Assembly: GCA_015062585.1 (NCBI GenBank)
Contig: SUUJ01000008.1
Span: 2,837-66,836, forward strand
Direction of reading: 5' to 3'
Origin: Alphaproteobacteria bacterium
GTDB taxonomy: Bacteria; Pseudomonadota; Alphaproteobacteria; RF32; CAG-239
Length of the DNA: 64,000 nucleotides
Shown here: in pieces, positions 1 through 64,000 of the stretch
Layout of the letters: each line of letters opens with the position of its first letter
Numbering within the stretch: position 1 is the stretch's first letter
Program-made: the position numbers and the translations under genes
The notes under the pieces: generated by a model
Databases searched by the model: none
Seen by the model: only the letters and a program-made list of their open reading frames with translations
Told to the model about the DNA's origin: nothing

Positions 1-457
1 AAATACAGGCGTTTTTAATCGCATTTTTGTCACCTCCGGCCACAGCCAAAAGTTCTTTATACAATGAGGCATTTACTGCTTGCAAATTTTCATAAGGCAT
101 AAATAAATATATCGCAGCTTCAAGATTTAAGTCATCTTTAGTAAGGATTTTATTTAACAATTCCAAATTTTCTTTTGCTATATTTCTATAAGTTTCGGGA
201 TATTTTGTTAAAACCACATCGGCGGTTTTGCACACGGTTTTATAACCGTAGATGTGTTGATATGCATTACCGATAAATCTGCCGATACCGACTTGTTGGT
301 CGTCACTCAATGACGATAAAAATTTTAAAGGTACACGATTCGCTAAATAAAGGTAGATACCTGTTGCGACAACCAAAACAAACGCAACCGACAAAGCAAC
401 GGTAAGTTTTTTATGATTCGATATAAAAGATTTGATTTTATTGAAAAAATCTTTCAT
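1..457 (-). CDS. hypothetical membrane-anchored protein (partial, runs off window start)
   Basis: Manual translation from ATG at 457: MKDFFNKIKSFISNHKKLTVALSVAFVLVVATGIYLYLANR..., open to the window edge. One N-terminal TM segment; abuts the stop of the upstream gene. Confidence 0.7.
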   Translation of the reverse strand, partial: MKDFFNKIKSFISNHKKLTVALSVAFVLVVATGIYLYLANRVPLKFLSSLSDDQQVGIGRFIGNAYQHIYGYKTVCKTADVVLTKYPETYRNIAKENLELLNKILTKDDLNLEAAIYLFMPYENLQAVNASLYKELLAVAGGDKNAIKNACI

Positions 458-1216
458 TTAATTATCTTTCTTTAGAGGTTGCTTTTTCTTATTCCAAAAG
501 TTTTTTCTGGGCTTGCCGAATCTGTTTTTATTAGATTTTTGTTTCTGTAAAGATGGTTTTTTTTCTTTAATTTTTAAGGTGCCGTCTTTGATTTTTTCTT
601 CGATTCTTAATATTTCCATAAATTTGGATTTGCGTGGTTTTGTTTTGTTTTCTTTGGTCTTGTCAACCGAAAATCCAAAGGCACCTAAATCACGGCCGAG
701 AGTATAATATCTGCCATGAGCAAATGCCAAAAGTCCGGCCTTTTCAATAGCCAGTCTTCCGTCTTCTTCAATATATTTATCATCGACATTAACCGCTAAT
801 ATTTCGGCCAAAAACATATCGTGAGTGCCAAAAGATTTTGTGCCTATAACTTTGCACTCCAACGAAACCGGAGCACTTTTCAGCATAGGTGTTTTAACCT
901 TTGTACAAGGTTCCAATTCTAAGCCCATTTCTTTGAATTTGTCGGTTGATTTGCCGGATTTAACACCGCAAAAATCACAAGCTTTAGCCAAGGGCAAATT
1001 AGCAATATTTATAACAAATTCTTTTGTTTCGCTGATGATTTTGTGCGAAAAACGACTTGGACGAACCGAGATATATGTTATCGGAGGTTCCGAATTGATA
1101 ATTCCGGTCCAAGCAATAGTCAAAACATTTGGTTTTTCCATCGTTCCGCAAGTCACCATTACGGGCGGTACGGGAAAAAGCATAGTTCCTGGTTTCCAAG
1201 TCGTTTTTGTCATCAC
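458..1216 (-). CDS. flavin reductase family (DIM6/NTAB-like) protein with a Lys-rich C-terminal tail
   Basis: PVPPVMVTCG, NVLTIAWTG, EFVINI, CGVKSG..DKF, LECKV and GTHDMFLAEI motifs. Confidence 0.85.
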   Translation of the reverse strand: MMTKTTWKPGTMLFPVPPVMVTCGTMEKPNVLTIAWTGIINSEPPITYISVRPSRFSHKIISETKEFVINIANLPLAKACDFCGVKSGKSTDKFKEMGLELEPCTKVKTPMLKSAPVSLECKVIGTKSFGTHDMFLAEILAVNVDDKYIEEDGRLAIEKAGLLAFAHGRYYTLGRDLGAFGFSVDKTKENKTKPRKSKFMEILRIEEKIKDGTLKIKEKKPSLQKQKSNKNRFGKPRKNFWNKKKQPLKKDN

Positions 1217-1234
1217 ATATCCTTTTTATACTTC

Positions 1235-2176
1235 CTATTGGACATTACCAAAAGGATTAACATTATTCTGAGCTTCTTGAGTTGCTCTTAAATCAAACGG
1301 AGTCAAAAATGCGGTAGAAACATAAATAGAAGAATATGTTCCGACAATTACACCCCAAAAGATTGTAAAGGCAAAACTGCGCAATGTGTCACCGCCCCAA
1401 ATTAACAAGGCCAGAGCCGCAAACATTGTAGTTAAACCTGTCAAAAATGTACGCGATAAAATATCGTTCAAACTTTTGTTTAACAAATCAGTTTGATTCA
1501 TTTTCTTAAACTTAGCCAAGTTTTCTCTGATACGGTCATAGGTAACAACAGTGTCATTAACCGAATAACCGGCCAGGGTCAAAACAGCTGCTACGGTTGT
1601 CAGGCTGAAATCAAGTCCGAAGAAGGATAACAAGCCGCAAGTAACGATAATATCGTGAACAAGTCCGATAATTGTACCTAAGGCAAATTGCCATTCAAAG
1701 CGGAACCACACATAGACAGTAATAGCCAACACAGCCAATACAGATGCAATAATACCATCTTTTTTGAGTTCATCACCGACTTGCGGGCCTACTAAGTCAA
1801 TACGGCGATATTCATACTTTGCGCCCAAGGTCTCTTTGATTTTGTTGATGATACCCATTTGAGCTTTTTCATCTAAGTCTTTGGCTTGTGCGCGAATAAC
1901 AATTTCGTTACCTTCTTCGCCGATGGCTTGCAGGTTTAAGTCATCAATATCCAGCACACCCAATTCAGAGCGCAATTCTTCAACATTTATTTTTTCAGGC
2001 GATTTGATTTCCATTAAAATACCGCCGGAAAAATCGATACCGAAATTAAATCCTTTTACGGCGATACAAATAATGGATAACAGCACCATAATTGTCGACA
2101 CGGCAAAAGTAATTTTTTTGGTTTTCATAAAATCAAAATTAGTGTCTTTCGTAACCCAACTGAAAATTTTAATCAT
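1235..2176 (-). CDS. secF: protein translocase subunit SecF
   Basis: GIDFSGG, VGPQVGDEL and GYSVNDTVVTYDRIREN motifs; follows secD. Confidence 0.97.
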   Translation of the reverse strand: MIKIFSWVTKDTNFDFMKTKKITFAVSTIMVLLSIICIAVKGFNFGIDFSGGILMEIKSPEKINVEELRSELGVLDIDDLNLQAIGEEGNEIVIRAQAKDLDEKAQMGIINKIKETLGAKYEYRRIDLVGPQVGDELKKDGIIASVLAVLAITVYVWFRFEWQFALGTIIGLVHDIIVTCGLLSFFGLDFSLTTVAAVLTLAGYSVNDTVVTYDRIRENLAKFKKMNQTDLLNKSLNDILSRTFLTGLTTMFAALALLIWGGDTLRSFAFTIFWGVIVGTYSSIYVSTAFLTPFDLRATQEAQNNVNPFGNVQ

Positions 2177-2194
2177 AGTCTTAAATCCTTTAAC

Positions 2195-3739
2195 TTAAAT
2201 AGGTAATCTTGTTGGTTTGTATTTGTTTAACCAAGCGGTAATTATGAGTCTGGTAACTGTAACCGAAGTAAACATAGAAGTTGCAATACCGATTGCCAAA
2301 GTAACGGCAAAACCTCTGACCGGTCCTGTTCCGAAATAGAACAATACCAAAGCAGCAACCAAAGTAGTCAAGTTAGAGTCAACAATAGTTGCCCAAGCTT
2401 CTCTAAATCCGGCATCGGCAGCGTCACGAGGTGAACGACCGTGTTTAACTTCTTCTCTCATTCTTTCAAAGATTAACACATTAGCATCAACCGCCATACC
2501 GATTGTCAAAATAATACCGGCAATACCCGGCAAGGTTAATGTTGCACCCATAGCACTCAAGATACCCAACATCAAAACAAGGTTAGTAAATACGGCAACA
2601 TTGGTAAATATTCCGAACAAGCCATAAGCACCAAGCATAAACAATACAACGAACACTAAGCCGATAATCGAAGCAATTACGCCGGCTTTAATTGAATCTG
2701 CGCCAAGTCCTGCACCGACTGTACGCTCTTCCAATACTTCCAATGGAGCAGGCAAGGCACCTGAACGCAATAACAAAGCCAAATCATTAGCTGATTTAAC
2801 GGTAAAGTTTCCGGTAATTACGCCCGAACCTCCCATAATGGCAGATTGAATAACCGGAGCTGATATGACTTCGTTATCCAAAACAATAGCCAAGCGTTCT
2901 CCGATATTATCCTTAGTTGCTTCTCCGAATTTTTTACCACCCAAAGAGTTAAATTTGAACGATACAACGGCTTGACCTTCTTGGAAAGACGGTTGAGCAT
3001 CAACCAGGTTTTCGCCACTAACAACCGGTTTGCGAGTAATCACATAAGGCTCGCCCATTTCACCATAAGCGATTTTGTATTTTGCACCGAGCATACCTCT
3101 TTTGGCATCACTTGCTCTGGCAGTACTGTCAACTAAGTGAAAAGCCATTTTTGCTGTTTTTCCGAGCAATACTTTTACATACTCAGGGTTTTGTAATCCC
3201 GGTAATTGTACAACGATTCTGTTCGTTCCTTGTGATTGAATAACCGGTTCTTTGGTGCCCAATTCATCAATTCTGCGTCTGACAATTTCGATAGATTGGT
3301 CAACTATTTTGGCCTTTAATTGATTCAAGGCAATATCAGAATATTTGATTTTTAATGCACCGTCATCTGTTTCAATAACCTCGATACCGGAATCAATTTT
3401 TCTAAACAAATTAGCAGCCTTCGAACGAGAACCTGTGTTTTCTACAACAACGCTTACTTCATCAGCGTTAGATGTCAGGCTTTTATATCTGATACGGCCT
3501 TCGCGTAAAATTTGGCGAGCAGAATCTTCAATAGAGCCCATTCTTTCTTTTAATACTTCGTCCATTTTAACTTCTAACAAAAGGTTTGAACCACCTTGCA
3601 AATCAAGGCCCAAGTTTATCGGTTGCCACCATTTTGGCAGAGCGTCTTTATTAGGTACAATGTTAGGTACGGCAAAAAACACACCGACCAAACAAATGGC
3701 TAAAATTGTTAGCACGCGAGATCTTGAAAGTTTGTACAT
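2195..3739 (-). CDS. secD: protein translocase subunit SecD
   Basis: LGLDLQGG, RRIDELGTKEP and GMAVDANVLIFER motifs. Confidence 0.97.
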   Translation of the reverse strand: MYKLSRSRVLTILAICLVGVFFAVPNIVPNKDALPKWWQPINLGLDLQGGSNLLLEVKMDEVLKERMGSIEDSARQILREGRIRYKSLTSNADEVSVVVENTGSRSKAANLFRKIDSGIEVIETDDGALKIKYSDIALNQLKAKIVDQSIEIVRRRIDELGTKEPVIQSQGTNRIVVQLPGLQNPEYVKVLLGKTAKMAFHLVDSTARASDAKRGMLGAKYKIAYGEMGEPYVITRKPVVSGENLVDAQPSFQEGQAVVSFKFNSLGGKKFGEATKDNIGERLAIVLDNEVISAPVIQSAIMGGSGVITGNFTVKSANDLALLLRSGALPAPLEVLEERTVGAGLGADSIKAGVIASIIGLVFVVLFMLGAYGLFGIFTNVAVFTNLVLMLGILSAMGATLTLPGIAGIILTIGMAVDANVLIFERMREEVKHGRSPRDAADAGFREAWATIVDSNLTTLVAALVLFYFGTGPVRGFAVTLAIGIATSMFTSVTVTRLIITAWLNKYKPTRLPI

Positions 3740-3758
3740 CTTTTTACTACCTTAAATA

Positions 3759-4115
3759 TTATTTTTTAGATTTTTTATTGTTGTTTGCAGGTTTTACTTC
3801 GTCTTTAACAACATCACGAACAGTTGCCAAAGCAACTTTAACCACAACATCTTTTGCTAATTCTACTTGTAATTCATTTTGTTCGATATTAGCCGATACA
3901 ACTTTGCCGTAAACACCGCCACCGGTCAGGATTGTGTCGCCTTTTTTAATGGCGTTCAAAGTGGCTTCATGTTCTTTCATTCTTTTTTGTTGCGGGCGAA
4001 TAAGCAAAATATAAAAAATTGCAAAAATAAGCAACAATTGAACAATCATACCTGTCATTGACGAACTGCCTGCCGCCGCAGTAGTTGCTTGAGCAAAAGC
4101 TGGATTGATAAACAT
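3759..4115 (-). CDS. yajC: preprotein translocase subunit YajC
   Basis: FYILLIRPQQKR...GDTILTGGGVYG; directly upstream of secD. Confidence 0.95.
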   Translation of the reverse strand: MFINPAFAQATTAAAGSSSMTGMIVQLLLIFAIFYILLIRPQQKRMKEHEATLNAIKKGDTILTGGGVYGKVVSANIEQNELQVELAKDVVVKVALATVRDVVKDEVKPANNNKKSKK

Positions 4116-4305
4116 ATTTTTTCTCCAAAAATTTAAACATTATTTAGCAATATAAAACATTTATTAGAGCTTATATAGGAAAATTTTCAATCTATCACAA
4201 GTTATTTTTGATTTATTTTGCAAAAAATGATTGCGCATTAAGAAATAATAATATACAAAAACGGCATAAAAATTTAATTATTAACCTTTTAAGTATTTAT
4301 TTATC

Positions 4306-5232
4306 ATGAAAGTTATTAGTTTATTGCTGTTTCGAATACGAACAGCTTTTCAAAAAGCAACCTATGTTGTTTTGTCGACATTCAGTACCGCTTTGGCAGG
4401 TTGGTACCAAAAGCACATGTTAAATTATGAAGAGCGTTTTGCCATCAAGTCTTTACGACACGGATGGGAAGATATAATGCTCAAAGAAATGAAGCATTGG
4501 TGTAGCCTTAAAAATTTTAGGCGAGAGCTTATTATTGACGAATACAAGGCCGGTAATGATGTTGTTTATCAAATGCTAAAGGAACTCAATAAGCAAGGAA
4601 AAGGTCTTGAAGATCATTTTACCAATATTGAGATTGAGCTTTTGATGTTGAATCGCCGATATTTCGAAATGGATGAAGAAATGAATTTCTTCAAGAAGTT
4701 TTTGCTGTACTCTCTGGTTAAGCACAAAAAAGAGTTGATAAAGATCTTTTATATGAGATCTCATCTCGGAGAGCCTGACTTTGTGTTAGCCACATATCTC
4801 ATGGATATGTTCAGTGATGACTATGAGTTCATTGCATATCTGGCAAAAAACAGAGATTCTCACAGGGTCGTGCACAGCAAATTCATTGCTGAAACATTAC
4901 TTCTTCAAGGTAATGTCACGAGATGCGGCAACATCACAAAAGCAAAGCGAGAGTTGAAAGACTATGTGCTGGAGGTGGGGTTTGGCAAGTGCGACCTTAA
5001 ACAGTTTGGTTACAACCAATTGTTAGCAGAACTTAGAGAACATTTGTATGATACCGATAATATAGCTGCTTGGGAGAAGTATTTGTTTGACCATGCGGAT
5101 GTTCATATTGTCAGAGATATGATAGCCAAACACGGCATTCATTCTGAGGAAGGTATCCAAAGGCTCTTAGAAAAAAATGATAGTATGCTTATTGAGGCAT
5201 ATAATCATTACAAAAAGAATCACAAGCCGTAG
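4306..5232 (+). CDS. hypothetical protein (ORFan, paralogue of 5395..6291)
   Basis: 308-aa ORF sharing FRRELI, IKIFY, WE.YL and HGI.S..G motifs with the next ORF. Confidence 0.75.
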   Translation: MKVISLLLFRIRTAFQKATYVVLSTFSTALAGWYQKHMLNYEERFAIKSLRHGWEDIMLKEMKHWCSLKNFRRELIIDEYKAGNDVVYQMLKELNKQGKGLEDHFTNIEIELLMLNRRYFEMDEEMNFFKKFLLYSLVKHKKELIKIFYMRSHLGEPDFVLATYLMDMFSDDYEFIAYLAKNRDSHRVVHSKFIAETLLLQGNVTRCGNITKAKRELKDYVLEVGFGKCDLKQFGYNQLLAELREHLYDTDNIAAWEKYLFDHADVHIVRDMIAKHGIHSEEGIQRLLEKNDSMLIEAYNHYKKNHKP

Positions 5233-5250
5233 AGCTGAGAGATTCTGAAA

Positions 5251-5296
5251 GAGATTCCGAAAATTGTTAAAACAATTTTCGGAATTTCGCTTTTTA
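5251..5296 (+). terminator. intrinsic terminator
   Basis: Long hairpin gagattccgaaaattgtt/aacaattttcggaatttc followed by a T-run. Confidence 0.75.
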
Positions 5297-5394
5297 AACA
5301 TCATTAAAAATAAAAAAATATTGCAATATTTTTAATAAAATGCTAGGTGGTTTGATATACAACTTTAATTATTAACCGTTAAAATTATAAAATT

Positions 5395-6291
5395 ATGGAG
5401 AGACTTAGTTTATTTTTCTTCAACATCAGAGCCTTTTTTCAATCGGCGCTCTATCTGATTATTCGTCTTTTTTCAAGCAAAGCTTCAGAAAAGTACATGT
5501 CACACATTGACAAAGTTTGCTCAAGCTTTGGTATCAAAGCTATCCGCAAAGAATGGGCTTTAGTTTTGTGTGATGAGATGAGGATGTTTGCGTCGTTCCC
5601 AAAATTTCGGCGCGAGCTGATATTGAGCCAATTGCATGACACATTCGTATTGGATATGCTTCGTTATGTGGATATGAGCGATTTGAGTTTAGACGAGATT
5701 AAATTGATAGCTCTTAATCGAAAGTTCAACGAAACCGGAACCGTCAGGTTGTCCTCGTTTAAGTCGAGACTGATGTGCTTGGATTTTGAAAACAAACTTG
5801 AGGTCATCAAGATTTTTTACAAAAATTCCCAAGCATCGGAATCATCTGATATTTTATCAGAACATTTGCTAAAAGAGACAGAAAATGATTTTGATTTTTG
5901 GTATTGGCTTGCAATCAATGAAGGCGCTTCCGCCACTATCAAAAAGGAATTCATCCGAAGAATTACAGCGGGTGAGGTTAGTAAAAATGCTCAATCAGAA
6001 CTCAGAACCTTTGTCGAAAAAGTCGGACTTACAGGTTGCGATGTTGAAAAATTGAACGGGTATTCCGAGCTTTTGCTGGATATCAGAGAATATCTTACAA
6101 GACCCGAGGATATCGAAATTTGGGAAGATTACCTTCTCAAAGGTAAAAACCCCGAAATTATCAAACTCCATGTCAGACGACACGGAATTGAAAGTAAAGA
6201 TGGATTGAAAATGTTGTTAGAGCTAAATAACAAAGATGTTATAGATGCCTACAATTTTCACAACTCCGTCGGCAAAAGGCTAACCTCATAG
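5395..6291 (+). CDS. hypothetical protein (ORFan, paralogue of 4306..5232)
   Basis: 298-aa ORF, colinear similarity to the previous ORF. Confidence 0.75.
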   Translation: MERLSLFFFNIRAFFQSALYLIIRLFSSKASEKYMSHIDKVCSSFGIKAIRKEWALVLCDEMRMFASFPKFRRELILSQLHDTFVLDMLRYVDMSDLSLDEIKLIALNRKFNETGTVRLSSFKSRLMCLDFENKLEVIKIFYKNSQASESSDILSEHLLKETENDFDFWYWLAINEGASATIKKEFIRRITAGEVSKNAQSELRTFVEKVGLTGCDVEKLNGYSELLLDIREYLTRPEDIEIWEDYLLKGKNPEIIKLHVRRHGIESKDGLKMLLELNNKDVIDAYNFHNSVGKRLTS

Positions 6292-6302
6292 GTTAGCCTT
6301 TT
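6274..6302. terminator. bidirectional intrinsic terminator
   Basis: aaaaggctaacct-cat-aggttagcctttt between convergent genes. Confidence 0.75.
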
Positions 6303-6458
6303 GTTGTTTTTATATCTTTCCGGTAATTCGATAGAAAAGATATTGGAATATGTTTGTTTTTTTGTGCTTTAAGAATAATTTTCTAGTCAGATATTTTTTT
6401 AAATTAAAGTTGCATTTGTTTACTTTAATCAATTTGTCTGCCAATATTTTACATCCTT

Positions 6459-8117
6459 CTAACCTTTATCATTTGTAGCTCCTTGTAAATATGGAAACGC
6501 ATTTAATAAATTTGTTTGAATTTGAGATAATTTTTTTTCATCCATGAAGTACTTATTTTTGACTTCTAACCATGATTTTTCATCAAATTCTTGGTTGTTA
6601 AGATCAATTTTGTTATGACTATTTATTCCAAATACTGAATAATAATCATTAAATTTATAATCCTTTCCGATAATTTTATCACTCAGTATCATTCTTACAT
6701 TTGGTATACATAGAGAATCTGCACAAATAAGCCCATGCATGGCACTTGATATTATGACTTCGCATTCTGCAACTTTTTGCACAAAATCAGAAGTACCGGA
6801 GCTTACATCTATTAGTATGGAATTTTTTACTTTTATTTTCTGTAAAAGAGGATTTTCTTTGTCAACATAATGAGGAATAATTCCCAGTTTGTATTTCTTT
6901 TTTATCCTTGAAGTATCAAATATTTTTGAAATCAACAAGGCCGGATCACCTATTGCAACAGTTGGTGAAATTGTCACATTTTTACATTTTTTCAATCGGT
7001 CTAAAGTTAAATATCCTCTGACTGCGCGAACATCTAACGGACGAATAAAAAAATCATCTTGCGTAGGGGCTTCTATGAAACCGCTTCCATAAACAATTAT
7101 AGGTTTTTTATTGATAATTTTGTTATTTTTAGAAAGTAAAATTTGCAAAATAGACCCTATGGCGGTGATTTTGCATTTTCTTTTATCAGATTCTTCAACT
7201 GAGGCATTAGCTAGTTTTCTGAATAAATCAATGTTTAATATATCACCGAAATTTACTTCGCCTGTATAAAACAATAACCTTATTGAATTATTCAAGTTTT
7301 TGTTAAACACAGGAATTTTACATATTTTTATAATCAGTTTATTAGATCTTGTTATTTTTTTCTGAAATATAAAACGATAAGCCCGACATAAAAAATTTAT
7401 TATTTTTACAATATGCAACACCGGATATTTTTTTGTCAGAGCTCTTGTTAAATCTTGGCTGTAATAGTTATCGGCTTGAGCATTTCTGGATTCCTCAATG
7501 TTTTTCACTCTGAAGAAAAACAAAAAATCATCAATGCGATAAATTTTTAAGTTAAGATGTAATAACATATTTAACCACAAATCATAGTCTTCCCAACCTT
7601 TATCAAAGGCTTTATCATATCCCCCGCATTTCTCAAAATCTGATTTTCTGAACAATGATGAATTAGTAATACAGCACCTCAAAATCATATTAAATTTAGA
7701 TGGGGTAAAAAATTTGTTGGTTAATTTTGGAAGGTTGATTTCATCAATTTTGTAAAATGATCTGTACTTACAACTTATAATATCACCTTTACCCGATTCG
7801 ATGGCTTCAAACGATCTTTTCAACGCATCAGGATGAACAATATCATCGGCGTCAAGCGGATAAATATATTTTCCTTTTGCGCGTTTTATGGCATTATTTC
7901 TGGCTGTAACTACACCTTGATTTATTTGCTTTATAAGGCGAATTTTATCAGATTTTTTTAAGTATTCTTCAATTATTTTTACTGAACCATCGGTTGAGCC
8001 GTCATCAATTACAATTGCCTCATAGTCATCAAAAGTTTGAGCCAAAACAGAATCAAGGCATTCGGCAATATATTTTTCTTGATTATAGCAGGGAATTATC
8101 ACTGAGATTTTAGTCAT
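6459..8117 (-). CDS. GT2 glycosyltransferase fused to a polysaccharide pyruvyl transferase domain
   Basis: N-terminal ISVIIPCYN, DDGSTD, LDADD and EDYDLW; C-terminal NFGD, IGSIL, VRGYLT, GDPALL, GIIPHY and SSAMHGLI. Likely start MTKISV at 8117. Confidence 0.88.
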   Translation of the reverse strand: MTKISVIIPCYNQEKYIAECLDSVLAQTFDDYEAIVIDDGSTDGSVKIIEEYLKKSDKIRLIKQINQGVVTARNNAIKRAKGKYIYPLDADDIVHPDALKRSFEAIESGKGDIISCKYRSFYKIDEINLPKLTNKFFTPSKFNMILRCCITNSSLFRKSDFEKCGGYDKAFDKGWEDYDLWLNMLLHLNLKIYRIDDFLFFFRVKNIEESRNAQADNYYSQDLTRALTKKYPVLHIVKIINFLCRAYRFIFQKKITRSNKLIIKICKIPVFNKNLNNSIRLLFYTGEVNFGDILNIDLFRKLANASVEESDKRKCKITAIGSILQILLSKNNKIINKKPIIVYGSGFIEAPTQDDFFIRPLDVRAVRGYLTLDRLKKCKNVTISPTVAIGDPALLISKIFDTSRIKKKYKLGIIPHYVDKENPLLQKIKVKNSILIDVSSGTSDFVQKVAECEVIISSAMHGLICADSLCIPNVRMILSDKIIGKDYKFNDYYSVFGINSHNKIDLNNQEFDEKSWLEVKNKYFMDEKKLSQIQTNLLNAFPYLQGATNDKG

Positions 8118-8295
8118 TTTGACAATCCTCCCAGTCAATCGATTTTTCGACCTCATATAAAGGAATAAAACCAAACAGATAAATCTTTTTTACAAACTCT
8201 GTTTTAACGATTTTTAAGATAGTAAGTTTATCAAACAAACAAAGCTTTTTTTCATTAGCTGTAAGAACAGTTTTTAGAATAGATATTTTAGTCAT
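8110..8295 (-). CDS. small hypothetical protein (61 aa) overlapping the GT start
   Basis: SD-like AAGGA upstream. Contains a K-x-x-L-F-G-F-I-P-L-Y type motif resembling the KIFKIPVF/KICKIPVF motifs of both GTs. Confidence 0.55.
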   Translation of the reverse strand: MTKISILKTVLTANEKKLCLFDKLTILKIVKTEFVKKIYLFGFIPLYEVEKSIDWEDCQND

Positions 8296-8321
8296 TTAAT
8301 TATCCTTATTTTCAAAAAAAA

Positions 8322-8646
8322 TAAAAAAAGACCACCATTGAAAACAAGGTGGTCGGAGAGTTCAACAATCATATCTCATTAAATGACTCTCTTAGCCTTT
8401 AGAACCATAAAAATGGCTCTTGGACATACGCTAAGAGCTCCCCGACCAAAAATTAAAAGACGGGGACATATTTAATTGCTCGTCCGATATTATTCAAAAA
8501 TAACAGACGAGAATTTTTACGACGTCATATCCTGAAACGCCGAATGAGATAAGAGCCGTTGAAAGCCCCGCACCTTTAATGTGCTAAATACAAACATTTG
8601 TTTGTATCTGTTTGGTATCCTAGAGCAATATGAGAAAAAAAGTCAA
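8322..8646 (-). promoter_or_regulatory. structured leader/attenuator resembling phage P1 c4 / P4 CI antisense-controlled leaders
   Basis: Promoter TTGACT-N18-TAGGAT. Upstream segment (8543-8570) is complementary to 8354-8380; antiterminator pair 8438-8448/8350-8360; terminator hairpin 8330-8354 followed by a T-run. Confidence 0.6.
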
Positions 8647-8697
8647 GATATAATCAAAAAATCAATATATAGTTTTTGAAAGGTTAGTTTTTATTTA

Positions 8698-9513
8698 TCA
8701 TAGCTTTTTATAAAACACCGGGATCTTAAATATTTTAACTATAAGTTTCCCGTTGCGAGTAATCTTTTTTTGAAAAATAAATCGGCAAAATGTGACGATT
8801 ATATCACTAATCAGTTTTTGCGGATATTTTTTATGAATCAACCGGTTTAGCTCTTTGCGGCGTTTGTTGGCATTAACATCTCTTGATTCGTTGGCATCTT
8901 TCAAACGATAATAAAATAAAAATTCTTCAACACGATAAATTTTTAAGTTGTGCTTTAATACCATATTAAGCCACAAATCATAATCTTCCCAACCTGTACT
9001 AAATGCCGGATCATACCCGCCACAGTTGATAAAATCAGACTTTCGACACAATGCCGAATTAGTGATACAATTGCGCAAAACCATATTTAGTTTGGTCGGT
9101 TTTCTGAAGCGGTTGGTCGGTTTGTCTTTACCTATTTCATCGGTATTGAAAAAGTTTTGATATTTACAACTGATAATATCGCCTTTACCCGATTCAATAG
9201 CTTGATACGATTTTTCTAAAACTTTTGGGTGAACTATGTCATCACCGTCAAGAAAATAAATATACTTACTTGTTGCTTGCTTTACCGCATTATTCCTTGT
9301 TGTGATAACTCCTTGATTAGTTTGTTTTATAAGGCGAATTTTATCAGATTTTTTTAAGTATTCTTCAATTATTTTTACCGAATTATCGGTTGAACCGTCA
9401 TCAACTACAATTGCCTCATAGTCATCAAAAGTTTGAGCCAAAACAGAATCAAGGCATTCGGCAATATATTTTTCTTGATTATAGCAAGGAATTATAATTG
9501 AAATTTTACTCAT
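8698..9513 (-). CDS. GT2 family glycosyltransferase
   Basis: ISIIIPCYN, DDGSTD, FLDGDD and WEDYDLW; start MSKIS at 9513. Confidence 0.9.
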   Translation of the reverse strand: MSKISIIIPCYNQEKYIAECLDSVLAQTFDDYEAIVVDDGSTDNSVKIIEEYLKKSDKIRLIKQTNQGVITTRNNAVKQATSKYIYFLDGDDIVHPKVLEKSYQAIESGKGDIISCKYQNFFNTDEIGKDKPTNRFRKPTKLNMVLRNCITNSALCRKSDFINCGGYDPAFSTGWEDYDLWLNMVLKHNLKIYRVEEFLFYYRLKDANESRDVNANKRRKELNRLIHKKYPQKLISDIIVTFCRFIFQKKITRNGKLIVKIFKIPVFYKKL

Positions 9514-9611
9514 CAAAAGTCCCAAGTGTCAAACAACAATACTCATTTTTTTTATGATAGTATAATTCTCGAAAAAATAAATCAAAAAATTTCAAGTTTT
9601 AAAAAAAATGA

Positions 9612-10523
9612 TTATTTTAAGTATGCTCTCGGATTATAGGCCTTTTTACCGGCACGAGTTTCAAAGTGAAGTTGAGGTGTGGAAACACCGCCCGAAGTTC
9701 CGACTTTGGCAATTGTTGCTCCTTTTAGCACTTTCTGACCTTTTTTGACATTCATCGATTCTGTGTGCGCATAGGCTGTTACCCACCCATCGTAGTGTTT
9801 AATCAATATCAAGTTGCCAAAACCTTTTAATTCATTTCCGGCATAAGCGACGATTCCGTCATCGGCTGCCTTAACCGGAGTTCCTTTAGGTGCTTTTATG
9901 TTTATGCCGTCATTATTTCGACCTTTGGCAATAGGGCCATAATTTGAAATAATATTGCCTTTTACCGGCCAAGCAAACTTGTTTTTACGATTCTTTTTAG
10001 CTTTTGCCGAGATGTAATCTTTTTGGTACGAAGTTCGATATATTTTAGTGGTTTTTGCCGGTGTTATTCCCGAAGCATTTTCGCGCTCTATCGGTCGGTA
10101 AGCCGTATTGGTAACAATACTTCCGGGTATCAATAATTTTTGACCTATTTTCAAAGTATAAGGAGCTGACAAATTGTTTGTTCGGCTAAGAGTTGATCTG
10201 TCAACATCATACCTTTTTGAAATGTTGTAAACCGTATCTCCTTTTTCGACGATATGATATTTTGCTTTTGGAAGTTTTACGATTTGTCCTTCTTTTAATA
10301 TATAAGGCGGCTTAAAATTGTTTATTTCGATAACTTCGCGAATAGGAACTTCATGAAATTTGGCAATACTGTATAAAGTATCGCCTTTTTTTATCGTGAT
10401 TACTGTCGGACGCTCTCCGCTGTATGATCTTCCCCACAGGGTACGGCCAAACAACTTAACATCTGTCGAGCAGGCGCTAAGCATAAAAAACAATGCGCAT
10501 ATCAAAAATTTGCAGCAATTCAT
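9612..10523 (-). CDS. NlpD-like lipoprotein, 2x LysM plus M23 (LytM) domain
   Basis: Lipobox LSAC; two LysM repeats (KGDTLYSIA, KGDTVYNIS). M23 domain has NDGINI instead of HxxxD (degenerate, typical of amidase activators) and LHFE. Confidence 0.9.
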   Translation of the reverse strand: MNCCKFLICALFFMLSACSTDVKLFGRTLWGRSYSGERPTVITIKKGDTLYSIAKFHEVPIREVIEINNFKPPYILKEGQIVKLPKAKYHIVEKGDTVYNISKRYDVDRSTLSRTNNLSAPYTLKIGQKLLIPGSIVTNTAYRPIERENASGITPAKTTKIYRTSYQKDYISAKAKKNRKNKFAWPVKGNIISNYGPIAKGRNNDGINIKAPKGTPVKAADDGIVAYAGNELKGFGNLILIKHYDGWVTAYAHTESMNVKKGQKVLKGATIAKVGTSGGVSTPQLHFETRAGKKAYNPRAYLK

Positions 10524-10660
10524 CTTTAGTTGTTTGACCTTTTTATAAAGCTTTACGCTAAAAGATTTAGCACTTAACCCTTAATATTTTCTAAATCTTA
10601 AGTTTTTATGTAAAATAGAGGTTGATTTTAATAAAAAAAAACACTAATTTCTAAAGCGCG

Positions 10661-12112
10661 ATGAATAAAGAAAATGAATTAAATTTAACCGACGCTTCGG
10701 GCGATAAATATAAGTACGGCTTTGTTACCGATATACAAGCCGATACGATTCCTTGTGGCCTAAGTGCTGATATAATTCGTATGATATCAGCCAAAAAAGG
10801 CGAGCCTGAATGGCTGTGTGATTGGCGACTAAAGGCTTTTGAATTTTGGCAAACGATGAAAGAGCCTTCTTGGGCAAAGCTTGATTATGAAAAAATAGAC
10901 TATCAAAGCCTGTCATATTATTCAGCGCCCAAACAAAAAGTTGCACCCAAAAGCTTGGACGAGGTAGATAAAGAGCTTCTGGATACCTATGAAAAGCTTG
11001 GTATTCCGCTAAAGGAACAAGAAGTTTTGGCCGGAGTTGTCGCTGTTGATGCTGTTTTTGACAGCGTATCGGTTGCTACAACCTATCGTGCTAAATTGGC
11101 CGAACAAGGTGTAATCTTTTGTTCGATTTCCGAAGCGGTTAAAGAACATCCCGAATTAGTGAAAAAATATCTTGGCTCGGTGGTTCCTTACACCGACAAT
11201 TTTTACGCTTGTCTAAATTCGGCAGTATTTACCGACGGCTCATTTGTATATATTCCCAAAGGGGTAAAATGCCCGATGGAATTATCAACCTATTTCAGAA
11301 TAAATGCCAAAAACACCGGACAATTTGAGCGCACCCTGATAATTGCCGATGATGACAGCTATGTTTCTTATTTAGAAGGTTGTACCGCACCGCAACGAGA
11401 TGAAAATCAACTTCATGCCGCTATTGTTGAAATTGTGATCTTAAATAATGCCGAAGTCAAATATTCAACCGTTCAAAACTGGTACCCCGGAGATGCCGAG
11501 GGTAAAGGCGGAGTTTATAATTTTGTGACCAAGCGTGCGGCTTGTCGTGGCGAAAATTCAAAAGTTTCATGGACACAGGTTGAAACCGGTTCGGCGGTTA
11601 CTTGGAAATATCCGTCTTGTGTATTGCAGGGCAATAATTCGTCGGGCGAGTTTTACTCGGTGGCAATTACTAACAATAAACAACAGGCTGATACTGGTAC
11701 TAAAATGATTCATATCGGTAAAAATACCACTTCAAAAATCATTTCCAAAGGTATTTCTGCCGGATTCTCAAATCAAACCTATCGCGGTCTGGTAAAAGTT
11801 TCTCCTTCGGCTGACAATGCCCGAAACTATACTCAATGCGATAGCTTGCTTATCGGTACAACTTGTGGTTCGCATACCGTTCCATATATTGAAAACAGAA
11901 ACAAAACAGCTAAACTTGAGCATGAAGCAACCACATCTAAGATATCCGATGAGCAGTTGTTTTATTGTATGAGCCGAGGTATCGGCGAAGAAGAGGCCGT
12001 GAGCTTGATTGTTAACGGATTCTGTAAGGAAGTAATGCAACACTTACCTATGGAATTTGCTATTGAAGCTGCAAAATTGATAAATATAAGTTTGGAAGGA
12101 AGTGTGGGATAA
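10661..12112 (+). CDS. sufB: Fe-S cluster assembly scaffold SufB
   Basis: [32 protein letters not shown] and EHEATTSKI motifs. Confidence 0.97.
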
Positions 12113-12390
12113 TGACTAACCCTGTATTAAAAAGAGCTTTAGAAACTTGGGGCGAACAAGCTCAAATGTTAATGGTCGTTGAAGAAATGAGCGAGTTGAT
12201 GAAAGAGGTCTTAAAAAACATCAATCGCAAGAAAAATAATATTGATGAGATTATTGAAGAAACGGCAGATGTTGAAATTATGTTGGAGCAATTGAAAGAA
12301 AATTATAAAATTGCCGAAAAAGTAGAAGCCTATAAAAAAGACAAAATAAAAGTTATTGAACAACGTTTAAATGATTGGGATAAAAAATAA
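12112..12390 (+). CDS. MazG-like nucleotide pyrophosphohydrolase domain protein
   Basis: Q..MVVEEMSEL...IIEETADVEIML (EExxE...EExAD) motif; TAATG coupling at both ends. Confidence 0.75.
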   Translation: MTNPVLKRALETWGEQAQMLMVVEEMSELMKEVLKNINRKKNNIDEIIEETADVEIMLEQLKENYKIAEKVEAYKKDKIKVIEQRLNDWDKK

Positions 12391-13151
12391 TGACAACCCC
12401 TTTGCTCGAAATTGAAGATTTATATGCCGGTGTTGACGGAAAAGACATTATCAAAGGCTTTAATTTAACCATAAATGCCGGAGAAATTCACGCTATTATG
12501 GGACCTAACGGTGCCGGAAAGTCAACTTTGTCCAATGTACTATGCGGTAAACCTGGTTATTATGTAACATCAGGTAAAGTAAGGTTTAAGGGAAAAGATT
12601 TATTAGCCTTGTCCCCCGAAGAAAGAGCTTGTGACGGTTTGTTTTTATCCATGCAATATCCGGTTGAGATTCCCGGTGTTCCGGTAACCTCATTTTTGAA
12701 ACATGCCGTAAATGCAATCCGCTCGTACAAAGGCGAAAGCGAGCTTGATACCATGGAATTTATCAAAATGGTAAAAAGCGAAGGCAAAAAATTGGGACTT
12801 GATTCCGAGATGATAAAGCGTGCCGTAAATGTCGGCTTTTCCGGTGGTGAAAAAAAGCGTTTGGAAACTTTACAAATGTCGGTACTAAAACCTGTATTGG
12901 CGATTCTTGACGAGGCTGATTCCGGCTTGGATATTGATGCTTTGCGTGTGGTTGCTGAGGGTGTAAACGCTCTTCACAATGAAGAAAATGCACTTTTGGT
13001 AATTACTCACTATCAAAGATTGCTTAACTACATTGTTCCCGATTTTGTTCATGTTTATGCCGACGGCAAAATTGTCAAAACCGGAGATAAGACATTGGCT
13101 CTCGAATTAGAAGAAAAAGGCTACGCCGGATTTGTGAAAGAAAAAGAATGA
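12390..13151 (+). CDS. sufC: Fe-S assembly ATPase SufC
   Basis: GPNGAGKST, FSGGEKKR, LDEADSGLDID and ITHYQRLL motifs. Confidence 0.97.
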   Translation: MTTPLLEIEDLYAGVDGKDIIKGFNLTINAGEIHAIMGPNGAGKSTLSNVLCGKPGYYVTSGKVRFKGKDLLALSPEERACDGLFLSMQYPVEIPGVPVTSFLKHAVNAIRSYKGESELDTMEFIKMVKSEGKKLGLDSEMIKRAVNVGFSGGEKKRLETLQMSVLKPVLAILDEADSGLDIDALRVVAEGVNALHNEENALLVITHYQRLLNYIVPDFVHVYADGKIVKTGDKTLALELEEKGYAGFVKEKE

Positions 13152-14410
13152 ACAACTTGTTGCAAGATATAAAATTGATTGGCGATGAAATACCTTGGCT
13201 CAAAGACCTAAGAGCCAAAGGTCGCGACGCTTTTATTTCTCAAGGTGTTCCCACAGCCAAAACAGAAGCATGGAAATATACCAAACCAAATCGATTTTTA
13301 GCTAACTCGTTTTCTTACACGCCGTCAAATTTGATAGGTATTTCACCAAACAAGACTTTGCCGTTTGACTGTTATCAAATCAATTTTACTAATGGTGTTT
13401 TTAATCCTTTTAAATCAAATTTGCCTCAAGGTATAGAAGTGACGCCTATTATCGAAGCAATAATGTTTAAGCCCAAAGTTCGTGAAAAAATATCATTGAT
13501 TGCCGACATAAATAATAACCCGTTTGTAGCTCTAAACACTTCATATTTAAATGAAGGCGTATACATTCACATCAGTTCAAATGTTGATATTAAAAAGCCC
13601 TTAGCCATAGTCTATGATACGATTTGTACAGACAGAAATGATTTGTTCAATTTGCGCAATTTGATAGAGTTGGAAAAAAATTCTTCTTTGAAAATTATTG
13701 AAACATTCGGCTATGAAGGAAAAGTTAAATCAACCTATTTTATGAATGTGGTAAACGAGATTTATGTTGATGAGAATGCTTCGCTTAAACACTACAAACT
13801 CCAAGACGAAGCTTTTAAGGCCGGCCATATTGCATACAACGCCGTAAAAGTATCCGGCGGTGGTTCATACAAAAGTTTTTGCTTGCAAAAAGGTGCCGAT
13901 ATGGCTCGAAACGAGACTTGCGTTTTGCTATCCGAAGAAGGTGCTTCGGCTTGTGTCGATGCCGCTTATATTATGAACGGTTGGGCAACTATTGATACCA
14001 CAACTGATATCAAACACCTAAAGCCTCATACAACTTCATCGCAATTGGTTAAAGGTGTTGTCGGCGGTCAGGCCAAAGGTGTATTTCAAGGCAAAATCCA
14101 CATAGCACCAAATGCTATTAAGACCGAAGGTTACCAACTTCATAAGGCTATGCTGTTAACTGATGAAGCAGAAATAGATGTCAAACCCGAATTAGAAATT
14201 TTTGCTGATGATGTCAAATGTTCGCATGGTTCGGCTTGTGGCGAATTGGATAAAGAACAGCTTTTTTATATGCAATCACGCGGAATTAGTGAAGACAAGG
14301 CTAAACAATTGTTGATAGAGGCCTATCTTAACGATGTTATTGCTAAAGTAGATGATGAAAAAATCATTGAATGGATTAAATTATCATTAGATAGCACTAA
14401 AAGTGAATGA
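13148..14410 (+). CDS. sufD: Fe-S assembly protein SufD
   Basis: EAWKYT, GVFQGKI, KPELEIFADDVKCSHG and FYMQSRGI motifs. Confidence 0.95.
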   Translation: MNNLLQDIKLIGDEIPWLKDLRAKGRDAFISQGVPTAKTEAWKYTKPNRFLANSFSYTPSNLIGISPNKTLPFDCYQINFTNGVFNPFKSNLPQGIEVTPIIEAIMFKPKVREKISLIADINNNPFVALNTSYLNEGVYIHISSNVDIKKPLAIVYDTICTDRNDLFNLRNLIELEKNSSLKIIETFGYEGKVKSTYFMNVVNEIYVDENASLKHYKLQDEAFKAGHIAYNAVKVSGGGSYKSFCLQKGADMARNETCVLLSEEGASACVDAAYIMNGWATIDTTTDIKHLKPHTTSSQLVKGVVGGQAKGVFQGKIHIAPNAIKTEGYQLHKAMLLTDEAEIDVKPELEIFADDVKCSHGSACGELDKEQLFYMQSRGISEDKAKQLLIEAYLNDVIAKVDDEKIIEWIKLSLDSTKSE

Positions 14411-14431
14411 TTGACAAACAAGGGCAAAACG

Positions 14432-15649
14432 ATGGTGTATAATGTAGAAAAAATAAGAAAAGATTTTCCTATATTTGACATTAAGGTAAATAACAAGCCT
14501 AATACTTTTCTTGATTCCGGCGCTTCGGCTCAAAAACCCAAATGCGTAATTGACGCAATGGTTGATATTTACACCAAAGAATATGCCAATGTTCATCGCG
14601 GTTCTTATCTTTTGTCCGAAGAAATAACTTATAAATATGAGCAAGCTCGTAAAACGGTGCAAAAGTTTATAAATTCGGTCAAATCCGATGAGATTATTTT
14701 TACTCGCAATGCTACCGAGGCAATCAATTTGGTAGCATCAACCTGGGGTAAAAAGTTTTTAAGCAAAATTGACGAAGTTATTATTACCGAGCTTGAACAT
14801 CACGCCAATTTGGTACCATGGCAGGTTTTGCGCGATGAAATAGGTTTTGAATTAAAAATTTGCAAAATAAACGATGACGGCTCATTTAATTTTGACGAAT
14901 TTAAAAATATGCTTTCAGGCAAAACTAAACTTGTTGCCGTAAGCGGAATGTCCAATGTTTTGGGAACAATATTACCGCTAAAAAAGATAATATCGGTTTC
15001 ACATAAAGTCGGTGCCAAAGTTTTAGTCGATGCTTGCCAATTGGCTGTTCATCAAAAAATAGATGTTCAAGATATGGATTGTGACTTTTTGGCTTTTTCC
15101 GGTCACAAAACTTACGGACCGACCGGAATAGGTGTGCTGTATGGTAAATATGATATTTTAGATACCATGCCTCCTTATCAATATGGAGGCGATATGGTAA
15201 ATATCGTAACCTATCAAACCACGACTTTTGATGCTCCGCCGGCTCGATTTGAGGCCGGAACACCGGCTATTGTTCAAGCCATAGGTTTAGGCAAGGCACT
15301 TGAATATATGATGAATTTGGGGCTGGAAAATATTGCCAAACACGAAAAAGAATTAACTCGTTATGCAACGGAAAAACTATCTCAAATCAAAGGCCTTAAA
15401 ATGATTGGCACAGCCAAAGACAAAGGCGGAGTTTTTTCATTTGTTGTAGATAAAATTCATCCGCAAGATTTGGCTTTTATCCTAAATAAAGAGGGTGTTT
15501 CGGTAAGAGTAGGTCATCATTGCGCCGCACCTCTTGTACGCCGCATGGGATATGAATCTGTTGTCAGAGCAAGTCTTGGTTTGTATAATACCAAAGAAGA
15601 TATAGATATTTTGTGCCAAGCGATTAACAAGGCAAAAACATTTTTCTAA
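14432..15649 (+). CDS. sufS: cysteine desulfurase SufS
   Basis: LDSGASAQKP, ANVHRG, FSGHKTYGPTGIG and RVGHHCA motifs; ATG 14432 preferred as start. Confidence 0.95.
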   Translation: MVYNVEKIRKDFPIFDIKVNNKPNTFLDSGASAQKPKCVIDAMVDIYTKEYANVHRGSYLLSEEITYKYEQARKTVQKFINSVKSDEIIFTRNATEAINLVASTWGKKFLSKIDEVIITELEHHANLVPWQVLRDEIGFELKICKINDDGSFNFDEFKNMLSGKTKLVAVSGMSNVLGTILPLKKIISVSHKVGAKVLVDACQLAVHQKIDVQDMDCDFLAFSGHKTYGPTGIGVLYGKYDILDTMPPYQYGGDMVNIVTYQTTTFDAPPARFEAGTPAIVQAIGLGKALEYMMNLGLENIAKHEKELTRYATEKLSQIKGLKMIGTAKDKGGVFSFVVDKIHPQDLAFILNKEGVSVRVGHHCAAPLVRRMGYESVVRASLGLYNTKEDIDILCQAINKAKTFF

Positions 15650-15663
15650 GGACTTTAATAAAA

Positions 15664-16053
15664 ATGGAAGAAATTACAGACATCAATCCTGATGATTATA
15701 AAAAAGACTATATTGCCAAAGCAGGCGCGCCAATAAAAGATGGCATTAAACAAAGTACGCGCGAAGCAATTATTGACGCCTTAAAAACCGTATCAGATCC
15801 CGAAATTATGATAAATATATGGGATATGGGTTTGGTTTATAAAATCGAGCAAAAAGAAAATGCCGATGTCTATATCGAGATGACTGTAACTTCGCCAATG
15901 TGTCCGGTTGCCGGCGTTTTACCGCAACAAGCCGCTGAAGCTGTTGCTTCTTTAGAAGGTGTGGGTGAGGTTGAAGTAAGAATAGTTTGGGAGCCGGCTT
16001 GGAGCTTGGCTAACCTGAGTGACGAAGCCAAAGAAATGTTTGAGATGTTTTGA
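15664..16053 (+). CDS. DUF59 / SufT-like Fe-S maturation protein
   Basis: DPEI..NIWDMGLVY, MTVTSPMCP and WEPAW motifs. Confidence 0.9.
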   Translation: MEEITDINPDDYKKDYIAKAGAPIKDGIKQSTREAIIDALKTVSDPEIMINIWDMGLVYKIEQKENADVYIEMTVTSPMCPVAGVLPQQAAEAVASLEGVGEVEVRIVWEPAWSLANLSDEAKEMFEMF

Positions 16054-16056
16054 TTG

Positions 16057-16728
16057 TCAGGCCAGTTCACAAAAATTAAATATTGCTTTTTCAGTTTCGC
16101 AATATATTTTTTCAAAATCTTCGTCTGATTCTGCTTTCCAAGTTTCTAAAGTGATGACGGGAATTTGTTTTTCGATTCCGGCCCAAGTTCCGAAGGATCC
16201 GTTTGTCGGATAACCGATATTATCTACCAATTTATAACCGCAGTCTAAAGACATTTTTTCAGCCAATTGTCTTGCGGGCCCGTCATAATCAACCAAATGA
16301 AGGTCAGAATGTATTGAAAGTATGCGAACAGGGCTGATTTTTTCTACCCAAGTCATCATATTTCTTGTTTCTTGTTCTGACGCAGGTGTTCCGGATGACA
16401 GTTTTTTAGTATGCGGATTGACACTATCAGGTAAAAAGTTTTTTGTCGGATAGTTTCGATTTAAGTCAACCTCATTAGAGTTTCCTCGGGTAAACAATTT
16501 TTTACCGCTGGGATTAAGACAAGGAACAATATATATATTATATGATGAAGTAAACTTATCTGTTTTTAATTTTTCTATCAATTTTTCTAAGATGTACTCA
16601 CCCTCAGGCTCATCACCGTGAAATCGTCCGATGAGAAGAATATTGGGATTATTTATGTCTGTTTGAAATTTCCACAAATTGATACAATTTGCAAAATTAT
16701 CATAAGCAACTTCATCAATGGCTATCAT
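16057..16728 (-). CDS. M14 zinc peptidase, murein tripeptide amidase MpaA-like
   Basis: HGDE, NPSG, VDLNRNYP, SIH, GYPTNGSFGTW and TLE motifs. Confidence 0.85.
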   Translation of the reverse strand: MIAIDEVAYDNFANCINLWKFQTDINNPNILLIGRFHGDEPEGEYILEKLIEKLKTDKFTSSYNIYIVPCLNPSGKKLFTRGNSNEVDLNRNYPTKNFLPDSVNPHTKKLSSGTPASEQETRNMMTWVEKISPVRILSIHSDLHLVDYDGPARQLAEKMSLDCGYKLVDNIGYPTNGSFGTWAGIEKQIPVITLETWKAESDEDFEKIYCETEKAIFNFCELA

Positions 16729-17453
16729 AATGTGTTATTTCCCCGAGACTGAGATTTAAAAAGCTTTTCTTTAGCTTCAATTCTTTTCAATACTTTCGAA
16801 AAATTGCTTATACCGATAGTAACCGGGCTGACACAAAATTCAGCATGCCTGTCATTGTTTTCCGTAATATGGTCAAAATCGGTAGTTTTGGCAATTTGCT
16901 CGGCGCAAAGAACATCTTCGTGAAATCTCTTTCCGTTGGTATTATTGTCATTATATTCTACAATAAATTGTTCAAAACCTTGTTCTTGCAAAGTAGGGAT
17001 AACACTTTTCATAAAAAACGAGCCCCAGCCTTTTTTTTGCGCTTCCGGTGCTAAATAAATTTGATTTAATATCAAAGTGTTTTCGCTGTACTTAGGATCT
17101 TTCAGGTAACGGATTTTTCTTTGTCTGGAAATAGTCCAACCATCCAAAAAACCATGTTCGTCTTCAACGGCTTCAAGATTTTTAATATTTCTGTAATCTT
17201 TTGGAATTTCATTAAGACGCATAACACCGCAAACATTTTCACCGTTGTACAAAACAAAGATAAAAGGTTCTTGCCCTTGTTTTTGTTTTTCAGCCCAATT
17301 TTTAAGCTTTTTGATAAAAGAGCCTTTGGTATAAAGCTGCATTTCCGCACTGCTCTTATATTGTCTTGAAAGCTCGTTATACGAGCGCATGTATATGTCA
17401 GCCAACGGCAAAATTTCTTTGACACTTCCTGAAAATTTTTTTACCTGCAACAT
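16725..17453 (-). CDS. GNAT family acetyltransferase
   Basis: LNQIYLAPEAQKKGWGS (motif A) and N..G.RF. Confidence 0.75.
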   Translation of the reverse strand: MLQVKKFSGSVKEILPLADIYMRSYNELSRQYKSSAEMQLYTKGSFIKKLKNWAEKQKQGQEPFIFVLYNGENVCGVMRLNEIPKDYRNIKNLEAVEDEHGFLDGWTISRQRKIRYLKDPKYSENTLILNQIYLAPEAQKKGWGSFFMKSVIPTLQEQGFEQFIVEYNDNNTNGKRFHEDVLCAEQIAKTTDFDHITENNDRHAEFCVSPVTIGISNFSKVLKRIEAKEKLFKSQSRGNNTL

Positions 17454-17631
17454 TTTGCTAAATCCTCAATCAAAAAATATTGTAAAACATATACTATGCG
17501 GTGTTTTTTTTGTCAAGTATTTGACTAAAAATAAACATTGTTTAAATGTTATGTATATAGCCTTTTTTCTTGCGCTGATTTTTTTTAGATGCTAAATATA
17601 TTACATACGAAAAAAAATTATAGAGATAAAA

Positions 17632-18033
17632 ATGACAATAGAAGAACTGATTGAAAATTTTGAGTTTTTGGATTCTTGGGAAGACAAATATAAATATATT
17701 ATTGAACTTGGCGAAAAGCTTGAAGTCCTGCCCGAACACCTTCATACACAAGAGTGGCAGGTAAAAGGATGCCAGTCACAAGTTTGGTTGGTTCCGCACA
17801 AGCAAAACGACGGAACAATACACTTTATCGGCGATAGTGACGCCATGATTGTTAAGGGTTTAATAGCTATCGTTTTGATGATATATAATAATTTAACCTC
17901 AGATGAGATAAAAAAACTTGCAATTAACGATATTTTTGCTTCAATAGGATTACAAGAGCATTTAAGCCCTTCGCGTCGAAACGGTTTAGAAGCTATGGTC
18001 GAAAAAATTAAGCATTATGCGGATGTTTTATAA
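17632..18033 (+). CDS. sufE: cysteine desulfuration protein SufE
   Basis: WEDKYKYIIELG, VKGCQSQVW, DSDAMIVKG and LSPSRRNG motifs. Confidence 0.95.
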   Translation: MTIEELIENFEFLDSWEDKYKYIIELGEKLEVLPEHLHTQEWQVKGCQSQVWLVPHKQNDGTIHFIGDSDAMIVKGLIAIVLMIYNNLTSDEIKKLAINDIFASIGLQEHLSPSRRNGLEAMVEKIKHYADVL

Positions 18034-18049
18034 CTAAAGGTTTTTCTTC

Positions 18050-19252
18050 ATGAACATACACGAGTATCAAGCAAAAAAAATATTGAGTGAATATGGTATC
18101 AAAATACCTGACGGTATGATTGCTTATACTCCCAAAGAAGTAGGACTGGCCGCTGAAAAAATTTCCAAAAGAGGACCTTGGGTACTGAAAGCGCAAATAC
18201 ATTCAGGCGCTCGTGATAAAGGATATTTTATTGAAAAATATTCGGGAAAAGATGGCGGAGTTCGGTTTATTAAATCAAAACGCCACCTATATGAAAATGC
18301 TGAGCAAATGCTCGGTTCTACACTGGTTACGGTTCAAACAGGACCTCAAGGCAAAAAAGTCAGTCGCGTTTATGTCGAGAAATTTATCAGAACTGAAAAA
18401 TGTTTTTATATGGCCATTGCAATAAGCACCATGACAGCCGATTTAACTCTGATAGTTGCGCCTCTGCATTATCGTGATATTATAAAAGTAGCATTAAATC
18501 ATCCGGAAAAAATCTTAAAAATAAAACTTGATATGAATGCCAAAGTTAAACCGCAACAAATACAAGAGGTTATGGAATTTTTAAAACTTCCGTCTCGTTC
18601 AGCCAAGCATTTGGAAGATTTGATTAACGGAACGCATCAGGCATTTTTGAAAACAGATGCTTCAATGATTGAAATAAATCCTGTGGGTTTGCTGAAAAAC
18701 GGTCAATTGATTGCTCTTGATTCAAAAATTTCAATCGATGATTATGCCTTAAATCGTCAGCCGGAGCTCTTAAAATTTAATGATGAGAGCGAAGCTTCGG
18801 AGCGCGAACTTCAGGCTTCTAAATACAAGTTTAAATATAGTGAATTTGACGGTTCGGTAGGCTGTATCGTTAACGGCGACGGTATCGCTTTGGCTGCAAT
18901 GGATATGTTGCGCAATCGTTCGCAAGGAACAGCTTGTTTTATCAATGTAAAAGGTGGTGTTGATAAAGATAAAATAGCTTCCGGTATAAAAATAATTATG
19001 ACTAACCCTAAAGTTGAAGGTATATTATTAAATATTTTGGGAGGTTTTGTCAGATGTAACCTTATTGCCGACGGTATCGTTTCGGCAGCTTCAGAGGTCG
19101 GATTAAATGTACCGATGGTCGTTCGTTTTGAAGGTACCAACAAAGATATGGCAAAAGAGATTTTGGAAAATTCTAGACTTCCGGTAATTTGGGCCGATAC
19201 AATGGAAGAATCTGTTGAAAAATTGGTTCAAGCAATGGAGGAGGCTGCATAG
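18050..19252 (+). CDS. sucC: succinyl-CoA synthetase beta subunit-like protein (divergent)
   Basis: MNIHEYQAK, EINP, GGFVRC and VVRFEGTN retained; GGRGK changed to GARDK, NGAG to NGDG, NFLDVGGG to CFINVKGG. Confidence 0.85.
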   Translation: MNIHEYQAKKILSEYGIKIPDGMIAYTPKEVGLAAEKISKRGPWVLKAQIHSGARDKGYFIEKYSGKDGGVRFIKSKRHLYENAEQMLGSTLVTVQTGPQGKKVSRVYVEKFIRTEKCFYMAIAISTMTADLTLIVAPLHYRDIIKVALNHPEKILKIKLDMNAKVKPQQIQEVMEFLKLPSRSAKHLEDLINGTHQAFLKTDASMIEINPVGLLKNGQLIALDSKISIDDYALNRQPELLKFNDESEASERELQASKYKFKYSEFDGSVGCIVNGDGIALAAMDMLRNRSQGTACFINVKGGVDKDKIASGIKIIMTNPKVEGILLNILGGFVRCNLIADGIVSAASEVGLNVPMVVRFEGTNKDMAKEILENSRLPVIWADTMEESVEKLVQAMEEAA

Positions 19253-20122
19253 ATGTCTATTTTTGTAAATAAAAACACCAAAGTTATTTGCCAAGGTATA
19301 ACAGGTACACAGGCTTCGTTCCATGTTCAACGCTCACTGGACTATGGTACAAAAATTGTCGGAGGTATCACCCCCGGAAAGGGTGGAAGTATGCACCTTA
19401 ATTTACCGGTTTTTGATACCGTAGCCGAAGCAGTTAAAGAAACACAAGCTACGGCCAGCGTTATGTATGTTCCGCCACAGGCTGTTAAAAAAGCTGTTCA
19501 AGAAGCGGTGGAAAATGAACTTGATTTGGTTGTAACCATTACCGATAGAGTTCCCTTAAAAGATATGCTTGAAATAAAGGCAATGCTAAAGGGAGCGAAA
19601 ACTAAGCTTATCGGTCCTAATACTCCGGGAATTATCACGCCGGAAGAGGCTCGCTTGGGGATTTTTCCTGAGAATATTCACAAAAAAGGCGATATCGGTG
19701 TTGTGTCACGTTCATCAACCTTAACCTATGAAGCGGTATTAGAAATAAATAGAGCCGGTATGGGACAAACTTCGGTAGTCGGCCTTGGCGATGATGTCTT
19801 AATCGGTATAGATTTTGTTGATGTGCTGACAGCCTTTCATGCTGACAAAAAGACCAAAGCAATAGTTATGGTCGGACAGCTTAATGGTGGTTTTGAAGAA
19901 GCCGCTGCCGAATGGTATAAAAGTATTCCCAATAAAAAGCCTGTTATTGCTTTTGTCGCCGGAAATGCTGTTCCTTTCGGACATAAAATGGGATACGCCG
20001 GAGATATTCTTACTAAAGGTAATATATCTGTTTTGGATAAAAAAGATATACTTGCCGCTGCCGGCATTACGGTTGTAAATAATGTAAACGATATCCATAC
20101 TGAACTGGCCAAGCTTAAATGA
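19253..20122 (+). CDS. sucD: succinyl-CoA synthetase alpha subunit-like protein lacking the catalytic His
   Basis: KVICQGITG, YGTKIVGG.TPGKGG, GPNTPG and SRSSTLTYEA present; MGHAGA changed to MGYAGD. Confidence 0.85.
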   Translation: MSIFVNKNTKVICQGITGTQASFHVQRSLDYGTKIVGGITPGKGGSMHLNLPVFDTVAEAVKETQATASVMYVPPQAVKKAVQEAVENELDLVVTITDRVPLKDMLEIKAMLKGAKTKLIGPNTPGIITPEEARLGIFPENIHKKGDIGVVSRSSTLTYEAVLEINRAGMGQTSVVGLGDDVLIGIDFVDVLTAFHADKKTKAIVMVGQLNGGFEEAAAEWYKSIPNKKPVIAFVAGNAVPFGHKMGYAGDILTKGNISVLDKKDILAAAGITVVNNVNDIHTELAKLK

Positions 20123-20847
20123 GCTTTATAAAAGACATCATAAATTTTATATTACCTCCGCGATGTATGATATGCGGCAAAGTTCTTGATAAAGACAAGG
20201 GACTTTGTGATGAATGCATATCTCAAATAGAATTCCTAAATCATGCAATATGTCGACGCTGCGGTTATCCGATTGTGGAAGCAGGGGAAGGATTATCTGA
20301 AAAGTTAATTTGCGGCAATTGTATAAAATCAAAGCATCATATCCCGTTTAGAATGTTGCGCTCAGCTTGTGTGTATGATGATTTTTCCAAAAAGTTGATT
20401 TTAGATTTCAAATTTTATGATAAAACCGATTTAGCACCGCTTTTAGCAAAAATGATGTATGTTGCCGGTAAGGATATTTTTGCTTCGGGTATAGATATGA
20501 TAATTCCGGTACCGTTACATTATACCAGATTGATAAAACGCCGTTATAATCAGTCGGCATTACTGGCTAAAGAATTGGGCAAACTCACAGGAATAAAAGT
20601 TGATTACAAAACACTGATAAAAAGGAAAATGACCAAAGCCCAAGTTGATTGCAGTGGCAAAGAAAGGCTTACTAATGTCAAAAATGCTTTTTATGTGAAA
20701 TATCCTGATAAAATAAAAGGCAAAAGAATTTTGTTGGTAGATGATGTATTAACTACCGGAAGTACCTTAAATGAATGCGCTAAAGCTGTTAAATCAGCCA
20801 AACCGAAATCAATTGATGCCCTAACCGTGACCAGAGCAATATCTTAG
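20119..20847 (+). CDS. comF: ComF family amidophosphoribosyltransferase-like protein
   Basis: N-terminal CxxC zinc motifs, PVPLH, RRYNQS and LLVDDVLTTGST. Confidence 0.9.
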   Translation: MSFIKDIINFILPPRCMICGKVLDKDKGLCDECISQIEFLNHAICRRCGYPIVEAGEGLSEKLICGNCIKSKHHIPFRMLRSACVYDDFSKKLILDFKFYDKTDLAPLLAKMMYVAGKDIFASGIDMIIPVPLHYTRLIKRRYNQSALLAKELGKLTGIKVDYKTLIKRKMTKAQVDCSGKERLTNVKNAFYVKYPDKIKGKRILLVDDVLTTGSTLNECAKAVKSAKPKSIDALTVTRAIS

Positions 20848-21950
20848 ATAAGCTCCAACATTTCTTGATAATGCGCTATTGCCTGACGATATTTGGGTAT
20901 ATTGTTAAAAGATTTGTGTATGGATAAATATAAGGTAGCTTCTACATTGCACGGTATGTGCTCCAAATATACCAAATTACTTTTAGGTATAATCAGCGGA
21001 ATTAAACAAATTCCTGCTCCATACTCAACCATATCCAAAAGAGCAATATTCGGATTTTTAATAAATTTTGTTTTTTTACAATCATCAATAAAATCGCAGT
21101 AGTTTTCATTTGCGTATGATTGATTCCGCCCGTCTAAGACAAGATGATTATTTTTAACATCATCAATATCACGCGGAGTTCCAAAGTTTGTCATATATTC
21201 CGAACTGGCAAAAAAACCGCAATGTATCTTGCGAGTATAAGGAATAATAAGACATTTTTCATGAGGCTTTGAAAAGCTTATTGCAATATCCCACTCATCC
21301 ATATGCAAATCAGGATTATCGGTAAATACGATAATATCTTGACTCGAAGCTTCATTAAGTGAGTTCACCGACAGATTTATGCCTTTTTCTAAGGCCAATC
21401 TGATATTGTTATTGTGAGTTGCTTTTTGTGATATTATGTATTTAATAAAGCTGTTTATACGATCAAACTTGATAATGATGGCAGTGCCTTCATCTGTTAA
21501 AAAAGTACCATGACTGTCGCTGTATAACAAGGGAACTTGTAAGGCGTTTTGCAAATAGTCAATATAAAGATTTATGGTTTCAATCGAAGTTGCTAATTTT
21601 TGCGATGCGTTTCTCTTGTTTCTATAAAACGATATCGCCTTAAGGTAAAAAATTCCGCGTACATTTTTTATATCAAAAATATTTATTTTGTTGCTTCTGA
21701 CTTCCCAGTTTTCAATATCCAAATTTTTTAATTTTGTGATGAGCTCATTTGCTTTAGAAGTCAAAAAACAACCATTTTTATGAGGTTCTTGCAGTTTTGC
21801 TCCGATATCATTTTCTAAAAAGTTTATATATTTTGTCAGGGTGTCAACTGATATTCCTATAACAGAAGCGGATAAACGCTTGCTCTTTGTCTTGTTTAAC
21901 AATATAAGCAGCAAAAGTCCTTCAAGTCGTTGTAAATCTCGTTTATTCAT
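20844..21950 (-). CDS. LysR-like regulator with two tandem N-terminal HTH domains
   Basis: Two LysR HTH-like repeats (SVDTLTKYINFLENDIGAKL...LT; SIETINLYIDYLQNALQVPL...LTDEG), plus substrate-domain motifs DIAI, FASSEY and GAGICLIP. Confidence 0.7.
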   Translation of the reverse strand: MNKRDLQRLEGLLLLILLNKTKSKRLSASVIGISVDTLTKYINFLENDIGAKLQEPHKNGCFLTSKANELITKLKNLDIENWEVRSNKINIFDIKNVRGIFYLKAISFYRNKRNASQKLATSIETINLYIDYLQNALQVPLLYSDSHGTFLTDEGTAIIIKFDRINSFIKYIISQKATHNNNIRLALEKGINLSVNSLNEASSQDIIVFTDNPDLHMDEWDIAISFSKPHEKCLIIPYTRKIHCGFFASSEYMTNFGTPRDIDDVKNNHLVLDGRNQSYANENYCDFIDDCKKTKFIKNPNIALLDMVEYGAGICLIPLIIPKSNLVYLEHIPCNVEATLYLSIHKSFNNIPKYRQAIAHYQEMLELI

Positions 21951-22106
21951 TATTGTTATCTTTCATGAAGTTATGCTTGCTATATATACTTATAGTTTAA
22001 TAATAATATATAATCAAGCAAAAATTGAAAAAATAGAAATATAAAACAGTTGATAAAAGATATTGTTTGTAATATAACAGCTCATAATTAAGATAACGAG
22101 GCAAAA

Positions 22107-23192
22107 ATGAAAGTAGAACTGTTTGATTATGAATTACCGAGAGAGCTTATTGCTTCACAACCGATAAGCCCGCGTCACGCATCGCGCTTGCTTGATTTGT
22201 CCGATGAAAACAAAATAACCGATCGGCATTTTTGCGATCTGCCGGACTTGTTAAAAGAAGGCGATATTTTGGTTTGCAATGACACCAAGGTTATTCCGGC
22301 GCGCCTATATGCTAAAAGAGGCGAAGCCAAAGTCGAGGTTACTTTATATCATCCCGAAGATATGCTCAATTGGTGGTCGTTTATCAAAAATGCCAAGCGC
22401 CTCAAAGAAAATGATACTATCTATTTTTATAATGACAACATAAGTGCACAAGACTCAAAATTTAGCGCTACTGTCATAAAAAAGGATAGTGAAGACGGAG
22501 TGTTACTGCAATTTAATTGCAAAGACGAAGACCTATCCGAATATTTACAAATTTTCGGATATATGCCGTTACCTCCTTATATAAAAAGAGAGCGCCCAGG
22601 CGAAGATTCTTTATGGCACAAGTTTGATGATAAAGAAAACTATCAAACAATATATGCCTCGAAAGAGGGAGCTGTTGCCGCTCCGACAGCAGGTTTGCAC
22701 TTTACACCGGAAGTCGTTTCCAAATTAAAAGAAAAAGGAGTTCGCCAAGTTTTTGTTACGCTTCATGTCGGTGCCGGAACATTCTTGCCTATAAAAACCG
22801 ACAATACCGAAGATCATAAAATGCACGCTGAATATGGCATAATATCTCAAGAAACAGCTGATATTATCAATCAAGCCAAACAAAAAGGAAACCGTATTAT
22901 CGCTGTGGGTACAACTTCATTAAGATTATTGGAATCAGCGGCTGACGAAAAGGGAGTTTTACACCCGTTTGCCAAAGAAACCGATATTTTTATAACTCCC
23001 GGTTATAAATTCAAAATGATAGATATGTTGATTACTAATTTTCACCTTCCGAAATCAACTTTGTTTATGTTGGTGTCAGCCGTAGCCGGTTTAGATAGAA
23101 TGCAAACCGCTTATGCTCACGCAATTAAACAAAAATACCGTTTTTATTCGTATGGGGACAGTTCTATCTTAAAATGCGTAAACAAAATTTAA
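22107..23192 (+). CDS. queA: SAM:tRNA ribosyltransferase-isomerase
   Basis: NDTKVIPARL, PLPPYI, AAPTAGLHF, TLHVGAGTF, TNFHLP and YRFYSYGD motifs. Confidence 0.97.
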   Translation: MKVELFDYELPRELIASQPISPRHASRLLDLSDENKITDRHFCDLPDLLKEGDILVCNDTKVIPARLYAKRGEAKVEVTLYHPEDMLNWWSFIKNAKRLKENDTIYFYNDNISAQDSKFSATVIKKDSEDGVLLQFNCKDEDLSEYLQIFGYMPLPPYIKRERPGEDSLWHKFDDKENYQTIYASKEGAVAAPTAGLHFTPEVVSKLKEKGVRQVFVTLHVGAGTFLPIKTDNTEDHKMHAEYGIISQETADIINQAKQKGNRIIAVGTTSLRLLESAADEKGVLHPFAKETDIFITPGYKFKMIDMLITNFHLPKSTLFMLVSAVAGLDRMQTAYAHAIKQKYRFYSYGDSSILKCVNKI

Positions 23193-23243
23193 CTTTTCTT
23201 TGTTACAAATAAGCAAACAACAAAAAAAAGAAAGGCCGGAAAT

Positions 23244-24401
23244 TTGCGCATCCAACAAACATTGGAAAAATATGTACCGCTGATTAGCAATATGCTGATA
23301 CCGGCGCTTATATATATTATTGCTTTGCTGTATTTTTTGGCCGCAAATGATTTTAACGCGTCATTAGGTATGTTTTTTCACAATGGCTTTTATGTCTTAA
23401 GTATATTAGGAATAATCATTCTCCTAAATTTTAATATAAACAGACATATGTTTTGTTTAATTGTCAATTTGATTGCCTATGTATTGATAAATCAGATAAA
23501 AAGAGAATATGGCGCGGAATTTGACCAAACAATATGCTTTGGTTATTTAATGATACTACTGCCGCTTAATTTGTTGATTTTTTACATTTTGGGACGATTT
23601 CGTTTTTTAAGTGTTCGTTCACTGCAGTTAGTTATGTTAATATTATTGGAATACGGTATTGCCGATGTTTTGAACAAACACAATATAAATCTAAATATTT
23701 CGTTTTTTGGTGTAAACATACTGTCATGCTTTTTTTATTTTTTGCTCATATTGATTGCATTTATAAAATCTGTAAATTCTAATCGAAATTATGATTATAC
23801 ATTTATGTATGTCGCAATATCTACCGCAACAGGGCTTTATTTTGCCGAAAATTCTACCGGCTTGAGTATGTTTTTCTTTATTGCTCAACTTATAATTTTT
23901 ATCGATTTGGTATATACCCTGACTTATAATCACTTTTATGACGAAACAACCGGTTTTTACAGTCGTAACTCGTATTTGCTTAAATCAAAACATTTTCCGT
24001 TCAAATATAATTTGGGAATTGTCAGTATTGATAATTATGACAAATTGCAAAAAACATTCGGTTACAAAAAACAAAAAATTCTTACAAATTTGATAGCCGA
24101 AGTTATCCAAGAACTAACCCCCGAAGAAGAAGTTTTTCGTTATGCCGCAGATCAATTCGTGGTGCTGTACAAGGATAAGGATAATAAAGAATCTTTTGCT
24201 CACTTGGATAACATCCGAAGGATTATTGCCGGTCTAAGCTTTAGTTGGTCAATAAAACAAAAGCCGATAAAATTGACCGTATCATGTAGCTTGGCCGAAA
24301 AAAAACGCAGTGACGCCAGTTCTATCGAAGTTTTGATGCGCGCGGACAAGGCTATGCAAAAAACCTTAAAATTCAGCCACAATGTAACCTCTCGCGGTTA
24401 G
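23244..24401 (+). CDS. membrane protein with a degenerate GGDEF domain
   Basis: About 8 TM segments, then D..TG..SR, IDNY.K...FG, RYAADQF (in place of GGDEF/GGEEF) and RADKAM. Confidence 0.8.
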   Translation: MRIQQTLEKYVPLISNMLIPALIYIIALLYFLAANDFNASLGMFFHNGFYVLSILGIIILLNFNINRHMFCLIVNLIAYVLINQIKREYGAEFDQTICFGYLMILLPLNLLIFYILGRFRFLSVRSLQLVMLILLEYGIADVLNKHNINLNISFFGVNILSCFFYFLLILIAFIKSVNSNRNYDYTFMYVAISTATGLYFAENSTGLSMFFFIAQLIIFIDLVYTLTYNHFYDETTGFYSRNSYLLKSKHFPFKYNLGIVSIDNYDKLQKTFGYKKQKILTNLIAEVIQELTPEEEVFRYAADQFVVLYKDKDNKESFAHLDNIRRIIAGLSFSWSIKQKPIKLTVSCSLAEKKRSDASSIEVLMRADKAMQKTLKFSHNVTSRG

Positions 24402-25189
24402 TGTTTTTTGTAGTTTTTTAACAGTAAGACAACACCAAGAATAACAAAAGGCAAAGACAACAACTGTCCCATTGTTATGCTGTTGAAGAAAAATCCTATA
24501 TGCGCGTCCGGTTGTCTGAATTGTTCCATAGACATTCTAAATATTCCATACATTAAAACAAAAATTGCCGATATTGTACCGCTATGTGCTCTTATCGTCT
24601 TAAAACGCCACAGATAGTTTAGCAAAACAAACAGGATTAGTCCCTCGAAAAAGGCTTCATAAAGTTGAGATGGGTGTCTTGGTAAGTAGCCTCCGTTAGG
24701 AAATCTGACGGCCCAAGGCACATCGGTAACTCTTCCCCATAATTCATCATTAACAAAATTAGCGATTCGTCCCAAAAACATTCCTATCGGAGTGTACAAA
24801 GCGATTAAATCCGTAATTTGTAAAAATTTAAAATTATATTTTTTTACATATAACCACGAAGCCAATATAACACCGCATATTCCGCCATGAAAAGACATTC
24901 CGCCTTTCCAAAGTTCCAAAATTCGCCAAGGCTTCAGCCACATTTCGCTCCCACCATAAAAAACAGCATAACCAAGTCGGCCACCGATGATTATTCCCAA
25001 AGTAATATAAAAAGCCAAATCCTCAATATGTTGCGAAGTATAGCCCAGATTATATTTTTTGCTGTTACGAAGTATCAAAAACCACGCAATCAAAATACCG
25101 AATAAATATGCCAAAGAATACCATCTGATAGCTAATGGTCCGATGCTCAAAGCAATAGGTGAAATTTCCGGAAAAGGTAAGCCTGTCAT
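24398..25189 (-). CDS. lgt: prolipoprotein diacylglyceryl transferase
   Basis: IRWY, GGRLGY, GGMSFHGG, GRIANFVN.ELWGR and HPSQLYE motifs. Confidence 0.97.
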   Translation of the reverse strand: MTGLPFPEISPIALSIGPLAIRWYSLAYLFGILIAWFLILRNSKKYNLGYTSQHIEDLAFYITLGIIIGGRLGYAVFYGGSEMWLKPWRILELWKGGMSFHGGICGVILASWLYVKKYNFKFLQITDLIALYTPIGMFLGRIANFVNDELWGRVTDVPWAVRFPNGGYLPRHPSQLYEAFFEGLILFVLLNYLWRFKTIRAHSGTISAIFVLMYGIFRMSMEQFRQPDAHIGFFFNSITMGQLLSLPFVILGVVLLLKNYKKH

Positions 25190-25229
25190 ATAAAAAACCT
25201 CTGTTTGCTAAACGAATTAAAAAACTTAA

Positions 25230-25370
25230 TTAAAGAATAATTAATTTCCACAAATATATCCACATATAAAAAATAAAAAATTTTTTTTAATATCTAACTT
25301 TTTGATTTTTAAAGGATATTGTGTTTTTTATTTATCCACAGAAGTAAATATAGTGGAAAAAAACGACTCG
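25230..25370. promoter_or_regulatory. divergent promoter region with DnaA-box and CtrA-like sites
   Basis: TTATCCACA at 25332-25340 plus near matches (25244, 25256, ~25352); TTAA-N7-TTAA at 25230-25244; GACTC at 25366. Confidence 0.4.
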
Positions 25371-25449
25371 GCGGTTGCAAATATTAAATGTCCAATGCAA
25401 GCTTGTTCATATGCAAGAGTAAAACTGTATATTTGGGAGTAATATAAGA

Positions 25450-25947
25450 ATGCAACCGGCTCAGAATTTAGCCACAAATATAAATCCGATAGATATGGTC
25501 GAGAATATTTTTAGCGCCAAATCTTACGAGTTTGATCGTCGCAATATAAACGAAGTAGTTGTTGAAGTCCAAGGAAAGTGGACTAATATGTTATTGTTTT
25601 TTGCGTGGGAAGCGTCAATGAAATGCTTGCATATGTCTTGTTTGATGGATGTTGAAAACAAGATGGAAGATCGCTCAAAAATATTTGAATTATTGGCTTT
25701 GGTTAATGAAAATCTTTGGGTCGGTCACTTTTCATATTGGACTGAACAGAATATGCCGGTCTTTAAACATTCGGTGTTCTTAAATTATGAGGAAGAATTT
25801 TTTGAACACAAAATATCACAACTGATAGATATAGCGGTTAACGAATGTGAACGCATCTATCCGGTTTTTAAGGTAGTAATGACCAAGGGAATGGAGCCCA
25901 AGGATGCGCTTTATCCCATGATGATGGAAACAGTTGGTCAAGCCTAA
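25450..25947 (+). CDS. YbjN domain-containing protein (alphaproteobacterial type)
   Basis: NPIDMVE, G.W, NENLWVGHF, ECERIYP.F and C-terminal ETVGQA; typical neighbour of lgt. Confidence 0.85.
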   Translation: MQPAQNLATNINPIDMVENIFSAKSYEFDRRNINEVVVEVQGKWTNMLLFFAWEASMKCLHMSCLMDVENKMEDRSKIFELLALVNENLWVGHFSYWTEQNMPVFKHSVFLNYEEEFFEHKISQLIDIAVNECERIYPVFKVVMTKGMEPKDALYPMMMETVGQA

Positions 25948-26020
25948 GATTACGTTTAAAAAAAGAGCGTCTCTTTGATAAAGAGAGGCTCTTTTTTTCT
26001 TGTCTGTTGACAAGGAAAGA

Positions 26021-26215
26021 TTATTTGTGTTGCTCATGCCTTTGGTGTCGTTGCTTATAGTTCGGATGGTTAGACCGATATTTATCTTTGTCAACATAAG
26101 TAACATGACCTGTCGGAGGCAGAACTCTGGTTTCATTTGAACTAAACAGATTCCTCCAATAAGCGCGCAATTTCTTAACAATCTTTCTTACAAGATCTTT
26201 GCAAAATTTATCCAT
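26021..26215 (-). CDS. small hypothetical protein (ORFan)
   Basis: 64-aa basic ORF with the AT-rich ttattattaacc leader shared with other ORFans. Confidence 0.45.
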   Translation of the reverse strand: MDKFCKDLVRKIVKKLRAYWRNLFSSNETRVLPPTGHVTYVDKDKYRSNHPNYKQRHQRHEQHK

Positions 26216-26291
26216 AATGGTAGTTGATTTAAAGGGTTAATAATAAAAAAAACACTGCTTAGAACATAGCAGTGTCAATTTATTATTGCAA

Positions 26292-27275
26292 TTATTTTTT
26301 TTTCTTTTTTGCTTTTCTTTCTTTTAACCAATTTTGGACATTATCGTTGTGCTCTTTTAATGATTTTGAAAAATTATGTCCGCCTTTGCCGTCAGCTACA
26401 AAATATAGGTAAGAGCTTTTTTGCGGATTTGCGGCAGCTTCCAGAGATAGTCTTCCCGGATTGCAAATAGGTGAAGGAGGAAGCCCGTAATATTTATAAG
26501 TATTATAAGGGCTGTTTATACTTAAATCTTTTTTTCTTAATGAGCGTCCCAAATCCTTTTTACCGAGAGTTATTGCATATATAACTGTCGGGTCTGTTTG
26601 CAACTTCATACCTTTTTTTAGTCTGTTTACAAAAACGGAGGCAACCAAAGAGCGCTCCTCATCGACAGATGTCTCTTTTTCAACGATAGATGCTAATGTG
26701 AGCAAATCATCCTTATTTTTTATCGGTATGTTATTATTGCGATTATTCCAAGCACTATCCAAAGCATTTTTCATAGCTTCCTGAGCCTGAATTATTATAC
26801 TGTCTTTGCTATCGCCATACATAAAACTGTATGTTTCCGGTAATAACTCACCGTCTTTTACCTCAATGGATATCTCACCGCTTAAAAATTCTTCTTTATC
26901 AATAATATTTAACATTTGTGTCGAAGTTAAACCTTCGGGTAAAGTTATTTTACGATAAATGACATCGCCGTTTGCCAGCTTTTGTAAAGCCTCATGCATT
27001 GATGTTTCGGCCTCGAAAATATATTCACCGGCCTTCAATTTTTTATCCAAGCCCATAAGTCTGGCCGCAATTTTAAACAACCATTTTTTATCAATAACTC
27101 CCGCTTCTTTCAACTTATCGGCAACAATAGAACTTCCGTTTCCTTTATTTATGATAACATGCGCGTTGGTTAAAAGCGTGCTGCTTCCATATATCCAGCC
27201 ATAAACTTGCCATGTTACCAAAGCAAACAGCAAAGAGTAGATTACAATTATTTTTTTGACACTAGGATTATTCAT
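26292..27275 (-). CDS. mltG: endolytic transglycosylase MltG
   Basis: LKAGEY, TLPEG, LASIVEKET, LQTDPTVIY, SPYNTY and YLYFVADG motifs; follows fabF. Confidence 0.95.
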   Translation of the reverse strand: MNNPSVKKIIVIYSLLFALVTWQVYGWIYGSSTLLTNAHVIINKGNGSSIVADKLKEAGVIDKKWLFKIAARLMGLDKKLKAGEYIFEAETSMHEALQKLANGDVIYRKITLPEGLTSTQMLNIIDKEEFLSGEISIEVKDGELLPETYSFMYGDSKDSIIIQAQEAMKNALDSAWNNRNNNIPIKNKDDLLTLASIVEKETSVDEERSLVASVFVNRLKKGMKLQTDPTVIYAITLGKKDLGRSLRKKDLSINSPYNTYKYYGLPPSPICNPGRLSLEAAANPQKSSYLYFVADGKGGHNFSKSLKEHNDNVQNWLKERKAKKKKK

Positions 27276-28539
27276 ATTTCTTTATAATCATACAAGAATT
27301 AGTACCGCCAAACCCGAAAGAGTTTGACATAACAGCCTTAATATTTCGTTTTTTTGCTTTCAAAGGAACCAAATCTATTCCCTTAGCTTCTTCATCAATA
27401 TCTTCCAGATTTATGGTCGGTGGGCATATTTGATCGCGTATGGCCAAAGTTGCAAAAATCGCTTCAATAGCACCGGCAGCCCCAAGCATATGGCCGGTTG
27501 CTGATTTTGTTGATGACATAGACAAGTTTTTAGTGTGTTCGCCAAAAAGCTCTTTGACTGCCTTTATTTCGCTGATATCACCCAAAGGTGTAGAAGTGCC
27601 GTGAGCGTTGATATAGTCAATATCAGTTAAGTCAATATTGTTGTTTCTTGCTTTTGTAATAGCGGTCTTCATTGCTCTGAAAGCACCTTCACCTGAAGGA
27701 GCAGTGATGTGGTAAGCGTCAGAAGACATACCATATCCGGCAATTTCAGCGTATATCTTGGCTCCGCGTGCTTTTGCGTGTTCCAACTCTTCTAATACGA
27801 TGGCGGCAGCGCCTTCACTCATAACAAAACCTGAGCGCCTTTTATCCCAAGGACGCGAAGCTTTTTCCGGCTCGTCATTAAATTCGGCAGTAATTGCACG
27901 CATTTTAGAAAAACCGGCCAAGCCTAAACAATTTACCACAGCTTCCGAGCCACCGGCCAACATAATATCAGCGTCACCATCTGCAATAAGTCTGGACGCT
28001 TCACCAATGGCATGATTTCCTGTGGAACAGGCTGTTACACAAGCCAAATTTGGTCCTTTTAGGCCGAATTTAATAGATAAATTACCGGCAATCATATTGA
28101 TAAGGCTGGCGGGAATCAAAAAAGGCGAAAGCTTTTTCATACCAAATTCGTTAAATGACAAAGCCATATCGTGAACAGTTTGCAGTCCGCCAAATCCCGA
28201 ACCGATTAAAATACCGGCGCGTTGTTTGTCTTCTTCGGAAAACTTCTCGGCATCCCAACCGGCATCTTTCAGGGCTTCGCTTCCTGCGGCGATACCATAT
28301 AACAAAAATCGGTCATGGCGTTTGATGTCTTTTGCCGGCATATAACGAGTGGGATCAAACATATTGTCATCTTCACCCCAATCAACCGTGCCGGCAATTT
28401 TTACGGGGATATCTTTTAGATTTTCGCTATCTAATTTCTTTATACCTGATTTTCCGCTCAAGACATTTTGCCATATTTTTTCGACATTACATCCCAAGGG
28501 AGAAATAGCACCAATACCGGTAATAACAACTCTTCTCAT
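27268..28539 (-). CDS. fabF: 3-oxoacyl-ACP synthase II
   Basis: TACSTG, NAHGTST, KSATGHMLGAAG and SNSFGFGGTN motifs. Confidence 0.97.
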   Translation of the reverse strand: MRRVVITGIGAISPLGCNVEKIWQNVLSGKSGIKKLDSENLKDIPVKIAGTVDWGEDDNMFDPTRYMPAKDIKRHDRFLLYGIAAGSEALKDAGWDAEKFSEEDKQRAGILIGSGFGGLQTVHDMALSFNEFGMKKLSPFLIPASLINMIAGNLSIKFGLKGPNLACVTACSTGNHAIGEASRLIADGDADIMLAGGSEAVVNCLGLAGFSKMRAITAEFNDEPEKASRPWDKRRSGFVMSEGAAAIVLEELEHAKARGAKIYAEIAGYGMSSDAYHITAPSGEGAFRAMKTAITKARNNNIDLTDIDYINAHGTSTPLGDISEIKAVKELFGEHTKNLSMSSTKSATGHMLGAAGAIEAIFATLAIRDQICPPTINLEDIDEEAKGIDLVPLKAKKRNIKAVMSNSFGFGGTNSCMIIKKYE

Positions 28540-28629
28540 AAGATATCCTTAAATAAAACCATTATAAACAAATGAAACTCGCCTTGAAGAACAGACGAGT
28601 TTCATAAACTTTCCTAAAGCCATACAGAC

Positions 28630-28863
28630 TTAAGCATTCTTTGCAAGATAGTCGATTGCATCTTTAACAGTAAGAATTTTTTCAGCAGCTTCATCAGGAA
28701 TTTCGCAACCGAATTCTTCTTCAAAAGCCATTACCAATTCTACTGTATCCAAACTATCAGCGCCCAAATCGTCAATAAAGCTGGCAGTTTCTGTAACTTT
28801 AGATTCTTCTACGCCAAGATGCTCTGCAACGATTTTCTTAACGCGATTTGCTGTATCAGTCAT
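28630..28863 (-). CDS. acpP: acyl carrier protein
   Basis: [20 protein letters not shown]; start MTDTA at 28863. Confidence 0.97.
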
Positions 28864-29151
28864 ATTATAAACCTCAAAAAAATTAAAACAATTAACCAAA
28901 CCTTTCTTAAAAGGTCGTTCACAAGCTAGTTAGCACTATTTTATTTAATTTAGCAAGCATTTTTTAAAAAAAACACACAATTTCTGTATTTTACAATGCT
29001 TAATCAATTGTTTTTGCTGTAAAATATCAATCTTATCAACAAAGACACTCATAATATAAAATATGTTTGATAAATTTCAAATGCTGTTGACAATAAAACA
29101 TATAATTCTTAAATTTAATATAGTGCATATGTATATTTTAAGGAGATAAAA

Positions 29152-29460
29152 ATGAAAAAAGTTATTTACATTGTTGTGGTATTAGCAATTTTGTTGGTAT
29201 TGTCTATGTTGTTAAAAGACAATTTTATTTCAACAAATGAAACCCCGACCGTTGCCGAAGCTCCTGTAGCTGTTGAAGAAACAGTTGCCGAGGTCGCTCC
29301 TTTAGCTGAAGACGCAGTAGTTGTTGATGTTGAACCGACAGCAGAGACAACAGCTGAAGCACCGGCAGAAGCTACAGCTGAAGCAGCTGTTGTTGCTGAA
29401 GAAGTTGTTGAAGAAAATCCTTCTGCAACAGCTGATGAAGGTGAAACAGTTGTGGAATAA
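29152..29460 (+). CDS. membrane-anchored acidic Ala/Glu/Val-rich low-complexity protein
   Basis: Strong SD (AAGGAG), N-terminal TM helix, disordered acidic tail. Confidence 0.75.
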   Translation: MKKVIYIVVVLAILLVLSMLLKDNFISTNETPTVAEAPVAVEETVAEVAPLAEDAVVVDVEPTAETTAEAPAEATAEAAVVAEEVVEENPSATADEGETVVE

Positions 29461-29576
29461 TAAAAGAAACAACAATTAAAAATCATTACCCCTTGTACCT
29501 TATGATACAAGGGGTTGTTTTTTTTAAATTTGATTCCTAAATATAACATTAGGACAAACAATACAAGAGGTGTAAG

Positions 29577-30515
29577 ATGAAAGTAGGAATAGTCGGTGCC
29601 GGCTCGGTCGGTGCGGCCACAGCCTTTGCTCTGATTATGCGAGGTGTTGCCAGAAAAATAACTTTGGTTGATATTGATGCAAAAAAGTCTTATGCCGAAG
29701 CAACCGATATTGCTCACGCCGCTCCTTTTGCCTATGCAAACAAAGTAAAATCCGGTGACTTTGAAGATTTATGCGGTTGTGAAGTGGTTATTATTACAGC
29801 CGGAGCCAATCAAAAAAAAGGCGAAACCAGAACAGATTTACTTGAGCGCAATGTTAAAATATTTGCAAATATTATTCCCAAAGTTGTTGAAAATGCACCA
29901 ACATCGACCTTGGTTATTGCAACCAATCCCGTTGATATAATGACCGAAGTAACCTTAAAATTATCAGGCTTTCCCGTTACTCGTGTAATCGGAAGCGGAA
30001 CGATTTTGGATACTGCGCGTTTTCGTACAGACTTAGGCTATCATCTGGGTGTCTCGCCAAAATCTATTCATGCCAATGTCTTAGGCGAACATGGTGATAG
30101 CGAAGTTTTGTGTTGGTCAAACGGCGATGGTGGCACAATACCGCTTCATGAACTGGCTTTGGACTTAAACAAGCCTCTGACTGACGAGGTAAAAAAACGC
30201 ATTGATGACGATGTCAGAAACGCAGCCTATAAAATAATTGATGGTAAAGGTGCAACATTTTACGGAATTGCCGGTGGGTTGTGCCGTATATGCCAAGCCA
30301 TAACCACTAACGAATATGCAATTTTGACCGTTTCGACTCATCACAAAGAAATTTTAGGAATTAAAGATGTATCTGTTTCAATGCCTACTATTATCGGCAA
30401 AAGAGGTGTGCATAATGTTTTATATCCCAAACTCGATGAAAAAGAAACATCAGCTCTGAAGAAGAGTGTCGAGAAGATGAAGCAATTGTCTGAAACAGCC
30501 CTCGCGATGATATAA
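29577..30515 (+). CDS. ldh: L-lactate dehydrogenase
   Basis: GAGSVG, TAGANQKKGETR (Gln at the LDH specificity position), TNPVD, LDTARF, GEHGDSE and KGATFYGI. Confidence 0.93.
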   Translation: MKVGIVGAGSVGAATAFALIMRGVARKITLVDIDAKKSYAEATDIAHAAPFAYANKVKSGDFEDLCGCEVVIITAGANQKKGETRTDLLERNVKIFANIIPKVVENAPTSTLVIATNPVDIMTEVTLKLSGFPVTRVIGSGTILDTARFRTDLGYHLGVSPKSIHANVLGEHGDSEVLCWSNGDGGTIPLHELALDLNKPLTDEVKKRIDDDVRNAAYKIIDGKGATFYGIAGGLCRICQAITTNEYAILTVSTHHKEILGIKDVSVSMPTIIGKRGVHNVLYPKLDEKETSALKKSVEKMKQLSETALAMI

Positions 30516-30554
30516 AATAAAAGCCCTTTGTTTTGCAAAGGGCTTTAGAGTTTA

Positions 30555-31367
30555 CTAGAACAAAATTTTTAGTCTTGCTTCGGCGCTATATCTGGAATCA
30601 AGTTTTGGTTCCTCATCTCCTGCCATACGATAATCAATCAGACCGCCTACCGATACATTGTCGCTGACATAATAATCAGCATTAACCTCAGCACTTAATG
30701 TTCTGTTTCTGTCAGCAGAGGTTTCAAACTCATATCTTAAACCGCCGCCATAAGCAAAGTTGTTTTCCAATTTGTGAACACCGGCAAAAGCATTATAATA
30801 AAAATCTCTATCAGCATCGTCCAAATTGGCATCAACACCCAAACTTGCGTAAGGAAGCAAGCCATCCTCCATTTCATAAGCTGCTTTTACTTCGGCTCTG
30901 GCTTCTTTATACCAACGAGTATTACCTTTATCTTCTCTGATTTTTTCTTTTGCTTGTGCGCTGCGGCCATACCAACTGCGAGGATTATAAGTATAATAAG
31001 AAGCACCTGTTTGTAAGATAAAACCATCATTTGTGCGCCAATTTTTTACCAAGCCCAGTTCATAATCAAAGTTGTGTCCATTATTGTAATCTTCATTGGT
31101 AACACCTTCCAAATTAAAGCGATTACCGATAGAAGCCATAACGGCTGTTTCTTGACCGAAACCGACCAACGCGGTTTCTCTCAAGATAAAGTCTTCTTTA
31201 GCACCGGCACCATCAAGATTTGTTCTTTCATAGGCTACGGATGTCGTTGATAATGTTTCCAAGTCGCTGGGTACATACAAAGGTGAAGCAAAATCTTCAT
31301 TAGCTTGCGCATTAGAGACAAAAAGACTGCCACAAGCAAAAACAGCTAAAATTTTATGTAGTTTCAT
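30555..31367 (-). CDS. putative outer-membrane beta-barrel protein
   Basis: Signal peptide (AQA), alternating beta-strand pattern, C-terminal Phe. Confidence 0.65.
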   Translation of the reverse strand: MKLHKILAVFACGSLFVSNAQANEDFASPLYVPSDLETLSTTSVAYERTNLDGAGAKEDFILRETALVGFGQETAVMASIGNRFNLEGVTNEDYNNGHNFDYELGLVKNWRTNDGFILQTGASYYTYNPRSWYGRSAQAKEKIREDKGNTRWYKEARAEVKAAYEMEDGLLPYASLGVDANLDDADRDFYYNAFAGVHKLENNFAYGGGLRYEFETSADRNRTLSAEVNADYYVSDNVSVGGLIDYRMAGDEEPKLDSRYSAEARLKILF

Positions 31368-31515
31368 GGTGTATACTCCCTATATATAACTTATTTACTC
31401 TCATTATATATCCGAAAGATTAACAAAATTATAATTAGACCGGATTTTTTGACTTGCGCGAGCAGTCATTTATGCTTATATTACTCAAAAAAAGCAAAAC
31501 AAAAAAATAAATGAT

Positions 31516-32559
31516 ATGGTAAAAGTGGTAACTTTAGGGTGTCGAATAAACACCTATGAATCAGAAGTAATAAAAGAAAAACTGGCACATTTGGACAATG
31601 TGGTGGTTGTAAATACTTGTGCCGTCACAGGCGAGGCTGAGCGCCAATGTCGTCAAACCGTCCGTAAATTGCGTAAAGAAAATCCTGAAGCCAAAATAAT
31701 TGTGACCGGTTGCGCCGCGCAAATAAATCCTGCAAAATTTGCCGAAATGCCCGAGGTTGATTTGGTTTTAGGAAATAGAGAAAAAACAGAAATTGAAAAG
31801 ATTTTAGCTCAGGATTTGCGTGAAAAAACTATTTGCGGAGATATTTTTACTTATGACGGTCATGATGATTTTGTAATTACCGGATTCGAGGGCAGACAAA
31901 AAGCTTTTGTTCAGATACAACAAGGTTGCAATCATCGTTGTACCTATTGTATTATTCCCTATGCCCGTGGCAATAATCGCTCGGTTCCCGAAGCAGAAGT
32001 ATTAAATCAAATAAGAGAATTACTGGCGCAAGGTTTTAAGCAAATATGCTTAACCGGTGTTGATGCTTGTTCTTATACTCCGTCATTTAGCGGTTTGGTC
32101 AAAAAGATATTGCAAACATTTCCCAAACTTCCTTCGCTTCAATTCGGTTCACTTGATCCGGCTGCGATTGATGATGAATTTATCGGCTTGGTCAGAGATT
32201 ACAAAAACATCGATTCTCATTTTCATTTTTCGATTCAATCGGGCGATAATATGGTGTTAAAGCGTATGAAACGCCGTCATAGTAGAGAAGATGTTATCAA
32301 TTTGTGTAACAAGATAAGACAAGTTCGTCCCGAGGCTACTTTTGGTTCTGACTTTATATGCGGCTTCCCGACCGAAACCGAAGAACAATTTTTAAACACC
32401 GTAAAGTTAGTAAAAGAAGCAGGTATCACAAAGCTTCATGTTTTTCCATATTCCGAGCGTGCGGGAACACCGGCAGCCTTAATGCCCCAAGTTCCTGTTG
32501 AAGAAAGACGAAGAAGAGCAAATATTTTGCGCCAAGAAGGAGAAGAAATAAATGGCTAA
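31516..32559 (+). CDS. mtaB: tRNA methylthiotransferase MtaB-like (MiaB family), no TRAM domain
   Basis: TLGCRIN, NTCAVT, TGCAAQ, GCNHRCTYC and GFPTET motifs; upstream of ftsY as in other alphaproteobacteria. Confidence 0.85.
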   Translation: MVKVVTLGCRINTYESEVIKEKLAHLDNVVVVNTCAVTGEAERQCRQTVRKLRKENPEAKIIVTGCAAQINPAKFAEMPEVDLVLGNREKTEIEKILAQDLREKTICGDIFTYDGHDDFVITGFEGRQKAFVQIQQGCNHRCTYCIIPYARGNNRSVPEAEVLNQIRELLAQGFKQICLTGVDACSYTPSFSGLVKKILQTFPKLPSLQFGSLDPAAIDDEFIGLVRDYKNIDSHFHFSIQSGDNMVLKRMKRRHSREDVINLCNKIRQVRPEATFGSDFICGFPTETEEQFLNTVKLVKEAGITKLHVFPYSERAGTPAALMPQVPVEERRRRANILRQEGEEING

Positions 32560-33457
32560 TTGGTTTGAAAAAATAAAATCAGGCTTAAAAAAATCATCAG
32601 ATAAAATTTCTACCGGCTTAACTGATATTTTTACCAAACGCAAAATAGATTCCGATACTTTGGATGAATTGGAAGAACTGTTATTGACTTCGGATATCGG
32701 CTATGCGGCAACATCTGAGATTATCAAAAACTTTGCCGCCAAAAAAATGAATAAAGACGCTGACGATATAGAGATAAAACAAGCATTATCCGAAGAAATT
32801 GAGCATATATTACAACCTTGTGAAAGAAATTTTGCTGTTACCTCAGCTAAACCCCATGTAATTTTGATGGTTGGTGTAAACGGAGCCGGCAAAACCACTA
32901 CCATTGGCAAACTTGCTCATAAATTAAAAGGTAAAAAAATATCTCTTATTGCCGGCGATACATTTCGTGCCGCAGCAGTCGAACAACTAAAAGTTTGGGG
33001 TGAGCGCAATCAAGTCAGAGTATATAGCGGAGAACCCGGTTGCGACTCTGCTGGGCTGTGTTATGACGGATTGGCAGAGGCAATCAAGCAGGGTGATGAC
33101 ATCGTATTCATTGATACAGCCGGTCGTTTGCAAAACAAGGCTAATTTGACCGAAGAATTAAAAAAAATCGTGCGTGTTATCAAAAAAATAATACCCGCAG
33201 CTCCTCATCACACTTTGCTATGTATTGATGCTATCACCGGCCAAAATGCCCTCGATCAAGTTAAAATTTTCAAAGAGATTGCTTCGGTTAACGGTCTGAT
33301 TGTAAATAAACTTGATGGCACTGCCAAAGGCGGAATACTAGTGGCTATCGCCAAAGAATCGCCGGTTGATATATATTTTGTCGGTGTCGGCGAACAAATT
33401 GACGATTTGCTGGAGTTTAATGCCAAAGATTTTGCCAAGTCACTATTGGGAATATAA
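32552..33457 (+). CDS. ftsY: signal recognition particle receptor FtsY
   Basis: GVNGAGKTTTIGK, DTFRAAA, DTAGRLQ and KLDGTAKGG motifs. Confidence 0.97.
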   Translation: MANWFEKIKSGLKKSSDKISTGLTDIFTKRKIDSDTLDELEELLLTSDIGYAATSEIIKNFAAKKMNKDADDIEIKQALSEEIEHILQPCERNFAVTSAKPHVILMVGVNGAGKTTTIGKLAHKLKGKKISLIAGDTFRAAAVEQLKVWGERNQVRVYSGEPGCDSAGLCYDGLAEAIKQGDDIVFIDTAGRLQNKANLTEELKKIVRVIKKIIPAAPHHTLLCIDAITGQNALDQVKIFKEIASVNGLIVNKLDGTAKGGILVAIAKESPVDIYFVGVGEQIDDLLEFNAKDFAKSLLGI

Positions 33458-33521
33458 ATTTTGCTTGCGATAAAAACAACAAGACCTGTTCCAGCTATTA
33501 GCTAAAACAGGTCTCATTTAT

Positions 33522-33971
33522 TTACATATTAAGAAGCATTTCTGCCTCGTTAATTTGTTCCATATACTTGATATGGGTTTTGCTACTGTTCATGATCAGA
33601 GGTGTTTTGGATATATTCATCCAATCAATTAAAGTTTTTGTCTTCTTCTGATTTGGATGTATTCTTAGTTCGTCCAAAGCAACATCTATCAACCATGATT
33701 TAAGTTGAATGGGGCCGATATAACTCGGTATCAACTCCTTCTTTTCTTTTTTGGGCAACTCCTCTAAAAGCTTTTCAGCTTTAATAGCTTCATCATACAG
33801 ATGTTGTCTTTTTAGAGAAACAACAAAGTCCTCAAGACATATTGCTAATTGCACACATTCTTTAGAGATGTTTTGTTGTTTTTTGATTCTTTGATGAACT
33901 GCCAAATTCATTACCCACAGCCTAAAGCTGATAATTTGCAACGGTGTGCTGCCGGAATAATTTTTCTTCAT
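33522..33971 (-). CDS. hypothetical protein (ORFan, internal repeat)
   Basis: Two K/R-x-W-L/V helical repeats; similar to 34038..34508. Confidence 0.6.
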   Translation of the reverse strand: MKKNYSGSTPLQIISFRLWVMNLAVHQRIKKQQNISKECVQLAICLEDFVVSLKRQHLYDEAIKAEKLLEELPKKEKKELIPSYIGPIQLKSWLIDVALDELRIHPNQKKTKTLIDWMNISKTPLIMNSSKTHIKYMEQINEAEMLLNM

Positions 33972-34037
33972 TTTTTTTGTTTTTAAATTGTTGATGAAAA
34001 GAAGTACCTATTTTAAGGTCTTCCAAATTTTTTCGAT

Positions 34038-34508
34038 TTAACCTGCAAACCTAGTAAGTTGAGAAACGATACTCGTATACTTACCTAAAAATTCAAGGTT
34101 TCTTGTTTTGATAAGGTCTTTTGACATCTCTAACCAAAACATCAACCTTTTGGCCTTTTCCTTAGCAGCAGAAATGTTTGCGCATTCCTTAAATTCGCAA
34201 ATAGCCAATTCCGCCAGCCACAGTTTTATTTCTGTAAGATCAACAGGGATTCCTGATTGAAATCTCTTTGATGGTGTTAATTGAGATTTCAAATACTCTG
34301 CATATTTGATATCATCATCAGAAGAGCCTGTTCCATACATACTTGCATGATGATTATTTATCATCTGCCATAATCGGTCAATTTTCTTTTGACTTTCGTT
34401 GGTTTTTAGGTCGTTTATTCCTAATTGTGACAGCCACAGTTTCATGGCGTCCATTCCGGGTTTTTCAAAATAGTTACCCTCATAGCTTTTTTCTTTTGCC
34501 ATAGCCAT
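34038..34508 (-). CDS. hypothetical protein (ORFan, internal repeat)
   Basis: MKLWLSQLGI / IKLWLAELAI repeat; has its own consensus promoter. Confidence 0.65.
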   Translation of the reverse strand: MAMAKEKSYEGNYFEKPGMDAMKLWLSQLGINDLKTNESQKKIDRLWQMINNHHASMYGTGSSDDDIKYAEYLKSQLTPSKRFQSGIPVDLTEIKLWLAELAICEFKECANISAAKEKAKRLMFWLEMSKDLIKTRNLEFLGKYTSIVSQLTRFAG

Positions 34509-34550
34509 TTAATTTATTAAATTAGACATCGTAATTTTTTTTATGAAGCG

Positions 34551-34622
34551 ATTATACTATTTTTGGAAAATTTTGTCAACATCGTAAAAATAAAAAAAAG
34601 AGTGCCATTTTTAGTGACACTC
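34551..34622 (-). promoter_or_regulatory. terminator plus consensus sigma70 promoter unit (copy 1)
   Basis: TTGACA-N17-TATAAT, with hairpin gagtgtcactaa...tggcactc and a T-run upstream. Confidence 0.8.
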
Positions 34623-34641
34623 TAAAAAAAAATATTTTTTT

Positions 34642-35040
34642 TTACAATTCGACACCATAAAGTGTCAGAGTCGACATTTGCGAGTCAGTAGCTTCCTTTT
34701 TAAAACAAAGCTTTTCTCTTTTTGACAGGATGATATTCTCACCTCTGCTTTTAAGCACATTAGCTTTCCACAGGATGAACTCACATGCTGACATGAGTCT
34801 TTTTGCGTTCCTTGTGTGTCCCCTTTTCGTCTCTAGGTTATGGATCATTTTATTCAAGTCTCCGATTTGATCTTGAACATCGGTCTCGGATCCTATTAAA
34901 ATGTCTCTTTTCTCTTCTAGATCGTGTATCACTGATGATAGTTGATTAGGGTCTTGAGGGCTTGCCGCTTCAAAGAAAGCTTTAGCTTCTTTCATGATCG
35001 ATGCAACTTTGTCGTTGCCGGTTCTTTTTGTTGTTGCCAT
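34642..35040 (-). CDS. hypothetical coiled-coil protein (ORFan)
   Basis: ORF, likely start MATTK at 35040. Confidence 0.6.
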   Translation of the reverse strand: MATTKRTGNDKVASIMKEAKAFFEAASPQDPNQLSSVIHDLEEKRDILIGSETDVQDQIGDLNKMIHNLETKRGHTRNAKRLMSACEFILWKANVLKSRGENIILSKREKLCFKKEATDSQMSTLTLYGVEL

Positions 35041-35185
35041 AAGTTTGATTGATTTTAAGTTAAACAATGTGTTTTTTTCAACCACTTTGTCTTCAAAGAG
35101 CTATTGTTTAAATTTCAGGAATCAATAATAAAATTATGACATCCGCTTAACAATAATTCTCATATATATAGTAGTTGATAAACAG

Positions 35186-35280
35186 AATATACCATTTTTG
35201 GAAAATTTTGTCAACATACAAAATGCAATAAAAAATCATTTATTTTTAAACAAAAAAAGAGTGCCACATTAGTGACACTC
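35186..35280 (-). promoter_or_regulatory. terminator plus sigma70 promoter unit (copy 2)
   Basis: TTGACA-N17-TATATT with a nearly identical spacer to copy 1, and the same terminator hairpin. Confidence 0.75.
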
Positions 35281-35301
35281 ATCAAGTTTGTTTTTTAAGG
35301 C

Positions 35302-35661
35302 TCAAAAGCTTGCTAAGATTTTCTCGAACTTTGTTCGTTGTGAGAAATCAGCGAGGCTGAAGAAAAGTTCTTTAATCTCGATCATTTCTTTCTTTAATCT
35401 TGCCGATGGGCAAGCTTTTGCAAGAATTTCAAACCGCCACAGGGTAAACCCTATGTCATTCATTTTAACCCTTGCTTCGTGAGGAAGTATTGCCTGAGGA
35501 AGTGTGCTCAGGCTAATTTCTGCACTTTCTTTAGCGTTGCCTTTAAGCTTTAGTGATTTTACATACTCTCTCAGAGAGTTTATCTTTGCCATATCGACAA
35601 CTTCTTTGTTGATGGCATCTACTAAGGTCTTCACCTCAGTACTTCTAGAAACTTTCGTCAT
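35302..35661 (-). CDS. hypothetical protein (ORFan)
   Basis: 119-aa ORF with a TTGACA promoter upstream and a terminator downstream. Confidence 0.6.
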   Translation of the reverse strand: MTKVSRSTEVKTLVDAINKEVVDMAKINSLREYVKSLKLKGNAKESAEISLSTLPQAILPHEARVKMNDIGFTLWRFEILAKACPSARLKKEMIEIKELFFSLADFSQRTKFEKILASF

Positions 35662-35865
35662 AATTTGTTAGTATTAAAAGATTATGTATAATGTTTAATG
35701 CAGAAAATGTATCATTTTTTTTACCTCCTGTCAACATATTTGACAAAAAATTTCCAAAATCAATCAATCGCCATTTTTTTGTTTGCTTGAGGTAGAAAAA
35801 TGTGGTATAATGAGTTATTGCTAAAAATTATAAATAGATTTATTAACAAATTAAAACAACAGAGT

Positions 35866-36306
35866 ATGAGACTATTTTTATTCGGACTACTGCCTGTAGT
35901 CGTTGGTGCTATGATATCTATTGTAGCCGTAAATTATGAATCGCAATTCGCCAATGTTGAGCCTGTGGGCGCAATTTCGGGGGAAGAACCGGTTTATGTT
36001 AAATATCTGGATGCCAGCGATGCTGTACGTGTGAAAGACGAGAGGCTGTTATATGGATATTCCAAGTATGATGACAACTTGTTCATCATTCTGGATGACC
36101 ACTCTCGCTCTCAAGTGGAGTATGATACTCCCTGTTATGTAAAAATAACAGAAGAGACCACCGACCATAACGGCGAGAAATACGCCGTTTGGCGACTTTC
36201 ATCATCAAAAGAAGCTAATTTCTTGAAGATATGGAAGCTGTGTGGCTGGGTATTAGTTTGCTTTGGAGCAATATCCATAGCACTTATAAGTACATCCAAA
36301 TATTAG
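35866..36306 (+). CDS. hypothetical membrane protein (TM at both ends)
   Basis: Promoter TTGCTT-N17-TATAAT overlaps the track's start, so ATG 35866 is preferred; terminator follows. Confidence 0.65.
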   Translation: MRLFLFGLLPVVVGAMISIVAVNYESQFANVEPVGAISGEEPVYVKYLDASDAVRVKDERLLYGYSKYDDNLFIILDDHSRSQVEYDTPCYVKITEETTDHNGEKYAVWRLSSSKEANFLKIWKLCGWVLVCFGAISIALISTSKY

Positions 36307-36423
36307 CATTAAGGAGGTCTTGGCGCAAAGCCGGACCTCTTCTTTATTTTTAAATATTCTTCTTGATTAGACAAAAAAATATGCTATAATTTCGGTATAA
36401 AACACTATAAATCTGAATATATT

Positions 36424-36903
36424 ATGCGAATGAAAATTTTTTTGGCAATTACTGTCATAGTGACGGCTGTTGCGTTTGTTTGTGCTTTTGAGCACAAGCC
36501 ATTATTAGAAGTGACGGTAACCGATGTAAAACACGAAGTGTTTCATTCGATTGTTACCACAATGCTGGACAGTGAAACTCTTTCAGAATCAGTCTTTAGA
36601 ACAGATTCTGTTTTGGTTCGCGAGGAAATGCGTTGCAAATACAAATCATTGCAACAAGTTGACGAAAATGAGTTTCAACTCGAAATCATTGTTACTAAAA
36701 ACAAGAAACTCCAAGTTGGAGAAACCTACTATCTTTATGTCGAAAACGATGTTAAAGACAATACTCAGGTTTACCGCTTGAGTGAGAAGCCGGACTTTGC
36801 CTATGGAGCAGGTCAAATTATATCATGGCTTTTCATGATGATATCTGTGTTTTTGGTAGTTTTGATTATTCTGGCAAAAAAAGGTATCGTTGCCTTGGGT
36901 TAA
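36424..36903 (+). CDS. hypothetical membrane protein (TM at both ends)
   Basis: Same architecture as the previous ORF, including a V(W/Y)RLS motif before the C-terminal TM. Confidence 0.65.
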   Translation: MRMKIFLAITVIVTAVAFVCAFEHKPLLEVTVTDVKHEVFHSIVTTMLDSETLSESVFRTDSVLVREEMRCKYKSLQQVDENEFQLEIIVTKNKKLQVGETYYLYVENDVKDNTQVYRLSEKPDFAYGAGQIISWLFMMISVFLVVLIILAKKGIVALG

Positions 36904-36918
36904 TCCCCAAGGCTTTTT

Positions 36919-37515
36919 TTATGCTTTCCAATCTATCAAAGGATAATTTTGCCAATTTACTAAGTTATAGTGCCACCATTCGTGGTCAATTGGCTCAAAT
37001 CCGACGCTTTTCATCAGGCACTTCAATACTTGCCGGTTCTCAATTTCTTTTGCATCGGCTTCCATATAATCATGACGAGCTCTAAGCAAGTGTTGGGCAA
37101 ATTTTTCAAATTCGCCTCGACAAATCTGCTCTTGAAAACATTGCTCATAAGCATCGATTTGTGTAGGATAACACAGGTTATTGCCATTTTTATAACATAA
37201 ACAAACATCAATAGCCGTACCGTGGCAATGATTCGACTTTTCCGGCGTTTGGGCAAAAAGTCCGGTCGGCACAACCTCGAGCAATTTTTGATGAGCAAGC
37301 GGCGGACGATAGGCATCGCAAATACGCATTTTTAGGTTGTTTTTTTCTAAAAATGGCACAATTTTTAACAAAGCACTCCACAAATCTTTGTGAACATACG
37401 CCTTATTGCCGAAACCTATTTCATTATATACATCGCGCCCGATAATGTTGTCAGATCTTGCATACATCATATCGACAATAAAATACGGATTATCTATTAA
37501 AATCAAATTTTTCAT
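36919..37515 (-). CDS. D-Ala-D-Ala dipeptidase (M15D, VanX/DdpX family)
   Basis: DAYRP, SNHCHGTAIDV (SxHxxGxAxD) and EWWHY; start MKNLI at 37515. Confidence 0.9.
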   Translation of the reverse strand: MKNLILIDNPYFIVDMMYARSDNIIGRDVYNEIGFGNKAYVHKDLWSALLKIVPFLEKNNLKMRICDAYRPPLAHQKLLEVVPTGLFAQTPEKSNHCHGTAIDVCLCYKNGNNLCYPTQIDAYEQCFQEQICRGEFEKFAQHLLRARHDYMEADAKEIENRQVLKCLMKSVGFEPIDHEWWHYNLVNWQNYPLIDWKA

Positions 37516-37645
37516 AAAATCACTCGTTTTTTTATTTCTTGTAAAACAAACTAGCAAAATAAACACAAAAGTAAAACATTTAATTTGACTATTTCCATTC
37601 AAAAAACTAATCTCAAACATATATAAATAAGCAGGAGCCGATAAA

Positions 37646-39034
37646 ATGTTGATATTTTTAATTGCTTGCGTTTCGTTGTTATTAGGATACTTCTTATATA
37701 GCAAACTGGTTGAAAAGGTTTTTGGAGCCAATTCGCAAAATATCACGCCGGCAGTTGCCAAATGTGACAATGTCGACTTTATGGTTTTACCCAATTGGCG
37801 AGTGTTTTTAATTCAATTTTTAAATATTGCCGGACTTGGTCCTGTGTTTGGAGCTATTTTAGGTGCTTTGTACGGACCTGTTGCCCTGTTTTGGATTGTT
37901 ATCGGTTCAATTTTTGCCGGCGGTGTTCATGATTATATGTCCGGTATGATTTCTGTTCGAGAAGACGGCAAATCGCTTGTGCCTTTGGTCGAAAAATATA
38001 TGGGCTCCAAAACAAAAAATCTGTTTTTGGTATTTATGGTGTTTTTCTTGTTGTTATTGGGTTCGGTATTTGCCATGTCGCCGGCGCAAATGTTAGCAAA
38101 TTTGTCCTCAACTGATTTCATATGGTGGATTGTCGCCATATTTGCTTACTACTTTTTAGCCACATTATTGCCCATTGACAAGATAATCGGTCGTTTTTAT
38201 CCGCTTTTTGCCGGTTTGCTCATATTTGTTACGATTGCTTTGCTGATTGTCTTATTTATAACCGGTGCTGATTTTTATTCAGCTTCAATGTTTTCAAATC
38301 AACACCCCAAGTCCTTACCGATATTTCCGCTGATGTTTGTAACTATTGCTTGCGGTGCTTTGAGCGGTTTTCACGCTACACAATCGCCTTTGATGTCACG
38401 CTGTTTGCAAAATGAGAAAAACGGGCGCCATATTTTTTATGGGGCTATGATAACCGAAGGCTTTGTTGCTTTGGTGTGGGCAACTTTAGGTATGGCATTT
38501 TATGGCGATAGTGCCTCTATGCATCAGGTGATTACTCAAGACGGCCCCGGAGGCATTGTCTCCGATGTAGCAAAAGGTTATCTCGGTGAAATAGGGGGAA
38601 TTTTGGCAGTAATTTCGGTGGTATTGCTTTCGATTACCTCCGGTGACACAGCCTTTCGTTCAGCTCGCTTGACCATCGGTGACTATTTGTTAAAAAACAA
38701 CCACTCACTTACCAAGCGCCTTATTATCAGTGTGTTGGTATTATCCGGCGGTATAGCCATGAGCTTTTTTGATTTGACTACCATTTGGACTTATTTCGGT
38801 TGGGCTAATCAATGCCTTGCCTCCATAACATTGTGGATGGCGTCATTTTATTTGTATCAAAAAGGCAAAAACTATTTAATCACACTTATACCTGCCGGTT
38901 TTATAACTTCGGTTTGCATTACCTATATCATGTATGACAAAATAGGTTTTCGTCTTCCGCTTAACTGGTCTGTCATAACCGGCGCGGTTGTTTCGGCGTT
39001 GTTGGTTATAATTTTTTGGTATAAAAAAAGATAA
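37646..39034 (+). CDS. cstA: carbon starvation CstA family peptide/pyruvate transporter
   Basis: IQFLNIAGLGPVFG, GGVHDY, TIACGALSGFHATQSP, TSGDTAFRSAR and YFGWANQ motifs. Confidence 0.9.
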   Translation: MLIFLIACVSLLLGYFLYSKLVEKVFGANSQNITPAVAKCDNVDFMVLPNWRVFLIQFLNIAGLGPVFGAILGALYGPVALFWIVIGSIFAGGVHDYMSGMISVREDGKSLVPLVEKYMGSKTKNLFLVFMVFFLLLLGSVFAMSPAQMLANLSSTDFIWWIVAIFAYYFLATLLPIDKIIGRFYPLFAGLLIFVTIALLIVLFITGADFYSASMFSNQHPKSLPIFPLMFVTIACGALSGFHATQSPLMSRCLQNEKNGRHIFYGAMITEGFVALVWATLGMAFYGDSASMHQVITQDGPGGIVSDVAKGYLGEIGGILAVISVVLLSITSGDTAFRSARLTIGDYLLKNNHSLTKRLIISVLVLSGGIAMSFFDLTTIWTYFGWANQCLASITLWMASFYLYQKGKNYLITLIPAGFITSVCITYIMYDKIGFRLPLNWSVITGAVVSALLVIIFWYKKR

Positions 39035-39277
39035 GCACTTAGTTCTTTGATTTAGTATAATATGTTTCTTTATAATCCGTGTTGACAAAATATACAAAAA
39101 TGATATATTAAAGCCATTCAAATTGTATAGATATGCCTAGTTATTTTGTTATAGAGTTTTGATAATCATGTTTTTTGATTGTTGATTTTCTGTATTTTAT
39201 GGCATACGAAAAATAAAAATATGAGCTATATAAAGATAGCCTCAAAAATAAAAAACAACTCAAAAAACAACAGATTT

Positions 39278-40498
39278 ATGGAAAAACTAAATTTCATCAA
39301 AAAAATTTGGAGAGCCCTTGAGGGGGTAGAGTGCTGGTTTCGTTACTGTGTGCTCGGTAAGAAAAGATTCATCGATTGTGAAGTATGCTTTGAAAATGAG
39401 CCCAAAATTATTCAATGGCTCAACCGCAAGTTCAGAAGCGATGCACACGCCGGAAAACTGCCGGAAGAACAAATCCTACGGATGCTGAAAAAGCATCCTG
39501 CAGATATCAATAATCTGCCTGTGCAAAGTGTTTATTTGCGTGAGTATCCTCAGCTCATGGGTTATTTGGGGCTGAGAGACTTGATCGTTCACGCAGAAAT
39601 TTCAAATTTCAAAGAGACACTGTATAGAGCTATTGAGAATCAAAGCGGAGAGTTCCTCAATCTAATGCTGAGTTCTGAGAAATATGGCATTGAAAAAAAG
39701 CCATACGGCAAAATAGCTGCTAAGTCATTAAGCTATCTATCTAATGAACAGCTAAAAAATGTCAATACTCTATTAAACAGGAATATTAAGTTCCCATGGA
39801 TTAAAGGTGTTCCGCATTTTTGCGATGAAGCAGCCTCATTCATCATTAGCAAGATGAATGGAGAACTTTGCTTCCTCGCAGTAGTCAGCCGACTGGACAT
39901 AGCCGCAAATCTTTGTATGAACAATACAGAGATTTTGGAAAAAGTTCAAGATCTTCTGATAAAACATTTCAGTGGGTGGTGCTTCTTCGAAAGATTCAAC
40001 CGAAATGTTGTAGATCTTCTCAATTTGTTAGAAAAAAACAACAAATGTGAAGGGATCATTAGAGCGCTGATATTTGCCAAGGCATTGGATATCTCTCATT
40101 TAAGGCAGCTGTTGATTAACACCCCAAATGATTCGCACGAGGTTATGGTGCGTTTTGTAAAAGGTGTTTTATCCGGAGACTACAAAGACTATCTGGATGT
40201 AAAATCCGGTGGAAATATTACAAAGGGAAAACTTTGTAAAGAAGCAGTTAAACTACTGAATGCCGATCAAGCTATCCAGTATGTTGCTAAAGGGGGGCAT
40301 CTGCAAGACAGCGAAATAATTGCTCTGATAGAGCGAGGATTTCCGATTGCTAGGATCGAAGCGATATTAGGCGAGAACAGAGAAATATCGCAGAATCTGA
40401 GAGAAATTATCATTCGCAAAAAGTTGCTGACGAACTCTCTTAAGGCTGTAGATGGGTTGCAACCGGAGATGTTTGAGTTAATCCAATCTCTGAGCTAA
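39278..40498 (+). CDS. large hypothetical helical protein (ORFan)
   Basis: Long ORF, likely start MEKLNF at 39278; own TTGACA promoter at ~39082 and a terminator. Confidence 0.7.
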   Translation: MEKLNFIKKIWRALEGVECWFRYCVLGKKRFIDCEVCFENEPKIIQWLNRKFRSDAHAGKLPEEQILRMLKKHPADINNLPVQSVYLREYPQLMGYLGLRDLIVHAEISNFKETLYRAIENQSGEFLNLMLSSEKYGIEKKPYGKIAAKSLSYLSNEQLKNVNTLLNRNIKFPWIKGVPHFCDEAASFIISKMNGELCFLAVVSRLDIAANLCMNNTEILEKVQDLLIKHFSGWCFFERFNRNVVDLLNLLEKNNKCEGIIRALIFAKALDISHLRQLLINTPNDSHEVMVRFVKGVLSGDYKDYLDVKSGGNITKGKLCKEAVKLLNADQAIQYVAKGGHLQDSEIIALIERGFPIARIEAILGENREISQNLREIIIRKKLLTNSLKAVDGLQPEMFELIQSLS

Positions 40499-40514
40499 AA
40501 AAACAAAACTTCAA

Positions 40515-40545
40515 TAAAAAAGGTCGCGCAAGCGACCTTTTTTAT
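40515..40545. terminator. intrinsic terminator
   Basis: aaaaaaggtcgc-gcaa-gcgacctttttt. Confidence 0.8.
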
Positions 40546-40606
40546 TGCTTTTTTACAAACGGATACTAATATAAATATAAAATAACTCATTTTTAGGAAG
40601 CAAGAT

Positions 40607-40756
40607 ATGAAAAAACTGACTTTGTTACTTTTGGTTGTTATGTTGTCCGGCTGCACCAATGGTATAAGATGTATGTTTACTCATCCGGATAATATGTCGC
40701 CGGCCTTACTTGATCTTTGTAAAGCTCGTGCCAAAGGTACTAAGATAAATCTGTAA
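40607..40756 (+). CDS. small lipoprotein (49 aa), not in ORF track
   Basis: MKKLTLLLLVVMLSG-C lipobox; AGGA SD; terminator follows. Confidence 0.7.
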   Translation: MKKLTLLLLVVMLSGCTNGIRCMFTHPDNMSPALLDLCKARAKGTKINL

Positions 40757-40802
40757 CAGTTGTTAAAAATCCCTGAAGCTATAAAAAACTCAGGGATTTT
40801 TT

Positions 40803-41306
40803 TTAATATTTTTTGCGGTTTTTATAAATTTGAAACAATGTCCAAAATGTTAGTACGATACAGGCAATAGCCGACGGATATGCTTGAATATATACGCCGT
40901 GAATAAACCATAAAACCTGATTTAAGACCAAAGCCCAACGCATTTGTTGTTCGTTTTTGGTAATATAGATACAAATAGTATAAACTGCCGAAGCAATAAT
41001 AGCCAACCATCCGATAATTCCCAAATTATTTGCCCACCAACCGACAATGACGCTGATAAGCAAAAGGGCATAGGTAATGTTTTTGGTCAACTTGTTCTTA
41101 TAAGACAAAAAGTTTCTGACTAGGCAAACAATACTGATGACCAAGGCTGCATAAGCCGACAAAACAAGGTTGCAAAAAATACCGAACAAGGTGTCGCCGA
41201 CCTGCCAATACATAAAATCGTTTTTGCTTTGTTTAACTGCCGAAATAGCAATGCAAAGTGCCGAAAGTAAAGAAAAAATATTTCCGATAATCAAAGTTGT
41301 TGTCAT
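40803..41306 (-). CDS. YgjV-like inner membrane protein
   Basis: Multi-TM, with Q....L......L, VRN.L and LWFIH..YI patterns. Confidence 0.7.
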   Translation of the reverse strand: MTTTLIIGNIFSLLSALCIAISAVKQSKNDFMYWQVGDTLFGIFCNLVLSAYAALVISIVCLVRNFLSYKNKLTKNITYALLLISVIVGWWANNLGIIGWLAIIASAVYTICIYITKNEQQMRWALVLNQVLWFIHGVYIQAYPSAIACIVLTFWTLFQIYKNRKKY

Positions 41307-41309
41307 AAG

Positions 41310-41822
41310 TTATTTGTCCTGAGCAATTTTATCAAAAAAATAGGTTAGGGTATTTACAAATTTTCCTTGTTTATGCAGTTCCATAATCTCGGAGGGATAG
41401 AGCCATTTTGCTTGCGCCACTTCATCGGTTGTGGCCAAGCTTAAATCAATTTCACCGTCATATTCAAAAAGCCAAACATCCACAATATCGTTAAACCTAA
41501 AACCGTTAACAAATTTTCTGATTTCGGAAAATACAATTTTTCCCTTGTCGGCATCCATATCAACACCGATTTCTTCTTTAGTTTCGCGTAAAGCTCCTTG
41601 CAGACTTGTTTCACCTTTTAATACCGAACCGCCTGAACTTAGCTCCCACATCAAAGGATTTTGTTTTCGTGAAGCAGCTCGTTGAGAAATCAAAAATTGA
41701 CCTTTAGGATTTTTAATCCAAACATGAACAACCAAGTGGTATCCGTTATCAGGCAGTTCATTACCGCGAATATGTTCGCCGATAATGTTACGATTTTTGT
41801 CATACAAGTCCCATATTTCCAT
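41310..41822 (-). CDS. NUDIX hydrolase
   Basis: GGSVLKGETSLQGALRETKEEIG Nudix box; N-terminal EIWDLYD. Confidence 0.92.
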   Translation of the reverse strand: MEIWDLYDKNRNIIGEHIRGNELPDNGYHLVVHVWIKNPKGQFLISQRAASRKQNPLMWELSSGGSVLKGETSLQGALRETKEEIGVDMDADKGKIVFSEIRKFVNGFRFNDIVDVWLFEYDGEIDLSLATTDEVAQAKWLYPSEIMELHKQGKFVNTLTYFFDKIAQDK

Positions 41823-42036
41823 GTTTCAAAAGCCTTGTTAAAATTAATTATTATTTATATTACTGATAGAAGTAGCATGCAAGCAAATATTTTTTTGTCC
41901 AAATTTGTACTTGCAAGATTAAAAAAAATGTGCTATCTCTCTTTCACATAAAATAATATAATTGTGTAAAATTACTGTGCTGTCCGGTGGGAGTTCTTTT
42001 TACACAAAATGTTTAATAATTAACTAAAAATGCTAT

Positions 42037-42522
42037 ATGGAACAAGAATTACCTATGGATGTTGTGTATATCATGCGCAACGGAGAGATCAAAGTATCTG
42101 ACATCTTTATACCCGGAACTAAAATAAGGGGTATAATGCTTTCATCAACTATGGAGTTGGTCATAGATGAAAGCCTTGATAATTATGAGGGTGCAAAATC
42201 AAGAGCGGCTAAGTTGGGTGGAGAACTGTTAAGCCTAAAAGACTTTTGGCTTATCAGACATAAGCTGGAAAAAATTCAAGACACCAAACAAGTTTTGCGA
42301 AACTTGATGGGCGAAGGTTACCATTTTTACAAAGTACCAACCATCAAGGGAACAAAGGAGTTCTATTGGACTCAAGAAGAAAAGCCGGAAGATCTAGAGA
42401 TATTCGGTAAGGCATACAATCACAAGTGTGTATGTATAGAAACATTGGACGAACAATTCAAGCCAGATGTTTTTTTCATGGCGACCCTGATAAAAATTAT
42501 GCACCCGTTTCCTATGTACTAG
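42037..42522 (+). CDS. hypothetical protein (ORFan)
   Basis: 161-aa ORF; leader similar to that of 46143..46451. Confidence 0.65.
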   Translation: MEQELPMDVVYIMRNGEIKVSDIFIPGTKIRGIMLSSTMELVIDESLDNYEGAKSRAAKLGGELLSLKDFWLIRHKLEKIQDTKQVLRNLMGEGYHFYKVPTIKGTKEFYWTQEEKPEDLEIFGKAYNHKCVCIETLDEQFKPDVFFMATLIKIMHPFPMY

Positions 42523-42609
42523 AAAAATCAAAAGAACAGTGTAGGTAAATCCTGCACTGTTTTTTTGTACAAACACTTGACAAAACAAAGCACCTGCTAT
42601 ATAACAAAA

Positions 42610-42745
42610 TGCGTTAACCTATTATATATTCGCTATAGATTTGAATTTGTCTTTCTTTAAGCTTTTTGTTTTTAAAGGGGGATGTTTCGGGTTTATTTAG
42701 AGGGTTTGATTGGTTGGCTTCCTGTAAGATAGTCTTATGGGAAAA
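42610..42745 (+). promoter_or_regulatory. conserved structured 5' leader (copy 1)
   Basis: Aligns with 44380-44512; hairpins show compensatory changes. Confidence 0.55.
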
Positions 42746-42763
42746 TATCAAAATTCATGTTTT

Positions 42764-44281
42764 ATGTTCCAAATTTTCAAAAACTTCGTGAAATCCACAA
42801 AAAGTTTGTGGTTCCACTTTACCCACAAGGGTAGAAAAAATCGCACAGACTACATCCCAGTAGATGTGCAAATCGAAATTGCTTATTTCGAAAAAAAGCT
42901 GAGACACAACCCCAAAAGAGCTTTCATCATGACTGATCATGCCTGGTCCAAGGCATTTCGTTTGTGGATGTTCCAAAACGGTATGTTTGAGCTATTTGGC
43001 CAAATTTCCTCTGATGAAGAGATAAAAGAATTGTTGGCGCAAAAGGCTGACTTATCCATCGCGAAAAAGGTGTTGTCGGACAACACACCCAGCCGTAAGC
43101 TATTAGAGGAGTTAGACTATTCTGACCCCTATATCAAAGAGCTTGTGAAAGCCGTTCCATTGGCATTCCAAAATGCGCCTACGTATAAGGTTATCGAGCA
43201 AAAAGATGTCTTAGAGGTCTTAGTTGACACTTTCTTAGATAAAAAATGGTTCGACTATTTGAATTCTTACATGCTAAAAATCGTCAACAGCAAAAAACAG
43301 GATTATGAAGACATAATTCTTAAAATCGCTGACAGGTCGATTAACGGAAAAGAGATTGCTAAGGTTATTCCAACCCTTAGGATTGATTATCCAAATGTAT
43401 ATGTTTGGGTTCGCGAGAACATCGAACGTCTTACATCACCCACGGATGTTATGCTAGCAGCCTTCGTCCCTAAAGATCTTCCTTCTGATATCAATATTGA
43501 TATTGACAATATCAGCGACATCAAAACGAAAGGAACTATGGACAAGCATAGTGATGCGTTGGCTTGGCTTAGGTTACTCATCGAAAACATAAAATCCAAA
43601 GAGGTGTTTAATACTTTGGTGTCATCGCTCGATGACATCAAAAGGATGAATGAAACCTTATTTGAGCAACTATGCGAGAAGCTTGCTGGGTATCACTATG
43701 CAGGTAAAGATTTTCTTGCAAAGGCAACCCCAAAGGCTAAGATGATAGTCTTACGTAAAAAAGCAGACACTACAGATTTGTGGTCATATTATCCGTTTAC
43801 GAGCTGGCCTGAAGATATACAAAAGGAGGCTTTGGATATTTTGGTAAAACGCAGTGGTATATCCTATTATAATGCTGCTCAATTGCCGGAAAATCTGCGA
43901 TACTATGTTTTCGAGCGAGCGGAAGTTTACGCTCAAATTTCCACTATTTTCAATGGCAATCATGATGACCTCAATAGCCTGTATTCAAAGAAGCTTTCAA
44001 AAGAGGTTGAAGAAGTCATAGTTAAGGCTACTGCTGCTAACTTTCGTGGAGATATGGGAATGAGTTTCGACATGAAGCTGGGCTACGCTCAAAAGGCTAG
44101 GAAATATATAGAGGAACATCATATTGATCCTTCAGTTTTTCGAAAGTATCTGCTCAAGCTCAGTGAAGATCAGGTTCGAGATCTTATTGTGAAGAGGAAG
44201 AGCTTTTCTCGAGCTGAATACAGCGAGCTTATGGCATCGAGATTTAAATTTTTAGCACATTTGGTTAAGGTTGAAGACTAA
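42764..44281 (+). CDS. large hypothetical helical protein (ORFan, paralogue of next)
   Basis: Long ORF; ATG 42737 lies inside the leader hairpin, so 42764 is preferred. Confidence 0.75.
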   Translation: MFQIFKNFVKSTKSLWFHFTHKGRKNRTDYIPVDVQIEIAYFEKKLRHNPKRAFIMTDHAWSKAFRLWMFQNGMFELFGQISSDEEIKELLAQKADLSIAKKVLSDNTPSRKLLEELDYSDPYIKELVKAVPLAFQNAPTYKVIEQKDVLEVLVDTFLDKKWFDYLNSYMLKIVNSKKQDYEDIILKIADRSINGKEIAKVIPTLRIDYPNVYVWVRENIERLTSPTDVMLAAFVPKDLPSDINIDIDNISDIKTKGTMDKHSDALAWLRLLIENIKSKEVFNTLVSSLDDIKRMNETLFEQLCEKLAGYHYAGKDFLAKATPKAKMIVLRKKADTTDLWSYYPFTSWPEDIQKEALDILVKRSGISYYNAAQLPENLRYYVFERAEVYAQISTIFNGNHDDLNSLYSKKLSKEVEEVIVKATAANFRGDMGMSFDMKLGYAQKARKYIEEHHIDPSVFRKYLLKLSEDQVRDLIVKRKSFSRAEYSELMASRFKFLAHLVKVED

Positions 44282-44291
44282 AACTTAAAGC

Positions 44292-44342
44292 AAGACAACA
44301 AAAAAAGGGTGTGAGTTCATCTCGCACCCTTTTTTTTGTCTA
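44292..44342. terminator. 51-bp terminator identical to 45977-46027
   Basis: aagacaacaaaaaaagggtgtgag-ttcat-ctcgcacccttttttttgtcta. Confidence 0.85.
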
Positions 44343-44379
44343 GTTATTGACAAGCATGTAAAAAAATGATATATTTGAT

Positions 44380-44512
44380 ACGTTAATCAAATTATGTATT
44401 TTCTATGGATTTGTAGTTGTCTTTCTTTAAGCTTTTGCGTTTAAGGCGGGATGTCCTATTTTCTATAGCGGGTCGTTTGGTTAGCTTCCTATGGGGTATT
44501 CCTGTGGGAAAA
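44380..44512 (+). promoter_or_regulatory. conserved structured 5' leader (copy 2)
   Basis: Aligns with 42610-42745; TTGACA promoter at ~44347. Confidence 0.55.
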
Positions 44513-44533
44513 CTTAAAAAAATATCAAACAAA

Positions 44534-45967
44534 ATGAAAAAAGAAACAAAATTGGCATTCATTGGCCTATTGGCCAAATGGATGTGGGCGTGCAAATGTC
44601 AAAAGTTCGCCAAGAGATTAACCCAAGAGTTTGCGAAAGGTTTAATCTACCAAACGAAGGAAGTGAATGAACGTATTTTGGCTCCCGGCCGTATAACCTG
44701 GCCAAAAGAGGTACGTCTTGCGGTCATAAACGCAGGCATCTCCGTATTGCGTCCTGAGACATCGGAGGAAGTACTCGCAACTATTCAAAAAGGAGTAGTT
44801 AAGGCCGAAGACTTGTATCCTATTCTTAAACAGTGGACGTTCAGTGAAGAGGAAGTGAAACGAATTGAGGTTAATGACAATAATTATAACTATATTTTGT
44901 CATTAGTTAAAGTTTCACCATACACTTTCCAGAACGCATGGGAAAAGATAATCTTTTCTCCAAATTGGAAAGTACTAGTCGATAAAGGCATTGAAAGAAG
45001 CGATGAATATATCTTGACCAGGTGTATTTCACTTGCAAAAGACAAGCCCCATTCGAAGGATTGTAAAGAGGTAGTTAACGCCGCGGTCGGTGCCCTTTTG
45101 GAAATGGGGCGTGAGACGGCTAGGTATCTATTAACCGAAAACATCCCTCAAGAGCTTAGCGACAAAGCGCTAAGATTGTTTAACTCTTTGCCGGATAAGA
45201 CTTCGTGGTTACAACTGATGGTTAATAGAACCATACCAGGTTCTGATCAAACACATGAAAGTTGGGTTAAACTTGCATGCGATTACGTAGATTACGACAA
45301 GCATATCTATGTAGCTCTCGTTAATTTATTAAAAAGAATGAGAGAGACTGAAGTCGGAGATGCTGATAATTTGTGTGATTGCCTAGTAAACAGCGAATGG
45401 TTAGATGAAAAGGTGGTCCTCTACTTGAAAGAGGAGAAATACCTTGTTAAAGCCTTTTGCTTAAAACCTGATCTTGCAAAGAATTTGTTCCCCTTTAATG
45501 GATGGGGTACAGAGTCGACTAAACAGGCTCTGGAGTGTATGGCTCTAAGCGGAGATCTGGAAATGGAACATTTGCTGTATTTCAGCGATGACATCAAGGA
45601 CTTTGCCATAAAATGCATGGAAGTCGAAGCATTCAAAGCTGTTTGCTTAAAAGCGGTTTGTCTAAATGAGAACCTTGAGGATCTTAAGAGCCTGGTTAAG
45701 CATTCTCTTGATCCTAATGTGGAGTATGTACTCATGAGTGCAATGTCCTCAGATTGCACTAAGGTTAGAAAAATTGTTAACCAGTACGTTAAAGAGCATT
45801 TGACGTCGATTGAGACATGGGCATTCATTGAGTACCTGGAACATGCGACTATTAAGGAAATCGAGGCCGCAATTGAAGGAGCTTCAACCGTTTCTAAAGA
45901 GGTGTATGACACATTGGCTATGACAAAATGTCGTTATCTCTTAAAAGATCTGAAGATTGCTGAATAA
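44534..45967 (+). CDS. large hypothetical helical protein (ORFan, paralogue of previous)
   Basis: Start MKKETK at 44534. Shares LVK..P..FQNA, (Y/F)PF..W and L...VE motifs and the C-terminal pattern with the previous ORF. Confidence 0.75.
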   Translation: MKKETKLAFIGLLAKWMWACKCQKFAKRLTQEFAKGLIYQTKEVNERILAPGRITWPKEVRLAVINAGISVLRPETSEEVLATIQKGVVKAEDLYPILKQWTFSEEEVKRIEVNDNNYNYILSLVKVSPYTFQNAWEKIIFSPNWKVLVDKGIERSDEYILTRCISLAKDKPHSKDCKEVVNAAVGALLEMGRETARYLLTENIPQELSDKALRLFNSLPDKTSWLQLMVNRTIPGSDQTHESWVKLACDYVDYDKHIYVALVNLLKRMRETEVGDADNLCDCLVNSEWLDEKVVLYLKEEKYLVKAFCLKPDLAKNLFPFNGWGTESTKQALECMALSGDLEMEHLLYFSDDIKDFAIKCMEVEAFKAVCLKAVCLNENLEDLKSLVKHSLDPNVEYVLMSAMSSDCTKVRKIVNQYVKEHLTSIETWAFIEYLEHATIKEIEAAIEGASTVSKEVYDTLAMTKCRYLLKDLKIAE

Positions 45968-45976
45968 AGCTGATGT

Positions 45977-46027
45977 AAGACAACAAAAAAAGGGTGTGAG
46001 TTCATCTCGCACCCTTTTTTTTGTCTA
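45977..46027. terminator. 51-bp terminator identical to 44292-44342
   Basis: Exact repeat by eye. Confidence 0.85.
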
Positions 46028-46142
46028 AAACACTTGCATGATACATAAAAATATGATAAACTCCATTACATAAAATATATAATTGTGTTCAAATTATGGT
46101 GTTATAGCTATTTTTTAGGACACAATAAAAACATAAAAAAAA

Positions 46143-46451
46143 ATGAAACAGATTAATTTTAGTCCATTGCACGTTTGGTGCAATTGGTATGAGGCCAATA
46201 AACTGGCTGAAGAAAAAGGTATGAAGCTTCCATCCATAGAGGATGTCGAGATCATTAAAGAAGTTGCAGCTTCAATGAAGGCTAATGGTGAACCACTTAT
46301 GCCCCGGGGAGAACCGGATGGTATGTGGTGCAGAGAAGCCAAAGATGAGGAGTTTGCTACAACAATTGATCCTCGTACCGGAGAAATTCGGTATATTAGA
46401 AAGATAGGCGTTCGGCTATGTATGCTAATAGAAGAAGTCTCTACCGAGTAG
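46143..46451 (+). CDS. hypothetical protein
   Basis: NWYEA...G.KLPSIED motif reminiscent of C-type-lectin-like (FGE/DUF1566) folds. Confidence 0.6.
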   Translation: MKQINFSPLHVWCNWYEANKLAEEKGMKLPSIEDVEIIKEVAASMKANGEPLMPRGEPDGMWCREAKDEEFATTIDPRTGEIRYIRKIGVRLCMLIEEVSTE

Positions 46452-46546
46452 AGACTTTTTTTTTGATCTGACAAAAGATAATAAAATTTTAATTTGTTGA
46501 TAGTTAGTATATATCTTCAATAACCGATACAAAAAAAGAGGTAAAA

Positions 46547-47377
46547 ATGATAGATATATTACTAAAATTTACGCAAAAAGCCGGACGCAAGCTAAAATCA
46601 ATGCGTAAAAATGTCAAAACTATGGGCAACAAAGATTCTTCGGTCAGCTCACTGGTTACACAGGCTGATGTTTATATATCTGATATTTTTGCCAAGACTG
46701 TAAAAAAACATTTCTCTCATCTTAGCTACATGATTATCGACGAAGAAAAAATCACAAATTATGGCAAAGATATTTTCAACAAAATAAAGTCTACCGAGTA
46801 TCAATTTGTCATAGACCCTATCGACGGCACTATTCAATATGCCAATAACCATCCGCTTTACGGTATAACCATCGGTGTATACAAAAATGCCAAACCGCTA
46901 ATGGGACTGATTTATTTGCCCGAAATCGAAGAAATGATATATTTTGACGGCAAAAAGGCTTATTATGTGCAAAATTGCTTCAAAAAAAATGAGATAAAAA
47001 CCGAACTTTTACCGCAAGCAAAAGCGGATACTTCAATTATTTTCGGACATCCGTGGCTTTGGGATCTAACTTCTGAATTTTCGACTGACAAGGCATTGTT
47101 TTTAGACTATTTTGCTTCGGTTTCCCAATGTTTTTATACTCTGCTGGGCAAAGCAAAAGGCTATTGTATGTGGCTGTATTTATGGGATATTGCCGGCACT
47201 TTACCGATTGCCGAATATTTGGGAATTAAATTGTATAAATATGGAAGCAACAAAGCTTGTAATGGCATTTCGCCCGACTTTTTCGATAGCGACATGGGAT
47301 TAAAAGACCTATGCGTAATGTGTCATTCCAAAGATTACAAAGAAATATGCTCTATGGTCTGTCCCAAAAAGCAATAA
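46547..47377 (+). CDS. inositol monophosphatase family protein
   Basis: LVTQAD, IIDEE, VIDPIDGT and LWDIAG motifs. Confidence 0.9.
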   Translation: MIDILLKFTQKAGRKLKSMRKNVKTMGNKDSSVSSLVTQADVYISDIFAKTVKKHFSHLSYMIIDEEKITNYGKDIFNKIKSTEYQFVIDPIDGTIQYANNHPLYGITIGVYKNAKPLMGLIYLPEIEEMIYFDGKKAYYVQNCFKKNEIKTELLPQAKADTSIIFGHPWLWDLTSEFSTDKALFLDYFASVSQCFYTLLGKAKGYCMWLYLWDIAGTLPIAEYLGIKLYKYGSNKACNGISPDFFDSDMGLKDLCVMCHSKDYKEICSMVCPKKQ

Positions 47378-47446
47378 TCATCATTTTGGTTCATTAAAAT
47401 AAGAAAAGCACCCGTTAAGGTGCTTTAATTAAAAAAAAACGATTTA

Positions 47447-47722
47447 CTACTGCTTCTCGTTTATGAGCTCTTCGAGGCGTGTAGTAAGATTGTTGAGGTC
47501 CTCTTCTTGCTCCTTTGTAGCTTTTTCCCAAAGAGGAGTTGTAGACAAAGCCTTCATCTTACCCAAAAGATTTTCAGCCTTCTCTTTGTTGAAGCGGTTT
47601 GCCAGTTGTACGCAGTTTCCTGCAAAAGTCCAAAGACGGAAACTAATTTCACCGGTTTGTTCAAAATAACGGTTTTGCAACTCTACGGCTGCGACAAGAG
47701 TCTTTAATTCAAGCTGTGTCAT
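47447..47722 (-). CDS. hypothetical protein (ORFan)
   Basis: Promoter TTGACT-N17-TATAAT at 47815-47843; start MTQLEL at 47722; terminator at ~47405-47426. Confidence 0.6.
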   Translation of the reverse strand: MTQLELKTLVAAVELQNRYFEQTGEISFRLWTFAGNCVQLANRFNKEKAENLLGKMKALSTTPLWEKATKEQEEDLNNLTTRLEELINEKQ

Positions 47723-47864
47723 AATATTTTTATTAAAAGGTGAATCTATAACTACGCACTGGCCAAAGGCTCTAAAAGACATAATTATAGACATACTGTG
47801 ATTTATCGAATATGATTATACCACATTTCAGAAGTTGAGTCAATTAAGAAAATCAGCGCTTTAT

Positions 47865-48311
47865 CTAAGCATTTTTTCGCAAAATATAATGCGGCATATA
47901 GATCCCCGAGGCATCATATTTTTCTTCACTTATTTTTTCAAAACCAAACTTTGTATATATATGCAATGCAACATCATTGTCGGTTCTGACACCTATACTC
48001 ATAGGTCCGCTATATGTATCTATAATATATTTAATCAATTTTTGCCCGATACCCTGATTATGATATTGCGGCAAAACATAAAGCTGTTTAATTATTTTTT
48101 CTTTTGTGCAATAGCTGATATATCCGACACTTTTATCGCCTTGCTTATAGATATATGTATCAAGGCTCGGATAATTATATGTTATTACCCGTTCATACAG
48201 TTTTTTCCAATCATCATCAGGTAAATCAATGCTTGAGCGCAAAGATTTATCAAATATTACTAACAAATCCGGCCAATCAGAAACAACTGATTTAATTATT
48301 TTTGTTTTCAT
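47865..48311 (-). CDS. GNAT family acetyltransferase
   Basis: QLYVLPQYHNQGIG and N..AL..Y.KFGF; GGAG SD before MKTKII. Confidence 0.85.
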   Translation of the reverse strand: MKTKIIKSVVSDWPDLLVIFDKSLRSSIDLPDDDWKKLYERVITYNYPSLDTYIYKQGDKSVGYISYCTKEKIIKQLYVLPQYHNQGIGQKLIKYIIDTYSGPMSIGVRTDNDVALHIYTKFGFEKISEEKYDASGIYMPHYILRKNA

Positions 48312-48371
48312 TTTTTTTGCTCCGTATTTCAGCAAAAGGGTCGCAATATTCGTTATTTATATAATCTTCTA

Positions 48372-49034
48372 TCATATCGTCAGTTTAACTTCTTTCATGG
48401 TTGAACAAACAGCGATAACGCCTGTATCATAACATTTCTTACGATATTCAGGTGTATCATTACCTTCTGCGCCCACAAATGCAATACTTTTCATTCCGGC
48501 ATCATTGGCGGCCTTAAAATCATTCAAACTGTCACCGATTACAATGCAATCCTGCGGCCTATAACCTTTTGTTTTTGCTGCTAACAAAAATAAATCCGGC
48601 GCCGGTTTTCCATGATTTACCATATCAACAGTAAAATAATCTTCAGGCGACATATATTTTTCAATCCACTTAAACTGTGTCATTTTCCAAGAATGTTGCT
48701 CTTTTGTAGCTCCGGTAGCGATACAATGCTCAAAACGATTATCGCTCATAACATCTTCCACCCCCTCTATCGGTTGCATAAAATGCATTCCTTTATATAC
48801 TTCACCTTCATCAATTTTTTGCATAAAATCTTCATCCAAAATCAAATCAGGAAAATATCTTTCCAAATTTGCTTTTCTGCTTTTGTCAGCAATACCAACC
48901 AACAGATTAAGTTTTTCGTCTTCGGAAAGGGTGATGTTTTTTTCTTTTTTTAATGTTTCGAGCCAAACAGAAACCCACAGCTTTTCGCTGTCAGCAATAA
49001 CTCCGTCAAAATCCCAAATGATTAGCTTGTTCAT
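48372..49034 (-). CDS. HAD family phosphatase (CbbY/beta-PGM-like)
   Basis: WDFDGVIADSE, GKPAPDLF and VIGDS..D motifs; GGAG SD before MNKLII. Confidence 0.9.
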   Translation of the reverse strand: MNKLIIWDFDGVIADSEKLWVSVWLETLKKEKNITLSEDEKLNLLVGIADKSRKANLERYFPDLILDEDFMQKIDEGEVYKGMHFMQPIEGVEDVMSDNRFEHCIATGATKEQHSWKMTQFKWIEKYMSPEDYFTVDMVNHGKPAPDLFLLAAKTKGYRPQDCIVIGDSLNDFKAANDAGMKSIAFVGAEGNDTPEYRKKCYDTGVIAVCSTMKEVKLTI

Positions 49035-49099
49035 ATTTTTCTCCATAATGAATTGCCGAAAGTTTATCATAAGCAATAAAAAAATCAATAAGATGAAGT

Positions 49100-49245
49100 A
49101 AAAGTCTGATAATTGATAAAAAATTACTATTTTCGGAAACATGACAATCGGACTTTGCGTGAAGTAGTAATCGCAACAAAAAAAGCACCTTTCGAGGTGC
49201 TTTTTATAAAATGGTGCACGCCACGATGCAATTATCGGAGTAATC
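49100..49245. repeat. cassette-junction module A (inverted repeat, hairpin, terminator, tRNA-3'-like site)
   Basis: TCTGAT(49105)-N36-ATCGGA, hairpin ttgcg..cgcaa, terminator aagcacct-ttcg-aggtgctt, and TGGTGC(49212)-N16-ATCGGA. Confidence 0.7.
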
Positions 49246-49305
49246 TTAACAATAAAAAACGCCCCGATTTTTGATTGAGGCGTTTGCTATAAAGTATTAA
49301 TATAA

Positions 49306-51306
49306 TCAGTCGTTTGTCTTTTGAAGAACCGCATTAATAGCAGCACCTAATACCTTTTTATCCTCAGCAGAGCGCTTAGGCTTCGTCACTCCTTTTTCCG
49401 GCGAAACATTATCCTTTGCAATTTCGCGCAAAACTTCTGTTTTTTCTGCTTGTCCGTTGTTGGTATCGCCGGCATGCAATTTGCCTTTAACCTTAGCTAA
49501 ATACTTTGCTGTGGCCACTTTTGTTTCGTGATATGTTACAACTTGCGCCGCCGAAATTTTACGATCCGCCGGAACTTGTTGCCATAATGTATAATCCGGA
49601 TCACCATATGAAGTTAAACTCTTAATACCTTGTTTTTCAGGAATCGTATCATCATACACTTTACCTGCCAAACAGATATTTTCTTCTGTGAATGCCTCCT
49701 TAGAATATATCGGACATCCGTTTGATAGTTTTGACTTAAAATCGCTTATCAGTACTGATGTTTCTTCATTATTTCGATGCGATATTTCTGCGTTCTCACA
49801 TGCTTTTAACAAAATTTTTCTTTGTTTTTCCGGTTCTCCGCCGGTATAAATTGCATAGTCTTGCTCTTTCAATTTCTTTAATAATGAAATATTCAAGTTT
49901 CCATTGTCTAGCAAAAGAGTCCCGTCGATATCAACCATAGTTGTATCAACATACAGCATATTCGGATTTTGAATGTATTCTTTCCTTGTTTCATTAAGGT
50001 CTTTTTCTTTTTCACCATTCATATAACCAAGATATTTTCGACATAGAGAAACATGCGGATGTTTTTCCAATACCTTTCTAAAATCTTTTGCGGCCTCAGG
50101 GTACCACTGTACTGATTGCCAATACCCTGCAAAACAGCGGCTATCATTATTAAATTCTTGTCCTTCTTCACATAAGCGTGCTATTTTATCTAAAACGATA
50201 TTGCCTTTTACACGGTTGTCTTTATCTTCCATAAAACCATGCTCATAACAATGACATAACGTATGGACACAATGATCAATATCACCATGTTTACCATAGT
50301 CTAAAAATTCTATTGCCTTATATACATCTTCAACCGACATATCTTCCGGACGATGTTCAAATAGTTTTTGATAATATTCACTATATGCCCTTTTTGCATC
50401 ATAAACAGGAACTTGCGTGTTTCCATATTTAGTTTCAATCGTTATATTCCCATTTGCATCGGGATGTTCAACTTTTCTTTCAACTTCATCATGAAACAAA
50501 CCTCTTTCAACCATTGGTAATATGTCAGATTCTTGTATTTTTGCGCCCAGTTCGACCAATTTATCAACAGCGGCTTCAGTTGAAACTTTTTCAACAAGAT
50601 ATTGGGTATTATCACTCTGTAAACAATAAGCTTTTTCAAACCAATAGTCGTTGTGCAATAAATGAGGTATTTCATTATAATCTAGAGAAAATTTACCGGA
50701 TTTGATAGAGATGTTGACCTCATCAGACGCAGGTTTTATATCAAGGATAGGCATAATCATATCAATTTGCTTGCTGTCATTGCTATGCAAAAACAAGGCG
50801 TAAGCCGCTATTCTTGATTTTTCATCCTCCATATCAATGTAAGGCAGCAACATTTCAGTTGATGCCGCATCTTTAGCCCTAACAAAAGATTTTAAAATAG
50901 CATCTTTCACGGTTGGGTATTCTTTATCCAATTTCGGTAATATTTCTGCAATTTCCGAACTGTTTTTGGCATTAATTAAATCATTGATATTTTGCTTATT
51001 TTCTAAAATTTTTTTAATTGCACGACCGGAACAAGTATCAGGATTAATATTTTCAGTCAAAAATGCTTTTGCCTTATTACTGTCAGTATTACTAAATACA
51101 TTATCTAGAGCTTTTTCAATAGCAAAGATAAATTGATTTTCGTCTTTTTCAAAAACATCAGAAAATTGATTTATTTTTTCCAAGTATTCAGATAAACCAT
51201 TAGGAAATTCATCTTGGCTACGTTTTAATAGTCGTTTTAGTATAAAAACATTAGTTATATGATTAAGTAATTGTGTCTTTCTGTCTTGTTCCATATCATC
51301 AGCCAT
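49306..51306 (-). CDS. large hypothetical protein with a HAD-like DxDGT motif near the C-terminus
   Basis: 666-aa ORF with SD GAGGAG; VDIDGTLL, YTGG and YDD motifs; charged C-terminal tail. Confidence 0.7.
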   Translation of the reverse strand: MADDMEQDRKTQLLNHITNVFILKRLLKRSQDEFPNGLSEYLEKINQFSDVFEKDENQFIFAIEKALDNVFSNTDSNKAKAFLTENINPDTCSGRAIKKILENKQNINDLINAKNSSEIAEILPKLDKEYPTVKDAILKSFVRAKDAASTEMLLPYIDMEDEKSRIAAYALFLHSNDSKQIDMIMPILDIKPASDEVNISIKSGKFSLDYNEIPHLLHNDYWFEKAYCLQSDNTQYLVEKVSTEAAVDKLVELGAKIQESDILPMVERGLFHDEVERKVEHPDANGNITIETKYGNTQVPVYDAKRAYSEYYQKLFEHRPEDMSVEDVYKAIEFLDYGKHGDIDHCVHTLCHCYEHGFMEDKDNRVKGNIVLDKIARLCEEGQEFNNDSRCFAGYWQSVQWYPEAAKDFRKVLEKHPHVSLCRKYLGYMNGEKEKDLNETRKEYIQNPNMLYVDTTMVDIDGTLLLDNGNLNISLLKKLKEQDYAIYTGGEPEKQRKILLKACENAEISHRNNEETSVLISDFKSKLSNGCPIYSKEAFTEENICLAGKVYDDTIPEKQGIKSLTSYGDPDYTLWQQVPADRKISAAQVVTYHETKVATAKYLAKVKGKLHAGDTNNGQAEKTEVLREIAKDNVSPEKGVTKPKRSAEDKKVLGAAINAVLQKTND

Positions 51307-51436
51307 TTTTGTCTCCTCATTTGATATTTTGTTTTACACTAAAACAAAATTTTTAAAATATAATTTAATATTACTATAAAAATAGATTTCTATCAAGTTT
51401 TTTTTGGATTTGTAATACCTGTGTGGCACTGAGTAA

Positions 51437-51728
51437 AAAGTCCGATAGTTTATGAAAAATTGTCGTTCCAAAAATTTATAAAATCGGACCTTATGAAAGG
51501 AGTGGTTTTCATAACAAAAAAACCTCCCCATGGGGCGAGGCAATAAAAAGCCAAAAGTAATTGGCTTTTTATAACGCAGGTTACACTATTGTTAGCTTGT
51601 GAGCGAATGAAATGACGCAAAACAAGCGTTACAATAGAGGTGACCGAAGCGAGTTAGAGAGCGATAGCGAACTTACGAGCAAGAGCTTTTTTAATGGTGC
51701 GCGATAGTTTGCAAGTATCGGAATAACC
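51437..51728. repeat. cassette-junction module B
   Basis: TCCGAT(51441)-N36-ATCGGA, hairpin ttatgaaa..tttcataa, terminator interrupted by a 151-bp element, and TGGTGC(51695)-N16-ATCGGA. Confidence 0.8.
51535..51685. repeat. 151-bp palindromic MITE/REP-like element (copy 1)
   Basis: Identical by eye to 52642-52792; splits the cctccc/gggagg terminator. Confidence 0.7.
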
Positions 51729-51766
51729 GTACGCAAGAATATACAGCATCGGAAAATAAGTTGACG

Positions 51767-52525
51767 TTATTTCTTAATCAAATCAAAAATAATTGAGTAA
51801 CTTTTCTCAATATCAACATCATTCGGATATGCCAAAAGCTTGCTTTGATATAAAATATTGCTCTGAGAATAGTTATACAAATTTTCTAAATTCACGCTTA
51901 AATCTTCTTCTATTTTAAGCATTTGAGCTATAAGTTGGTTAATAAAGCTTTGCCCTAATATGCGATTAATCTTAAAATCTATATCACTCAAATAATTTAG
52001 CATTTTTTCATACTCTATCACGGATAAATGGAACGGATCTAAGCTTTTTCCATTTTCATCAATCATCTCATTTTGCGAGTTCGGAAAAGATAAAATCAGT
52101 CTTCCGCCGTGGGGTAAGATATTATAAAATTTCTCGATAACCGCAAAAGGATTGGGAGTATGTTCTATTGTTTCAAAACTGATAATAGTTGATATACCAT
52201 AATCAGATAAATCTATGTTATTATTTAAATCTGTTTTTATGAATTGTAAATTTTTGCGTTTATAACTTTTGTTTGCTTCTTCTAAGTATTTATCGTTAAT
52301 ATCCGCACCGACAACAAATTTTGCTTTTTGCGCAAGTAAATCGCTTCCATAACCTGTTGCACAAGCAATGTCTGCGACAATATCTTTCTTTGAGATATTA
52401 TCAAGCGCATAAAGATACCGTCCGCAATGTTCAAGTTTCATAAAGAAATTTTGCGGTTTTTTATCAAAAGGATTGCAGAATTCATTATTTGTATAATTTT
52501 CTATCATATTGGCAACATAATCCAA
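51767..52525 (-). CDS. class I SAM-dependent methyltransferase
   Basis: EH..RY.YA, DIACATGYG, ISFETIEH and L..GG.LILS.PN motifs; start may be ATG 52507. Confidence 0.9.
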   Translation of the reverse strand: MDYVANMIENYTNNEFCNPFDKKPQNFFMKLEHCGRYLYALDNISKKDIVADIACATGYGSDLLAQKAKFVVGADINDKYLEEANKSYKRKNLQFIKTDLNNNIDLSDYGISTIISFETIEHTPNPFAVIEKFYNILPHGGRLILSFPNSQNEMIDENGKSLDPFHLSVIEYEKMLNYLSDIDFKINRILGQSFINQLIAQMLKIEEDLSVNLENLYNYSQSNILYQSKLLAYPNDVDIEKSYSIIFDLIKK

Positions 52526-52543
52526 AAATTTTAAAAAATATTA

Positions 52544-52819
52544 AAAGTCCGATAATTGATGAAAAATGGCTGTTTTGAAATTCATAAAATCGGACCTTAT
52601 GAAAGGAGTGGTTCTCATAACAAAAAAACCTCCCAAAAGGGGCGAGGCAATAAAAAGCCAAAAGTAATTGGCTTTTTATAACGCAGGTTACACTATTGTT
52701 AGCTTGTGAGCGAATGAAATGACGCAAAACAAGCGTTACAATAGAGGTGACCGAAGCGAGTTAGAGAGCGATAGCGAACTTACGAGCAAGAGCTTTTTAA
52801 TGGTGCCGCTAGTAAGAAT
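52544..52819. repeat. cassette-junction module C (joins the tRNA-linked repeats)
   Basis: TCCGAT(52548)-N35-ATCGGA, the same hairpin and 151-bp element as B, then the exact 19-bp tRNA 3' end. Confidence 0.8.
52642..52792. repeat. 151-bp palindromic MITE/REP-like element (copy 2)
   Basis: Identical by eye to 51535-51685. Confidence 0.7.
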
Positions 52820-53144
52820 GGGTACTCCCGCTCATTCATTCGCGGGTCCTCCTCGCGTCGTAAGGCTCGCGCTTCATTTTATTTGCGCTTGCCAACTATC
52901 CGCTCCGGACAAGTCCGCTTCTAACTATCCTCAAACCATTAAAAAAAAACCTCCCCAAAGGGAGGCTTTTTTAATGGTGCCGCTAGTAAGAATGGGTACT
53001 CCCGCTCATTTATTCGCGGGTCCTCCTCGCGTCGTAAGGCTCGCGCTTCATTTTATTCGCGCTTGCCAACTATCCGCTCCGGACAAGTCCGCTTCTAACT
53101 ATTCTCAAACCATTAAAAAACCTCCCAAAAGGGAGGCTTTTTAA
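52801..53144 (-). repeat. two tandem tRNA-linked repeats (174 and 170 bp)
   Basis: Units start at 52801 and 52975. Each contains tggtgccgctagtaagaat (last 19 nt of the tRNA) plus a terminator hairpin. Confidence 0.9.
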
Positions 53145-53219
53145 TGGTGCCGCTAGTAAGAATCGGACTTACGACCCCACCCTTACCAAGGGTGTGCTCT
53201 ACCACTGAGCTATAGCGGC
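53145..53219 (-). tRNA. tRNA-Thr(GGT)
   Basis: GCCGCTATAGCTCAGTGGTAGAGCACACCCTTGGTAAGGGTGGGGTCGTAAGTCCGATTCTTACTAGCGGCACCA; 75-nt cloverleaf with encoded CCA. Confidence 0.95.
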
Positions 53220-53241
53220 AAAATAATATTTTTTCTTTTTT

Positions 53242-53415
53242 GTAGAGCACACACCTTAAAGGGTGTGCCTTAGGCATCTAAGCTCGCTTCGTTTGATTGC
53301 CATCTGCACTCGCTCACTAAGATGTTCCAAAGAGCTTGCAGACAAAATTGATATGCCATATCAATTTTACTTAGCGCTACCACTGAGCTATAGCGGCAAA
53401 ATAATATTTTTTCTT
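53242..53415 (-). pseudogene. interrupted 5' partial copy of tRNA-Thr
   Basis: 39-bp direct repeat 53377-53415 = 53199-53237, then a ~110-nt insertion, then GCACACCCTT-TAAGGTG with the anticodon GG missing. Confidence 0.65.
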
Positions 53416-53444
53416 GGCAAAATAAATATCATCTTGCGAAACAC

Positions 53445-53473
53445 AACATACAAAACCATTTTATAAAAATCAA
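53445..53473 (-). promoter_or_regulatory. putative sigma70 promoter for the tRNA locus
   Basis: TTGATT-N17-TATGTT. Confidence 0.5.
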
Positions 53474-53557
53474 GGGATTTTTTAAGGATTTTAATTTTTT
53501 TTTTGTAAATATAGTATATAACCATAACTATACTAATAATACCAAAAGGAATACATA

Positions 53558-53704
53558 ATGCCAAAAGCTTCTGAAAATAAGCAAAAACCTCGTTATGAAG
53601 AACGATTCGAGCGCGAGGCTAAAGCTTTGCAAAAAAATTTGGAAAAACGCAAAATCCAACAAAAAAAGCGCGAGGCATTAAAACAGGAGAAAAACAATGG
53701 ATAA
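53558..53704 (+). CDS. small basic protein (48 aa) upstream of murA, not in ORF track
   Basis: [48 protein letters not shown] with AAGGA SD. Resembles the AL..NL..RK peptide preceding murA in alphaproteobacteria. Confidence 0.7.
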
Positions 53705-54995
53705 GATTAAAATTCGCGGTGGTAAAGCCTTGGAAGGTAAAATATTCATCAGCGGTGCCAAAAATGCCGCTTTGCCTTTAATTTGTGCCTCGTTGCTTAC
53801 TGATGAAACCGTTACCTTGACCAATGTCCCGATGCTTTCGGATATTAAGGCAATGAACGATTTATTAACCCAACACGGCACCAAAATAAATGAATTTGAT
53901 GATTTTGTTGATGGCCACTCCACCAAAACTTATTCTTATCGCACTAAAGAAATTGAAAGCCTTATCGCACCATATGATTATGTCAGAAAAATGCGTGCTT
54001 CTTACTATGTGCTAGGACCTTTGTTGGCTCGCTACGGTAAATGTGAGCTTTCACTTCCCGGCGGTTGTGCAATCGGGGCTCGCCCAATGGATATACACTT
54101 ATCTTCTTTAGAAAAAATGGGTGCTAAAATCGAAATCAAAAACGGCTATATTCATGCTAATGTTGACGGACGCCTAAAAGGAGCTCATATCATATTCCCC
54201 GGCGTTTCGGTCGGTGCAACATGTAATGTTTTAATGGCAGCCGTTTTGGCCGAAGGTCGCACAGTTCTTGAAAACTCGGCTAAAGAACCTGAAATTGGCG
54301 ATTTGGCAAGATTATTAAATGCAATGGGTGCCAAAATTTCGGGTATCGGAACTGCTGTTTTGACCATTGACGGCGTAGAAAAGCTTCACGGTGCCGTTCA
54401 TAAAGTTATTGCCGATAGAATTGAAGCCGGTTCCTATGCTGTCGCCGCCGCTATCACTCGCGGTCGTATTGAATTGATAAATGCTCAAATCGAAACCTTG
54501 CGCCGTCCGATTCAAGTTTTGCGTGATATGGGAGTAAATGTCGAAGAAACTGAAACCGGTATAATTGTTGATGCCAAAGGTTGCGAACTGGTCGGTAAAG
54601 ATATTATGACCGAACCTTTCCCCGGATTTCCTACCGATCTTCAAGCTCAATTTTTGGCTTTGATGATGACCGCTAAAGGTGCATCCATGATTACCGAAAC
54701 CATTTTTGAAAATCGCTTTATGCACGTTCCCGAACTTCTGCGTATGGGTGCCAACATTAATGTTCATGGTCATGCTTCTGCTATTGTTCGTTGCGTGGAC
54801 AAACTTTCCGGAGCACCGGTTATGGCGACCGACCTCAGAGCTTCGTTTGCTTTGATTTTGGCTGGACTTATTGCCGAAGGCGAAACAACGGTAAATCGCG
54901 TATATCACTTAGATCGTGGCTATGAAAAGTTGGAAGAAAAGCTTCGTTCGGTCGGTGCCGATATCGTTCGCGTAAAAGAAGATGATGAAGAATAG
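53697..54995 (+). CDS. murA: UDP-N-acetylglucosamine 1-carboxyvinyltransferase
   Basis: [24 protein letters not shown] (catalytic Cys), FPTDLQAQ and HLDRGYE motifs. Confidence 0.98.
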
Positions 54996-55004
54996 GGGCG
55001 TATT

Positions 55005-55388
55005 ATGAAAAAAATACTTATTGCGGCGCTTTTGCTTTTGGGGGCTTGTTCGCAGGATAATACTATGACCTTAAAAACAGGTTCGTACAAATTAAAAAAC
55101 TCAATGCATAATGTTCCCACTATTTTGACACTTTCCAAAGATGGAAAACTGAATGCTAAGGTTGTTAATGTGATTATGGGCGAATATACAACCTCACAAG
55201 ACAATATCACCATAACACCGGGCGGTACAACCATGATGATGGGACCTCAAGAGGAAATGGAAGCCGAACAAAACTTTATTCAGGCATTACCATTGATTCG
55301 AAAATACAAAATGCAGGAAAGTAATTTGGTGTTGATTTTGGAAAATGGCGGCGAGCTGATATTTGAACCATATACCGAGCCAAAATAA
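55005..55388 (+). CDS. META domain lipoprotein
   Basis: Lipobox LGAC; VN...G.Y, TMMMGP...MEAEQ.F...L pattern. Confidence 0.8.
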   Translation: MKKILIAALLLLGACSQDNTMTLKTGSYKLKNSMHNVPTILTLSKDGKLNAKVVNVIMGEYTTSQDNITITPGGTTMMMGPQEEMEAEQNFIQALPLIRKYKMQESNLVLILENGGELIFEPYTEPK

Positions 55389-55427
55389 TAAAAAAGCGAA
55401 GTTCTTAAAAACTTCGCTTTTTATTAT

Positions 55428-56933
55428 CTATTTTCTCACTTCTTTACCATAGAGCAACCAGTCATAGATTTTTGATTTTTTCCTTACTTCTATGTCCATT
55501 TCTTCAACGGTAAACATTCCTTCGGTCAAAGTCGGTATTTCCGAGAATAACGAAGTTCCCAGACCTAATCTGTGTCCTTCAATTTTGGCTCCTAAGCTTT
55601 CGACAATCGTCGGATAAATGTCAAAAGGCGTAAATACTCGATTTTTAGTAAAGTTCGCCGCAACAGGTGTATTTATAAAAATATTTATCGGACGACGCTC
55701 CATATCTTTGGTAAAACGCTGATTCATTGTTAAGTGGTCGCCCAAAACTACTACAACCGTATCTTTATAAAAATCTTGAGCCTTTATCCAAGTAATAAAT
55801 TCATTTATCTGTTTGTCCGAGCACGAAACTACATTTTCAATATTGTTGTCAGGGCCAAACTTTCTTTCGCAAACATCGTCGGCAAAACGATATGTTCCGT
55901 AATGTGTATCAAGTGTCATCAAAGTAAATACAAACGGCTTATTTTCTTTTTTCAGTTCATTTAAGGCCTCTTTAGCATAAGCAAAAACTTGAGTATCCGG
56001 CAATTTTGTTGTTTTTTCCAAAGACAATTTTATACCGTCGCGTTTTGCATAAAAGTTTGTATCCAAGAGTTTTTGCTTGCCATGAGTTTCAACAAACTTG
56101 TCCATACCGGCAAATTCACCGTTTGAACCGATAAGCGAAACCAAGTTATAGCCTTGTTTTTCCATTATATCATATAAGCACCAAGCCTCCGGAAAAAAGC
56201 CTTCTTTGGGATGAAACCAGTTTGGATCGTTAATCGGAAGCTGTATCGGAGCACCGCAAGTTTGTGCAAATAATCCGGCTTGTGTCCATTGTGTGCCGTC
56301 AATTTCATATGCACCACCCATATATTCATTGTCGCTGAACGATATATTTTCATTGGCTAATTTTTGCATATTCGGAATCAAATCAGCGCCGAAATAGTTG
56401 TGCCTTGGGGTTTTGGCATAAGTAGCCTCAAACGATTCGGCAAACAGTATAATTAAATTAGGTTTCTTCGTCGGGAAATTGATTTTAACATGCTGTGGAA
56501 TTACATAGTGTTTTTCATAAAAATTGGATGTTTCACTTTTATATTTGTGATATGTAATCATATTCCAAACATTCATTTTAAAGAATACAAAAACTATGCA
56601 AAAAGCCAACCATACATAGCTCAAAAGGTTGCGCTTTTGATAAACAAACTCGCGAAATTTATCAATAAGCTTAATATGAAATTTATATTTATAACAAAAC
56701 AGCAATGTCAAAGCCAAAACAATAATCGCACCGGTCATCACGGTATTTTTAGCATAGCTTAACATCATTCTTGTTTCAGAGGCAAACGGCATATTTAAGT
56801 GGAACATAATCTGTTCATAAGTAACTTCGCCAAATTTTCGAACAATCCAGTTTGCTGAAGAAAACATCATAAAACCAACAAAAACAATAAATAATGCTAA
56901 CATAAATCTCTCTCCAAAAGTATAATTTATCAA
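55428..56933 (-). CDS. LTA synthase / phosphoglycerol transferase (OpgB-like) sulfatase family protein
   Basis: N-terminal TMs, then NLIILFAESFE, WT.AG, TLDTH, LGDH and FDIYPT. Confidence 0.85.
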   Translation of the reverse strand: MINYTFGERFMLALFIVFVGFMMFSSANWIVRKFGEVTYEQIMFHLNMPFASETRMMLSYAKNTVMTGAIIVLALTLLFCYKYKFHIKLIDKFREFVYQKRNLLSYVWLAFCIVFVFFKMNVWNMITYHKYKSETSNFYEKHYVIPQHVKINFPTKKPNLIILFAESFEATYAKTPRHNYFGADLIPNMQKLANENISFSDNEYMGGAYEIDGTQWTQAGLFAQTCGAPIQLPINDPNWFHPKEGFFPEAWCLYDIMEKQGYNLVSLIGSNGEFAGMDKFVETHGKQKLLDTNFYAKRDGIKLSLEKTTKLPDTQVFAYAKEALNELKKENKPFVFTLMTLDTHYGTYRFADDVCERKFGPDNNIENVVSCSDKQINEFITWIKAQDFYKDTVVVVLGDHLTMNQRFTKDMERRPINIFINTPVAANFTKNRVFTPFDIYPTIVESLGAKIEGHRLGLGTSLFSEIPTLTEGMFTVEEMDIEVRKKSKIYDWLLYGKEVRK

Positions 56934-56970
56934 AGAAATAGCACACTAAATTTGACTTAGCAAGTCAAAT

Positions 56971-57663
56971 TTATACGAGCAAGTGGTGTTTAGCAAAAGA
57001 GTAATAATCCGACGGGGTTATGATAAGGTGTTCGTGCAAAACGATACCGAGAGCGTCACAAGCTGATTTTACTCGTTTTGTTGCTTCAATATCATTGCTC
57101 GAAGGTTTTGGGTCGCCGGATGGGTGATTATGCACCATTATCACACCCGAAGCATTTTTCTTCAAGGCATTGGTTACAATATCTCTCGGGTTAATATTTA
57201 CCGAAGATACCGAACCTTTTTGCAAAACTTCCGTTTCAATAACTTTTAGCTTGGTATCTACATAAATAACTCGCAAAACTTCAACTTCGCTATAACCCAT
57301 GGCGCAACGACAAAATTCTATCAACGCGTCGGTTGATGATATAAACGGTGTATCATCGCAAGCCAAATTTTGCCAAGACAATTTTTGTGAAGCAAATTCG
57401 ATAAATTTTATTAAAGTAGCCGAGTTTTCTTTGATACCATCAATTTCTAACAGCCTTTGATAATCTGCCGTTATGATTCCGGCAAATGATCCGAACTCTT
57501 TAATCAAATTTTTGGCCAAAGGTTTTACATCGCGCCTGGGAATTGCATAGGTTAATAACAATTCTATGGCTTCATAATCCGCCATATCCGAACCTTTTGC
57601 TCGCAAAAATCTTTCTTTTAATCTTTGCCGATGTCCGATATACAACGCTTCTTCTTTCGCCAT
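56971..57663 (-). CDS. radC: RadC family JAB-domain protein
   Basis: GHRQRLKERF, IPRRDVKPLAK and HNHPSGD..PS.ND motifs. Confidence 0.95.
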   Translation of the reverse strand: MAKEEALYIGHRQRLKERFLRAKGSDMADYEAIELLLTYAIPRRDVKPLAKNLIKEFGSFAGIITADYQRLLEIDGIKENSATLIKFIEFASQKLSWQNLACDDTPFISSTDALIEFCRCAMGYSEVEVLRVIYVDTKLKVIETEVLQKGSVSSVNINPRDIVTNALKKNASGVIMVHNHPSGDPKPSSNDIEATKRVKSACDALGIVLHEHLIITPSDYYSFAKHHLLV

Positions 57664-57684
57664 TACAATAGTCCCTAAGAAAAA

Positions 57685-58488
57685 TTATTTTTTATATGGT
57701 GGTTGGTTTAAGCCCTTTGGCGAATAGGTAAATACTTCAGCACCGTCTTTGGTTACGCCGAGCGAATGTTCAAATTGCGCAGATAAAGAACGGTCTTTAG
57801 TTACGGCCGTCCAATCATTAGTTAAGATAGTGGCCTCTTTTTTACCGAAATTTATCATAGGTTCAATGGTAAAAAACATACCTTCTTCAATACGAGGTCC
57901 GGTTCCTTTTTTGCCGCAGTGCATTACATTGGGTTCATCATGAAAAACTTTGCCCAAACCATGACCGCAAAACATATCGACAATCGAATAACCGTAATGA
58001 TGCGCAACTTCTTCGATTGCCGCGCCGATATCTCCGAAATAAGCCCCCGGTTTAACCGCATCGATTCCGCGCATTAAACATTCATAAGTTACATCGCACA
58101 ATCTCTTAGCCTTAACCGATGGTTTGCCGGCATAATACATTCTTGAAGTGTCACCATACCAACCGTCGACAATAACCGTAACATCAATATTTAGCATATC
58201 GCCGTTAAGCAATTTGCGCTCAGCTGAAGGAATACCGTGACAAATTTCATGATTTATGGAAATACAGGTAGATTTAGGATAACCTCTATATCCTAAACAA
58301 GCCGGAATTGCACCATGCTCTAAAATAAATTTTCGGCACAAATCATCCAAATATTCGGTTGTCACACCAACATCAACAAAATCGGTAATATAATCCAAAC
58401 ATTCGGCAGCCAGCTTTCCGGCTTTGCGCATTCCTTCAAAGTCTTTAGTTGTATATATAGTGATTCCGTCTTTATTTTTATTAGCCAT
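57685..58488 (-). CDS. map: methionine aminopeptidase type I
   Basis: CHGIP, NIDVT, GDTSR, GHGLG..FH, TIEPMIN and AQFEH motifs. Confidence 0.97.
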   Translation of the reverse strand: MANKNKDGITIYTTKDFEGMRKAGKLAAECLDYITDFVDVGVTTEYLDDLCRKFILEHGAIPACLGYRGYPKSTCISINHEICHGIPSAERKLLNGDMLNIDVTVIVDGWYGDTSRMYYAGKPSVKAKRLCDVTYECLMRGIDAVKPGAYFGDIGAAIEEVAHHYGYSIVDMFCGHGLGKVFHDEPNVMHCGKKGTGPRIEEGMFFTIEPMINFGKKEATILTNDWTAVTKDRSLSAQFEHSLGVTKDGAEVFTYSPKGLNQPPYKK

Positions 58489-58497
58489 GTTCTATCC

Positions 58498-59193
58498 TTA
58501 ATACAAAATATCCAATTTGTGATCTATTTCTATATTGTCCTTTTTGACACTACATCCGTAACAGATAAATTTTACGCCTGATTGAGCAGCTTTATAAACC
58601 GCGCCGGAAGCCAAAGTGCTGATATCCCAAACAAACTTTGCATCAAAGCAATCTTCTCGCGGTACTATCAAAAACACATATGTTTCATGACCTTGCTCTG
58701 TTTTGCGCATCAACTCTTCAAAAACTTTCATTTCAAAAAAATTGATAGTATGCGGAAATACGGCGTATGAATCTCTTTTCAAATATATAGATGAAGCATA
58801 AACAAAACATTTTTCACCTTTGCTATTTGATAATATAAAGTCAACCCCTGAGAATTTTTCACTATTTTCTAATATGGTACAATCCTCATATTTATCAAAT
58901 TCTTTTAAGAGGTCATTTTCAAAGGCTTCTAAAAAAAGCGTTTTGTCATATTTGGGATTAGCAAATACCAAAGTTCCGTCAACTTCAACAAAAGCAACAT
59001 TATATCGTACAATACGATGAGGGTTAGATGTTCTTTTCAGCCAAACGGTAGTACCTTTTTTGCATTGACCGGCAACATTCGGAGCACCGCAAAAAGCAAC
59101 TATTTTTTGTCCGTCCTCAAGTTTTGCATCAATCAGCAAATTGTTGCAAACTGCATCTACTGAGGCTCTCAAAAGTTTATATTTATATTCCAA
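58498..59193 (-). CDS. sfsA: SfsA-like protein (degenerate nuclease motif)
   Basis: SfsA length and layout with sfsA-map-radC synteny; DF.L retained but EVK replaced by YAS. Confidence 0.7.
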   Translation of the reverse strand: MEYKYKLLRASVDAVCNNLLIDAKLEDGQKIVAFCGAPNVAGQCKKGTTVWLKRTSNPHRIVRYNVAFVEVDGTLVFANPKYDKTLFLEAFENDLLKEFDKYEDCTILENSEKFSGVDFILSNSKGEKCFVYASSIYLKRDSYAVFPHTINFFEMKVFEELMRKTEQGHETYVFLIVPREDCFDAKFVWDISTLASGAVYKAAQSGVKFICYGCSVKKDNIEIDHKLDILY

Positions 59194-59271
59194 TTGCTAT
59201 AATCCCATTTAAAAAACTCAAACATTTCTTAAATTAAATGAAAATATTTAACATTTCAAGGAATAAACGCA

Positions 59272-59757
59272 ATGAAGCAGGTATTTAAATTTATTTACAC
59301 ATTTTCCGCCACTATGCTTACCGCGTATATTTGCTCGGTTTTTACTCAATCAGGCATAAGAGAATGGTACAATGCGGTTGAAAAACCGTTTTTGACACCG
59401 CCAAACATAGTATTTCCTATTGCGTGGTCGATATTGTATGTTTTGATTATGATATCAACATTTATGGTTTTGCGCGATGCCGATTCTTTTAATCGCAAAA
59501 AGGCCAATAACCTGTTTATAGTTCAGCTTTTTTTACAAATTTTGTGGTGTTTTACATTTTTTACGCAAGGGCATTTGGGCTTAGGTTTTGCCATAATACT
59601 TTTGCTTGATATGAGCGTGTTTGCCATGATAGTTGTATATGCCAAGGCAAACAAATTGGCTTCATATATGTTATATCCGTATTATTGGTGGCTTTTGTTT
59701 GCCAGTTTTATGAATTTTAATTTTGTTTATAAATATGGTTTGGTAATGGTTTTTTAA
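59272..59757 (+). CDS. tspO: TspO/MBR family membrane protein
   Basis: WY....KP..TPPN.VF..AW..LY and PY..WL.FA..N motifs. Confidence 0.88.
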   Translation: MKQVFKFIYTFSATMLTAYICSVFTQSGIREWYNAVEKPFLTPPNIVFPIAWSILYVLIMISTFMVLRDADSFNRKKANNLFIVQLFLQILWCFTFFTQGHLGLGFAIILLLDMSVFAMIVVYAKANKLASYMLYPYYWWLLFASFMNFNFVYKYGLVMVF

Positions 59758-59838
59758 GTGTTAAAAACACTTGCCAAGGTCAAAATTTTACATTACAAAT
59801 GAGAAGTTAATGTTTATTTTGATTTTTGGGAAGAAAAA

Positions 59839-62457
59839 ATGACTACAGTAAATGAAATCAGAAGTACTTTTTTGAAGTATTTTGAAAAGAACGGACATAA
59901 GATTTTGCCTTCATCATCTTTGGTCCCCAATAACGACCCGACTTTAATGTTTACCAACTCGGGAATGGTTCAATTCAAAAATATTTTCACCGGCAACGAA
60001 ACTGCCGCCTTCAAGCGCGCGGCGACCTCCCAAAAATCTGTACGAGCCGGCGGAAAGCATAACGATCTTGATGCTGTCGGTTATGATGTCAGACACCACA
60101 CATTTTTTGAAATGTTGGGCAACTTTTCTTTTGGCGATTATTTCAAAGACGAAGCCATAGCTTATGCTTGGGAATTGGTTACCAAAGAGTTCGGTATTGC
60201 TAAAGACAAATTAGCCGTAACATATTTTCATACTGACGAGGTTTCACGCGATATTTGGAAAAAAGTTTCCGGCTTACCTTCTGACAGAATTATACCGATT
60301 GCCACCAAAGACAATTTTTGGCAAATGGGCGATACCGGTCCTTGCGGTTACTGTTCTGAGATTTTTTATGATCATGGTCCCGAAGTTTGGGGCGGATTAC
60401 CGGGTACACCGGAAGAAGACGGCGATCGTTGGATAGAAATTTGGAATTTAGTGTTTGATGAGTTTGAAGATTTGCCTGACGGAACTCGTGTTAACCTAAA
60501 ACAGCGTTGTATTGATACCGGTATGGGCTTAGAGCGTATTTCGGCCATTTTGCAAGGCGTTCACTCTAACTATGAAATTGATTTATTTCAAAACTTAATA
60601 AAATCAATCGCCGATATGGCCAATTCAGACCCCAAAGGCAAGTTTGCCTCATCTCACAATGTGATTGCCGACCACTTGCGCTCTATGTCATTTTTGATTG
60701 CTGACGGCGTATTACCGTCAAACGAAGGCAGGGGCTATGTTTTGCGTCGTATTATGCGTCGAGCCATGCGCCATGTTCATATGCTCGGTGTTAACGAACC
60801 GATGATTTACAAACTATTGCCTTCATTACAAAAAGAAATGGGCGAAGCTTATCCCGAATTGATAAAAGCCGAAACTTTGATTTCTGAAACAATCAAAACC
60901 GAAGAAGAGCGCTTTATCAAAACTATGGAAAAAGGCTTAAAATTGCTCGATGACGAAACCAGAGATATGAGCGAGGGCGATTGTTTGGACGGTAAGGTCG
61001 CATTCAAACTTTATGATACTTACGGATTCCCGCTTGATTTAACTCAAGATGCCTTAAAATTGCGTAATATCAGTGTTGATGAAAAAGCTTTTAACGAGGC
61101 AATGGAAGCTCAAAAAGCTGAAGCTCGCAAAAATTGGGCTGGTTCGGGTGATGCCGGAACGGAAAAAGTTTGGTTTGAAATGCAAGACAAACATGGTTCA
61201 AGCGAATTTTTGGGTTATTCTACTTTGTCTGCTGACGGTCAAATTATTGCTTTGGTTAAAGACGGCGCTTTGGTTAACGAAGTCAAAGACGGCGAATTTT
61301 CATTACTTGCCAATCAAACACCGTTTTATGCCGAAATGGGCGGACAAGTCGGCGATATCGGTATTATCAAAGGTGCTGATTTTGAAGCCGAAGTTTATGA
61401 CACCAAAAAGAAATGCGAAGGACTTCATGTTCATATGTGCCGCATGATAAAAGGTGTTATCAAAGTCGATACTTCGGCAACTTTTGAGGTCAATGCCAAA
61501 AATCGTGATGCTATTCAGCGCAATCACACCGTAACTCACTTGTTGCACAAAGCTTTGCAAGAAAAATACGGCGCTTCGGTTACGCAAAAAGGTTCATTTG
61601 TGGCACCTGAAAGAATGCGTTTTGATATTGCTTATAACAAGCAAATTTCTTCTGATGAATTGCGTCAGCTTGAAGACAGAGTTAATGAGATGATTTCCTC
61701 AAGCTATGATGTTCAAACTAAAATTATGTCGCAGGAAGATGCAGTTAACTCCGGTGCTATGGCTTTGTTTGGCGAAAAATACGGCGACGAGGTTCGTGTT
61801 GTTTGCGTCGGCGACGGTGTTTCGGTAGAGCTTTGCGGTGGTACTCATGTTAAAAATACCGGCAATATCGGAAGCTTTTCTATTTTATCCGATTCTGCTA
61901 TTGCTGCCGGAGTGCGTCGCTTGGAATGTGTAACCGGTTGTGGTGCTGTTTCGCACACCAGAGATTTAGAGAATAAAGTTCACAATATCAGCCAACTTTT
62001 GAAAGTGGGAGTAAATGATATTGAAGAGCGTTTGGCTAATTTATTGGTTGAGCGCAAAGAAATGGAAGCCAAAATTTTTGAGTTAAAAAAACAGCTTGTC
62101 AGCGGTGGTGCCTCAGCTAAAGACGAAATAGAAGAAGTAAACGGCATTAAATTTGTGGCTAAAAAGTTAAGCGATATTCAGGCCAAAGAAATGAAAGCTA
62201 TTGTCGATGATATGAAAGACAAATATAAAGACAATGTTATTGTTGCGTTGTTTGCCGCTAATGAAGGTAAAGCTTCGGTTGTTATCGGTGTCAGTGATGA
62301 TATCAAAGGCAAGGTTTCTGCTGTTGACTTGGTTAAAAAAGTTGCTTCATATGTAGGTGCTCAAGGTGGCGGCGGTCGTCCTGATATGGCTCAGACCGGC
62401 GGAACGGATTGTTCTCGTTTTGATGAAGCAATTGCCGAAATTAAGAACTCACTTTAA
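59839..62457 (+). CDS. alaS: alanine--tRNA ligase
   Basis: RHHTFFEMLGNFSFGDYFK, DTGMGLER, NHTVTHLLH, ELCGGTH and GGGRPDMAQ motifs. Confidence 0.98.
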   Translation: MTTVNEIRSTFLKYFEKNGHKILPSSSLVPNNDPTLMFTNSGMVQFKNIFTGNETAAFKRAATSQKSVRAGGKHNDLDAVGYDVRHHTFFEMLGNFSFGDYFKDEAIAYAWELVTKEFGIAKDKLAVTYFHTDEVSRDIWKKVSGLPSDRIIPIATKDNFWQMGDTGPCGYCSEIFYDHGPEVWGGLPGTPEEDGDRWIEIWNLVFDEFEDLPDGTRVNLKQRCIDTGMGLERISAILQGVHSNYEIDLFQNLIKSIADMANSDPKGKFASSHNVIADHLRSMSFLIADGVLPSNEGRGYVLRRIMRRAMRHVHMLGVNEPMIYKLLPSLQKEMGEAYPELIKAETLISETIKTEEERFIKTMEKGLKLLDDETRDMSEGDCLDGKVAFKLYDTYGFPLDLTQDALKLRNISVDEKAFNEAMEAQKAEARKNWAGSGDAGTEKVWFEMQDKHGSSEFLGYSTLSADGQIIALVKDGALVNEVKDGEFSLLANQTPFYAEMGGQVGDIGIIKGADFEAEVYDTKKKCEGLHVHMCRMIKGVIKVDTSATFEVNAKNRDAIQRNHTVTHLLHKALQEKYGASVTQKGSFVAPERMRFDIAYNKQISSDELRQLEDRVNEMISSSYDVQTKIMSQEDAVNSGAMALFGEKYGDEVRVVCVGDGVSVELCGGTHVKNTGNIGSFSILSDSAIAAGVRRLECVTGCGAVSHTRDLENKVHNISQLLKVGVNDIEERLANLLVERKEMEAKIFELKKQLVSGGASAKDEIEEVNGIKFVAKKLSDIQAKEMKAIVDDMKDKYKDNVIVALFAANEGKASVVIGVSDDIKGKVSAVDLVKKVASYVGAQGGGGRPDMAQTGGTDCSRFDEAIAEIKNSL

Positions 62458-62459
62458 GA

Positions 62460-62490
62460 AAAAGCCCTCGAAAAAAATCGAGGGCTTTTT
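62460..62490. terminator. intrinsic terminator after alaS
   Basis: aaaagccctcga-aaaaaa-tcgagggctttt. Confidence 0.8.
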
Positions 62491-62583
62491 ATTACCTTTG
62501 TATAGATTAGATTTTTTGCTTAACTTTTGACTTTGCTTTGCTTAAAGTTAATAAAAAGAAGCCAATAAAAAGAATTGTTAAAA

Positions 62584-63960
62584 ATGGAAGATTTATTTAC
62601 CCAAAGCCCAAAAGCTCAAGATATACCCGAATTTAGCGTCAGCGAGATTTCGTTTGAAATAAAACGATTTGTCGAAACGGCTTTTGCTCGCGTTAGGGTA
62701 AAAGGCGAAATTTTTGGTGCCAAGCGAGCCGATTCAGGACATTGGTATTTGTCGCTAAAAGATGAAAATGCCACACTTTCGGCAGTTGTTTGGCGTGGCG
62801 TTGCTTCCAATCTGGCCATAAAACCCGAAGACGGGCTCGAGGTCGTAGCTACCGGAAAAATTACCACTTTTGCCGGCAAATCATCATATCAAATGGTCAT
62901 CGAATCAATGGAAGTTGCCGGAACCGGTGCTTTATTAAAATTATTGGAAGAACGCAAACAAGCATTCGCTAAAGAAGGCTTATTTGATGCAATTCATAAA
63001 AAAACAATTCCTTTCTTGCCCAAAACTATTGGCGTGGTAACTTCGGCTTCCGGTGCGGTAATCCGTGATATTATTCATAGAGTAAGGGACAGATTTCCTT
63101 CTCATATTTTGCTTATTCCTACCCCGGTACAAGGCGAGGGTGCTGCCGAAAAAATTGCTCAGGCGATTAAAGATTTTAACCGTCTTGATGAAATATCAAA
63201 TTATGACAAGCCGGATGTTTTGATTGTAGCGCGTGGTGGCGGAAGTTTGGAAGATTTGTGGCCCTTTAACGAAGAGTGTGTAATCAGAGCTGTTTTTGCC
63301 AGTCAAATTCCGATTATTTCGGCAGTCGGACACGAAACCGACACCATGTTAATTGATTATGTCGCGGATAAAAGAGCTCCCACTCCGACCGGTGCCGCTG
63401 AATTTGCTGTTCCGGTAAAAGCCGAACTTCAAGCTAATCTCAATAATTTGGAAGCTCGTTTAAAAAATTCGAAAATCAGATATTTTAACGAGCTTAACAA
63501 CATATTATCCGGGTTGGCTCGCGGTATTCCTAATTTGGAACAAATTTTACATGAAGCGACACAAAAATTTGATGACAGAATAGACCGGCTTAAAACAGCT
63601 TTTAAAAATTTGTTGCAAAACAAATTAAGCCAAATCGAACTTTGCGCAATAAAGCCGTTTTATATCAAAACAATTTTAGACAAGAACAAAGAAACCTTAA
63701 ACAATTTGGAATTGCGTCTAAACTCCGTTTCGGTTGAATCAGTCTTAAATCGTGGTTTTGCTTGGGTAAAAGATGATATGGGAAAAACAATATATTTGGC
63801 TGAAGAAGCCCAAAAAGATGAAAAGCTCGAAATCAAATTTGCCGACGGCAGTATTATTGCACATACCAAAGAACACAGCGACGAAATAACTAAAACAACA
63901 AAACTTACAAAAAAGGAAAAACATCAAAATGAAAAACAAATTTCTCTTTTCGATATTTAG
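62584..63960 (+). CDS. xseA: exodeoxyribonuclease VII large subunit
   Basis: SGHWY.SLKD, ARGGGSLEDLW.FN, SAVGHETD and RAPTPTGAAE motifs. Confidence 0.96.
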   Translation: MEDLFTQSPKAQDIPEFSVSEISFEIKRFVETAFARVRVKGEIFGAKRADSGHWYLSLKDENATLSAVVWRGVASNLAIKPEDGLEVVATGKITTFAGKSSYQMVIESMEVAGTGALLKLLEERKQAFAKEGLFDAIHKKTIPFLPKTIGVVTSASGAVIRDIIHRVRDRFPSHILLIPTPVQGEGAAEKIAQAIKDFNRLDEISNYDKPDVLIVARGGGSLEDLWPFNEECVIRAVFASQIPIISAVGHETDTMLIDYVADKRAPTPTGAAEFAVPVKAELQANLNNLEARLKNSKIRYFNELNNILSGLARGIPNLEQILHEATQKFDDRIDRLKTAFKNLLQNKLSQIELCAIKPFYIKTILDKNKETLNNLELRLNSVSVESVLNRGFAWVKDDMGKTIYLAEEAQKDEKLEIKFADGSIIAHTKEHSDEITKTTKLTKKEKHQNEKQISLFDI

Positions 63961-64000
63961 TGCGCTTTTTATAATTTCAAATGCCCAAGCTTTTGAACTT
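63929..64000 (+). CDS. secreted protein (partial, signal peptide only)
   Basis: MKNKFLFSIFSALFIISNAQA-FEL with AAGGA SD, overlapping the end of xseA. Confidence 0.55.
   Translation, partial: MKNKFLFSIFSALFIISNAQAFEL

Follow-up and report, generated by a model that had tools for sequence, protein, structure and literature searches.

The DNA upstream of a glycosyltransferase gene on an alphaproteobacterial contig encodes a conserved, structured leader RNA with two alternative, mutually exclusive folds, one of which includes a predicted intrinsic terminator. It belongs to a so far undescribed family of leaders placed before surface, nuclease, and regulator genes. We consider it probable that the leader works in cis as a riboswitch-type transcription attenuator with two states, one of a large alphaproteobacterial leader family whose 3′ module is related to sRNA-Xcc1. 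Coordinates below refer to the window, the whole 64,000-nt stretch of DNA that was analyzed.

The leader spans window positions 8646–8314 on the minus strand, where a promoter is followed by a structured RNA of ~290 nt. Two 5′ hairpins come first; beyond them lie a domain of several helices and two pseudoknots, three competing segments, and the intrinsic terminator. The region is a self-contained transcription unit, and its first ~290 nt are the leader. As the preliminary description had stated, the leader is immediately followed by a small ORF and a gene encoding a fusion of a GT2 glycosyltransferase with a polysaccharide pyruvyl transferase (Pfam Glycos_transf_2, 6.8e-41; PS_pyruv_trans, 4e-12). 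This locus is a chromosomal glycan gene cluster with a LysM/M23 peptidase gene on one side and the suf genes on the other. The 61-aa product of the small ORF (8295–8113) has no Pfam match.

The features are listed here in transcript order, with fractions giving the base pairs that show compensatory changes; the coordinates of P1 and of the PKa 5′ strand were counted by hand.

8617–8646, minus strand: sigma-70-type promoter from a sequence scan (−35 TTGACT 8646–8641, −10 TAGGAT 8622–8617, spacer 18)
8586–8609, minus strand: hp1, a 10-bp 5′ hairpin whose sequence differs between copies (folding)
8570–8584, minus strand: hp2, GCAC/GTGC hairpin, 88.1% of cells paired in 40 homologues, 3/4
8553–8568, minus strand: hairpin P1, GGGC/GCTC, 4 bp (8568–8565 with 8556–8553), 4/4
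8563–8558 with 8366–8361, minus strand: pseudoknot PKa, 5′ strand in the P1 loop, 5/6
8361–8366, minus strand: 3′ strand of PKa, GTTGAA (covariation)
8543–8551 with 8380–8372, minus strand: helix P2 (5′ strand given first), 93.7% paired, 8/9
8520–8542, minus strand: hairpin P3, 6/7
8532–8527 with 8469–8464, minus strand: pseudoknot PKb, formed by GGATAT of the P3 loop, 88.6% paired, 2/6
8476–8513, minus strand: P3b, a variable hairpin that is short or missing in many homologues (folding, alignments)
8461–8469, minus strand: seg1, TCCCCG (8466–8461), the 5′ strand of P4, overlapping the PKb 3′ strand (8469–8464)
8438–8447, minus strand: seg2, GGTCGGGGAG, partner of either seg1 (P4) or seg3 (antiterminator, AT)
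8389–8437, minus strand: P5 (8437–8430 with 8396–8389), 7/8, and 8/8 class-wide (alignment A5)
8402–8429, minus strand: inside P5, the conserved GTATGTCCA (8429–8421) and hairpin P5b (8419–8402)
8368–8387, minus strand: P6, an alternative hairpin GTCAT/ATGAT whose loop holds the P2 3′ strand (8380–8372)
8351–8360, minus strand: seg3, CTCTCCGACC, which pairs with seg2 (AT) or gives its last 4 nt to the terminator stem
8314–8354, minus strand: predicted intrinsic terminator GACCACCTT/ATGGTGGTC (8354–8346 with 8338–8330) and U-tract (8329–8314)
8113–8306, minus strand: RBS AGGA (8306–8303) and 61-aa ORF (8295–8113), ending in a stop codon that overlaps the following gene's start
6462–8174, minus strand: GT2/pyruvyl-transferase gene, likely ATG near 8116, predicted to be the regulated gene

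A promoter had already been proposed for the minus strand; the scan places it at TTGACT-18-TAGGAT. Across the family, a pattern of the form TTG-N3-N16-18-TAnnnT ends 3–14 nt ahead of hp1 in 56 of 97 members, versus 2 when the anchor was moved by 25 nt and 1 in shuffled sequence. With a naive best-promoter score over 85 nt, real and shuffled sequences could not be told apart (mean 7.96 versus 7.79). At least two hairpins fold within the 62 nt ahead of P1 in 97/115 representatives.

The pairings of the leader are confirmed as real, far beyond chance. Its minimum free energy is −110.1 kcal/mol, compared to −70.5 ± 5.3 kcal/mol for 100 shuffled sequences (z = −7.51), none of which folded as well. 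Among 36 homologues, 92.7% of 1844 alignment cells are paired, versus 37–52% when the partners are slid. Covariation among homologues, whose absence would have spoken against the preliminary description, is present: compensatory changes occur in 38 of the 52 pairs, a count reached by 0 of 500 shuffles and obtained from a MAFFT alignment fitted to no structure. The helices are maintained in this way while sequence identity falls below 70%.

Much of the preliminary description is borne out by these alignments. The GCAC..GTGC hairpin (8584–8570) is supported as listed above, the arms GACCACCTT/ATGGTGGTC (8354–8330) are followed by a U-tract, and GGTCGGGGAG (8447–8438) can pair with CTCTCCGACC (8360–8351), which shares GACC with the terminator arm. 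The proposed pairing of a 5′ stretch (8543–8570) with 8354–8380 holds for 8563–8543 with 8380–8361, as P2 plus PKa, whereas the outer CGGGG:CTCCG pairing does not and is replaced by the local hairpin P1. Likewise, the competition scheme was right about seg2:seg3 but overlooked seg1 (8466–8461), the true competitor of seg3 for seg2. PKb and the hairpins P3, P5, and P6 were also absent from that description. An 11-codon frame starting at the AUG in GUAUGUCCA was considered as a leader peptide and was rejected because several members (e.g., L003, L011, and L067) do not have the AUG.

The claim that the folds exclude each other also stands, and compensatory changes are found in the pairings of both. 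For the OFF fold, these affect 8/9 pairs in P2, 5/6 in PKa, 4/6 in P4, and 6/9 in the terminator stem; for the ON fold, they affect 4/10 pairs in AT and 3/5 in P6. P4 (seg1:seg2) is 96% paired in the class-wide alignment A5, and the terminator count is 5/9 in the 36 homologues and 6/9 class-wide. The antiterminator pairing seg2:seg3 is paired in 99.4% of 360 cells in the close gut-lineage set and in 96.9% class-wide, versus 39–59% with slid partners, and P6 is paired in 85.8% of cells versus 31–44%. Neither AT nor P6 is part of the model behind A5. The leader shows two features by which riboswitches are generally recognized, namely, a conserved, structured, sensor-like domain with covariation and two pseudoknots, and an expression platform with mutually exclusive folds (P4 plus terminator versus AT plus P6) in which all four elements carry compensatory changes.

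From these pairings, we propose the following mechanism. In the OFF state, which is likely the default, seg1 would pair with seg2 to form P4, capped by PKb, and the 5′ domain would dock on the 3′ part through P2 and PKa. Seg3 would then be free to complete the terminator, and RNA polymerase would halt at the U-tract (8329–8314). In the ON state, the 10-bp seg2:seg3 helix and hairpin P6 would form, removing GACC from the terminator stem and leaving about 5 weak pairs of its 9, so that transcription would proceed to the 61-aa ORF and on to the GT2/pyruvyl-transferase gene. The mutual exclusion of P2 and P6 is suggested on steric grounds. Candidates for a signal that would shift the balance between the two states are a ligand, a protein, and another RNA. 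OFF as the default is favored by a comparison of transcripts ending 3 nt past seg3, made in 113 representatives with nested folds only and both pseudoknots ignored: forcing AT lowers stability by a median 4.7 kcal/mol relative to leaving seg3 free, and the values for this copy are −87.8 and −85.3 kcal/mol. Speaking against the scheme, AT and the terminator stem overlap by only 4 nt (the shared GACC), and in the close gut-lineage set, the changes in AT are one-sided, with none compensatory. One RNA run, which consists of contigs and shares 0.07 of the sampled words, has no contig over 8310–8630. In three distant relatives (L163, L166, and L167), inspection by eye found a seg2-like copy overlapping the RBS in place of the terminator.

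Other copies, which the preliminary description had suggested looking for, proved numerous. This genome has three clear copies and one divergent copy, 21 of 24 sister species carry the element, and gut and rumen alphaproteobacterial MAGs contain at least 120 loci. A 139-position covariance model of the 3′ half of the leader (R1) matched 21 of the 149 other alphaproteobacterial families sampled, often with several copies per genome and with up to nine in one genome of this class sample. Judging from the titles of the matched records, the carriers are uncultured Alphaproteobacteria of the gut and rumen whose genomes measure ~1.5 Mb. The element also occurs on three IMG/VR contigs and in two "Bacteriophage sp." records, while a blastn search of plasmids with one of the elements (L192) returned no match.

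The position of the element relative to genes is constant. A co-oriented ORF starts 8–119 nt after seg3 in 111 of 115 representatives, and in the four exceptions, less than 130 nt of locus sequence remains. The products of these ORFs include glycan enzymes, outer-membrane proteins, adhesins, a pilin, secreted nucleases, XRE regulators, and DNA methylases, and 60/111 have no Pfam family. HTH_3 (XRE) domains are encoded downstream of 5/111 copies, along with one weak HTH_25, and downstream of 2/34 class-wide copies. Genes of these kinds are those varied by phase variation in other host-associated bacteria. Among paralogues, seg2 and seg3 are nearly invariant, while P2 varies from copy to copy.

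Part of the leader resembles an RNA already in Rfam. The consensus of RF02221 (sRNA-Xcc1) consists of a closing helix GgCcGGggG/CccCCgGcC, a hairpin with AUACAAUA, a second hairpin, CaCC, and U's. Each of these has a one-to-one counterpart in the leader, namely, seg2:seg3 (AT), P5 with GUAUGUCCA, P6, and the CACC plus U tail. Thus, a closing helix of the GGYCGGGG/CCCCGRCC type, two internal hairpins (the first with a AUACAAUA-like bulge), and the CACC plus U tail are all present, and the ON fold (AT, P5, and P6) equals the RF02221 consensus structure, a correspondence read from covariance-model (cmscan) alignments. This copy itself does not match RF02221 (gathering score 53 bits) at E ≤ 10 within 8150–8800, and a search of the whole genome gave no match at this leader and only one elsewhere, at C2:7472–7559 (30.3 bits). 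Nineteen distant loci searched against Rfam at E ≤ 0.1 gave sub-threshold matches to sRNA-Xcc1 only. R1 and RF02221 coincide at seven loci of other Alphaproteobacteria (in genomes G039, G065 at two places, G048, G161, G101, and G008), and a chain of intermediates thus joins this copy to accepted RF02221 members; the chain holds without G065, an unpublished genome. At E ≤ 0.01, R1 does not reach the RF02221 loci L183–L194.

RF02221 is an 87-nt model filed as a trans-acting sRNA gene, and sRNA-Xcc1, known from Xanthomonas campestris, is integron-, transposon-, and plasmid-borne. In contrast, the leader has an additional 5′ domain of ~150 nt (hp1, hp2, P1, P2, P3, two pseudoknots, and seg1) and a second, exclusive fold. 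Because 7 of 11 RF02221 loci carry a P1/PKa feature 64–100 nt upstream (in a hairpin-loop test that allowed Watson–Crick pairs only), RF02221 looks like a truncated description, and sRNA-Xcc1 seems to cover no more than the 3′ module of a longer leader. In Xanthomonas, sRNA-Xcc1 has also been reported upstream of a gene, symE (bioRxiv 10.1101/2025.06.18.660453), and in Xylella, it is multi-copy (PMC12189769).

The Brt RNAs of Bartonella are probably relatives of this leader family as well. B. henselae Brt1–9 are multi-copy, highly structured RNAs of ~200 nt with a closing stem-loop just ahead of a gene, and a role as riboswitch-like attenuators that also act as trans sRNAs has been proposed for them (PMC5387305; PMC8070961). 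Removal of the 3′ stem-loop from Brt1 led to high transcription of trp1 (PMC8070961), which, if the Brt RNAs are relatives, would be an experimental parallel to the attenuation proposed here. The reverse complement of the 24-nt pan-Brt primer BrtR is identical to the seg2-P5-AUGUCCA region of one family member (L169) at 18/24 positions without gaps, a comparison with one primer only, and both invariant motifs are matched with the right spacing as judged by eye. A pattern derived from BrtR found no match in five individual records, the 130-genome family of G081, the viral contigs, or the one-species genus of G039, a set that includes no Bartonella genome. The Brt RNAs have been reported as unique to Bartonella, with Trp (XRE) genes always downstream (PMC5387305; PMC8070961), whereas the leader described here measures ~290 nt and lies ahead of a glycosyltransferase gene.

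The preliminary description had read the leader as a phage immunity switch of the P1 c4/P4 CI type that was either co-opted or left behind. Membership in that class would imply a processed antisense RNA of ~80 nt that binds two target sites. Leaders of this type use short complementary segments to choose between premature termination and read-through, with one segment having two alternative partners; in phage P4, seqB is complementary to seqA and seqC. The logic is similar here, where seg2 is complementary to upstream seg1 and downstream seg3, and the copies on viral contigs and in bacteriophage records fit a phage connection. Relatives (sRNA-Xcc1) have also been described in integron cassettes and, in a Xylella genome, beside C4 and isrK (PMC12189769; bioRxiv 10.1101/2025.06.18.660453). 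However, the complementary segments of this leader are intramolecular helices of one conserved fold rather than loops of a processed antisense RNA. No covariance-model match to C4, c4-a1b1, or c4-2 was found in 8150–8800 even at E ≤ 10, where Rfam returned five chance-level matches, none C4-type, and at gathering score, the whole window contains one tRNA only. The expected association with antirepressor-type genes (ant, icd, kilA, rha) likewise failed to appear, as the Ant, KilA, and Rha Pfam families are found in 0 of the 145 downstream ORFs (111 plus 34), and the locus is the chromosomal glycan cluster described above. One ORF (L183) considered as an antirepressor was dropped, having no Pfam match at 1e-4. 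We regard membership in this phage class as very improbable; co-option of a phage switch is conceivable. A selfish, MITE-type repeat that happens to fold well as RNA deserves hardly any credence. Such a repeat would account for the multiple copies and the inverted repeat in part of the element, but not for the fixed orientation and distance to the downstream gene, the promoter and terminator, or the compensatory maintenance of helices at low identity, and the ends of the paralogues, inspected by eye, have neither target-site duplications nor terminal inverted repeats.

Two further explanations accept the RNA and differ on what it does. A gene for a mainly trans-acting sRNA of ~290 nt, whose seg1, seg2, and seg3 pair with other transcripts, including the nascent leaders of paralogues, and whose position before a gene is incidental or a second function, would have its own promoter and terminator, as observed. 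It would also fit the multi-copy nature of the element (three plus one here and up to nine in the class sample) and the near invariance of seg2 and seg3 next to a variable P2. Published RNAs offer some parallels, since sRNA-Xcc1 has been seen as an 88-nt RNA (PMC2996969) and Brt transcripts occur at high levels as short RNAs, with poor expression of the trp genes behind them (PMC5387305). The authors of the sRNA-Xcc1 and Brt studies called their RNAs trans-acting, or also trans-acting, a point against the cis reading. Nevertheless, we find this explanation unlikely. The conserved complementarities are satisfied within the molecule and covary there, a co-oriented ORF almost always follows at short distance, and the replacement of the terminator by RBS sequestration in some relatives, as judged by eye, is sensible only in cis. 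In addition, the portions of the published sRNA-Xcc1 and Brt accounts that we consulted show no validated trans target. A constitutive structured 5′ UTR or insulator, with a fixed terminator leak, no signal, and an alternative fold without regulatory use, could explain why the regulon is a heterogeneous set of accessory genes with no known ligand and why most members are predicted to be more stable in the OFF fold. A two-pseudoknot 5′ domain is far more elaborate than such a role needs, and AT and P6 are kept by compensatory change alongside the OFF pairings; if no switching took place, it would be hard to see why selection acts on two exclusive folds, making a passive leader quite improbable.

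If the leader is a two-state attenuator, a further parallel is offered by classical terminator/antiterminator riboswitches for signalling molecules, such as c-di-GMP-I (GEMM). These also combine a conserved pseudoknotted sensor-like domain with a terminator/antiterminator platform and are present several times in a genome, ahead of a heterogeneous range of surface, adhesin, pilus, and chemotaxis genes, although in the present leader, sensor and platform are intertwined and do not follow one another in series. No riboswitch model in Rfam was matched. A metabolite riboswitch would be unusual because the downstream genes are so heterogeneous, more than half of them without a Pfam family. The 1.5-Mb host genome has one GGDEF gene, and a DAC gene is absent; this gene content allows, but does not support, c-di-GMP as the signal.

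As a more speculative extension, the leader may be a node in an RNA-only network, with its 5′ domain serving as a built-in antisense that invades the sRNA-Xcc1-like module through the P1 loop, P2, and seg1, or the copies may share one global signal; we put forward this pair of ideas tentatively and think it doubtful. Because seg1, seg2, and seg3 do not vary among paralogues, terminated leaders made abundantly at one locus could invade the nascent leaders of others. Another option is a single global signal, such as c-di-GMP or haem, sensed by every copy. If either is true, surface-glycan, porin, adhesin, secreted-nuclease, and methylase genes would be switched together, and sRNA-Xcc1 and Brt would be truncated views of an Alphaproteobacteria-wide orphan riboswitch or immunity-like class.

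The two-state attenuator that we favor would represent a large orphan riboswitch-like class, strongly backed by covariation, of about 200–290 nt with two pseudoknots and two evolutionarily maintained folds. Under this reading, sRNA-Xcc1, described as an 87-nt trans sRNA, and Brt, described as restricted to Bartonella, would be joined as parts of a single family of cis-acting leaders. These results suggest how poorly known, uncultured Alphaproteobacteria of the gut and rumen may control their surface.

The leader occupies a ~400-nt gap on the minus strand that separates two GT2 glycosyltransferase genes and holds no ORF of ≥40 aa.

Features of the leader locus (window coordinates)
8701-9525, minus: GT2 glycosyltransferase gene upstream of the leader
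8646-8617, minus: promoter-like TTGACT-18-TAGGAT, in the gap
8354-8314, minus: terminator hairpin with a long U-tract, in the gap
8113-8295, minus: 61-aa ORF downstream of the leader, no Pfam match
6462-8174, minus: GT2 + polysaccharide pyruvyl-transferase fusion, behind the 61-aa ORF

Folding of the leader RNA (about 290 nt) yields -110.1 kcal/mol, compared with -70.5 ± 5.3 kcal/mol for 100 shuffles (z = -7.51), and all pairings drawn in the preliminary description are present, at the coordinates given there. The 61-aa ORF starts with MTKIS, as does the following GT2 gene (MTKISVIIP...), and its stop overlaps the ATG of that gene (window 8116, minus strand); it may be a duplicated gene-start remnant or a coupled upstream ORF.

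The leader belongs to a family. Its own 1.5-Mb genome contains two further copies by BLAST (69% and 72% identity). One paralogue precedes an adhesin-like signal-peptide protein; paralogue L003 (contig C16) lies ahead of a secreted PLD-type nuclease and beside a serine recombinase gene, the latter suggestive of a mobile island. A fourth, divergent copy (contig C2, about 7350-7590; locus L198, about 200-440) was detected only by the Rfam sRNA-Xcc1 model RF02221, at 30.3 bits. It has the 5′ hairpin hp1, a perfect 10-bp P2 helix, a GGACGGATG-type seg2, a terminator, and a P1 hairpin loop that matches the bases preceding seg3, and it stands before a 64-79-aa membrane-like ORF. Within the genus, a match at E ≤ 1e-5 is present in 21 of the 24 other species; at E ≤ 0.01 the tally is 23/24, two of these being 20-nt matches confined to the U-rich tail, and one species has no match. 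A motif scan of one-genome-per-species contigs found at least 120 loci, and among the matches listed nearly all titles are those of MAGs of uncultured Alphaproteobacteria from gut or rumen. One listed 6-kb contig (L066) sits in a bin titled Bacteroidaceae and is probably mis-binned; the remaining listed titles are Alphaproteobacteria or unspecific. With nhmmer, the element was found in 148/151 loci; 146 matches were excised whole, giving 133 unique sequences and 115 representatives after pairs ≥90% identical were dropped. The element or its 3′ half is also borne by three IMG/VR contigs (L195-L197) and by two human-faecal GenBank records titled "Bacteriophage sp."

We aligned 36 of the 115 representatives, picked for diversity, with plain MAFFT (alignment A3). 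Across 52 pairs in eight helices, 92.7% of 1844 cells pair, compared with 37-52% with slid partners. Covariation among homologues, the absence of which the preliminary description had named beforehand as a refutation, was found: changes are compensatory at 38/52 pairs, and 0 of 500 shuffles match the real alignment on any of five measures. P1 is a local hairpin with its loop paired to the 6 nt immediately 5′ of seg3 (pseudoknot PKa), P2 is a copy-specific 9-bp helix, and P3 is a hairpin whose loop pairs with bases directly 5′ of, and overlapping, seg1 (pseudoknot PKb). P4 (seg1:seg2) and P5 are further helices, as is the terminator stem. Covariation is also seen in hp2, the GCAC/GTGC hairpin. 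In the contig of a related strain (run X3), differences from the window concentrate in the variable hairpin P3b (window 8477-8504) and the conserved helices are unaltered.

The central segment, seg2 (GGTCGGGGAG), can pair with either seg1, forming P4, or seg3, forming an antiterminator (AT). In the close gut-lineage set, 99.4% of 360 AT cells pair, with one-sided changes only. A second alignment (A5) comprises 31 class-wide matches, aligned by a model that had P4, P5, and the terminator but neither AT nor P6. Here 96.9% of AT cells pair, compared with 39-59% when slid, and 4/10 pairs are compensatory; for P6, a hairpin whose loop holds the 3′ strand of P2, the values are 85.8%, 31-44%, and 3/5. 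Compensatory changes also occur at 4/6 pairs of P4 and 6/9 of the terminator, both counts being biased towards the fitted structure, and several members alter seg1, seg2, and seg3 in concert. As judged from these alignments, selection maintains both of the mutually exclusive folds. We infer two global states, OFF (P1/PKa, P2, P3/PKb, P4, P5, and terminator) and ON (AT, P5, and P6), with P2 and P6 mutually exclusive on steric reasoning. For transcripts ending just past seg3, nested-fold energies that leave out both pseudoknots place the AT state a median of 4.7 kcal/mol above the alternative (113/115 representatives scorable; the two values for the window copy are -87.8 and -85.3 kcal/mol), a calculated gap that fits a default-OFF switch.

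The leader is predicted to be a cis-acting element for the next gene. A co-oriented ORF begins 8-119 nt past seg3 (median 42) in 111/115 representatives, the other four having <130 nt of remaining sequence. Among the 97 representatives with two 5′ hairpins, 56 carry a TTG-N3-N16-18-TAnnnT promoter whose end is 3-14 nt ahead of hp1 (controls: 2 with the anchor shifted, 1 shuffled). Three distant members (L163, L166, and L167) have no U-tract terminator, and a seg2-like sequence, read by eye, overlaps or abuts the ribosome-binding site; seg3 could therefore sequester this site.

Pfam families of the 111 first ORFs behind leaders
Glycan/LPS: GT2 9; Acyl_transf_3 3; RgpF 2; GT99/Capsule_synth 1; Hexapep 1; epimerase/dehydratase 1; sulfatase 1
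Envelope/surface: OMP beta-barrel 5; Chlam_PMP 1; Cthe_2159 2; Bor 1; PilS/Bundlin pilin 1; PEGA 2; BspA-type LRR 1; TM2 1; weak BamE match 1
Nucleases: SNase 6; PLDc_2 2; PDDEXK_4 2
Regulators: HTH_3 5; weak HTH_25 1
DNA methylases: 2
No Pfam family: 60, many being long signal-peptide proteins running off the locus

The 34 class-wide ORFs give a similar picture (OMP, PMP, pyruvyl transferase, FkbM, PAP2, and chemoreceptor) and also include two HTH_3, a DNA methylase, TM2, and a phage tail protein. The proposed search for other copies and their downstream genes returned a family preceding glycan, surface, nuclease, regulator, and methylase genes, and the idea of an attenuator before a surface-glycan gene stands, extended to the whole family. 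The expected antirepressor-type genes are not among the Pfam families of the 111 or the 34 ORFs. We reject the phage c4/CI label: the sole Rfam match of the window at gathering score is a tRNA gene (53148-53219, minus strand).

A covariance model of the 3′ half of the leader (R1, 139 positions) was run against 150 further groups within the class, with one genome per group. At E ≤ 0.01 it matches 21/149 other families, and a single genome carries as many as nine copies; at E ≤ 1e-5 it matches 15 families. Rfam searches of 19 R1 loci gave RF02221 matches of 36.5, 33.2, and 32.6 bits, all below the gathering score of 53. In the printed RF02221 consensus, the closing helix corresponds to AT, the first hairpin to P5, and the second to P6. 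On the R1 genome sample, RF02221 matches 27/151 genomes at E ≤ 0.01, five above the cut-off, and coincides with R1 at seven places. A P1-like hairpin lies 64-100 nt upstream at 7 of the 11 RF02221 loci with sufficient upstream sequence, its loop complementary (≥6 nt, Watson-Crick) to the 9 nt preceding seg3; 0-39 of 500 shuffles per locus were equally good. On this evidence, we take RF02221 to represent the 3′ module of a leader that is longer. The window copy fails RF02221 and is a non-member by Rfam's own threshold; we class it as a long-form, divergent relative of sRNA-Xcc1. One unpublished genome (G065, locus L168) enters these counts and one A5 row; no claim hangs on it alone. Genome G039 has three tandem RF02221 matches above gathering score, 994 nt apart (L185; contig C1, 749745-751817), each preceding a ~100-aa ORF that has no Pfam family. 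A copy of the long form is also present in G039, near 796.4 kb.

In the literature, sRNA-Xcc1 is an 88-nt RNA (PMC2996969); the commonest Xanthomonas integron cassette carries it upstream of symE (bioRxiv 10.1101/2025.06.18.660453); Xylella has seven copies, some adjoining C4 and isrK in a second strain (PMC12189769). In Bartonella, Brt1-9 are multi-copy RNAs of 194-203 nt preceding XRE genes, reported as Bartonella-only and suggested to serve both as a riboswitch and as a trans sRNA (PMC5387305); according to a review, trp1 is de-repressed when the 3′ stem-loop of Brt1 is deleted, and a reporter goes up with falling haem (PMC8070961). When reverse-complemented, the pan-Brt primer BrtR is identical to seg2-P5-AUGUCCA of locus L169 at 18/24 positions, ungapped, and this single 24-nt primer hints at homology; the window leader is probably related to Brt. 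We found no description of the long form or the two-state fold in full-text literature on sRNA-Xcc1, Brt1, and sRNA-Xcc1 riboswitches/attenuators, supplements of bioRxiv preprints excluded.

The leader is most likely a conditional terminator, OFF by default, that would switch to ON when something favors seg2:seg3 over seg1:seg2; candidate triggers are small molecules, proteins, temperature, and the RNA of another copy. As a set, the genes behind the leaders resemble second-messenger regulons, with their adhesins, enzymes of exopolysaccharide synthesis, pilin, secreted nucleases, and chemoreceptor. The sole GGDEF-domain match in the whole genome lies in the window (about 24003-24365, plus strand; 42.6 bits), and the genome has no DAC (c-di-AMP cyclase) domain, which permits c-di-GMP as the signal without supporting it. 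Since seg1, seg2, and seg3 are invariant between paralogues whereas P2 differs by copy, there is room for cross-talk in trans between the copies.

Follow-up and report, generated by a model that had tools for sequence, protein, structure and literature searches.

The adjacent sucC-like and sucD-like genes described here belong to an old, monophyletic and strongly conserved branch of the succinyl-CoA synthetase (SCS) family, found in uncultured gut and rumen Alphaproteobacteria, in which the catalytic phosphohistidine is replaced by tyrosine. We call this branch Tyr-type. As judged from the alignments, the canonical phosphohistidine mechanism of SCS has been abolished in this branch and site I, the pocket in which the phosphorylated loop comes together with phosphate, the acid substrate and the CoA thiol, has been remodelled around a new set of fixed residues (T123, S154, D179, Y246 and D249 of the alpha chain; D266, N288 and K290 of the beta chain). 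The analysis further shows that constraint has been lost at the alpha helper positions E208, E97 and K42, and that the ATP-grasp site and Glu197 of the beta chain are kept, as are the Rossmann Gly-loop of the alpha chain and the mobile-loop glycines. The genes lie in a stretch of 64,000 nt (the window) from contig SUUJ01000008.1 of an Alphaproteobacteria bacterium (RF32; CAG-239; assembly GCA_015062585.1).

The beta-like subunit (sucC-like, 18050–19252, + strand, 400 aa) contains ATP-grasp and CoA-ligase domains, and the alpha-like subunit (sucD-like, 19253–20122, + strand, 289 aa) contains CoA_binding and CoA-ligase domains. Both ORFs are full length and free of frameshifts, as the preliminary description had reported, and they abut at 19252/19253 in the order beta then alpha. 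All four Pfam domains score above their gathering scores (ATP-grasp_2 at 172 bits and Ligase_CoA at 72 bits in the beta-like protein; CoA_binding and Ligase_CoA in the alpha-like protein). The same four domains, in adjacent beta and alpha genes in that order, make up the SCS enzymes of E. coli (1JKJ/2SCU) and the GTP- and ATP-specific enzymes of human and pig. In NCBIfam, the alpha-like protein passes the cutoffs of NF004230 (361.6 vs 336) and TIGR01019 (359.5 vs 353.2), and the beta-like protein passes NF001913 (390.2 vs 370) and just misses TIGR01016 (372.1 vs 375.55).

Structures were predicted using AlphaFold2, with a mean pLDDT of 90.3 for the alpha-like and 87.1 for the beta-like protein; in the alpha-like monomer the mobile loop (residues 239–256) has pLDDT below 50. 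Foldseek matched the alpha-like model to solved SCS alpha chains, to which it is 48–51% identical in sequence, with TM scores of 0.92–0.94 and rmsd of 2.1–2.5 Å, and the look-alikes in the ESM Atlas are solely SCS-alpha clusters with automatic names. The beta-like protein aligns with E. coli SucC from end to end.

The core of the mobile loop, G-Y-A-G-D (19991–20005, + strand), carries Tyr248 in place of phospho-His246 of the alpha chain and Asp251 in place of Ala249. The codon is TAC (19994–19996) in the DNA context GGA TAC GCC (G-Y-A), and Tyr248 aligns in phmmer with the His of MGHAG in the solved human and pig SCS alpha chains. The tyrosine at the phosphohistidine position given in the preliminary description is therefore confirmed by both the codon and the alignment. 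It is not peculiar to one genome but a feature of a large family. Of 80 related genome loci, 79 have a complete alpha-like ORF, and Tyr is present in all 79, although these loci were retrieved by peptide patterns including PFGHKMGY, which biases the sample towards Tyr forms. Protein homologue searches that lacked this bias found Tyr in 120 of the 120 best database homologues and in all 117 homologues of a branch that is 47% identical; pooling all sets, 306 of 306 distinct close and distant relatives have Tyr. The same position, 246 in E. coli numbering, is His in each of 49 full-length His-type comparison sequences. The Tyr codon itself varies synonymously (TAT in 76, TAC in 4). In the phylogenetic tree all 68 Tyr-type tips group together in one clade with support 1.0, on a stem of 0.52 substitutions per site against a mean internal depth of 0.58.

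Other residues of the loop are also strongly conserved. Position 249 is Asp in 292 of the 306 sequences and Glu in 11, and the loop glycines are kept (G245, which is G247 here, in 306/306; G248 in 256/306). The His four residues upstream of the Tyr had been suggested as a substitute acceptor; it is His in just 189 of the 306 (otherwise Tyr in 40, Asp in 40 and Arg in 20), which rules it out as a family-wide acceptor.

In SCS, His246 of the alpha chain is phosphorylated during catalysis (PMC10342173, PMC2440562). Glu208 of the alpha chain stabilises this His at the CoA site, and Glu197 of the beta chain stabilises it at the nucleotide site, the only role described for Glu197 (PMC10342173). In the protein from the window both the phosphorylated His and Glu208 are gone, being replaced by Tyr248 and Gln209 (19877–19879, + strand), so the textbook phosphohistidine route cannot run; this part of the preliminary description stands. 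Glu is found at position 208 in 47 of the 49 His-type sequences, and in the Tyr family (306 sequences) the position is Q in 186, K in 40, R in 25, A in 18, G in 9, D in 7, S in 6 and T in 5: the constraint on it is gone. K42 is likewise variable in the family. Position 97 (Asp98 here; the Glu of ITEGIP), which we take to be a residue with a catalytic role in SCS, is D in 195, Y in 60, A in 25 and E in 10 of the 306. By alignment offsets E97 of the E. coli alpha chain corresponds to human E105, and an E105Q mutant was used to trap succinyl-phosphate according to the title of PDB entry 7msr.

The alignments also bear out the other changes first described in the alpha-like protein, GQLNGG for GEIGG, GLGDD for GIGGD and ITDRVP for ITEGIP, and add SRSSTLTYE for SRSGTLTYE and PNTPG for PNCPG. 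Of the alpha positions with 85% or higher conservation in the 49 His-type sequences, just seven differ in the Tyr family, namely 97, 154, 179, 208, 209, 246 and 249. Ser155 (19715–19717, + strand), at the tip of the alpha power helix, corresponds to Gly154 of E. coli and is Ser in 305 of the 306, the position being Gly in 46 of the 49 His-type sequences. Asp180 in GLGDD (19790–19792, + strand) corresponds to Gly179 and is Asp in 305 of the 306, against Gly in 44 of 49. The Rossmann loop G-x-T-G-x-Q-A and the sequence P-N-T-P-G are invariant.

The beta-like protein has been altered as well, and the alignment confirms the features listed for it in the preliminary description: GARDK, NGDG, CFINVKGG and the lack of an EGG loop (the motif STEGG is not present in this protein). 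The sequence SGARDK is followed by a 10-residue insertion after Arg55 (residues 56–65, DKGYFIEKYS; 18215–18244, + strand), in the Gly-rich loop that forms the nucleotide lid of the ATP-grasp domain. The insertion is not present in the beta chains of E. coli, Francisella or Campylobacter; 60 relatives all share its Gly58 and Phe60, and AlphaFold2 models it with a block pLDDT of 80–87. At the tip of the beta power helix (18872–18883, + strand) the canonical N-G-A-G becomes N-G-D-G, where Asp277 corresponds to Ala266; Asp is found in 69 of 78 beta-like sequences, and N264 and G265 in all 78. In the C-terminal domain C-F-I-N-V-K-G-G-V (18935–18961, + strand) replaces N-F-L-D-V-G-G-G-A. Here C285, N288 and V293 are invariant (78/78), and position 290 is Lys in 76 of 78 and Arg in the other two. 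G320 and G321 of the same domain are kept.

The nucleotide site has been retained. Residues K46, R54, E99, E197, N199 and D213 of the beta chain are each found in 78 of the 78 beta-like sequences. We take K46, R54, E99, N199 and D213 to be nucleotide and Mg ligands, by comparison with the E. coli ADP complex. The site-II residues Glu208, Asn210 and Asp224 (18671–18721, + strand), which correspond to E197, N199 and D213, are also invariant in a second alignment. The description "apparently catalytically dead", which was originally applied to the pair, is not established: the ATP-grasp nucleotide and Mg residues and Glu197 are invariant, and the mobile loop has kept its glycines.

Purifying selection on the two genes is strong, at about the level seen for the neighbouring sufE. 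In the same 29 genome pairs, dN/dS is 0.031 for the beta-like gene, 0.035 for the alpha-like gene, 0.042 for sufE and 0.056 for comF, and in the closest pairs the pairwise values are 0.02–0.10. The codons for Y246, S154, D179 and T123 of the alpha chain vary synonymously, and the ORFs are intact in 79 of the 80 loci, the remaining one being cut by a contig end. The change from His (CAC/CAT) to Tyr (TAC/TAT) is a single base change, as might arise by simple decay, in a recent pseudogene, or from a sequencing or assembly error at one codon. We give such an origin a negligible chance: it is refuted by Tyr in all 306 distinct sequences, which come from many independent assemblies, by dN/dS values of around 0.03, by the intact ORFs and by the synonymous turnover of the Tyr codon. 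A comparison of dN/dS across relatives had been proposed as the test for decay, and the result is the opposite of decay. The proposal that the pair has been kept for a new role or for altered chemistry stands, because His is absent from this position in the relatives and their dN/dS lies close to 0.03 rather than 1.

The gene pair is part of a conserved neighbourhood with the order sufS-sufT-sufE-sucC-sucD-comF. The cysteine desulfurase gene sufS (14411–15649, + strand; TIGR01979, 560.7 bits vs a cutoff of 475.1) lies upstream and is read in the same direction in 67 of the 80 loci, and is still adjacent in the deep-branching loci L051, L059 and L070, whose flanks beyond sufS and comF are unrelated. 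A sufT-like gene (DUF59/FeS_assembly_P; 15664–16053, + strand; TIGR02945, 117.4 bits, under the cutoff of 143.4) is present in 71 of the 80 loci, and is recognised by Pfam FeS_assembly_P in L059 and L070. It is followed in the window by two genes on the opposite strand, for an MpaA-like amidase (16057–16728, − strand; NCBIfam MpaA, 98.3 bits, under the cutoff) and a GNAT acetyltransferase (16725–17453, − strand; Pfam Acetyltransf_1). These two, inserted here between sufT and sufE, are present in just 13–14 of the 80 loci and are outside the conserved unit.

The four genes sufE-sucC-sucD-comF are tightly packed in every testable locus, usually behind sufS-sufT and with shuffled flanks. The sulfur-acceptor gene sufE (17632–18033, + strand; Pfam SufE, 155.2 bits) is the first of the four and lies upstream of the sucC-like gene in 78 of the 80 loci, the two misses being contig ends; the gap is 16 nt here and mostly 0–22 nt across the loci. 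The Cys motif of SufE, G-C-Q-S-Q-V-W, is invariant in 60 sequences. At the other end, a gene of the comF/gntX family (20119–20847, + strand; Pfam DZR_2 and Pribosyltran, giving a double zinc ribbon and a phosphoribosyltransferase domain) is found downstream of the sucD-like gene in 79 of the 80 loci, with one miss at a contig end. Its start codon ATG (20119–20121) overlaps the alpha stop codon TGA (20120–20122), for an overlap of 4 nt; 28 loci share this −4 nt junction, and most have one within 8 nt. A scan of positions 17300–21100 for promoters and terminators found no terminator-like site on the + strand; it gave 9 promoter-like sites, against 14.1 expected, and two terminator-like sites, both on the − strand, against 3.0 expected. 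The earlier emphasis on the position upstream of comF thus needs widening: comF does adjoin the pair, but the conserved unit is sufE-sucC-sucD-comF. E. coli K-12 has a comF-family gene, yhgH, immediately upstream of nfuA, which encodes an Fe-S carrier. We note that the gene order is kept within one order-level lineage, so that it can be partly inherited rather than selected. No TCA gene was found anywhere in the 64-kb window. On the suggestion that the pair fits a fermentative organism, the window offers only an L-lactate-dehydrogenase-type gene (29577–30515).

The closest known system is SCS itself, with which the pair shares the nucleotide ligands and Glu197 of the beta chain and the Rossmann CoA-type loop. 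It differs from SCS in the Tyr and in the substitutions G154S, G179D and A249D in the alpha chain, in the loss and variability of Glu208, in having Asp or a variable residue for Glu97, and in A266D (69/78), D288N (78/78), G290K (76/78), the lid insertion and the missing STEGG in the beta chain. In typical Alphaproteobacteria the SCS genes are adjoined by mdh and sucAB; here they are adjoined by sufE and comF.

The Pat/PatZ proteins (type I/II GNATs, for example PDB 9ISQ/9IT0) contain an inactive domain of the same superfamily, resembling NDP-forming acyl-CoA synthetases, and give weak matches to the alpha-like protein (E about 2e-4). They too lack the catalytic His from an otherwise conserved module, and in Pat this domain serves as a metabolic sensor by binding acetyl-CoA (PMC8556138). 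Pat is a single chain fused to GNAT, whereas our proteins are two separate SCS-type subunits, about 50% identical to true SCS, with Tyr and new acidic residues fixed at the active site; the nearby GNAT gene is on the other strand and is restricted to the 13–14 loci mentioned above. No Tyr-type fusion was found among proteins of 507–2000 aa, which is weak evidence, and the best fusion matches (identity of 56% or less) are ordinary SucC-SucD fusions or unrelated fusions. Functionally diverged members of the ADP-forming acyl-CoA synthetase (ACD) superfamily (ATP-citrate lyase, citryl-CoA synthetase, malate–CoA ligase, 4-hydroxybutyrate–CoA ligase and an ATP-dependent DMSP lyase named along with PDB 7CM9) have the same domain set and put it to use for other acids or reactions. 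The members described in PMC11494057 use a swinging-loop His, for example H256 of 8WZU, where our family has Tyr. The beta-like protein scores far below the cutoff for malate–CoA ligase (MtkAB) beta, NF010647 (341.5 vs 604), and the score for 4-hydroxybutyrate–CoA ligase is 29.5 against a cutoff of 1300. Among the papers listed in our literature search there was no relevant report of a His-less or Tyr-type SCS or of a link between SufE and SCS, and none of those listed for the motifs MGYAG and GYAGD contains either. On the metabolism of RF32, CAG-495 or CAG-239 gut Alphaproteobacteria the papers listed were community surveys only, and the part of PMC8035907 that the search covered has no mention of Scatocola, RF32 or CAG-495.

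The explanation that we tentatively prefer is that the pair forms a re-tooled alpha-beta complex which would no longer be an SCS, would retain ATP binding and use, and would be linked to SUF. The new residues appear to cluster in site I, by sequence correspondence to described motifs; judging by the coordinate ranges of the match to 8WZU, they fall approximately at the tips of the power helices and in the loops lining the substrate that have been described for that structure (PMC11494057). In the preferred explanation, the loop carrying Tyr246 and Asp249 would replace His246 and Glu208 as the mobile element that visits the ATP site, where it would most likely be phosphorylated, with Glu197 of the beta chain or Asp249 as the base. 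The loop would then dock in site I, now acidic and probably dependent on Mg, and there act on a new substrate or partner, most plausibly one connected with sulfur mobilisation by SufS/SufE. A phosphotyrosine as transfer intermediate is our inference, and is included in this explanation. A more specific version, in which the loop is a working phospho- or acyl-tyrosine shuttle between the intact ATP-grasp site and the rebuilt acidic site I, serving sulfur trafficking with SufS/SufE, is unlikely. Such a shuttle might, for example, use ATP to activate a carboxylate or thiol as the recipient of the persulfide sulfur of SufE, or might provide ATP/CoA-gated control of the desulfurase.

Several points weigh against the preferred explanation: the lost constraint at E97, E208 and K42 of the alpha chain fits a catalysis that has stopped as well as it fits a different catalysis, the same superfamily offers, by analogy, a known non-catalytic precedent in the His-less domain of Pat/PatZ (PMC8556138), the gene order may be partly inherited, and the retrieval of the loci was biased towards Tyr forms. 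It is a real if somewhat less probable possibility that the pair is a non-catalytic pseudoenzyme, a sensor or scaffold that would bind nucleotide and CoA or acyl-CoA and signal the energy or acyl-CoA state to SufE/SufS or ComF, with the Tyr-Asp loop as a ligand or partner site; pure ligand sensing is nearly as likely as an ATP-using complex. Three catalytic or helper positions of the alpha chain are lost or variable (H246Y fixed; E208 and E97 variable), as is K42, and the invariant Rossmann CoA-type loop and the tight operon with sufE and comF agree with such a role. Against it stand the conservation of every ATP-grasp Mg and nucleotide residue and of Glu197 in 78 of 78 sequences, the kept loop glycines (G245 and G248), a catalytic centre that has gained new fixed residues rather than being released from constraint, and an overall constraint equal to that on SufE, although all four would be compatible with ATP/ADP sensing. 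The pair could also still be a genuine SCS that supplies or consumes succinyl-CoA, with phosphotyrosine as the swinging phosphoryl carrier and the new Asp residues serving as the base and binding Mg. The transfer potential of protein phosphotyrosine has been reported to suffice for phosphorylating ADP, both proteins pass NCBIfam equivalog cutoffs (TIGR01016 being just missed), the ATP site, Glu197, the loop glycines, the CoA-type loop and N264/G265 and G320/G321 of the beta chain are kept, and the genes are as constrained as those of a housekeeping enzyme. However, the residue that has gone is the very one phosphorylated in catalysis (PMC10342173), the Glu mutated in PDB 7msr has become Asp, Tyr or Ala in most of the family (195, 60 and 25 of 306), acidic residues have been brought in at both power-helix tips, which normally bind phosphate, and the neighbourhood belongs to Fe-S and sulfur metabolism rather than the TCA cycle. 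Continued SCS function by this route therefore seems to us very unlikely.

The SCS phosphohistidine is among the best-known covalent catalytic residues of central metabolism, and here a whole family has exchanged it for Tyr, across hundreds of distinct sequences and in no fewer than 80 species-level gut and rumen genomes. The matching new fixed residues and the kept ATP site are the signature of a new function rather than of loss. Databases name the Tyr-type proteins "succinate–CoA ligase subunit alpha" and curated models score them as bona fide SCS, so metabolic reconstructions probably credit these gut bacteria with a step of the TCA cycle and of substrate-level phosphorylation that they may lack. 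The fixed place of the pair between sufS-sufT-sufE and comF provides a testable lead to an accessory function in Fe-S or sulfur metabolism, and may shed light on what ComF-family proteins do outside competence, for which there is as yet no explanation. If the tyrosine loop does act as a shuttle in sulfur trafficking, a textbook enzyme family would prove to contain a new kind of covalent mechanism, and the SUF pathway of gut Alphaproteobacteria would gain a component that had gone unrecognised.

The beta-like and alpha-like genes are adjacent on the forward strand, in a window that is AT-rich (GC about 0.31–0.42). The beta-like gene (sucC-like, 18050–19252) encodes a protein of 400 residues with Pfam domains ATP-grasp_2 and Ligase_CoA, and the alpha-like gene (sucD-like, 19253–20122) a protein of 289 residues with CoA_binding and Ligase_CoA. 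Both are intact ORFs, as the preliminary description had held. Both score above the cutoffs of the NCBIfam equivalogs for succinyl-CoA synthetase (SCS), at 390.2 against 370 for beta-like and 361.6 against 336 for alpha-like, while TIGR01016 is narrowly missed (372.1 against a cutoff of 375.55). A phmmer comparison with solved structures aligned the alpha-like protein over almost its full length with the human, pig and E. coli SCS alpha chains, and in these alignments the M-G-H-A-G-A of the human chains faces M-G-Y-A-G-D. The tyrosine codon is TAC at 19994–19996, in the DNA context GGA TAC GCC. The further motif changes that had been described were all found: GQLNGG, GLGDD and ITDRVP in alpha-like, and SGARDK, NGDG, CFINVKGG and a missing STEGG in beta-like.

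SCS catalysis proceeds via enzyme-bound succinyl-phosphate and a covalent phosphoryl-enzyme (PMC2440562); the phosphorylated residue is His246-alpha, which swings between the CoA site, where it is stabilised by Glu208-alpha, and the nucleotide site, where it is stabilised by Glu197-beta (PMC10342173). Tyr at position 246 and Gln at 208 preclude the phosphohistidine route, and the canonical SCS mechanism is lost in the family of relatives that carry Tyr in place of the catalytic His (here, Tyr-type). The source annotation of Tyr-type proteins is nevertheless that of an ordinary succinate--CoA ligase.

The substitution is not confined to this genome. Tyr is present in all 120 best homologues from a protein search, which are 70–95% identical to the alpha-like protein. 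When one genome per species was scanned, 213 relatives were recovered, from which 80 loci were kept; the alpha-like ORF is complete in 79 of these, and all 79 have Tyr. The scan patterns were peptides that included the Tyr motif and are therefore biased, whereas the protein searches are unbiased. Cluster representatives at 50% identity were searched exhaustively, and the family's own representative, P0121 (59% identical), scored 369 bits, followed by a score gap to the next representatives, at no more than 298 bits and about 50% identity. Among the best 150 representatives the catalytic site is His in 89, Tyr in 5 and another residue in 7, the site lying outside the pairwise alignment in the other 49. 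A second large branch was reached via P0128, a Tyr representative that is 47% identical, and has Tyr in 117/117 sequences (P0128 and its 116 best homologues). Pooling of the searches gave 306 distinct sequences, all with Tyr. In a tree of 125 sequences the 68 Tyr-type tips form a single clade with support of 1.0 and a stem of 0.52 substitutions per site, compared to a mean internal depth of 0.58; its sister relationship is unreliable, because the tree was rooted at the midpoint and the two nearest neighbours of the clade are odd sequences on long branches.

The carriers are uncultured gut and rumen Alphaproteobacteria, such as ‘Proteobacteria bacterium CAG:495’ and ‘Candidatus Scatocola faecipullorum’, the latter placed by NCBI in Rhodospirillales; the group is named RF32 in GTDB. 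Three loci labelled Bacteroidaceae, Lachnospiraceae and Eubacteriales (L053, L057 and L058) also contain the sufS-sufT-sufE-sucC-sucD-comF cluster, with alpha-like proteins 60–62% identical to that of the window; this probably reflects mislabelling or contamination of the bins, not gene transfer. We note that five divergent SucD-like representatives also lack the catalytic His (P0177, Phe; P0202 and P0203, Tyr; P0208, Asn; P0222, Ala). The T123/S154/D179/D249 signature described below is missing from all five, and offshoots of SCS alpha without the His may have originated at least twice.

When 49 full-length His-type alpha sequences (48 representatives and E. coli) were compared with 200 Tyr-type sequences, only seven of the positions conserved to at least 85% in the His-type differed in the Tyr-type. 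In E. coli numbering these are E97 (D in 83%, otherwise A, E or N), G154 (S), G179 (D), E208 (Q, R or K), I209 (L), H246 (Y) and A249 (D). Across the pooled family, Y246 is invariant (306/306), T123, S154 and D179 each occur in 305/306, and position 249 is D in 292 and E in 11, while positions E208, E97 and K42 are variable. The 78 beta-like sequences all retain K46, R54, E99, E197, N199, D213, N264, G265, G320 and G321. In the same set N285 is replaced by Cys, D288 by Asn and I322 by Phe throughout, G290 by Lys in 76 and A266 by Asp in 69; E107 varies, as does the STEGG stretch, and the Gly-rich lid has a 10-residue insertion directly after Arg55.

The structure prediction proposed in the preliminary description gave confident AlphaFold2 models, with a mean pLDDT of 90.3 for alpha-like, although loop 239–256 is below 50 as a monomer, and 87.1 for beta-like, with values of 80–87 in the insert region. 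Foldseek matched the alpha model to SCS alpha chains at TM 0.92–0.94. In the structure of the related 4-hydroxybutyrate--CoA ligase (8WZU), the tips of two ‘power helices’ hold a sulfate, which is contacted by G163, A164, G310 and G311, and the substrate-lining loops (P128–C130, G163–I165, G187–K189, G310–P312 and V354–D356) adjoin H256 of the swinging loop (PMC11494057). Residues 110–252 of the window protein align with 116–260 of this chain, and from these coordinate ranges, rather than a residue-level alignment, T124, S155, D180 and Y248 (window numbering) would correspond approximately to C130, G163, residue 188 and H256. In human SCS, succinyl-phosphate was trapped by an E105Q-alpha mutant, according to the title of PDB entry 7msr; by alignment offsets, E105 is the Glu of ITEGIP, the position of Asp98 in the window protein. 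Constraint has been lifted at positions that once served His and CoA-thioester chemistry, new acidic residues, Tyr and Lys are fixed in the same pocket, as placed by sequence correspondence, and the ATP site, Glu197-beta and the loop glycines are unaltered. This pattern is one of rebuilding rather than erosion.

Both genes are under strong purifying selection, with dN/dS of 0.02–0.10 in the closest pairs (Nei-Gojobori). In 29 genome pairs all four genes could be compared, and median dN/dS there is 0.042 for sufE, 0.031 for beta-like, 0.035 for alpha-like and 0.056 for comF. Synonymous turnover is seen at the Tyr codon (TAT 76, TAC 4) and at other key codons, which use four Ser codons, both GAT and GAC, and four Thr codons. 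Simple decay, for which His-keeping relatives and dN/dS near 1 had been named as the signs, is excluded by Tyr in 306/306 sequences together with the low dN/dS.

The window order is sufB, sufC, sufD, sufS, sufT, then an mpaA-like gene and a GNAT gene on the opposite strand, followed by sufE, beta-like, alpha-like and comF. The position upstream of comF, as first described, holds across the 80 loci: comF is directly downstream in 79/80 loci and sufE directly upstream in 78/80, every miss being a contig end. The Cys motif of SufE is retained. SufT is encoded in 71/80 loci and SufS in 67/80, while queA and later genes past comF are common to only 14/80. Spacing is tight, mostly 0–22 nt from sufE to beta-like, −1 or 0 at the beta-like to alpha-like junction in most loci, and at most 8 nt between alpha-like and comF in most (−4 nt in 28). 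In three deep-branch loci the six-gene block sufS-sufT-sufE-sucC-sucD-comF stands alone, without adjacent sufBCD, among unrelated neighbours (Obg, RsfS, EF-Tu, ribosomal S4, a NUBPL-type ATPase and a SIS-domain protein), and in one locus (L080) the suf genes are relocated and inverted, with sufE-sucCD-comF still joined. Together with sufE and comF, the pair forms a unit that is conserved and operon-like. A ComF/Fe-S neighbourhood is not unique to the Tyr-type clade, since in E. coli K-12 (L083, NC_000913.3 3544882–3546199) yhgH (gntX, comF-family) lies directly upstream of nfuA, the gene of an Fe-S cluster carrier; the two genes share a strand, are separated by 58 nt and form a second, independent case. 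No TCA genes were found within the 64-kb window, which has one L-lactate-dehydrogenase-type gene (29577–30515).

The mpaA-like amidase and GNAT acetyltransferase genes (16057–17453, reverse strand) lie between sufT and sufE in 13–14/80 loci. A 368-residue protein encoded convergently with comF (20844–21950, reverse strand), present in only 13/80 loci, has a LysR-type HTH match at residues 102–155, rather than at the N-terminus. The gene at 23244–24401 (forward strand), kept beside queA in the 14 closest loci only, encodes a membrane protein whose C-terminal GGDEF-like region scores below the TIGR00254 cutoff (35.8 against 37.4 bits) and which may be a degenerate diguanylate cyclase. Several other genes match no Pfam or NCBIfam family: six small ORFs in a row at 33522–36903 (119–168 residues, four reverse and two forward), ORFs of 439 residues at 39179–40498 (forward) and 666 residues at 49306–51306 (reverse), and tandem forward-strand genes at 42737–44281 and 44417–45967, whose products of 514 and 516 residues are distant paralogues (23% identity over 475 residues, E 2e-8).

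The preliminary description had proposed a catalytically dead enzyme kept for a new role or altered chemistry. The loss of the canonical mechanism and the constraint on the genes agree with this, while, with its ATP site intact, the enzyme need not be dead. We tentatively favor a re-tooled, ATP-using alpha-beta complex, in which the Tyr/Asp loop would serve as the mobile element in place of the His/Glu pair. The loop would probably be phosphorylated at the intact ATP site. In site I, which is acidic and probably Mg-dependent, it would then act upon a substrate or partner that is new and most plausibly linked to SufS/SufE. Nearly as likely, though still rather doubtful, is a non-catalytic pseudoenzyme with a purely sensing role, for which the His-less acyl-CoA-synthetase-like domain of Pat/PatZ, an acetyl-CoA sensor (PMC8556138), is a precedent. 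The GNAT gene beside the His-less pair in the window recalls the fused Pat/PatZ architecture, an association that is not conserved. A genuine SCS operating through phosphotyrosine is possible but disfavored, and we consider it improbable. A search of the open-access literature found neither a Tyr-type SCS nor a SufE-SCS operon described. The re-tooled complex would be in keeping with the rebuilt pocket, and there is a modest chance that new chemistry is hidden in the Tyr-type pair.

Follow-up and report, generated by a model that had tools for sequence, protein, structure and literature searches.

The locus examined here raises the question of how three unrelated cargo units came to be stacked at the 3' end of a single tRNA gene, each preceded by the same non-coding module, with no intact recombinase gene beside them. 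It lies in a 64,000-nucleotide stretch of alphaproteobacterial DNA (the window), where tRNA-Thr(GGT) occupies 53145-53219 on the minus strand (ARAGORN; Rfam, 70 bits), its 3' end GCACCA being read on the plus strand as the core TGGTGC at 53145-53150. A first-pass annotation, made from the sequence alone, had described three modules with this core and three cargo units, and had interpreted them as minimal cassettes stacked in the manner of an integron. The modules, the core and the cargo units were all found in the positions it gave, and the four cargo ORFs lie, as it had said, on the minus strand with the tRNA gene.

Leftwards from the tRNA, the array begins with two 174-nt tandem units on the minus strand, the mini-elements Y1 (type 1; 52981-53144) and Y2 (52807-52974), which are 96% identical and each end in the tRNA's last 19 nt. 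Y1 comprises a terminator, a structured core and the copy of the tRNA end, and is assigned to repeat families D2 and D3. The copy in Y2 carries the junction to module C, to which it is joined by the core TGGTGC at 52801-52806 (plus strand). Module C (52542-52800, plus strand) contains two hairpin terminators and a type-4 dispersed repeat at about 52690-52791, and is followed by a class I SAM-dependent methyltransferase (51767-52525, minus strand; Pfam Methyltransf_31/11/25; PADLOC mad2, 1.8e-14). Next come the core with the apparent relic of a recombinase tail, tail B (51695-51796, plus strand; WCAIVCKYRNN..., 33 codons; tblastn to protein P0003, E 2.5e-4), and module B (51435-51694, plus strand), which likewise has terminators and a type-4 repeat. 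The 666-aa ORF (49306-51306, minus strand) has no Pfam or other family match and is followed by the core with tail A (49212-49274, plus strand; WCTPRCNYRSN..., 20 codons) and by module A (49100-49211, plus strand; family D5). The presumed oldest cargo unit (47865-49037, minus strand) consists of a HAD hydrolase (48372-49037) and a GNAT acetyltransferase (47865-48335). Searches of the window to the left of GNAT found no distal attachment or closing site, in agreement with the earlier failure to find a fourth site there. Synteny of the distal flank was looked for in relatives and is not conserved, and therefore the outer boundary of the array could not be set. Upstream of the tRNA gene, unit X0 (53237-53399, minus strand; family D8), which is also found in some relatives, starts with copies of the tRNA's first 24 nt and of its promoter region. 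The first-pass annotation had mentioned neither the two tandem units nor X0, nor the dispersed repeat in modules B and C.

The inverted repeat of the modules reads AAGTCTGAT at 49102 and ATCGGAC at 49147 in module A, AAGTCCGAT at 51438 and ATCGGAC at 51483 in module B, and AAGTCCGAT at 52545 and ATCGGAC at 52589 in module C, with 35-36 nt between the arms. The arrangement AAGTCYGAT-N33-38-ATCRGAC occurs three times on the two strands of the 1.5-Mb genome, all three in modules A-C. The bare 9-mer alone is not rare in this genome (65 found, 46 expected), nor is AATGGTGC alone (48 found, 34 expected), which occurs in the window at 49210, 51693 and 52799 as well as at 52973 and 53143. Over 274 nt, modules B and C show 94% identity, and a dispersed repeat of about 100 nt is embedded in both; module A has only the repeat arms and the core in common with them. 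An Rfam search of the modules gave no hit with E up to 1. Since the repeat lies upstream of the minus-strand cargo ORFs in the window, it might be thought an operator or promoter of the cargo genes, with the GCACCA matches arising by chance. However, its confinement to the three modules refutes this; the first-pass annotation had named scattered occurrence at ordinary promoters as a finding that would count against its array. Moreover, the cargo of relatives lies in either orientation relative to the repeat and the repeat is homologous to recombinase codons, which makes a regulatory reading scarcely tenable.

Judged by their sequence, the junction modules most probably represent the 3' end of a large serine recombinase (LSR) gene in pseudogene form. 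A 50-aa ORF across the junction of a congener (L048:8604-8753) matches 18 longer proteins (E 1e-17 to 5e-8), two of which have the Pfam domains Recombinase and/or Zn_ribbon_recom and end in ...KPFDxLLKTPEINKWCxxLCxYRTxNxEDFKxL.... The intact LSR gene contains the inverted repeat as codons KSPIISEKRDILKLILSDC, and the repeat of the modules would accordingly represent the relic codons KSPII...LSDC, which in module C fall within a relic at 52542-52600. Against the 3' end of the LSR gene of the congener G057, blastn aligned window positions 52534-52595 at 78% (64 nt, E 1e-7) and 51434-51489 at 74% (57 nt, E 1e-3), and a less decayed relic in G011 matches the LSR gene over 112 nt up to the core (E 2e-14). 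The modules align colinearly with the gene. Module A, the most decayed, is identical to the G057 gene at 65 of 125 aligned positions (52%) with colinear anchors, and a hairpin terminator occupies the place where the LSR encodes KPFDELL; its likeness is weak when taken alone (tail E 0.2-0.7), and the case for it is made by colinearity and by the intermediates. The motif shared by A and B after the core, which is indeed present, appears to be the displaced C-terminal tail of the LSR. As a free-standing small gene the tail was rejected, since a start codon is missing in most copies; a tail variant in G049 has a Shine-Dalgarno sequence and a GTG start, but its first 13 codons too are LSR sequence, and a Pfam search with it gave nothing meaningful. 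What survives of the LSR in the window is only the last ~85 codons, as relics. The supposed integron-like recombination module is thus better explained as a pseudogene fragment of the elements' own recombinase, and the statement that there is no local recombinase holds for an intact gene but not for its remains, which are present at every junction.

Intact copies of the gene are found at the same tRNA in congeners. In four of seven loci (G049, G007, G052 and G057) an LSR ORF of 512-541 aa reads into tRNA-Thr(GGT) and ends in KWCR*, in two the ORF runs into the tRNA-end copy of a mini-element, and in one a 94-aa relic runs into the tRNA. The G057 LSR has the domains Resolvase, Recombinase and Zn_ribbon_recom and lies within an element of about 8.2 kb, the far end of which consists of flank, TGGTGC and tail. 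Both junctions of this element are therefore hybrid, the LSR body adjoining the tRNA on one side and the tail lying at the opposite end. The core common to attP and attB is AATGGTGC, which is the tRNA's GCACCATT in reverse complement, and the element has just 6-8 nt in common with the tRNA. From the gene sequences, the core appears to lie about 37 codons before the LSR stop, placing the attachment site within the recombinase's own gene, and integration would therefore split that gene. A full-length LSR with its own tail attached, representing the excised form, was not seen; two proteins with body and tail in one frame, P0007 (329 aa) and P0012 (258 aa), are N-terminally short and have the LSR domain set in part. 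A directionality factor for excision was not identified. The genome that contains the window (G000) gave no match to an intact LSR of this family. The 516-aa LSR of G000 (contig C16) was rejected as the enzyme of the array, because the tail motif is absent from it and the next ORF does not belong to a cassette.

The half-sites have a distinct geometry. With the T of TGGTGC as the point of reference, the first letter of ATCGGAC falls at nt 18 in the tRNA and at nt 23 in the tails. For A118 integrase, the zinc-ribbon-domain motif is described as lying 5 bp closer to the centre in attB than in attP (PMC3783163). Here only one pair of half-sites, B on the tRNA side and P on the tail side, shows the 5-bp offset; no clear likeness is seen between the opposite two, B' in the flank downstream of the tRNA and P' on the LSR coding side of the core. 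The match of TCCGAT to the T-loop is better read as a recombinase half-site motif present in attB and attP with this offset, and not as a partial tRNA copy. The attB would then comprise the tRNA 3' end and about 20 nt on either side, and crossover, by analogy with A118 integrase, would probably occur at the GC of TGGTGC.

Since the modules would be the tail ends of LSR genes left by each insertion, we propose that the region is a decayed island stack and not a recombinase-less integron. We put the probability at roughly 0.85 that it records three or more insertions by small LSR-encoding elements of a single family, which target the tRNA-Thr(GGT) 3' end. In such an element attP would lie inside the 3' end of the LSR gene, with AATGGTGC as the crossover region. 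On integration the LSR body would read into the tRNA (...KWCR*) and the last ~35-37 LSR codons (WCAILCDYRTENYDDYKQL...) would stay at the far end of the element. All LSR bodies would since have been lost from the window, leaving per unit, on the plus strand, a tail, the cargo and then a stretch of ~140 nt from the very end of the LSR gene, reshaped into hairpin terminators. The homology, geometry and variability behind this reading are demonstrated by the comparisons reported here; the order of events, with the newest unit nearest the tRNA, is likely, and the LSR-less units may have arisen or spread by in situ decay, by mobilisation in trans or by homologous recombination between modules. Since the 94% identity of B and C includes the embedded repeat and is impossible by independent decay, a duplication step is needed, by homologous recombination or trans mobilisation. 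In addition, the ~10 nt to the left of the B and C cores equal the tRNA's own downstream flank (GCTTTTTAA), which means that these junctions are composite. Nearly all relics begin at one point (AAAAGTCCGAT), and this argues for the spread of one ancestral truncated module as opposed to many independent deletions.

In 12 of the 13 loci fetched the tRNA-Thr gene adjoins murA, and relatives carry one to four other units bounded by the same junctions. HAD alone of the window's cargo recurs (2 of 13 loci), and tail DNA was found in 32 of the 55 other genomes of the genus. The HAD homology between G000 and G012 ends at the ORF ends, not at the modules, and HAD was accordingly rejected as a marker for the movement of a unit in its entirety. 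In run X12, a 16.3-kb contig shows 19 differences from the window in 1297 nt of GNAT and HAD, and connects 49037 to 52540 through 63 other letters, indicating a near-identical strain that lacks the 666-aa and methyltransferase units. Coverage gaps in X9 and X12 that had no bridging contig were excluded as evidence, and low-depth, short-sided joints were set aside (e.g. 52557 to 49130, depth 4.9; 52806 to 51434). The cargo is therefore not fixed, varying among relatives and among near-identical strains alike, identity between junctions ends at TGGTGC, and the earlier proposal of a tRNA-anchored stack of unrelated cargo built by site-specific recombination at the tRNA 3' end is supported.

Structured mini-elements of about 150 nt follow at least 12 of 42 tRNAs, ending in each case in the local tRNA's last 19 nt. 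An origin of these tRNA-end copies by reverse transcription or through a guide RNA was rejected, as the reverse transcriptase, Y1 transposase, IS110 and rve families gave no match in G000. The mini-elements were also rejected as TnpB omega-RNAs, PF07282 being above cut-off in one of 56 genus genomes and absent from G000. A lead to an array at tRNA-Pro came from a noisy peptide tblastn search, and at tRNA-Pro(CGG) there is a second type of tail.

Construction of the array by a tyrosine recombinase, whether an integron integrase, a classic tRNA integrase or XerCD acting on dif-like sites, is very improbable. The resemblance of GGTGCGCGATA after the core to the XerC arm of E. coli dif would favour it, as would the classic tyrosine-integrase islands at other tRNAs of the genus (e.g. 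tRNA-Lys in G002, with 45-nt repeats). However, the sequence after the core, including the XerC-like match, is LSR coding sequence, which contradicts this reading, and no integrase lies near any array examined; the two tyrosine recombinases of G000 (PF00589), one XerC-like and one XerD-like, are on other contigs. Scanning with E. coli dif arms gave no convincing dif-like partner arm or site, and a clear chromosomal dif was not found with the same arms. An Mpi-like small serine invertase was also rejected, since its one copy in G000 is far from the array. Copies of the family are confined to 46 of 56 genomes and vary in number, the array-bearing G033, G006, G018 and G052 had none with the query used, and G015 has a fragment at the edge of its array.

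The other alternatives concern how units without an LSR move. They could be true non-autonomous cassettes, circles with a module-core-tail site that an LSR, provided by an intact element elsewhere in the genome or in a different cell, inserts beside the tRNA and removes again in trans; this corresponds to the integron-like stacking of the first-pass annotation. It would account for the relic 5' boundary being the same in nearly all units and species, for the loss of identity between junctions precisely at TGGTGC (B compared with C in the window), where the first-pass annotation had predicted breakpoints, and for the occurrence of left and right junction halves in all combinations. It would also suit the case of G049, where two left flanks of 150 nt are identical but are followed by different tails, and a Fic-like unit that has different neighbours on both sides in five genomes. 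The strain-level presence/absence joint of X12 bears on mobilisation in trans only indirectly. We nevertheless consider it unlikely, since G000 lacks an LSR of this family, the left half-sites by the core resemble the tRNA flank and not LSR coding sequence, and LSRs recombine no pairing of sites but attP with attB, and attL with attR only with a phage-encoded factor (PMC3783163). Nor was a circular junction, which had been suggested as a check in reads, securely seen, the sole candidate being a contig of depth 4.9 with 15 foreign letters. Alternatively, LSR integration may only have seeded the array, with homologous recombination between the 100-290-nt modules shuffling the units through Campbell-type re-entry of circles or segment replacement by relatives' DNA. 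This is possible, if somewhat unlikely. One unit lies between modules B and C, which are nearly identical, as Campbell-type insertion predicts, a contig of run X3 joins 49217 back to 49101 where bin depth doubles, pointing to a tandem duplication of module A, and the X12 deletion variant has one of its ends at the HAD start and not at a core. Against it, modules of different units are only ~70-85% alike and so a poor substrate, and the tails at every junction need prior LSR events. A working cassette-exchange system driven by the serine recombinase is more doubtful than either. In this scenario intact elements would land at the tRNA end, loss of the tail on integration would switch the recombinase, exit via any older tail-bearing site would pick up or drop LSR-less units, and the mini-elements would renew the landing site and the tRNA terminator after each event.

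With the decayed-stack reading, an apparent recombinase-less integron becomes a readable insertion history, and the responsible enzyme family can be named: a serine recombinase with the attachment site in its own gene and a tRNA 3' end as target. The change of C-terminus on integration could act as a built-in direction switch, and the natural attB/attP pair, with its clear half-site geometry, may be of use for integrase tools. The reading also accounts for one hypervariable site of the genus, whose members are gut alphaproteobacteria with small genomes and otherwise few mobile-element enzymes. Among titles and abstracts, no paper was found on an LSR with attP inside its own gene, or on this system.

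With integrons the locus has in common the one-sided stacking of short cargo units by a fixed site, but IntI is missing, the inverted repeat is a relic of coding sequence where an integron would have a folded attC, and in relatives the cargo takes either orientation. SCC and pseudo-SCC elements at rlmH in staphylococci, and CIME accretion at ICE sites in streptococci, also form tandem units with repeated attachment sequences between them, and many of these units lack a recombinase, which can be supplied in trans (in SCC by Ccr, an LSR). The present array similarly has tandem units at one site, att repeats between them and some recombinase-less members, but its separators are recognisable fragments of a recombinase gene, its anchor is a tRNA, and mobilisation in trans is only a possibility. 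In SSV1-type archaeal integrases and in mycobacteriophage integration-dependent immunity, attP lies in a gene of the element and the product is changed on integration. Those cases involve tyrosine recombinases or a repressor gene, whereas here a serine recombinase would lose only its last ~37 residues. In the tycheposons of Prochlorococcus, repeated integration at one tRNA pushes older elements deeper, and island remnants include fragmented integrases and partial tRNAs; those with an LSR are a minority (27 of 937), most having tyrosine recombinases (10.1101/2020.12.28.424599). Their att sites are partial tRNA repeats, whereas here 6-8 nt are shared and the repeats are relics of a recombinase gene. 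The closest likeness in enzyme and sites is to LSR elements and prophages of the A118, phiC31 and Bxb1 type, which likewise have a three-domain LSR, a short attP/attB core and hybrid junctions, and in both the half-site motif is 5 bp more distant from the centre in attP than it is in attB (PMC3783163). The elements described here differ in that they target the 3' end of a tRNA gene, appear to carry attP in the recombinase coding sequence, so that integration would swap a C-terminal tail of ~37 aa for CR*, and are small (about 8 kb in G057), decaying into arrays.

The tRNA-Thr(GGT) gene (53145-53219, minus strand) is followed on its own strand by a terminator, two mini-elements (Y1 and Y2), module C, a methyltransferase gene, module B, a 666-aa ORF without a family match, module A and the HAD and GNAT genes. 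Y1 and Y2 are tandem 174-nt units, each closing with a copy of the last 19 nt of the tRNA, and modules B and C are 94% identical across 274 nt. The first-pass annotation had read the locus as an integron-style cassette array anchored on the tRNA and lacking a local recombinase, and every feature that it listed was found in its place; a search for a closing site on the left of GNAT found none. In the 1.5-Mb genome (20 contigs, 36% GC, permuted tmRNA) only three copies of the complete inverted-repeat pattern were counted, all of them within modules A, B and C, and therefore it is not a scattered operator. According to the run records, the metagenome runs containing this stretch are from animal gut or faeces.

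Several smaller repeats were also seen. A 59-nt repeat (48324-48382 and 52456-52514; 80% identical) consists of the opening ~17 codons of the methyltransferase gene (MIENYTNNEFCNPF) and an orphan copy of them lying between HAD and GNAT. Modules B and C contain a dispersed repeat of ~100 nt (51585-51684 and 52690-52791; core ...GTGACCGAAGCGAGTTAG...CTTACGAGCAAGA), which is also present on contigs C3, C5, C8 (at 759) and C13 of the same genome and adjoins tRNA-Pro, Lys, Asp, Asn and Phe genes in both orientations, next to local tRNA fragments.

For comparison across the genus, 13 murA-region loci were taken from congeners. The tRNA-Thr(GGT) gene adjoins murA in 12 of them, the thirteenth being interrupted by a contig end. 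When nine window proteins were searched in these loci, murA was present in 13/13, HAD in 2/13 and the remaining seven in none. The junction architecture recurs in the relatives, where one to four units of ~1 kb each, with unrelated ORFs in varying orientation, are bounded by the repeat arms, the hairpin and AATGGTGC. When 35 junctions were compared in register, left halves (the tRNA end, the tRNA-end copy of a mini-element or a conserved ~75-nt "P arm") combined freely with right halves (a cassette module or the start of a mini-element), and GCACCA was the point at which identity broke off.

The P arm, or tail, has a conserved frame on the plus strand from TGGTGC, WCAILC(D/N/E)YR(T/S)(E/N)NY(D/E)D(Y/F)K.L, in which variation sits at third codon positions; most copies lack a start codon. 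In one congener (G049) the frame continues 13 codons upstream to give a 50-aa ORF, which had 18 matches among longer proteins. Those matches that have Recombinase and zinc-ribbon recombinase domains terminate in exactly the tail sequence, which identifies the tail as the C-terminal end of a large serine recombinase (LSR). A 329-aa match was then used as the query against the genus genomes, and in its close homologues the match ends at residue ~292, the KW just before the core. Among seven loci inspected for LSR-tRNA junctions, four have a 512-541-aa ORF that continues straight into tRNA-Thr(GGT) and terminates KWCR*, two have an LSR ORF reading into the tRNA-end copy of a mini-element, and one has a 94-aa relic reading into the tRNA. 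The protein of G057 has all three LSR domains, and its element of ~8.2 kb includes a C5 methyltransferase-like gene and ends at the far side in TGGTGC and a tail, past which lies a single older unit.

The intact LSR gene also holds AAAAGTCCGAT...N35...ATCGGACTGC, as codons KSPIISEKRDILKLILSDC, 93-138 nt before the core. Window positions 52534-52595 match the gene at 78% (E 1e-7) and 51434-51489 at 74% (E 1e-3), and in G011 a relic that has decayed less can be aligned with it for 112 nt, as far as the core (E 2e-14). A multiple alignment shows the modules and the gene to be colinear, beginning at the first arm and continuing to TGGTGC, apart from two deletions of ~12 nt each; the hairpin terminator coincides with the KPFDELL codons of the gene. 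The case is weakest for module A, in which 65 of the 125 aligned positions are identical. These alignments identify the modules as the terminal portion of the LSR gene. The earlier reading stands as an observation and only in part as an interpretation; the lack of a local recombinase holds, as regards an intact gene, for this genome, in which the genus search with the 329-aa query found no member of this LSR family, but not for the congeners with the 512-541-aa ORF.

Counted from the T of TGGTGC, ATCGGAC starts at a distance of 18 nt in the tRNA and of 23 nt in the tails. PMC3783163 describes, for A118 integrase, a zinc-ribbon-domain motif that lies 5 bp nearer the centre in attB than in attP. 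With the half-site numbering of that paper, the crossover dinucleotide would be the GC of TGGTGC.

Strain-level variation was followed by placing contigs from four metagenome runs on the stretch; other joints, with short sides or low depth, were left out of the evidence. A 16.3-kb contig of run X12, with 19 differences in 1297 nt to GNAT and HAD, connects 49037 with 52540 through 63 intervening letters of other sequence, so that in this strain a module adjoins HAD, and the 666-aa and methyltransferase units are missing. In X3, a contig leads from 49217 back to 49101 (end of core A to start of module A) and the depth in that bin doubles, which suggests that module A is present in tandem in the population and may have been collapsed by assembly. 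Upstream of the tRNA, a unit at 53237-53399 opens with a copy of the first 24 nt of the tRNA and a 42-nt promoter-region copy; contigs of X3, X7 and X9 join across it or replace it, and the unit seems to be polymorphic. A further candidate for a variable unit is the 115-aa ORF to the left of GNAT (47447-47794), which is skipped in contigs of X9 and X12 by a joint from 47426 to 47741 with a shorter side of just 27 nt.

Serial integration with independent decay is insufficient to explain the array. Some copying step is needed, because modules B and C are near-identical including their embedded repeat, nearly all relics begin at one common nucleotide, and the 10 nt on the left side of the B and C cores equal the tRNA's own flank. 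Candidates for this step are homologous recombination of the Campbell type between modules and LSR action in trans on units that lack an LSR. Enzymes other than the LSR are unlikely. Tyrosine recombinases in this genome are only of the Xer type; 18 of 56 genus genomes have exactly two, and the extra integrases examined in the genus belong to classic tRNA islands elsewhere. One such island in G002 (within C13:56000-67000; 5.7 kb, at tRNA-Lys(CTT), with 45-nt tRNA repeats) has a type-2 mini-element outside its distal repeat. A small Mpi-like serine invertase was rejected as the array enzyme, the family being patchy (present in 46 of 56 genomes with the query used; 0-7 copies per genome overall). 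A copy lies at C5:109946-110626 in the genome under study, and in G015 a fragment sits on the margin of the array at tRNA-Thr.

Mini-elements are not confined to this locus. Twelve of the 42 tRNA genes in the genome are followed, 150-215 nt downstream, by a further copy of their own 3' end, in the window at 52807-53144 and elsewhere on contigs C3, C5, C7, C8, C10, C12, C13 and C18. Each copy inspected ends a unit of ~150 nt consisting of a terminator, a short hairpin, a conserved core and the last ~19 nt of the tRNA (position 58 to CCA). There are at least four core types; the alignment of 12 type-1 copies, from five different tRNAs, predicts 27 pairs, of which 12 show compensatory changes, and Rfam had no match for the two window copies. 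LSRs occasionally land on these tRNA-end copies instead of the tRNA. A second array was seen beyond the window at tRNA-Pro(CGG) (C5, ~28.8-35.9 kb), with repeated terminator and mini-element units, a 19-nt tRNA-end copy 5,075 nt downstream, and a homologous LSR-tail relic with core GACCA and WSSIIT*FRAENTQEYKQL. Its arm keeps the amino-acid pattern of the tRNA-Thr P arm, whereas the DNA is different.

The mechanism of the array resembles that of serine-integrase elements. Its particular features are that the LSR targets a tRNA 3' end and that attP lies inside the LSR's own coding end, a combination of which a literature search found no description, judging by titles and abstracts. The array is also comparable to SCC and pseudo-SCC stacks and to accretion of CIMEs. 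In tycheposon islands, newcomers push older elements along and fragmented integrases are left behind (10.1101/2020.12.28.424599), and to this extent the tRNA-Thr array is like those islands.
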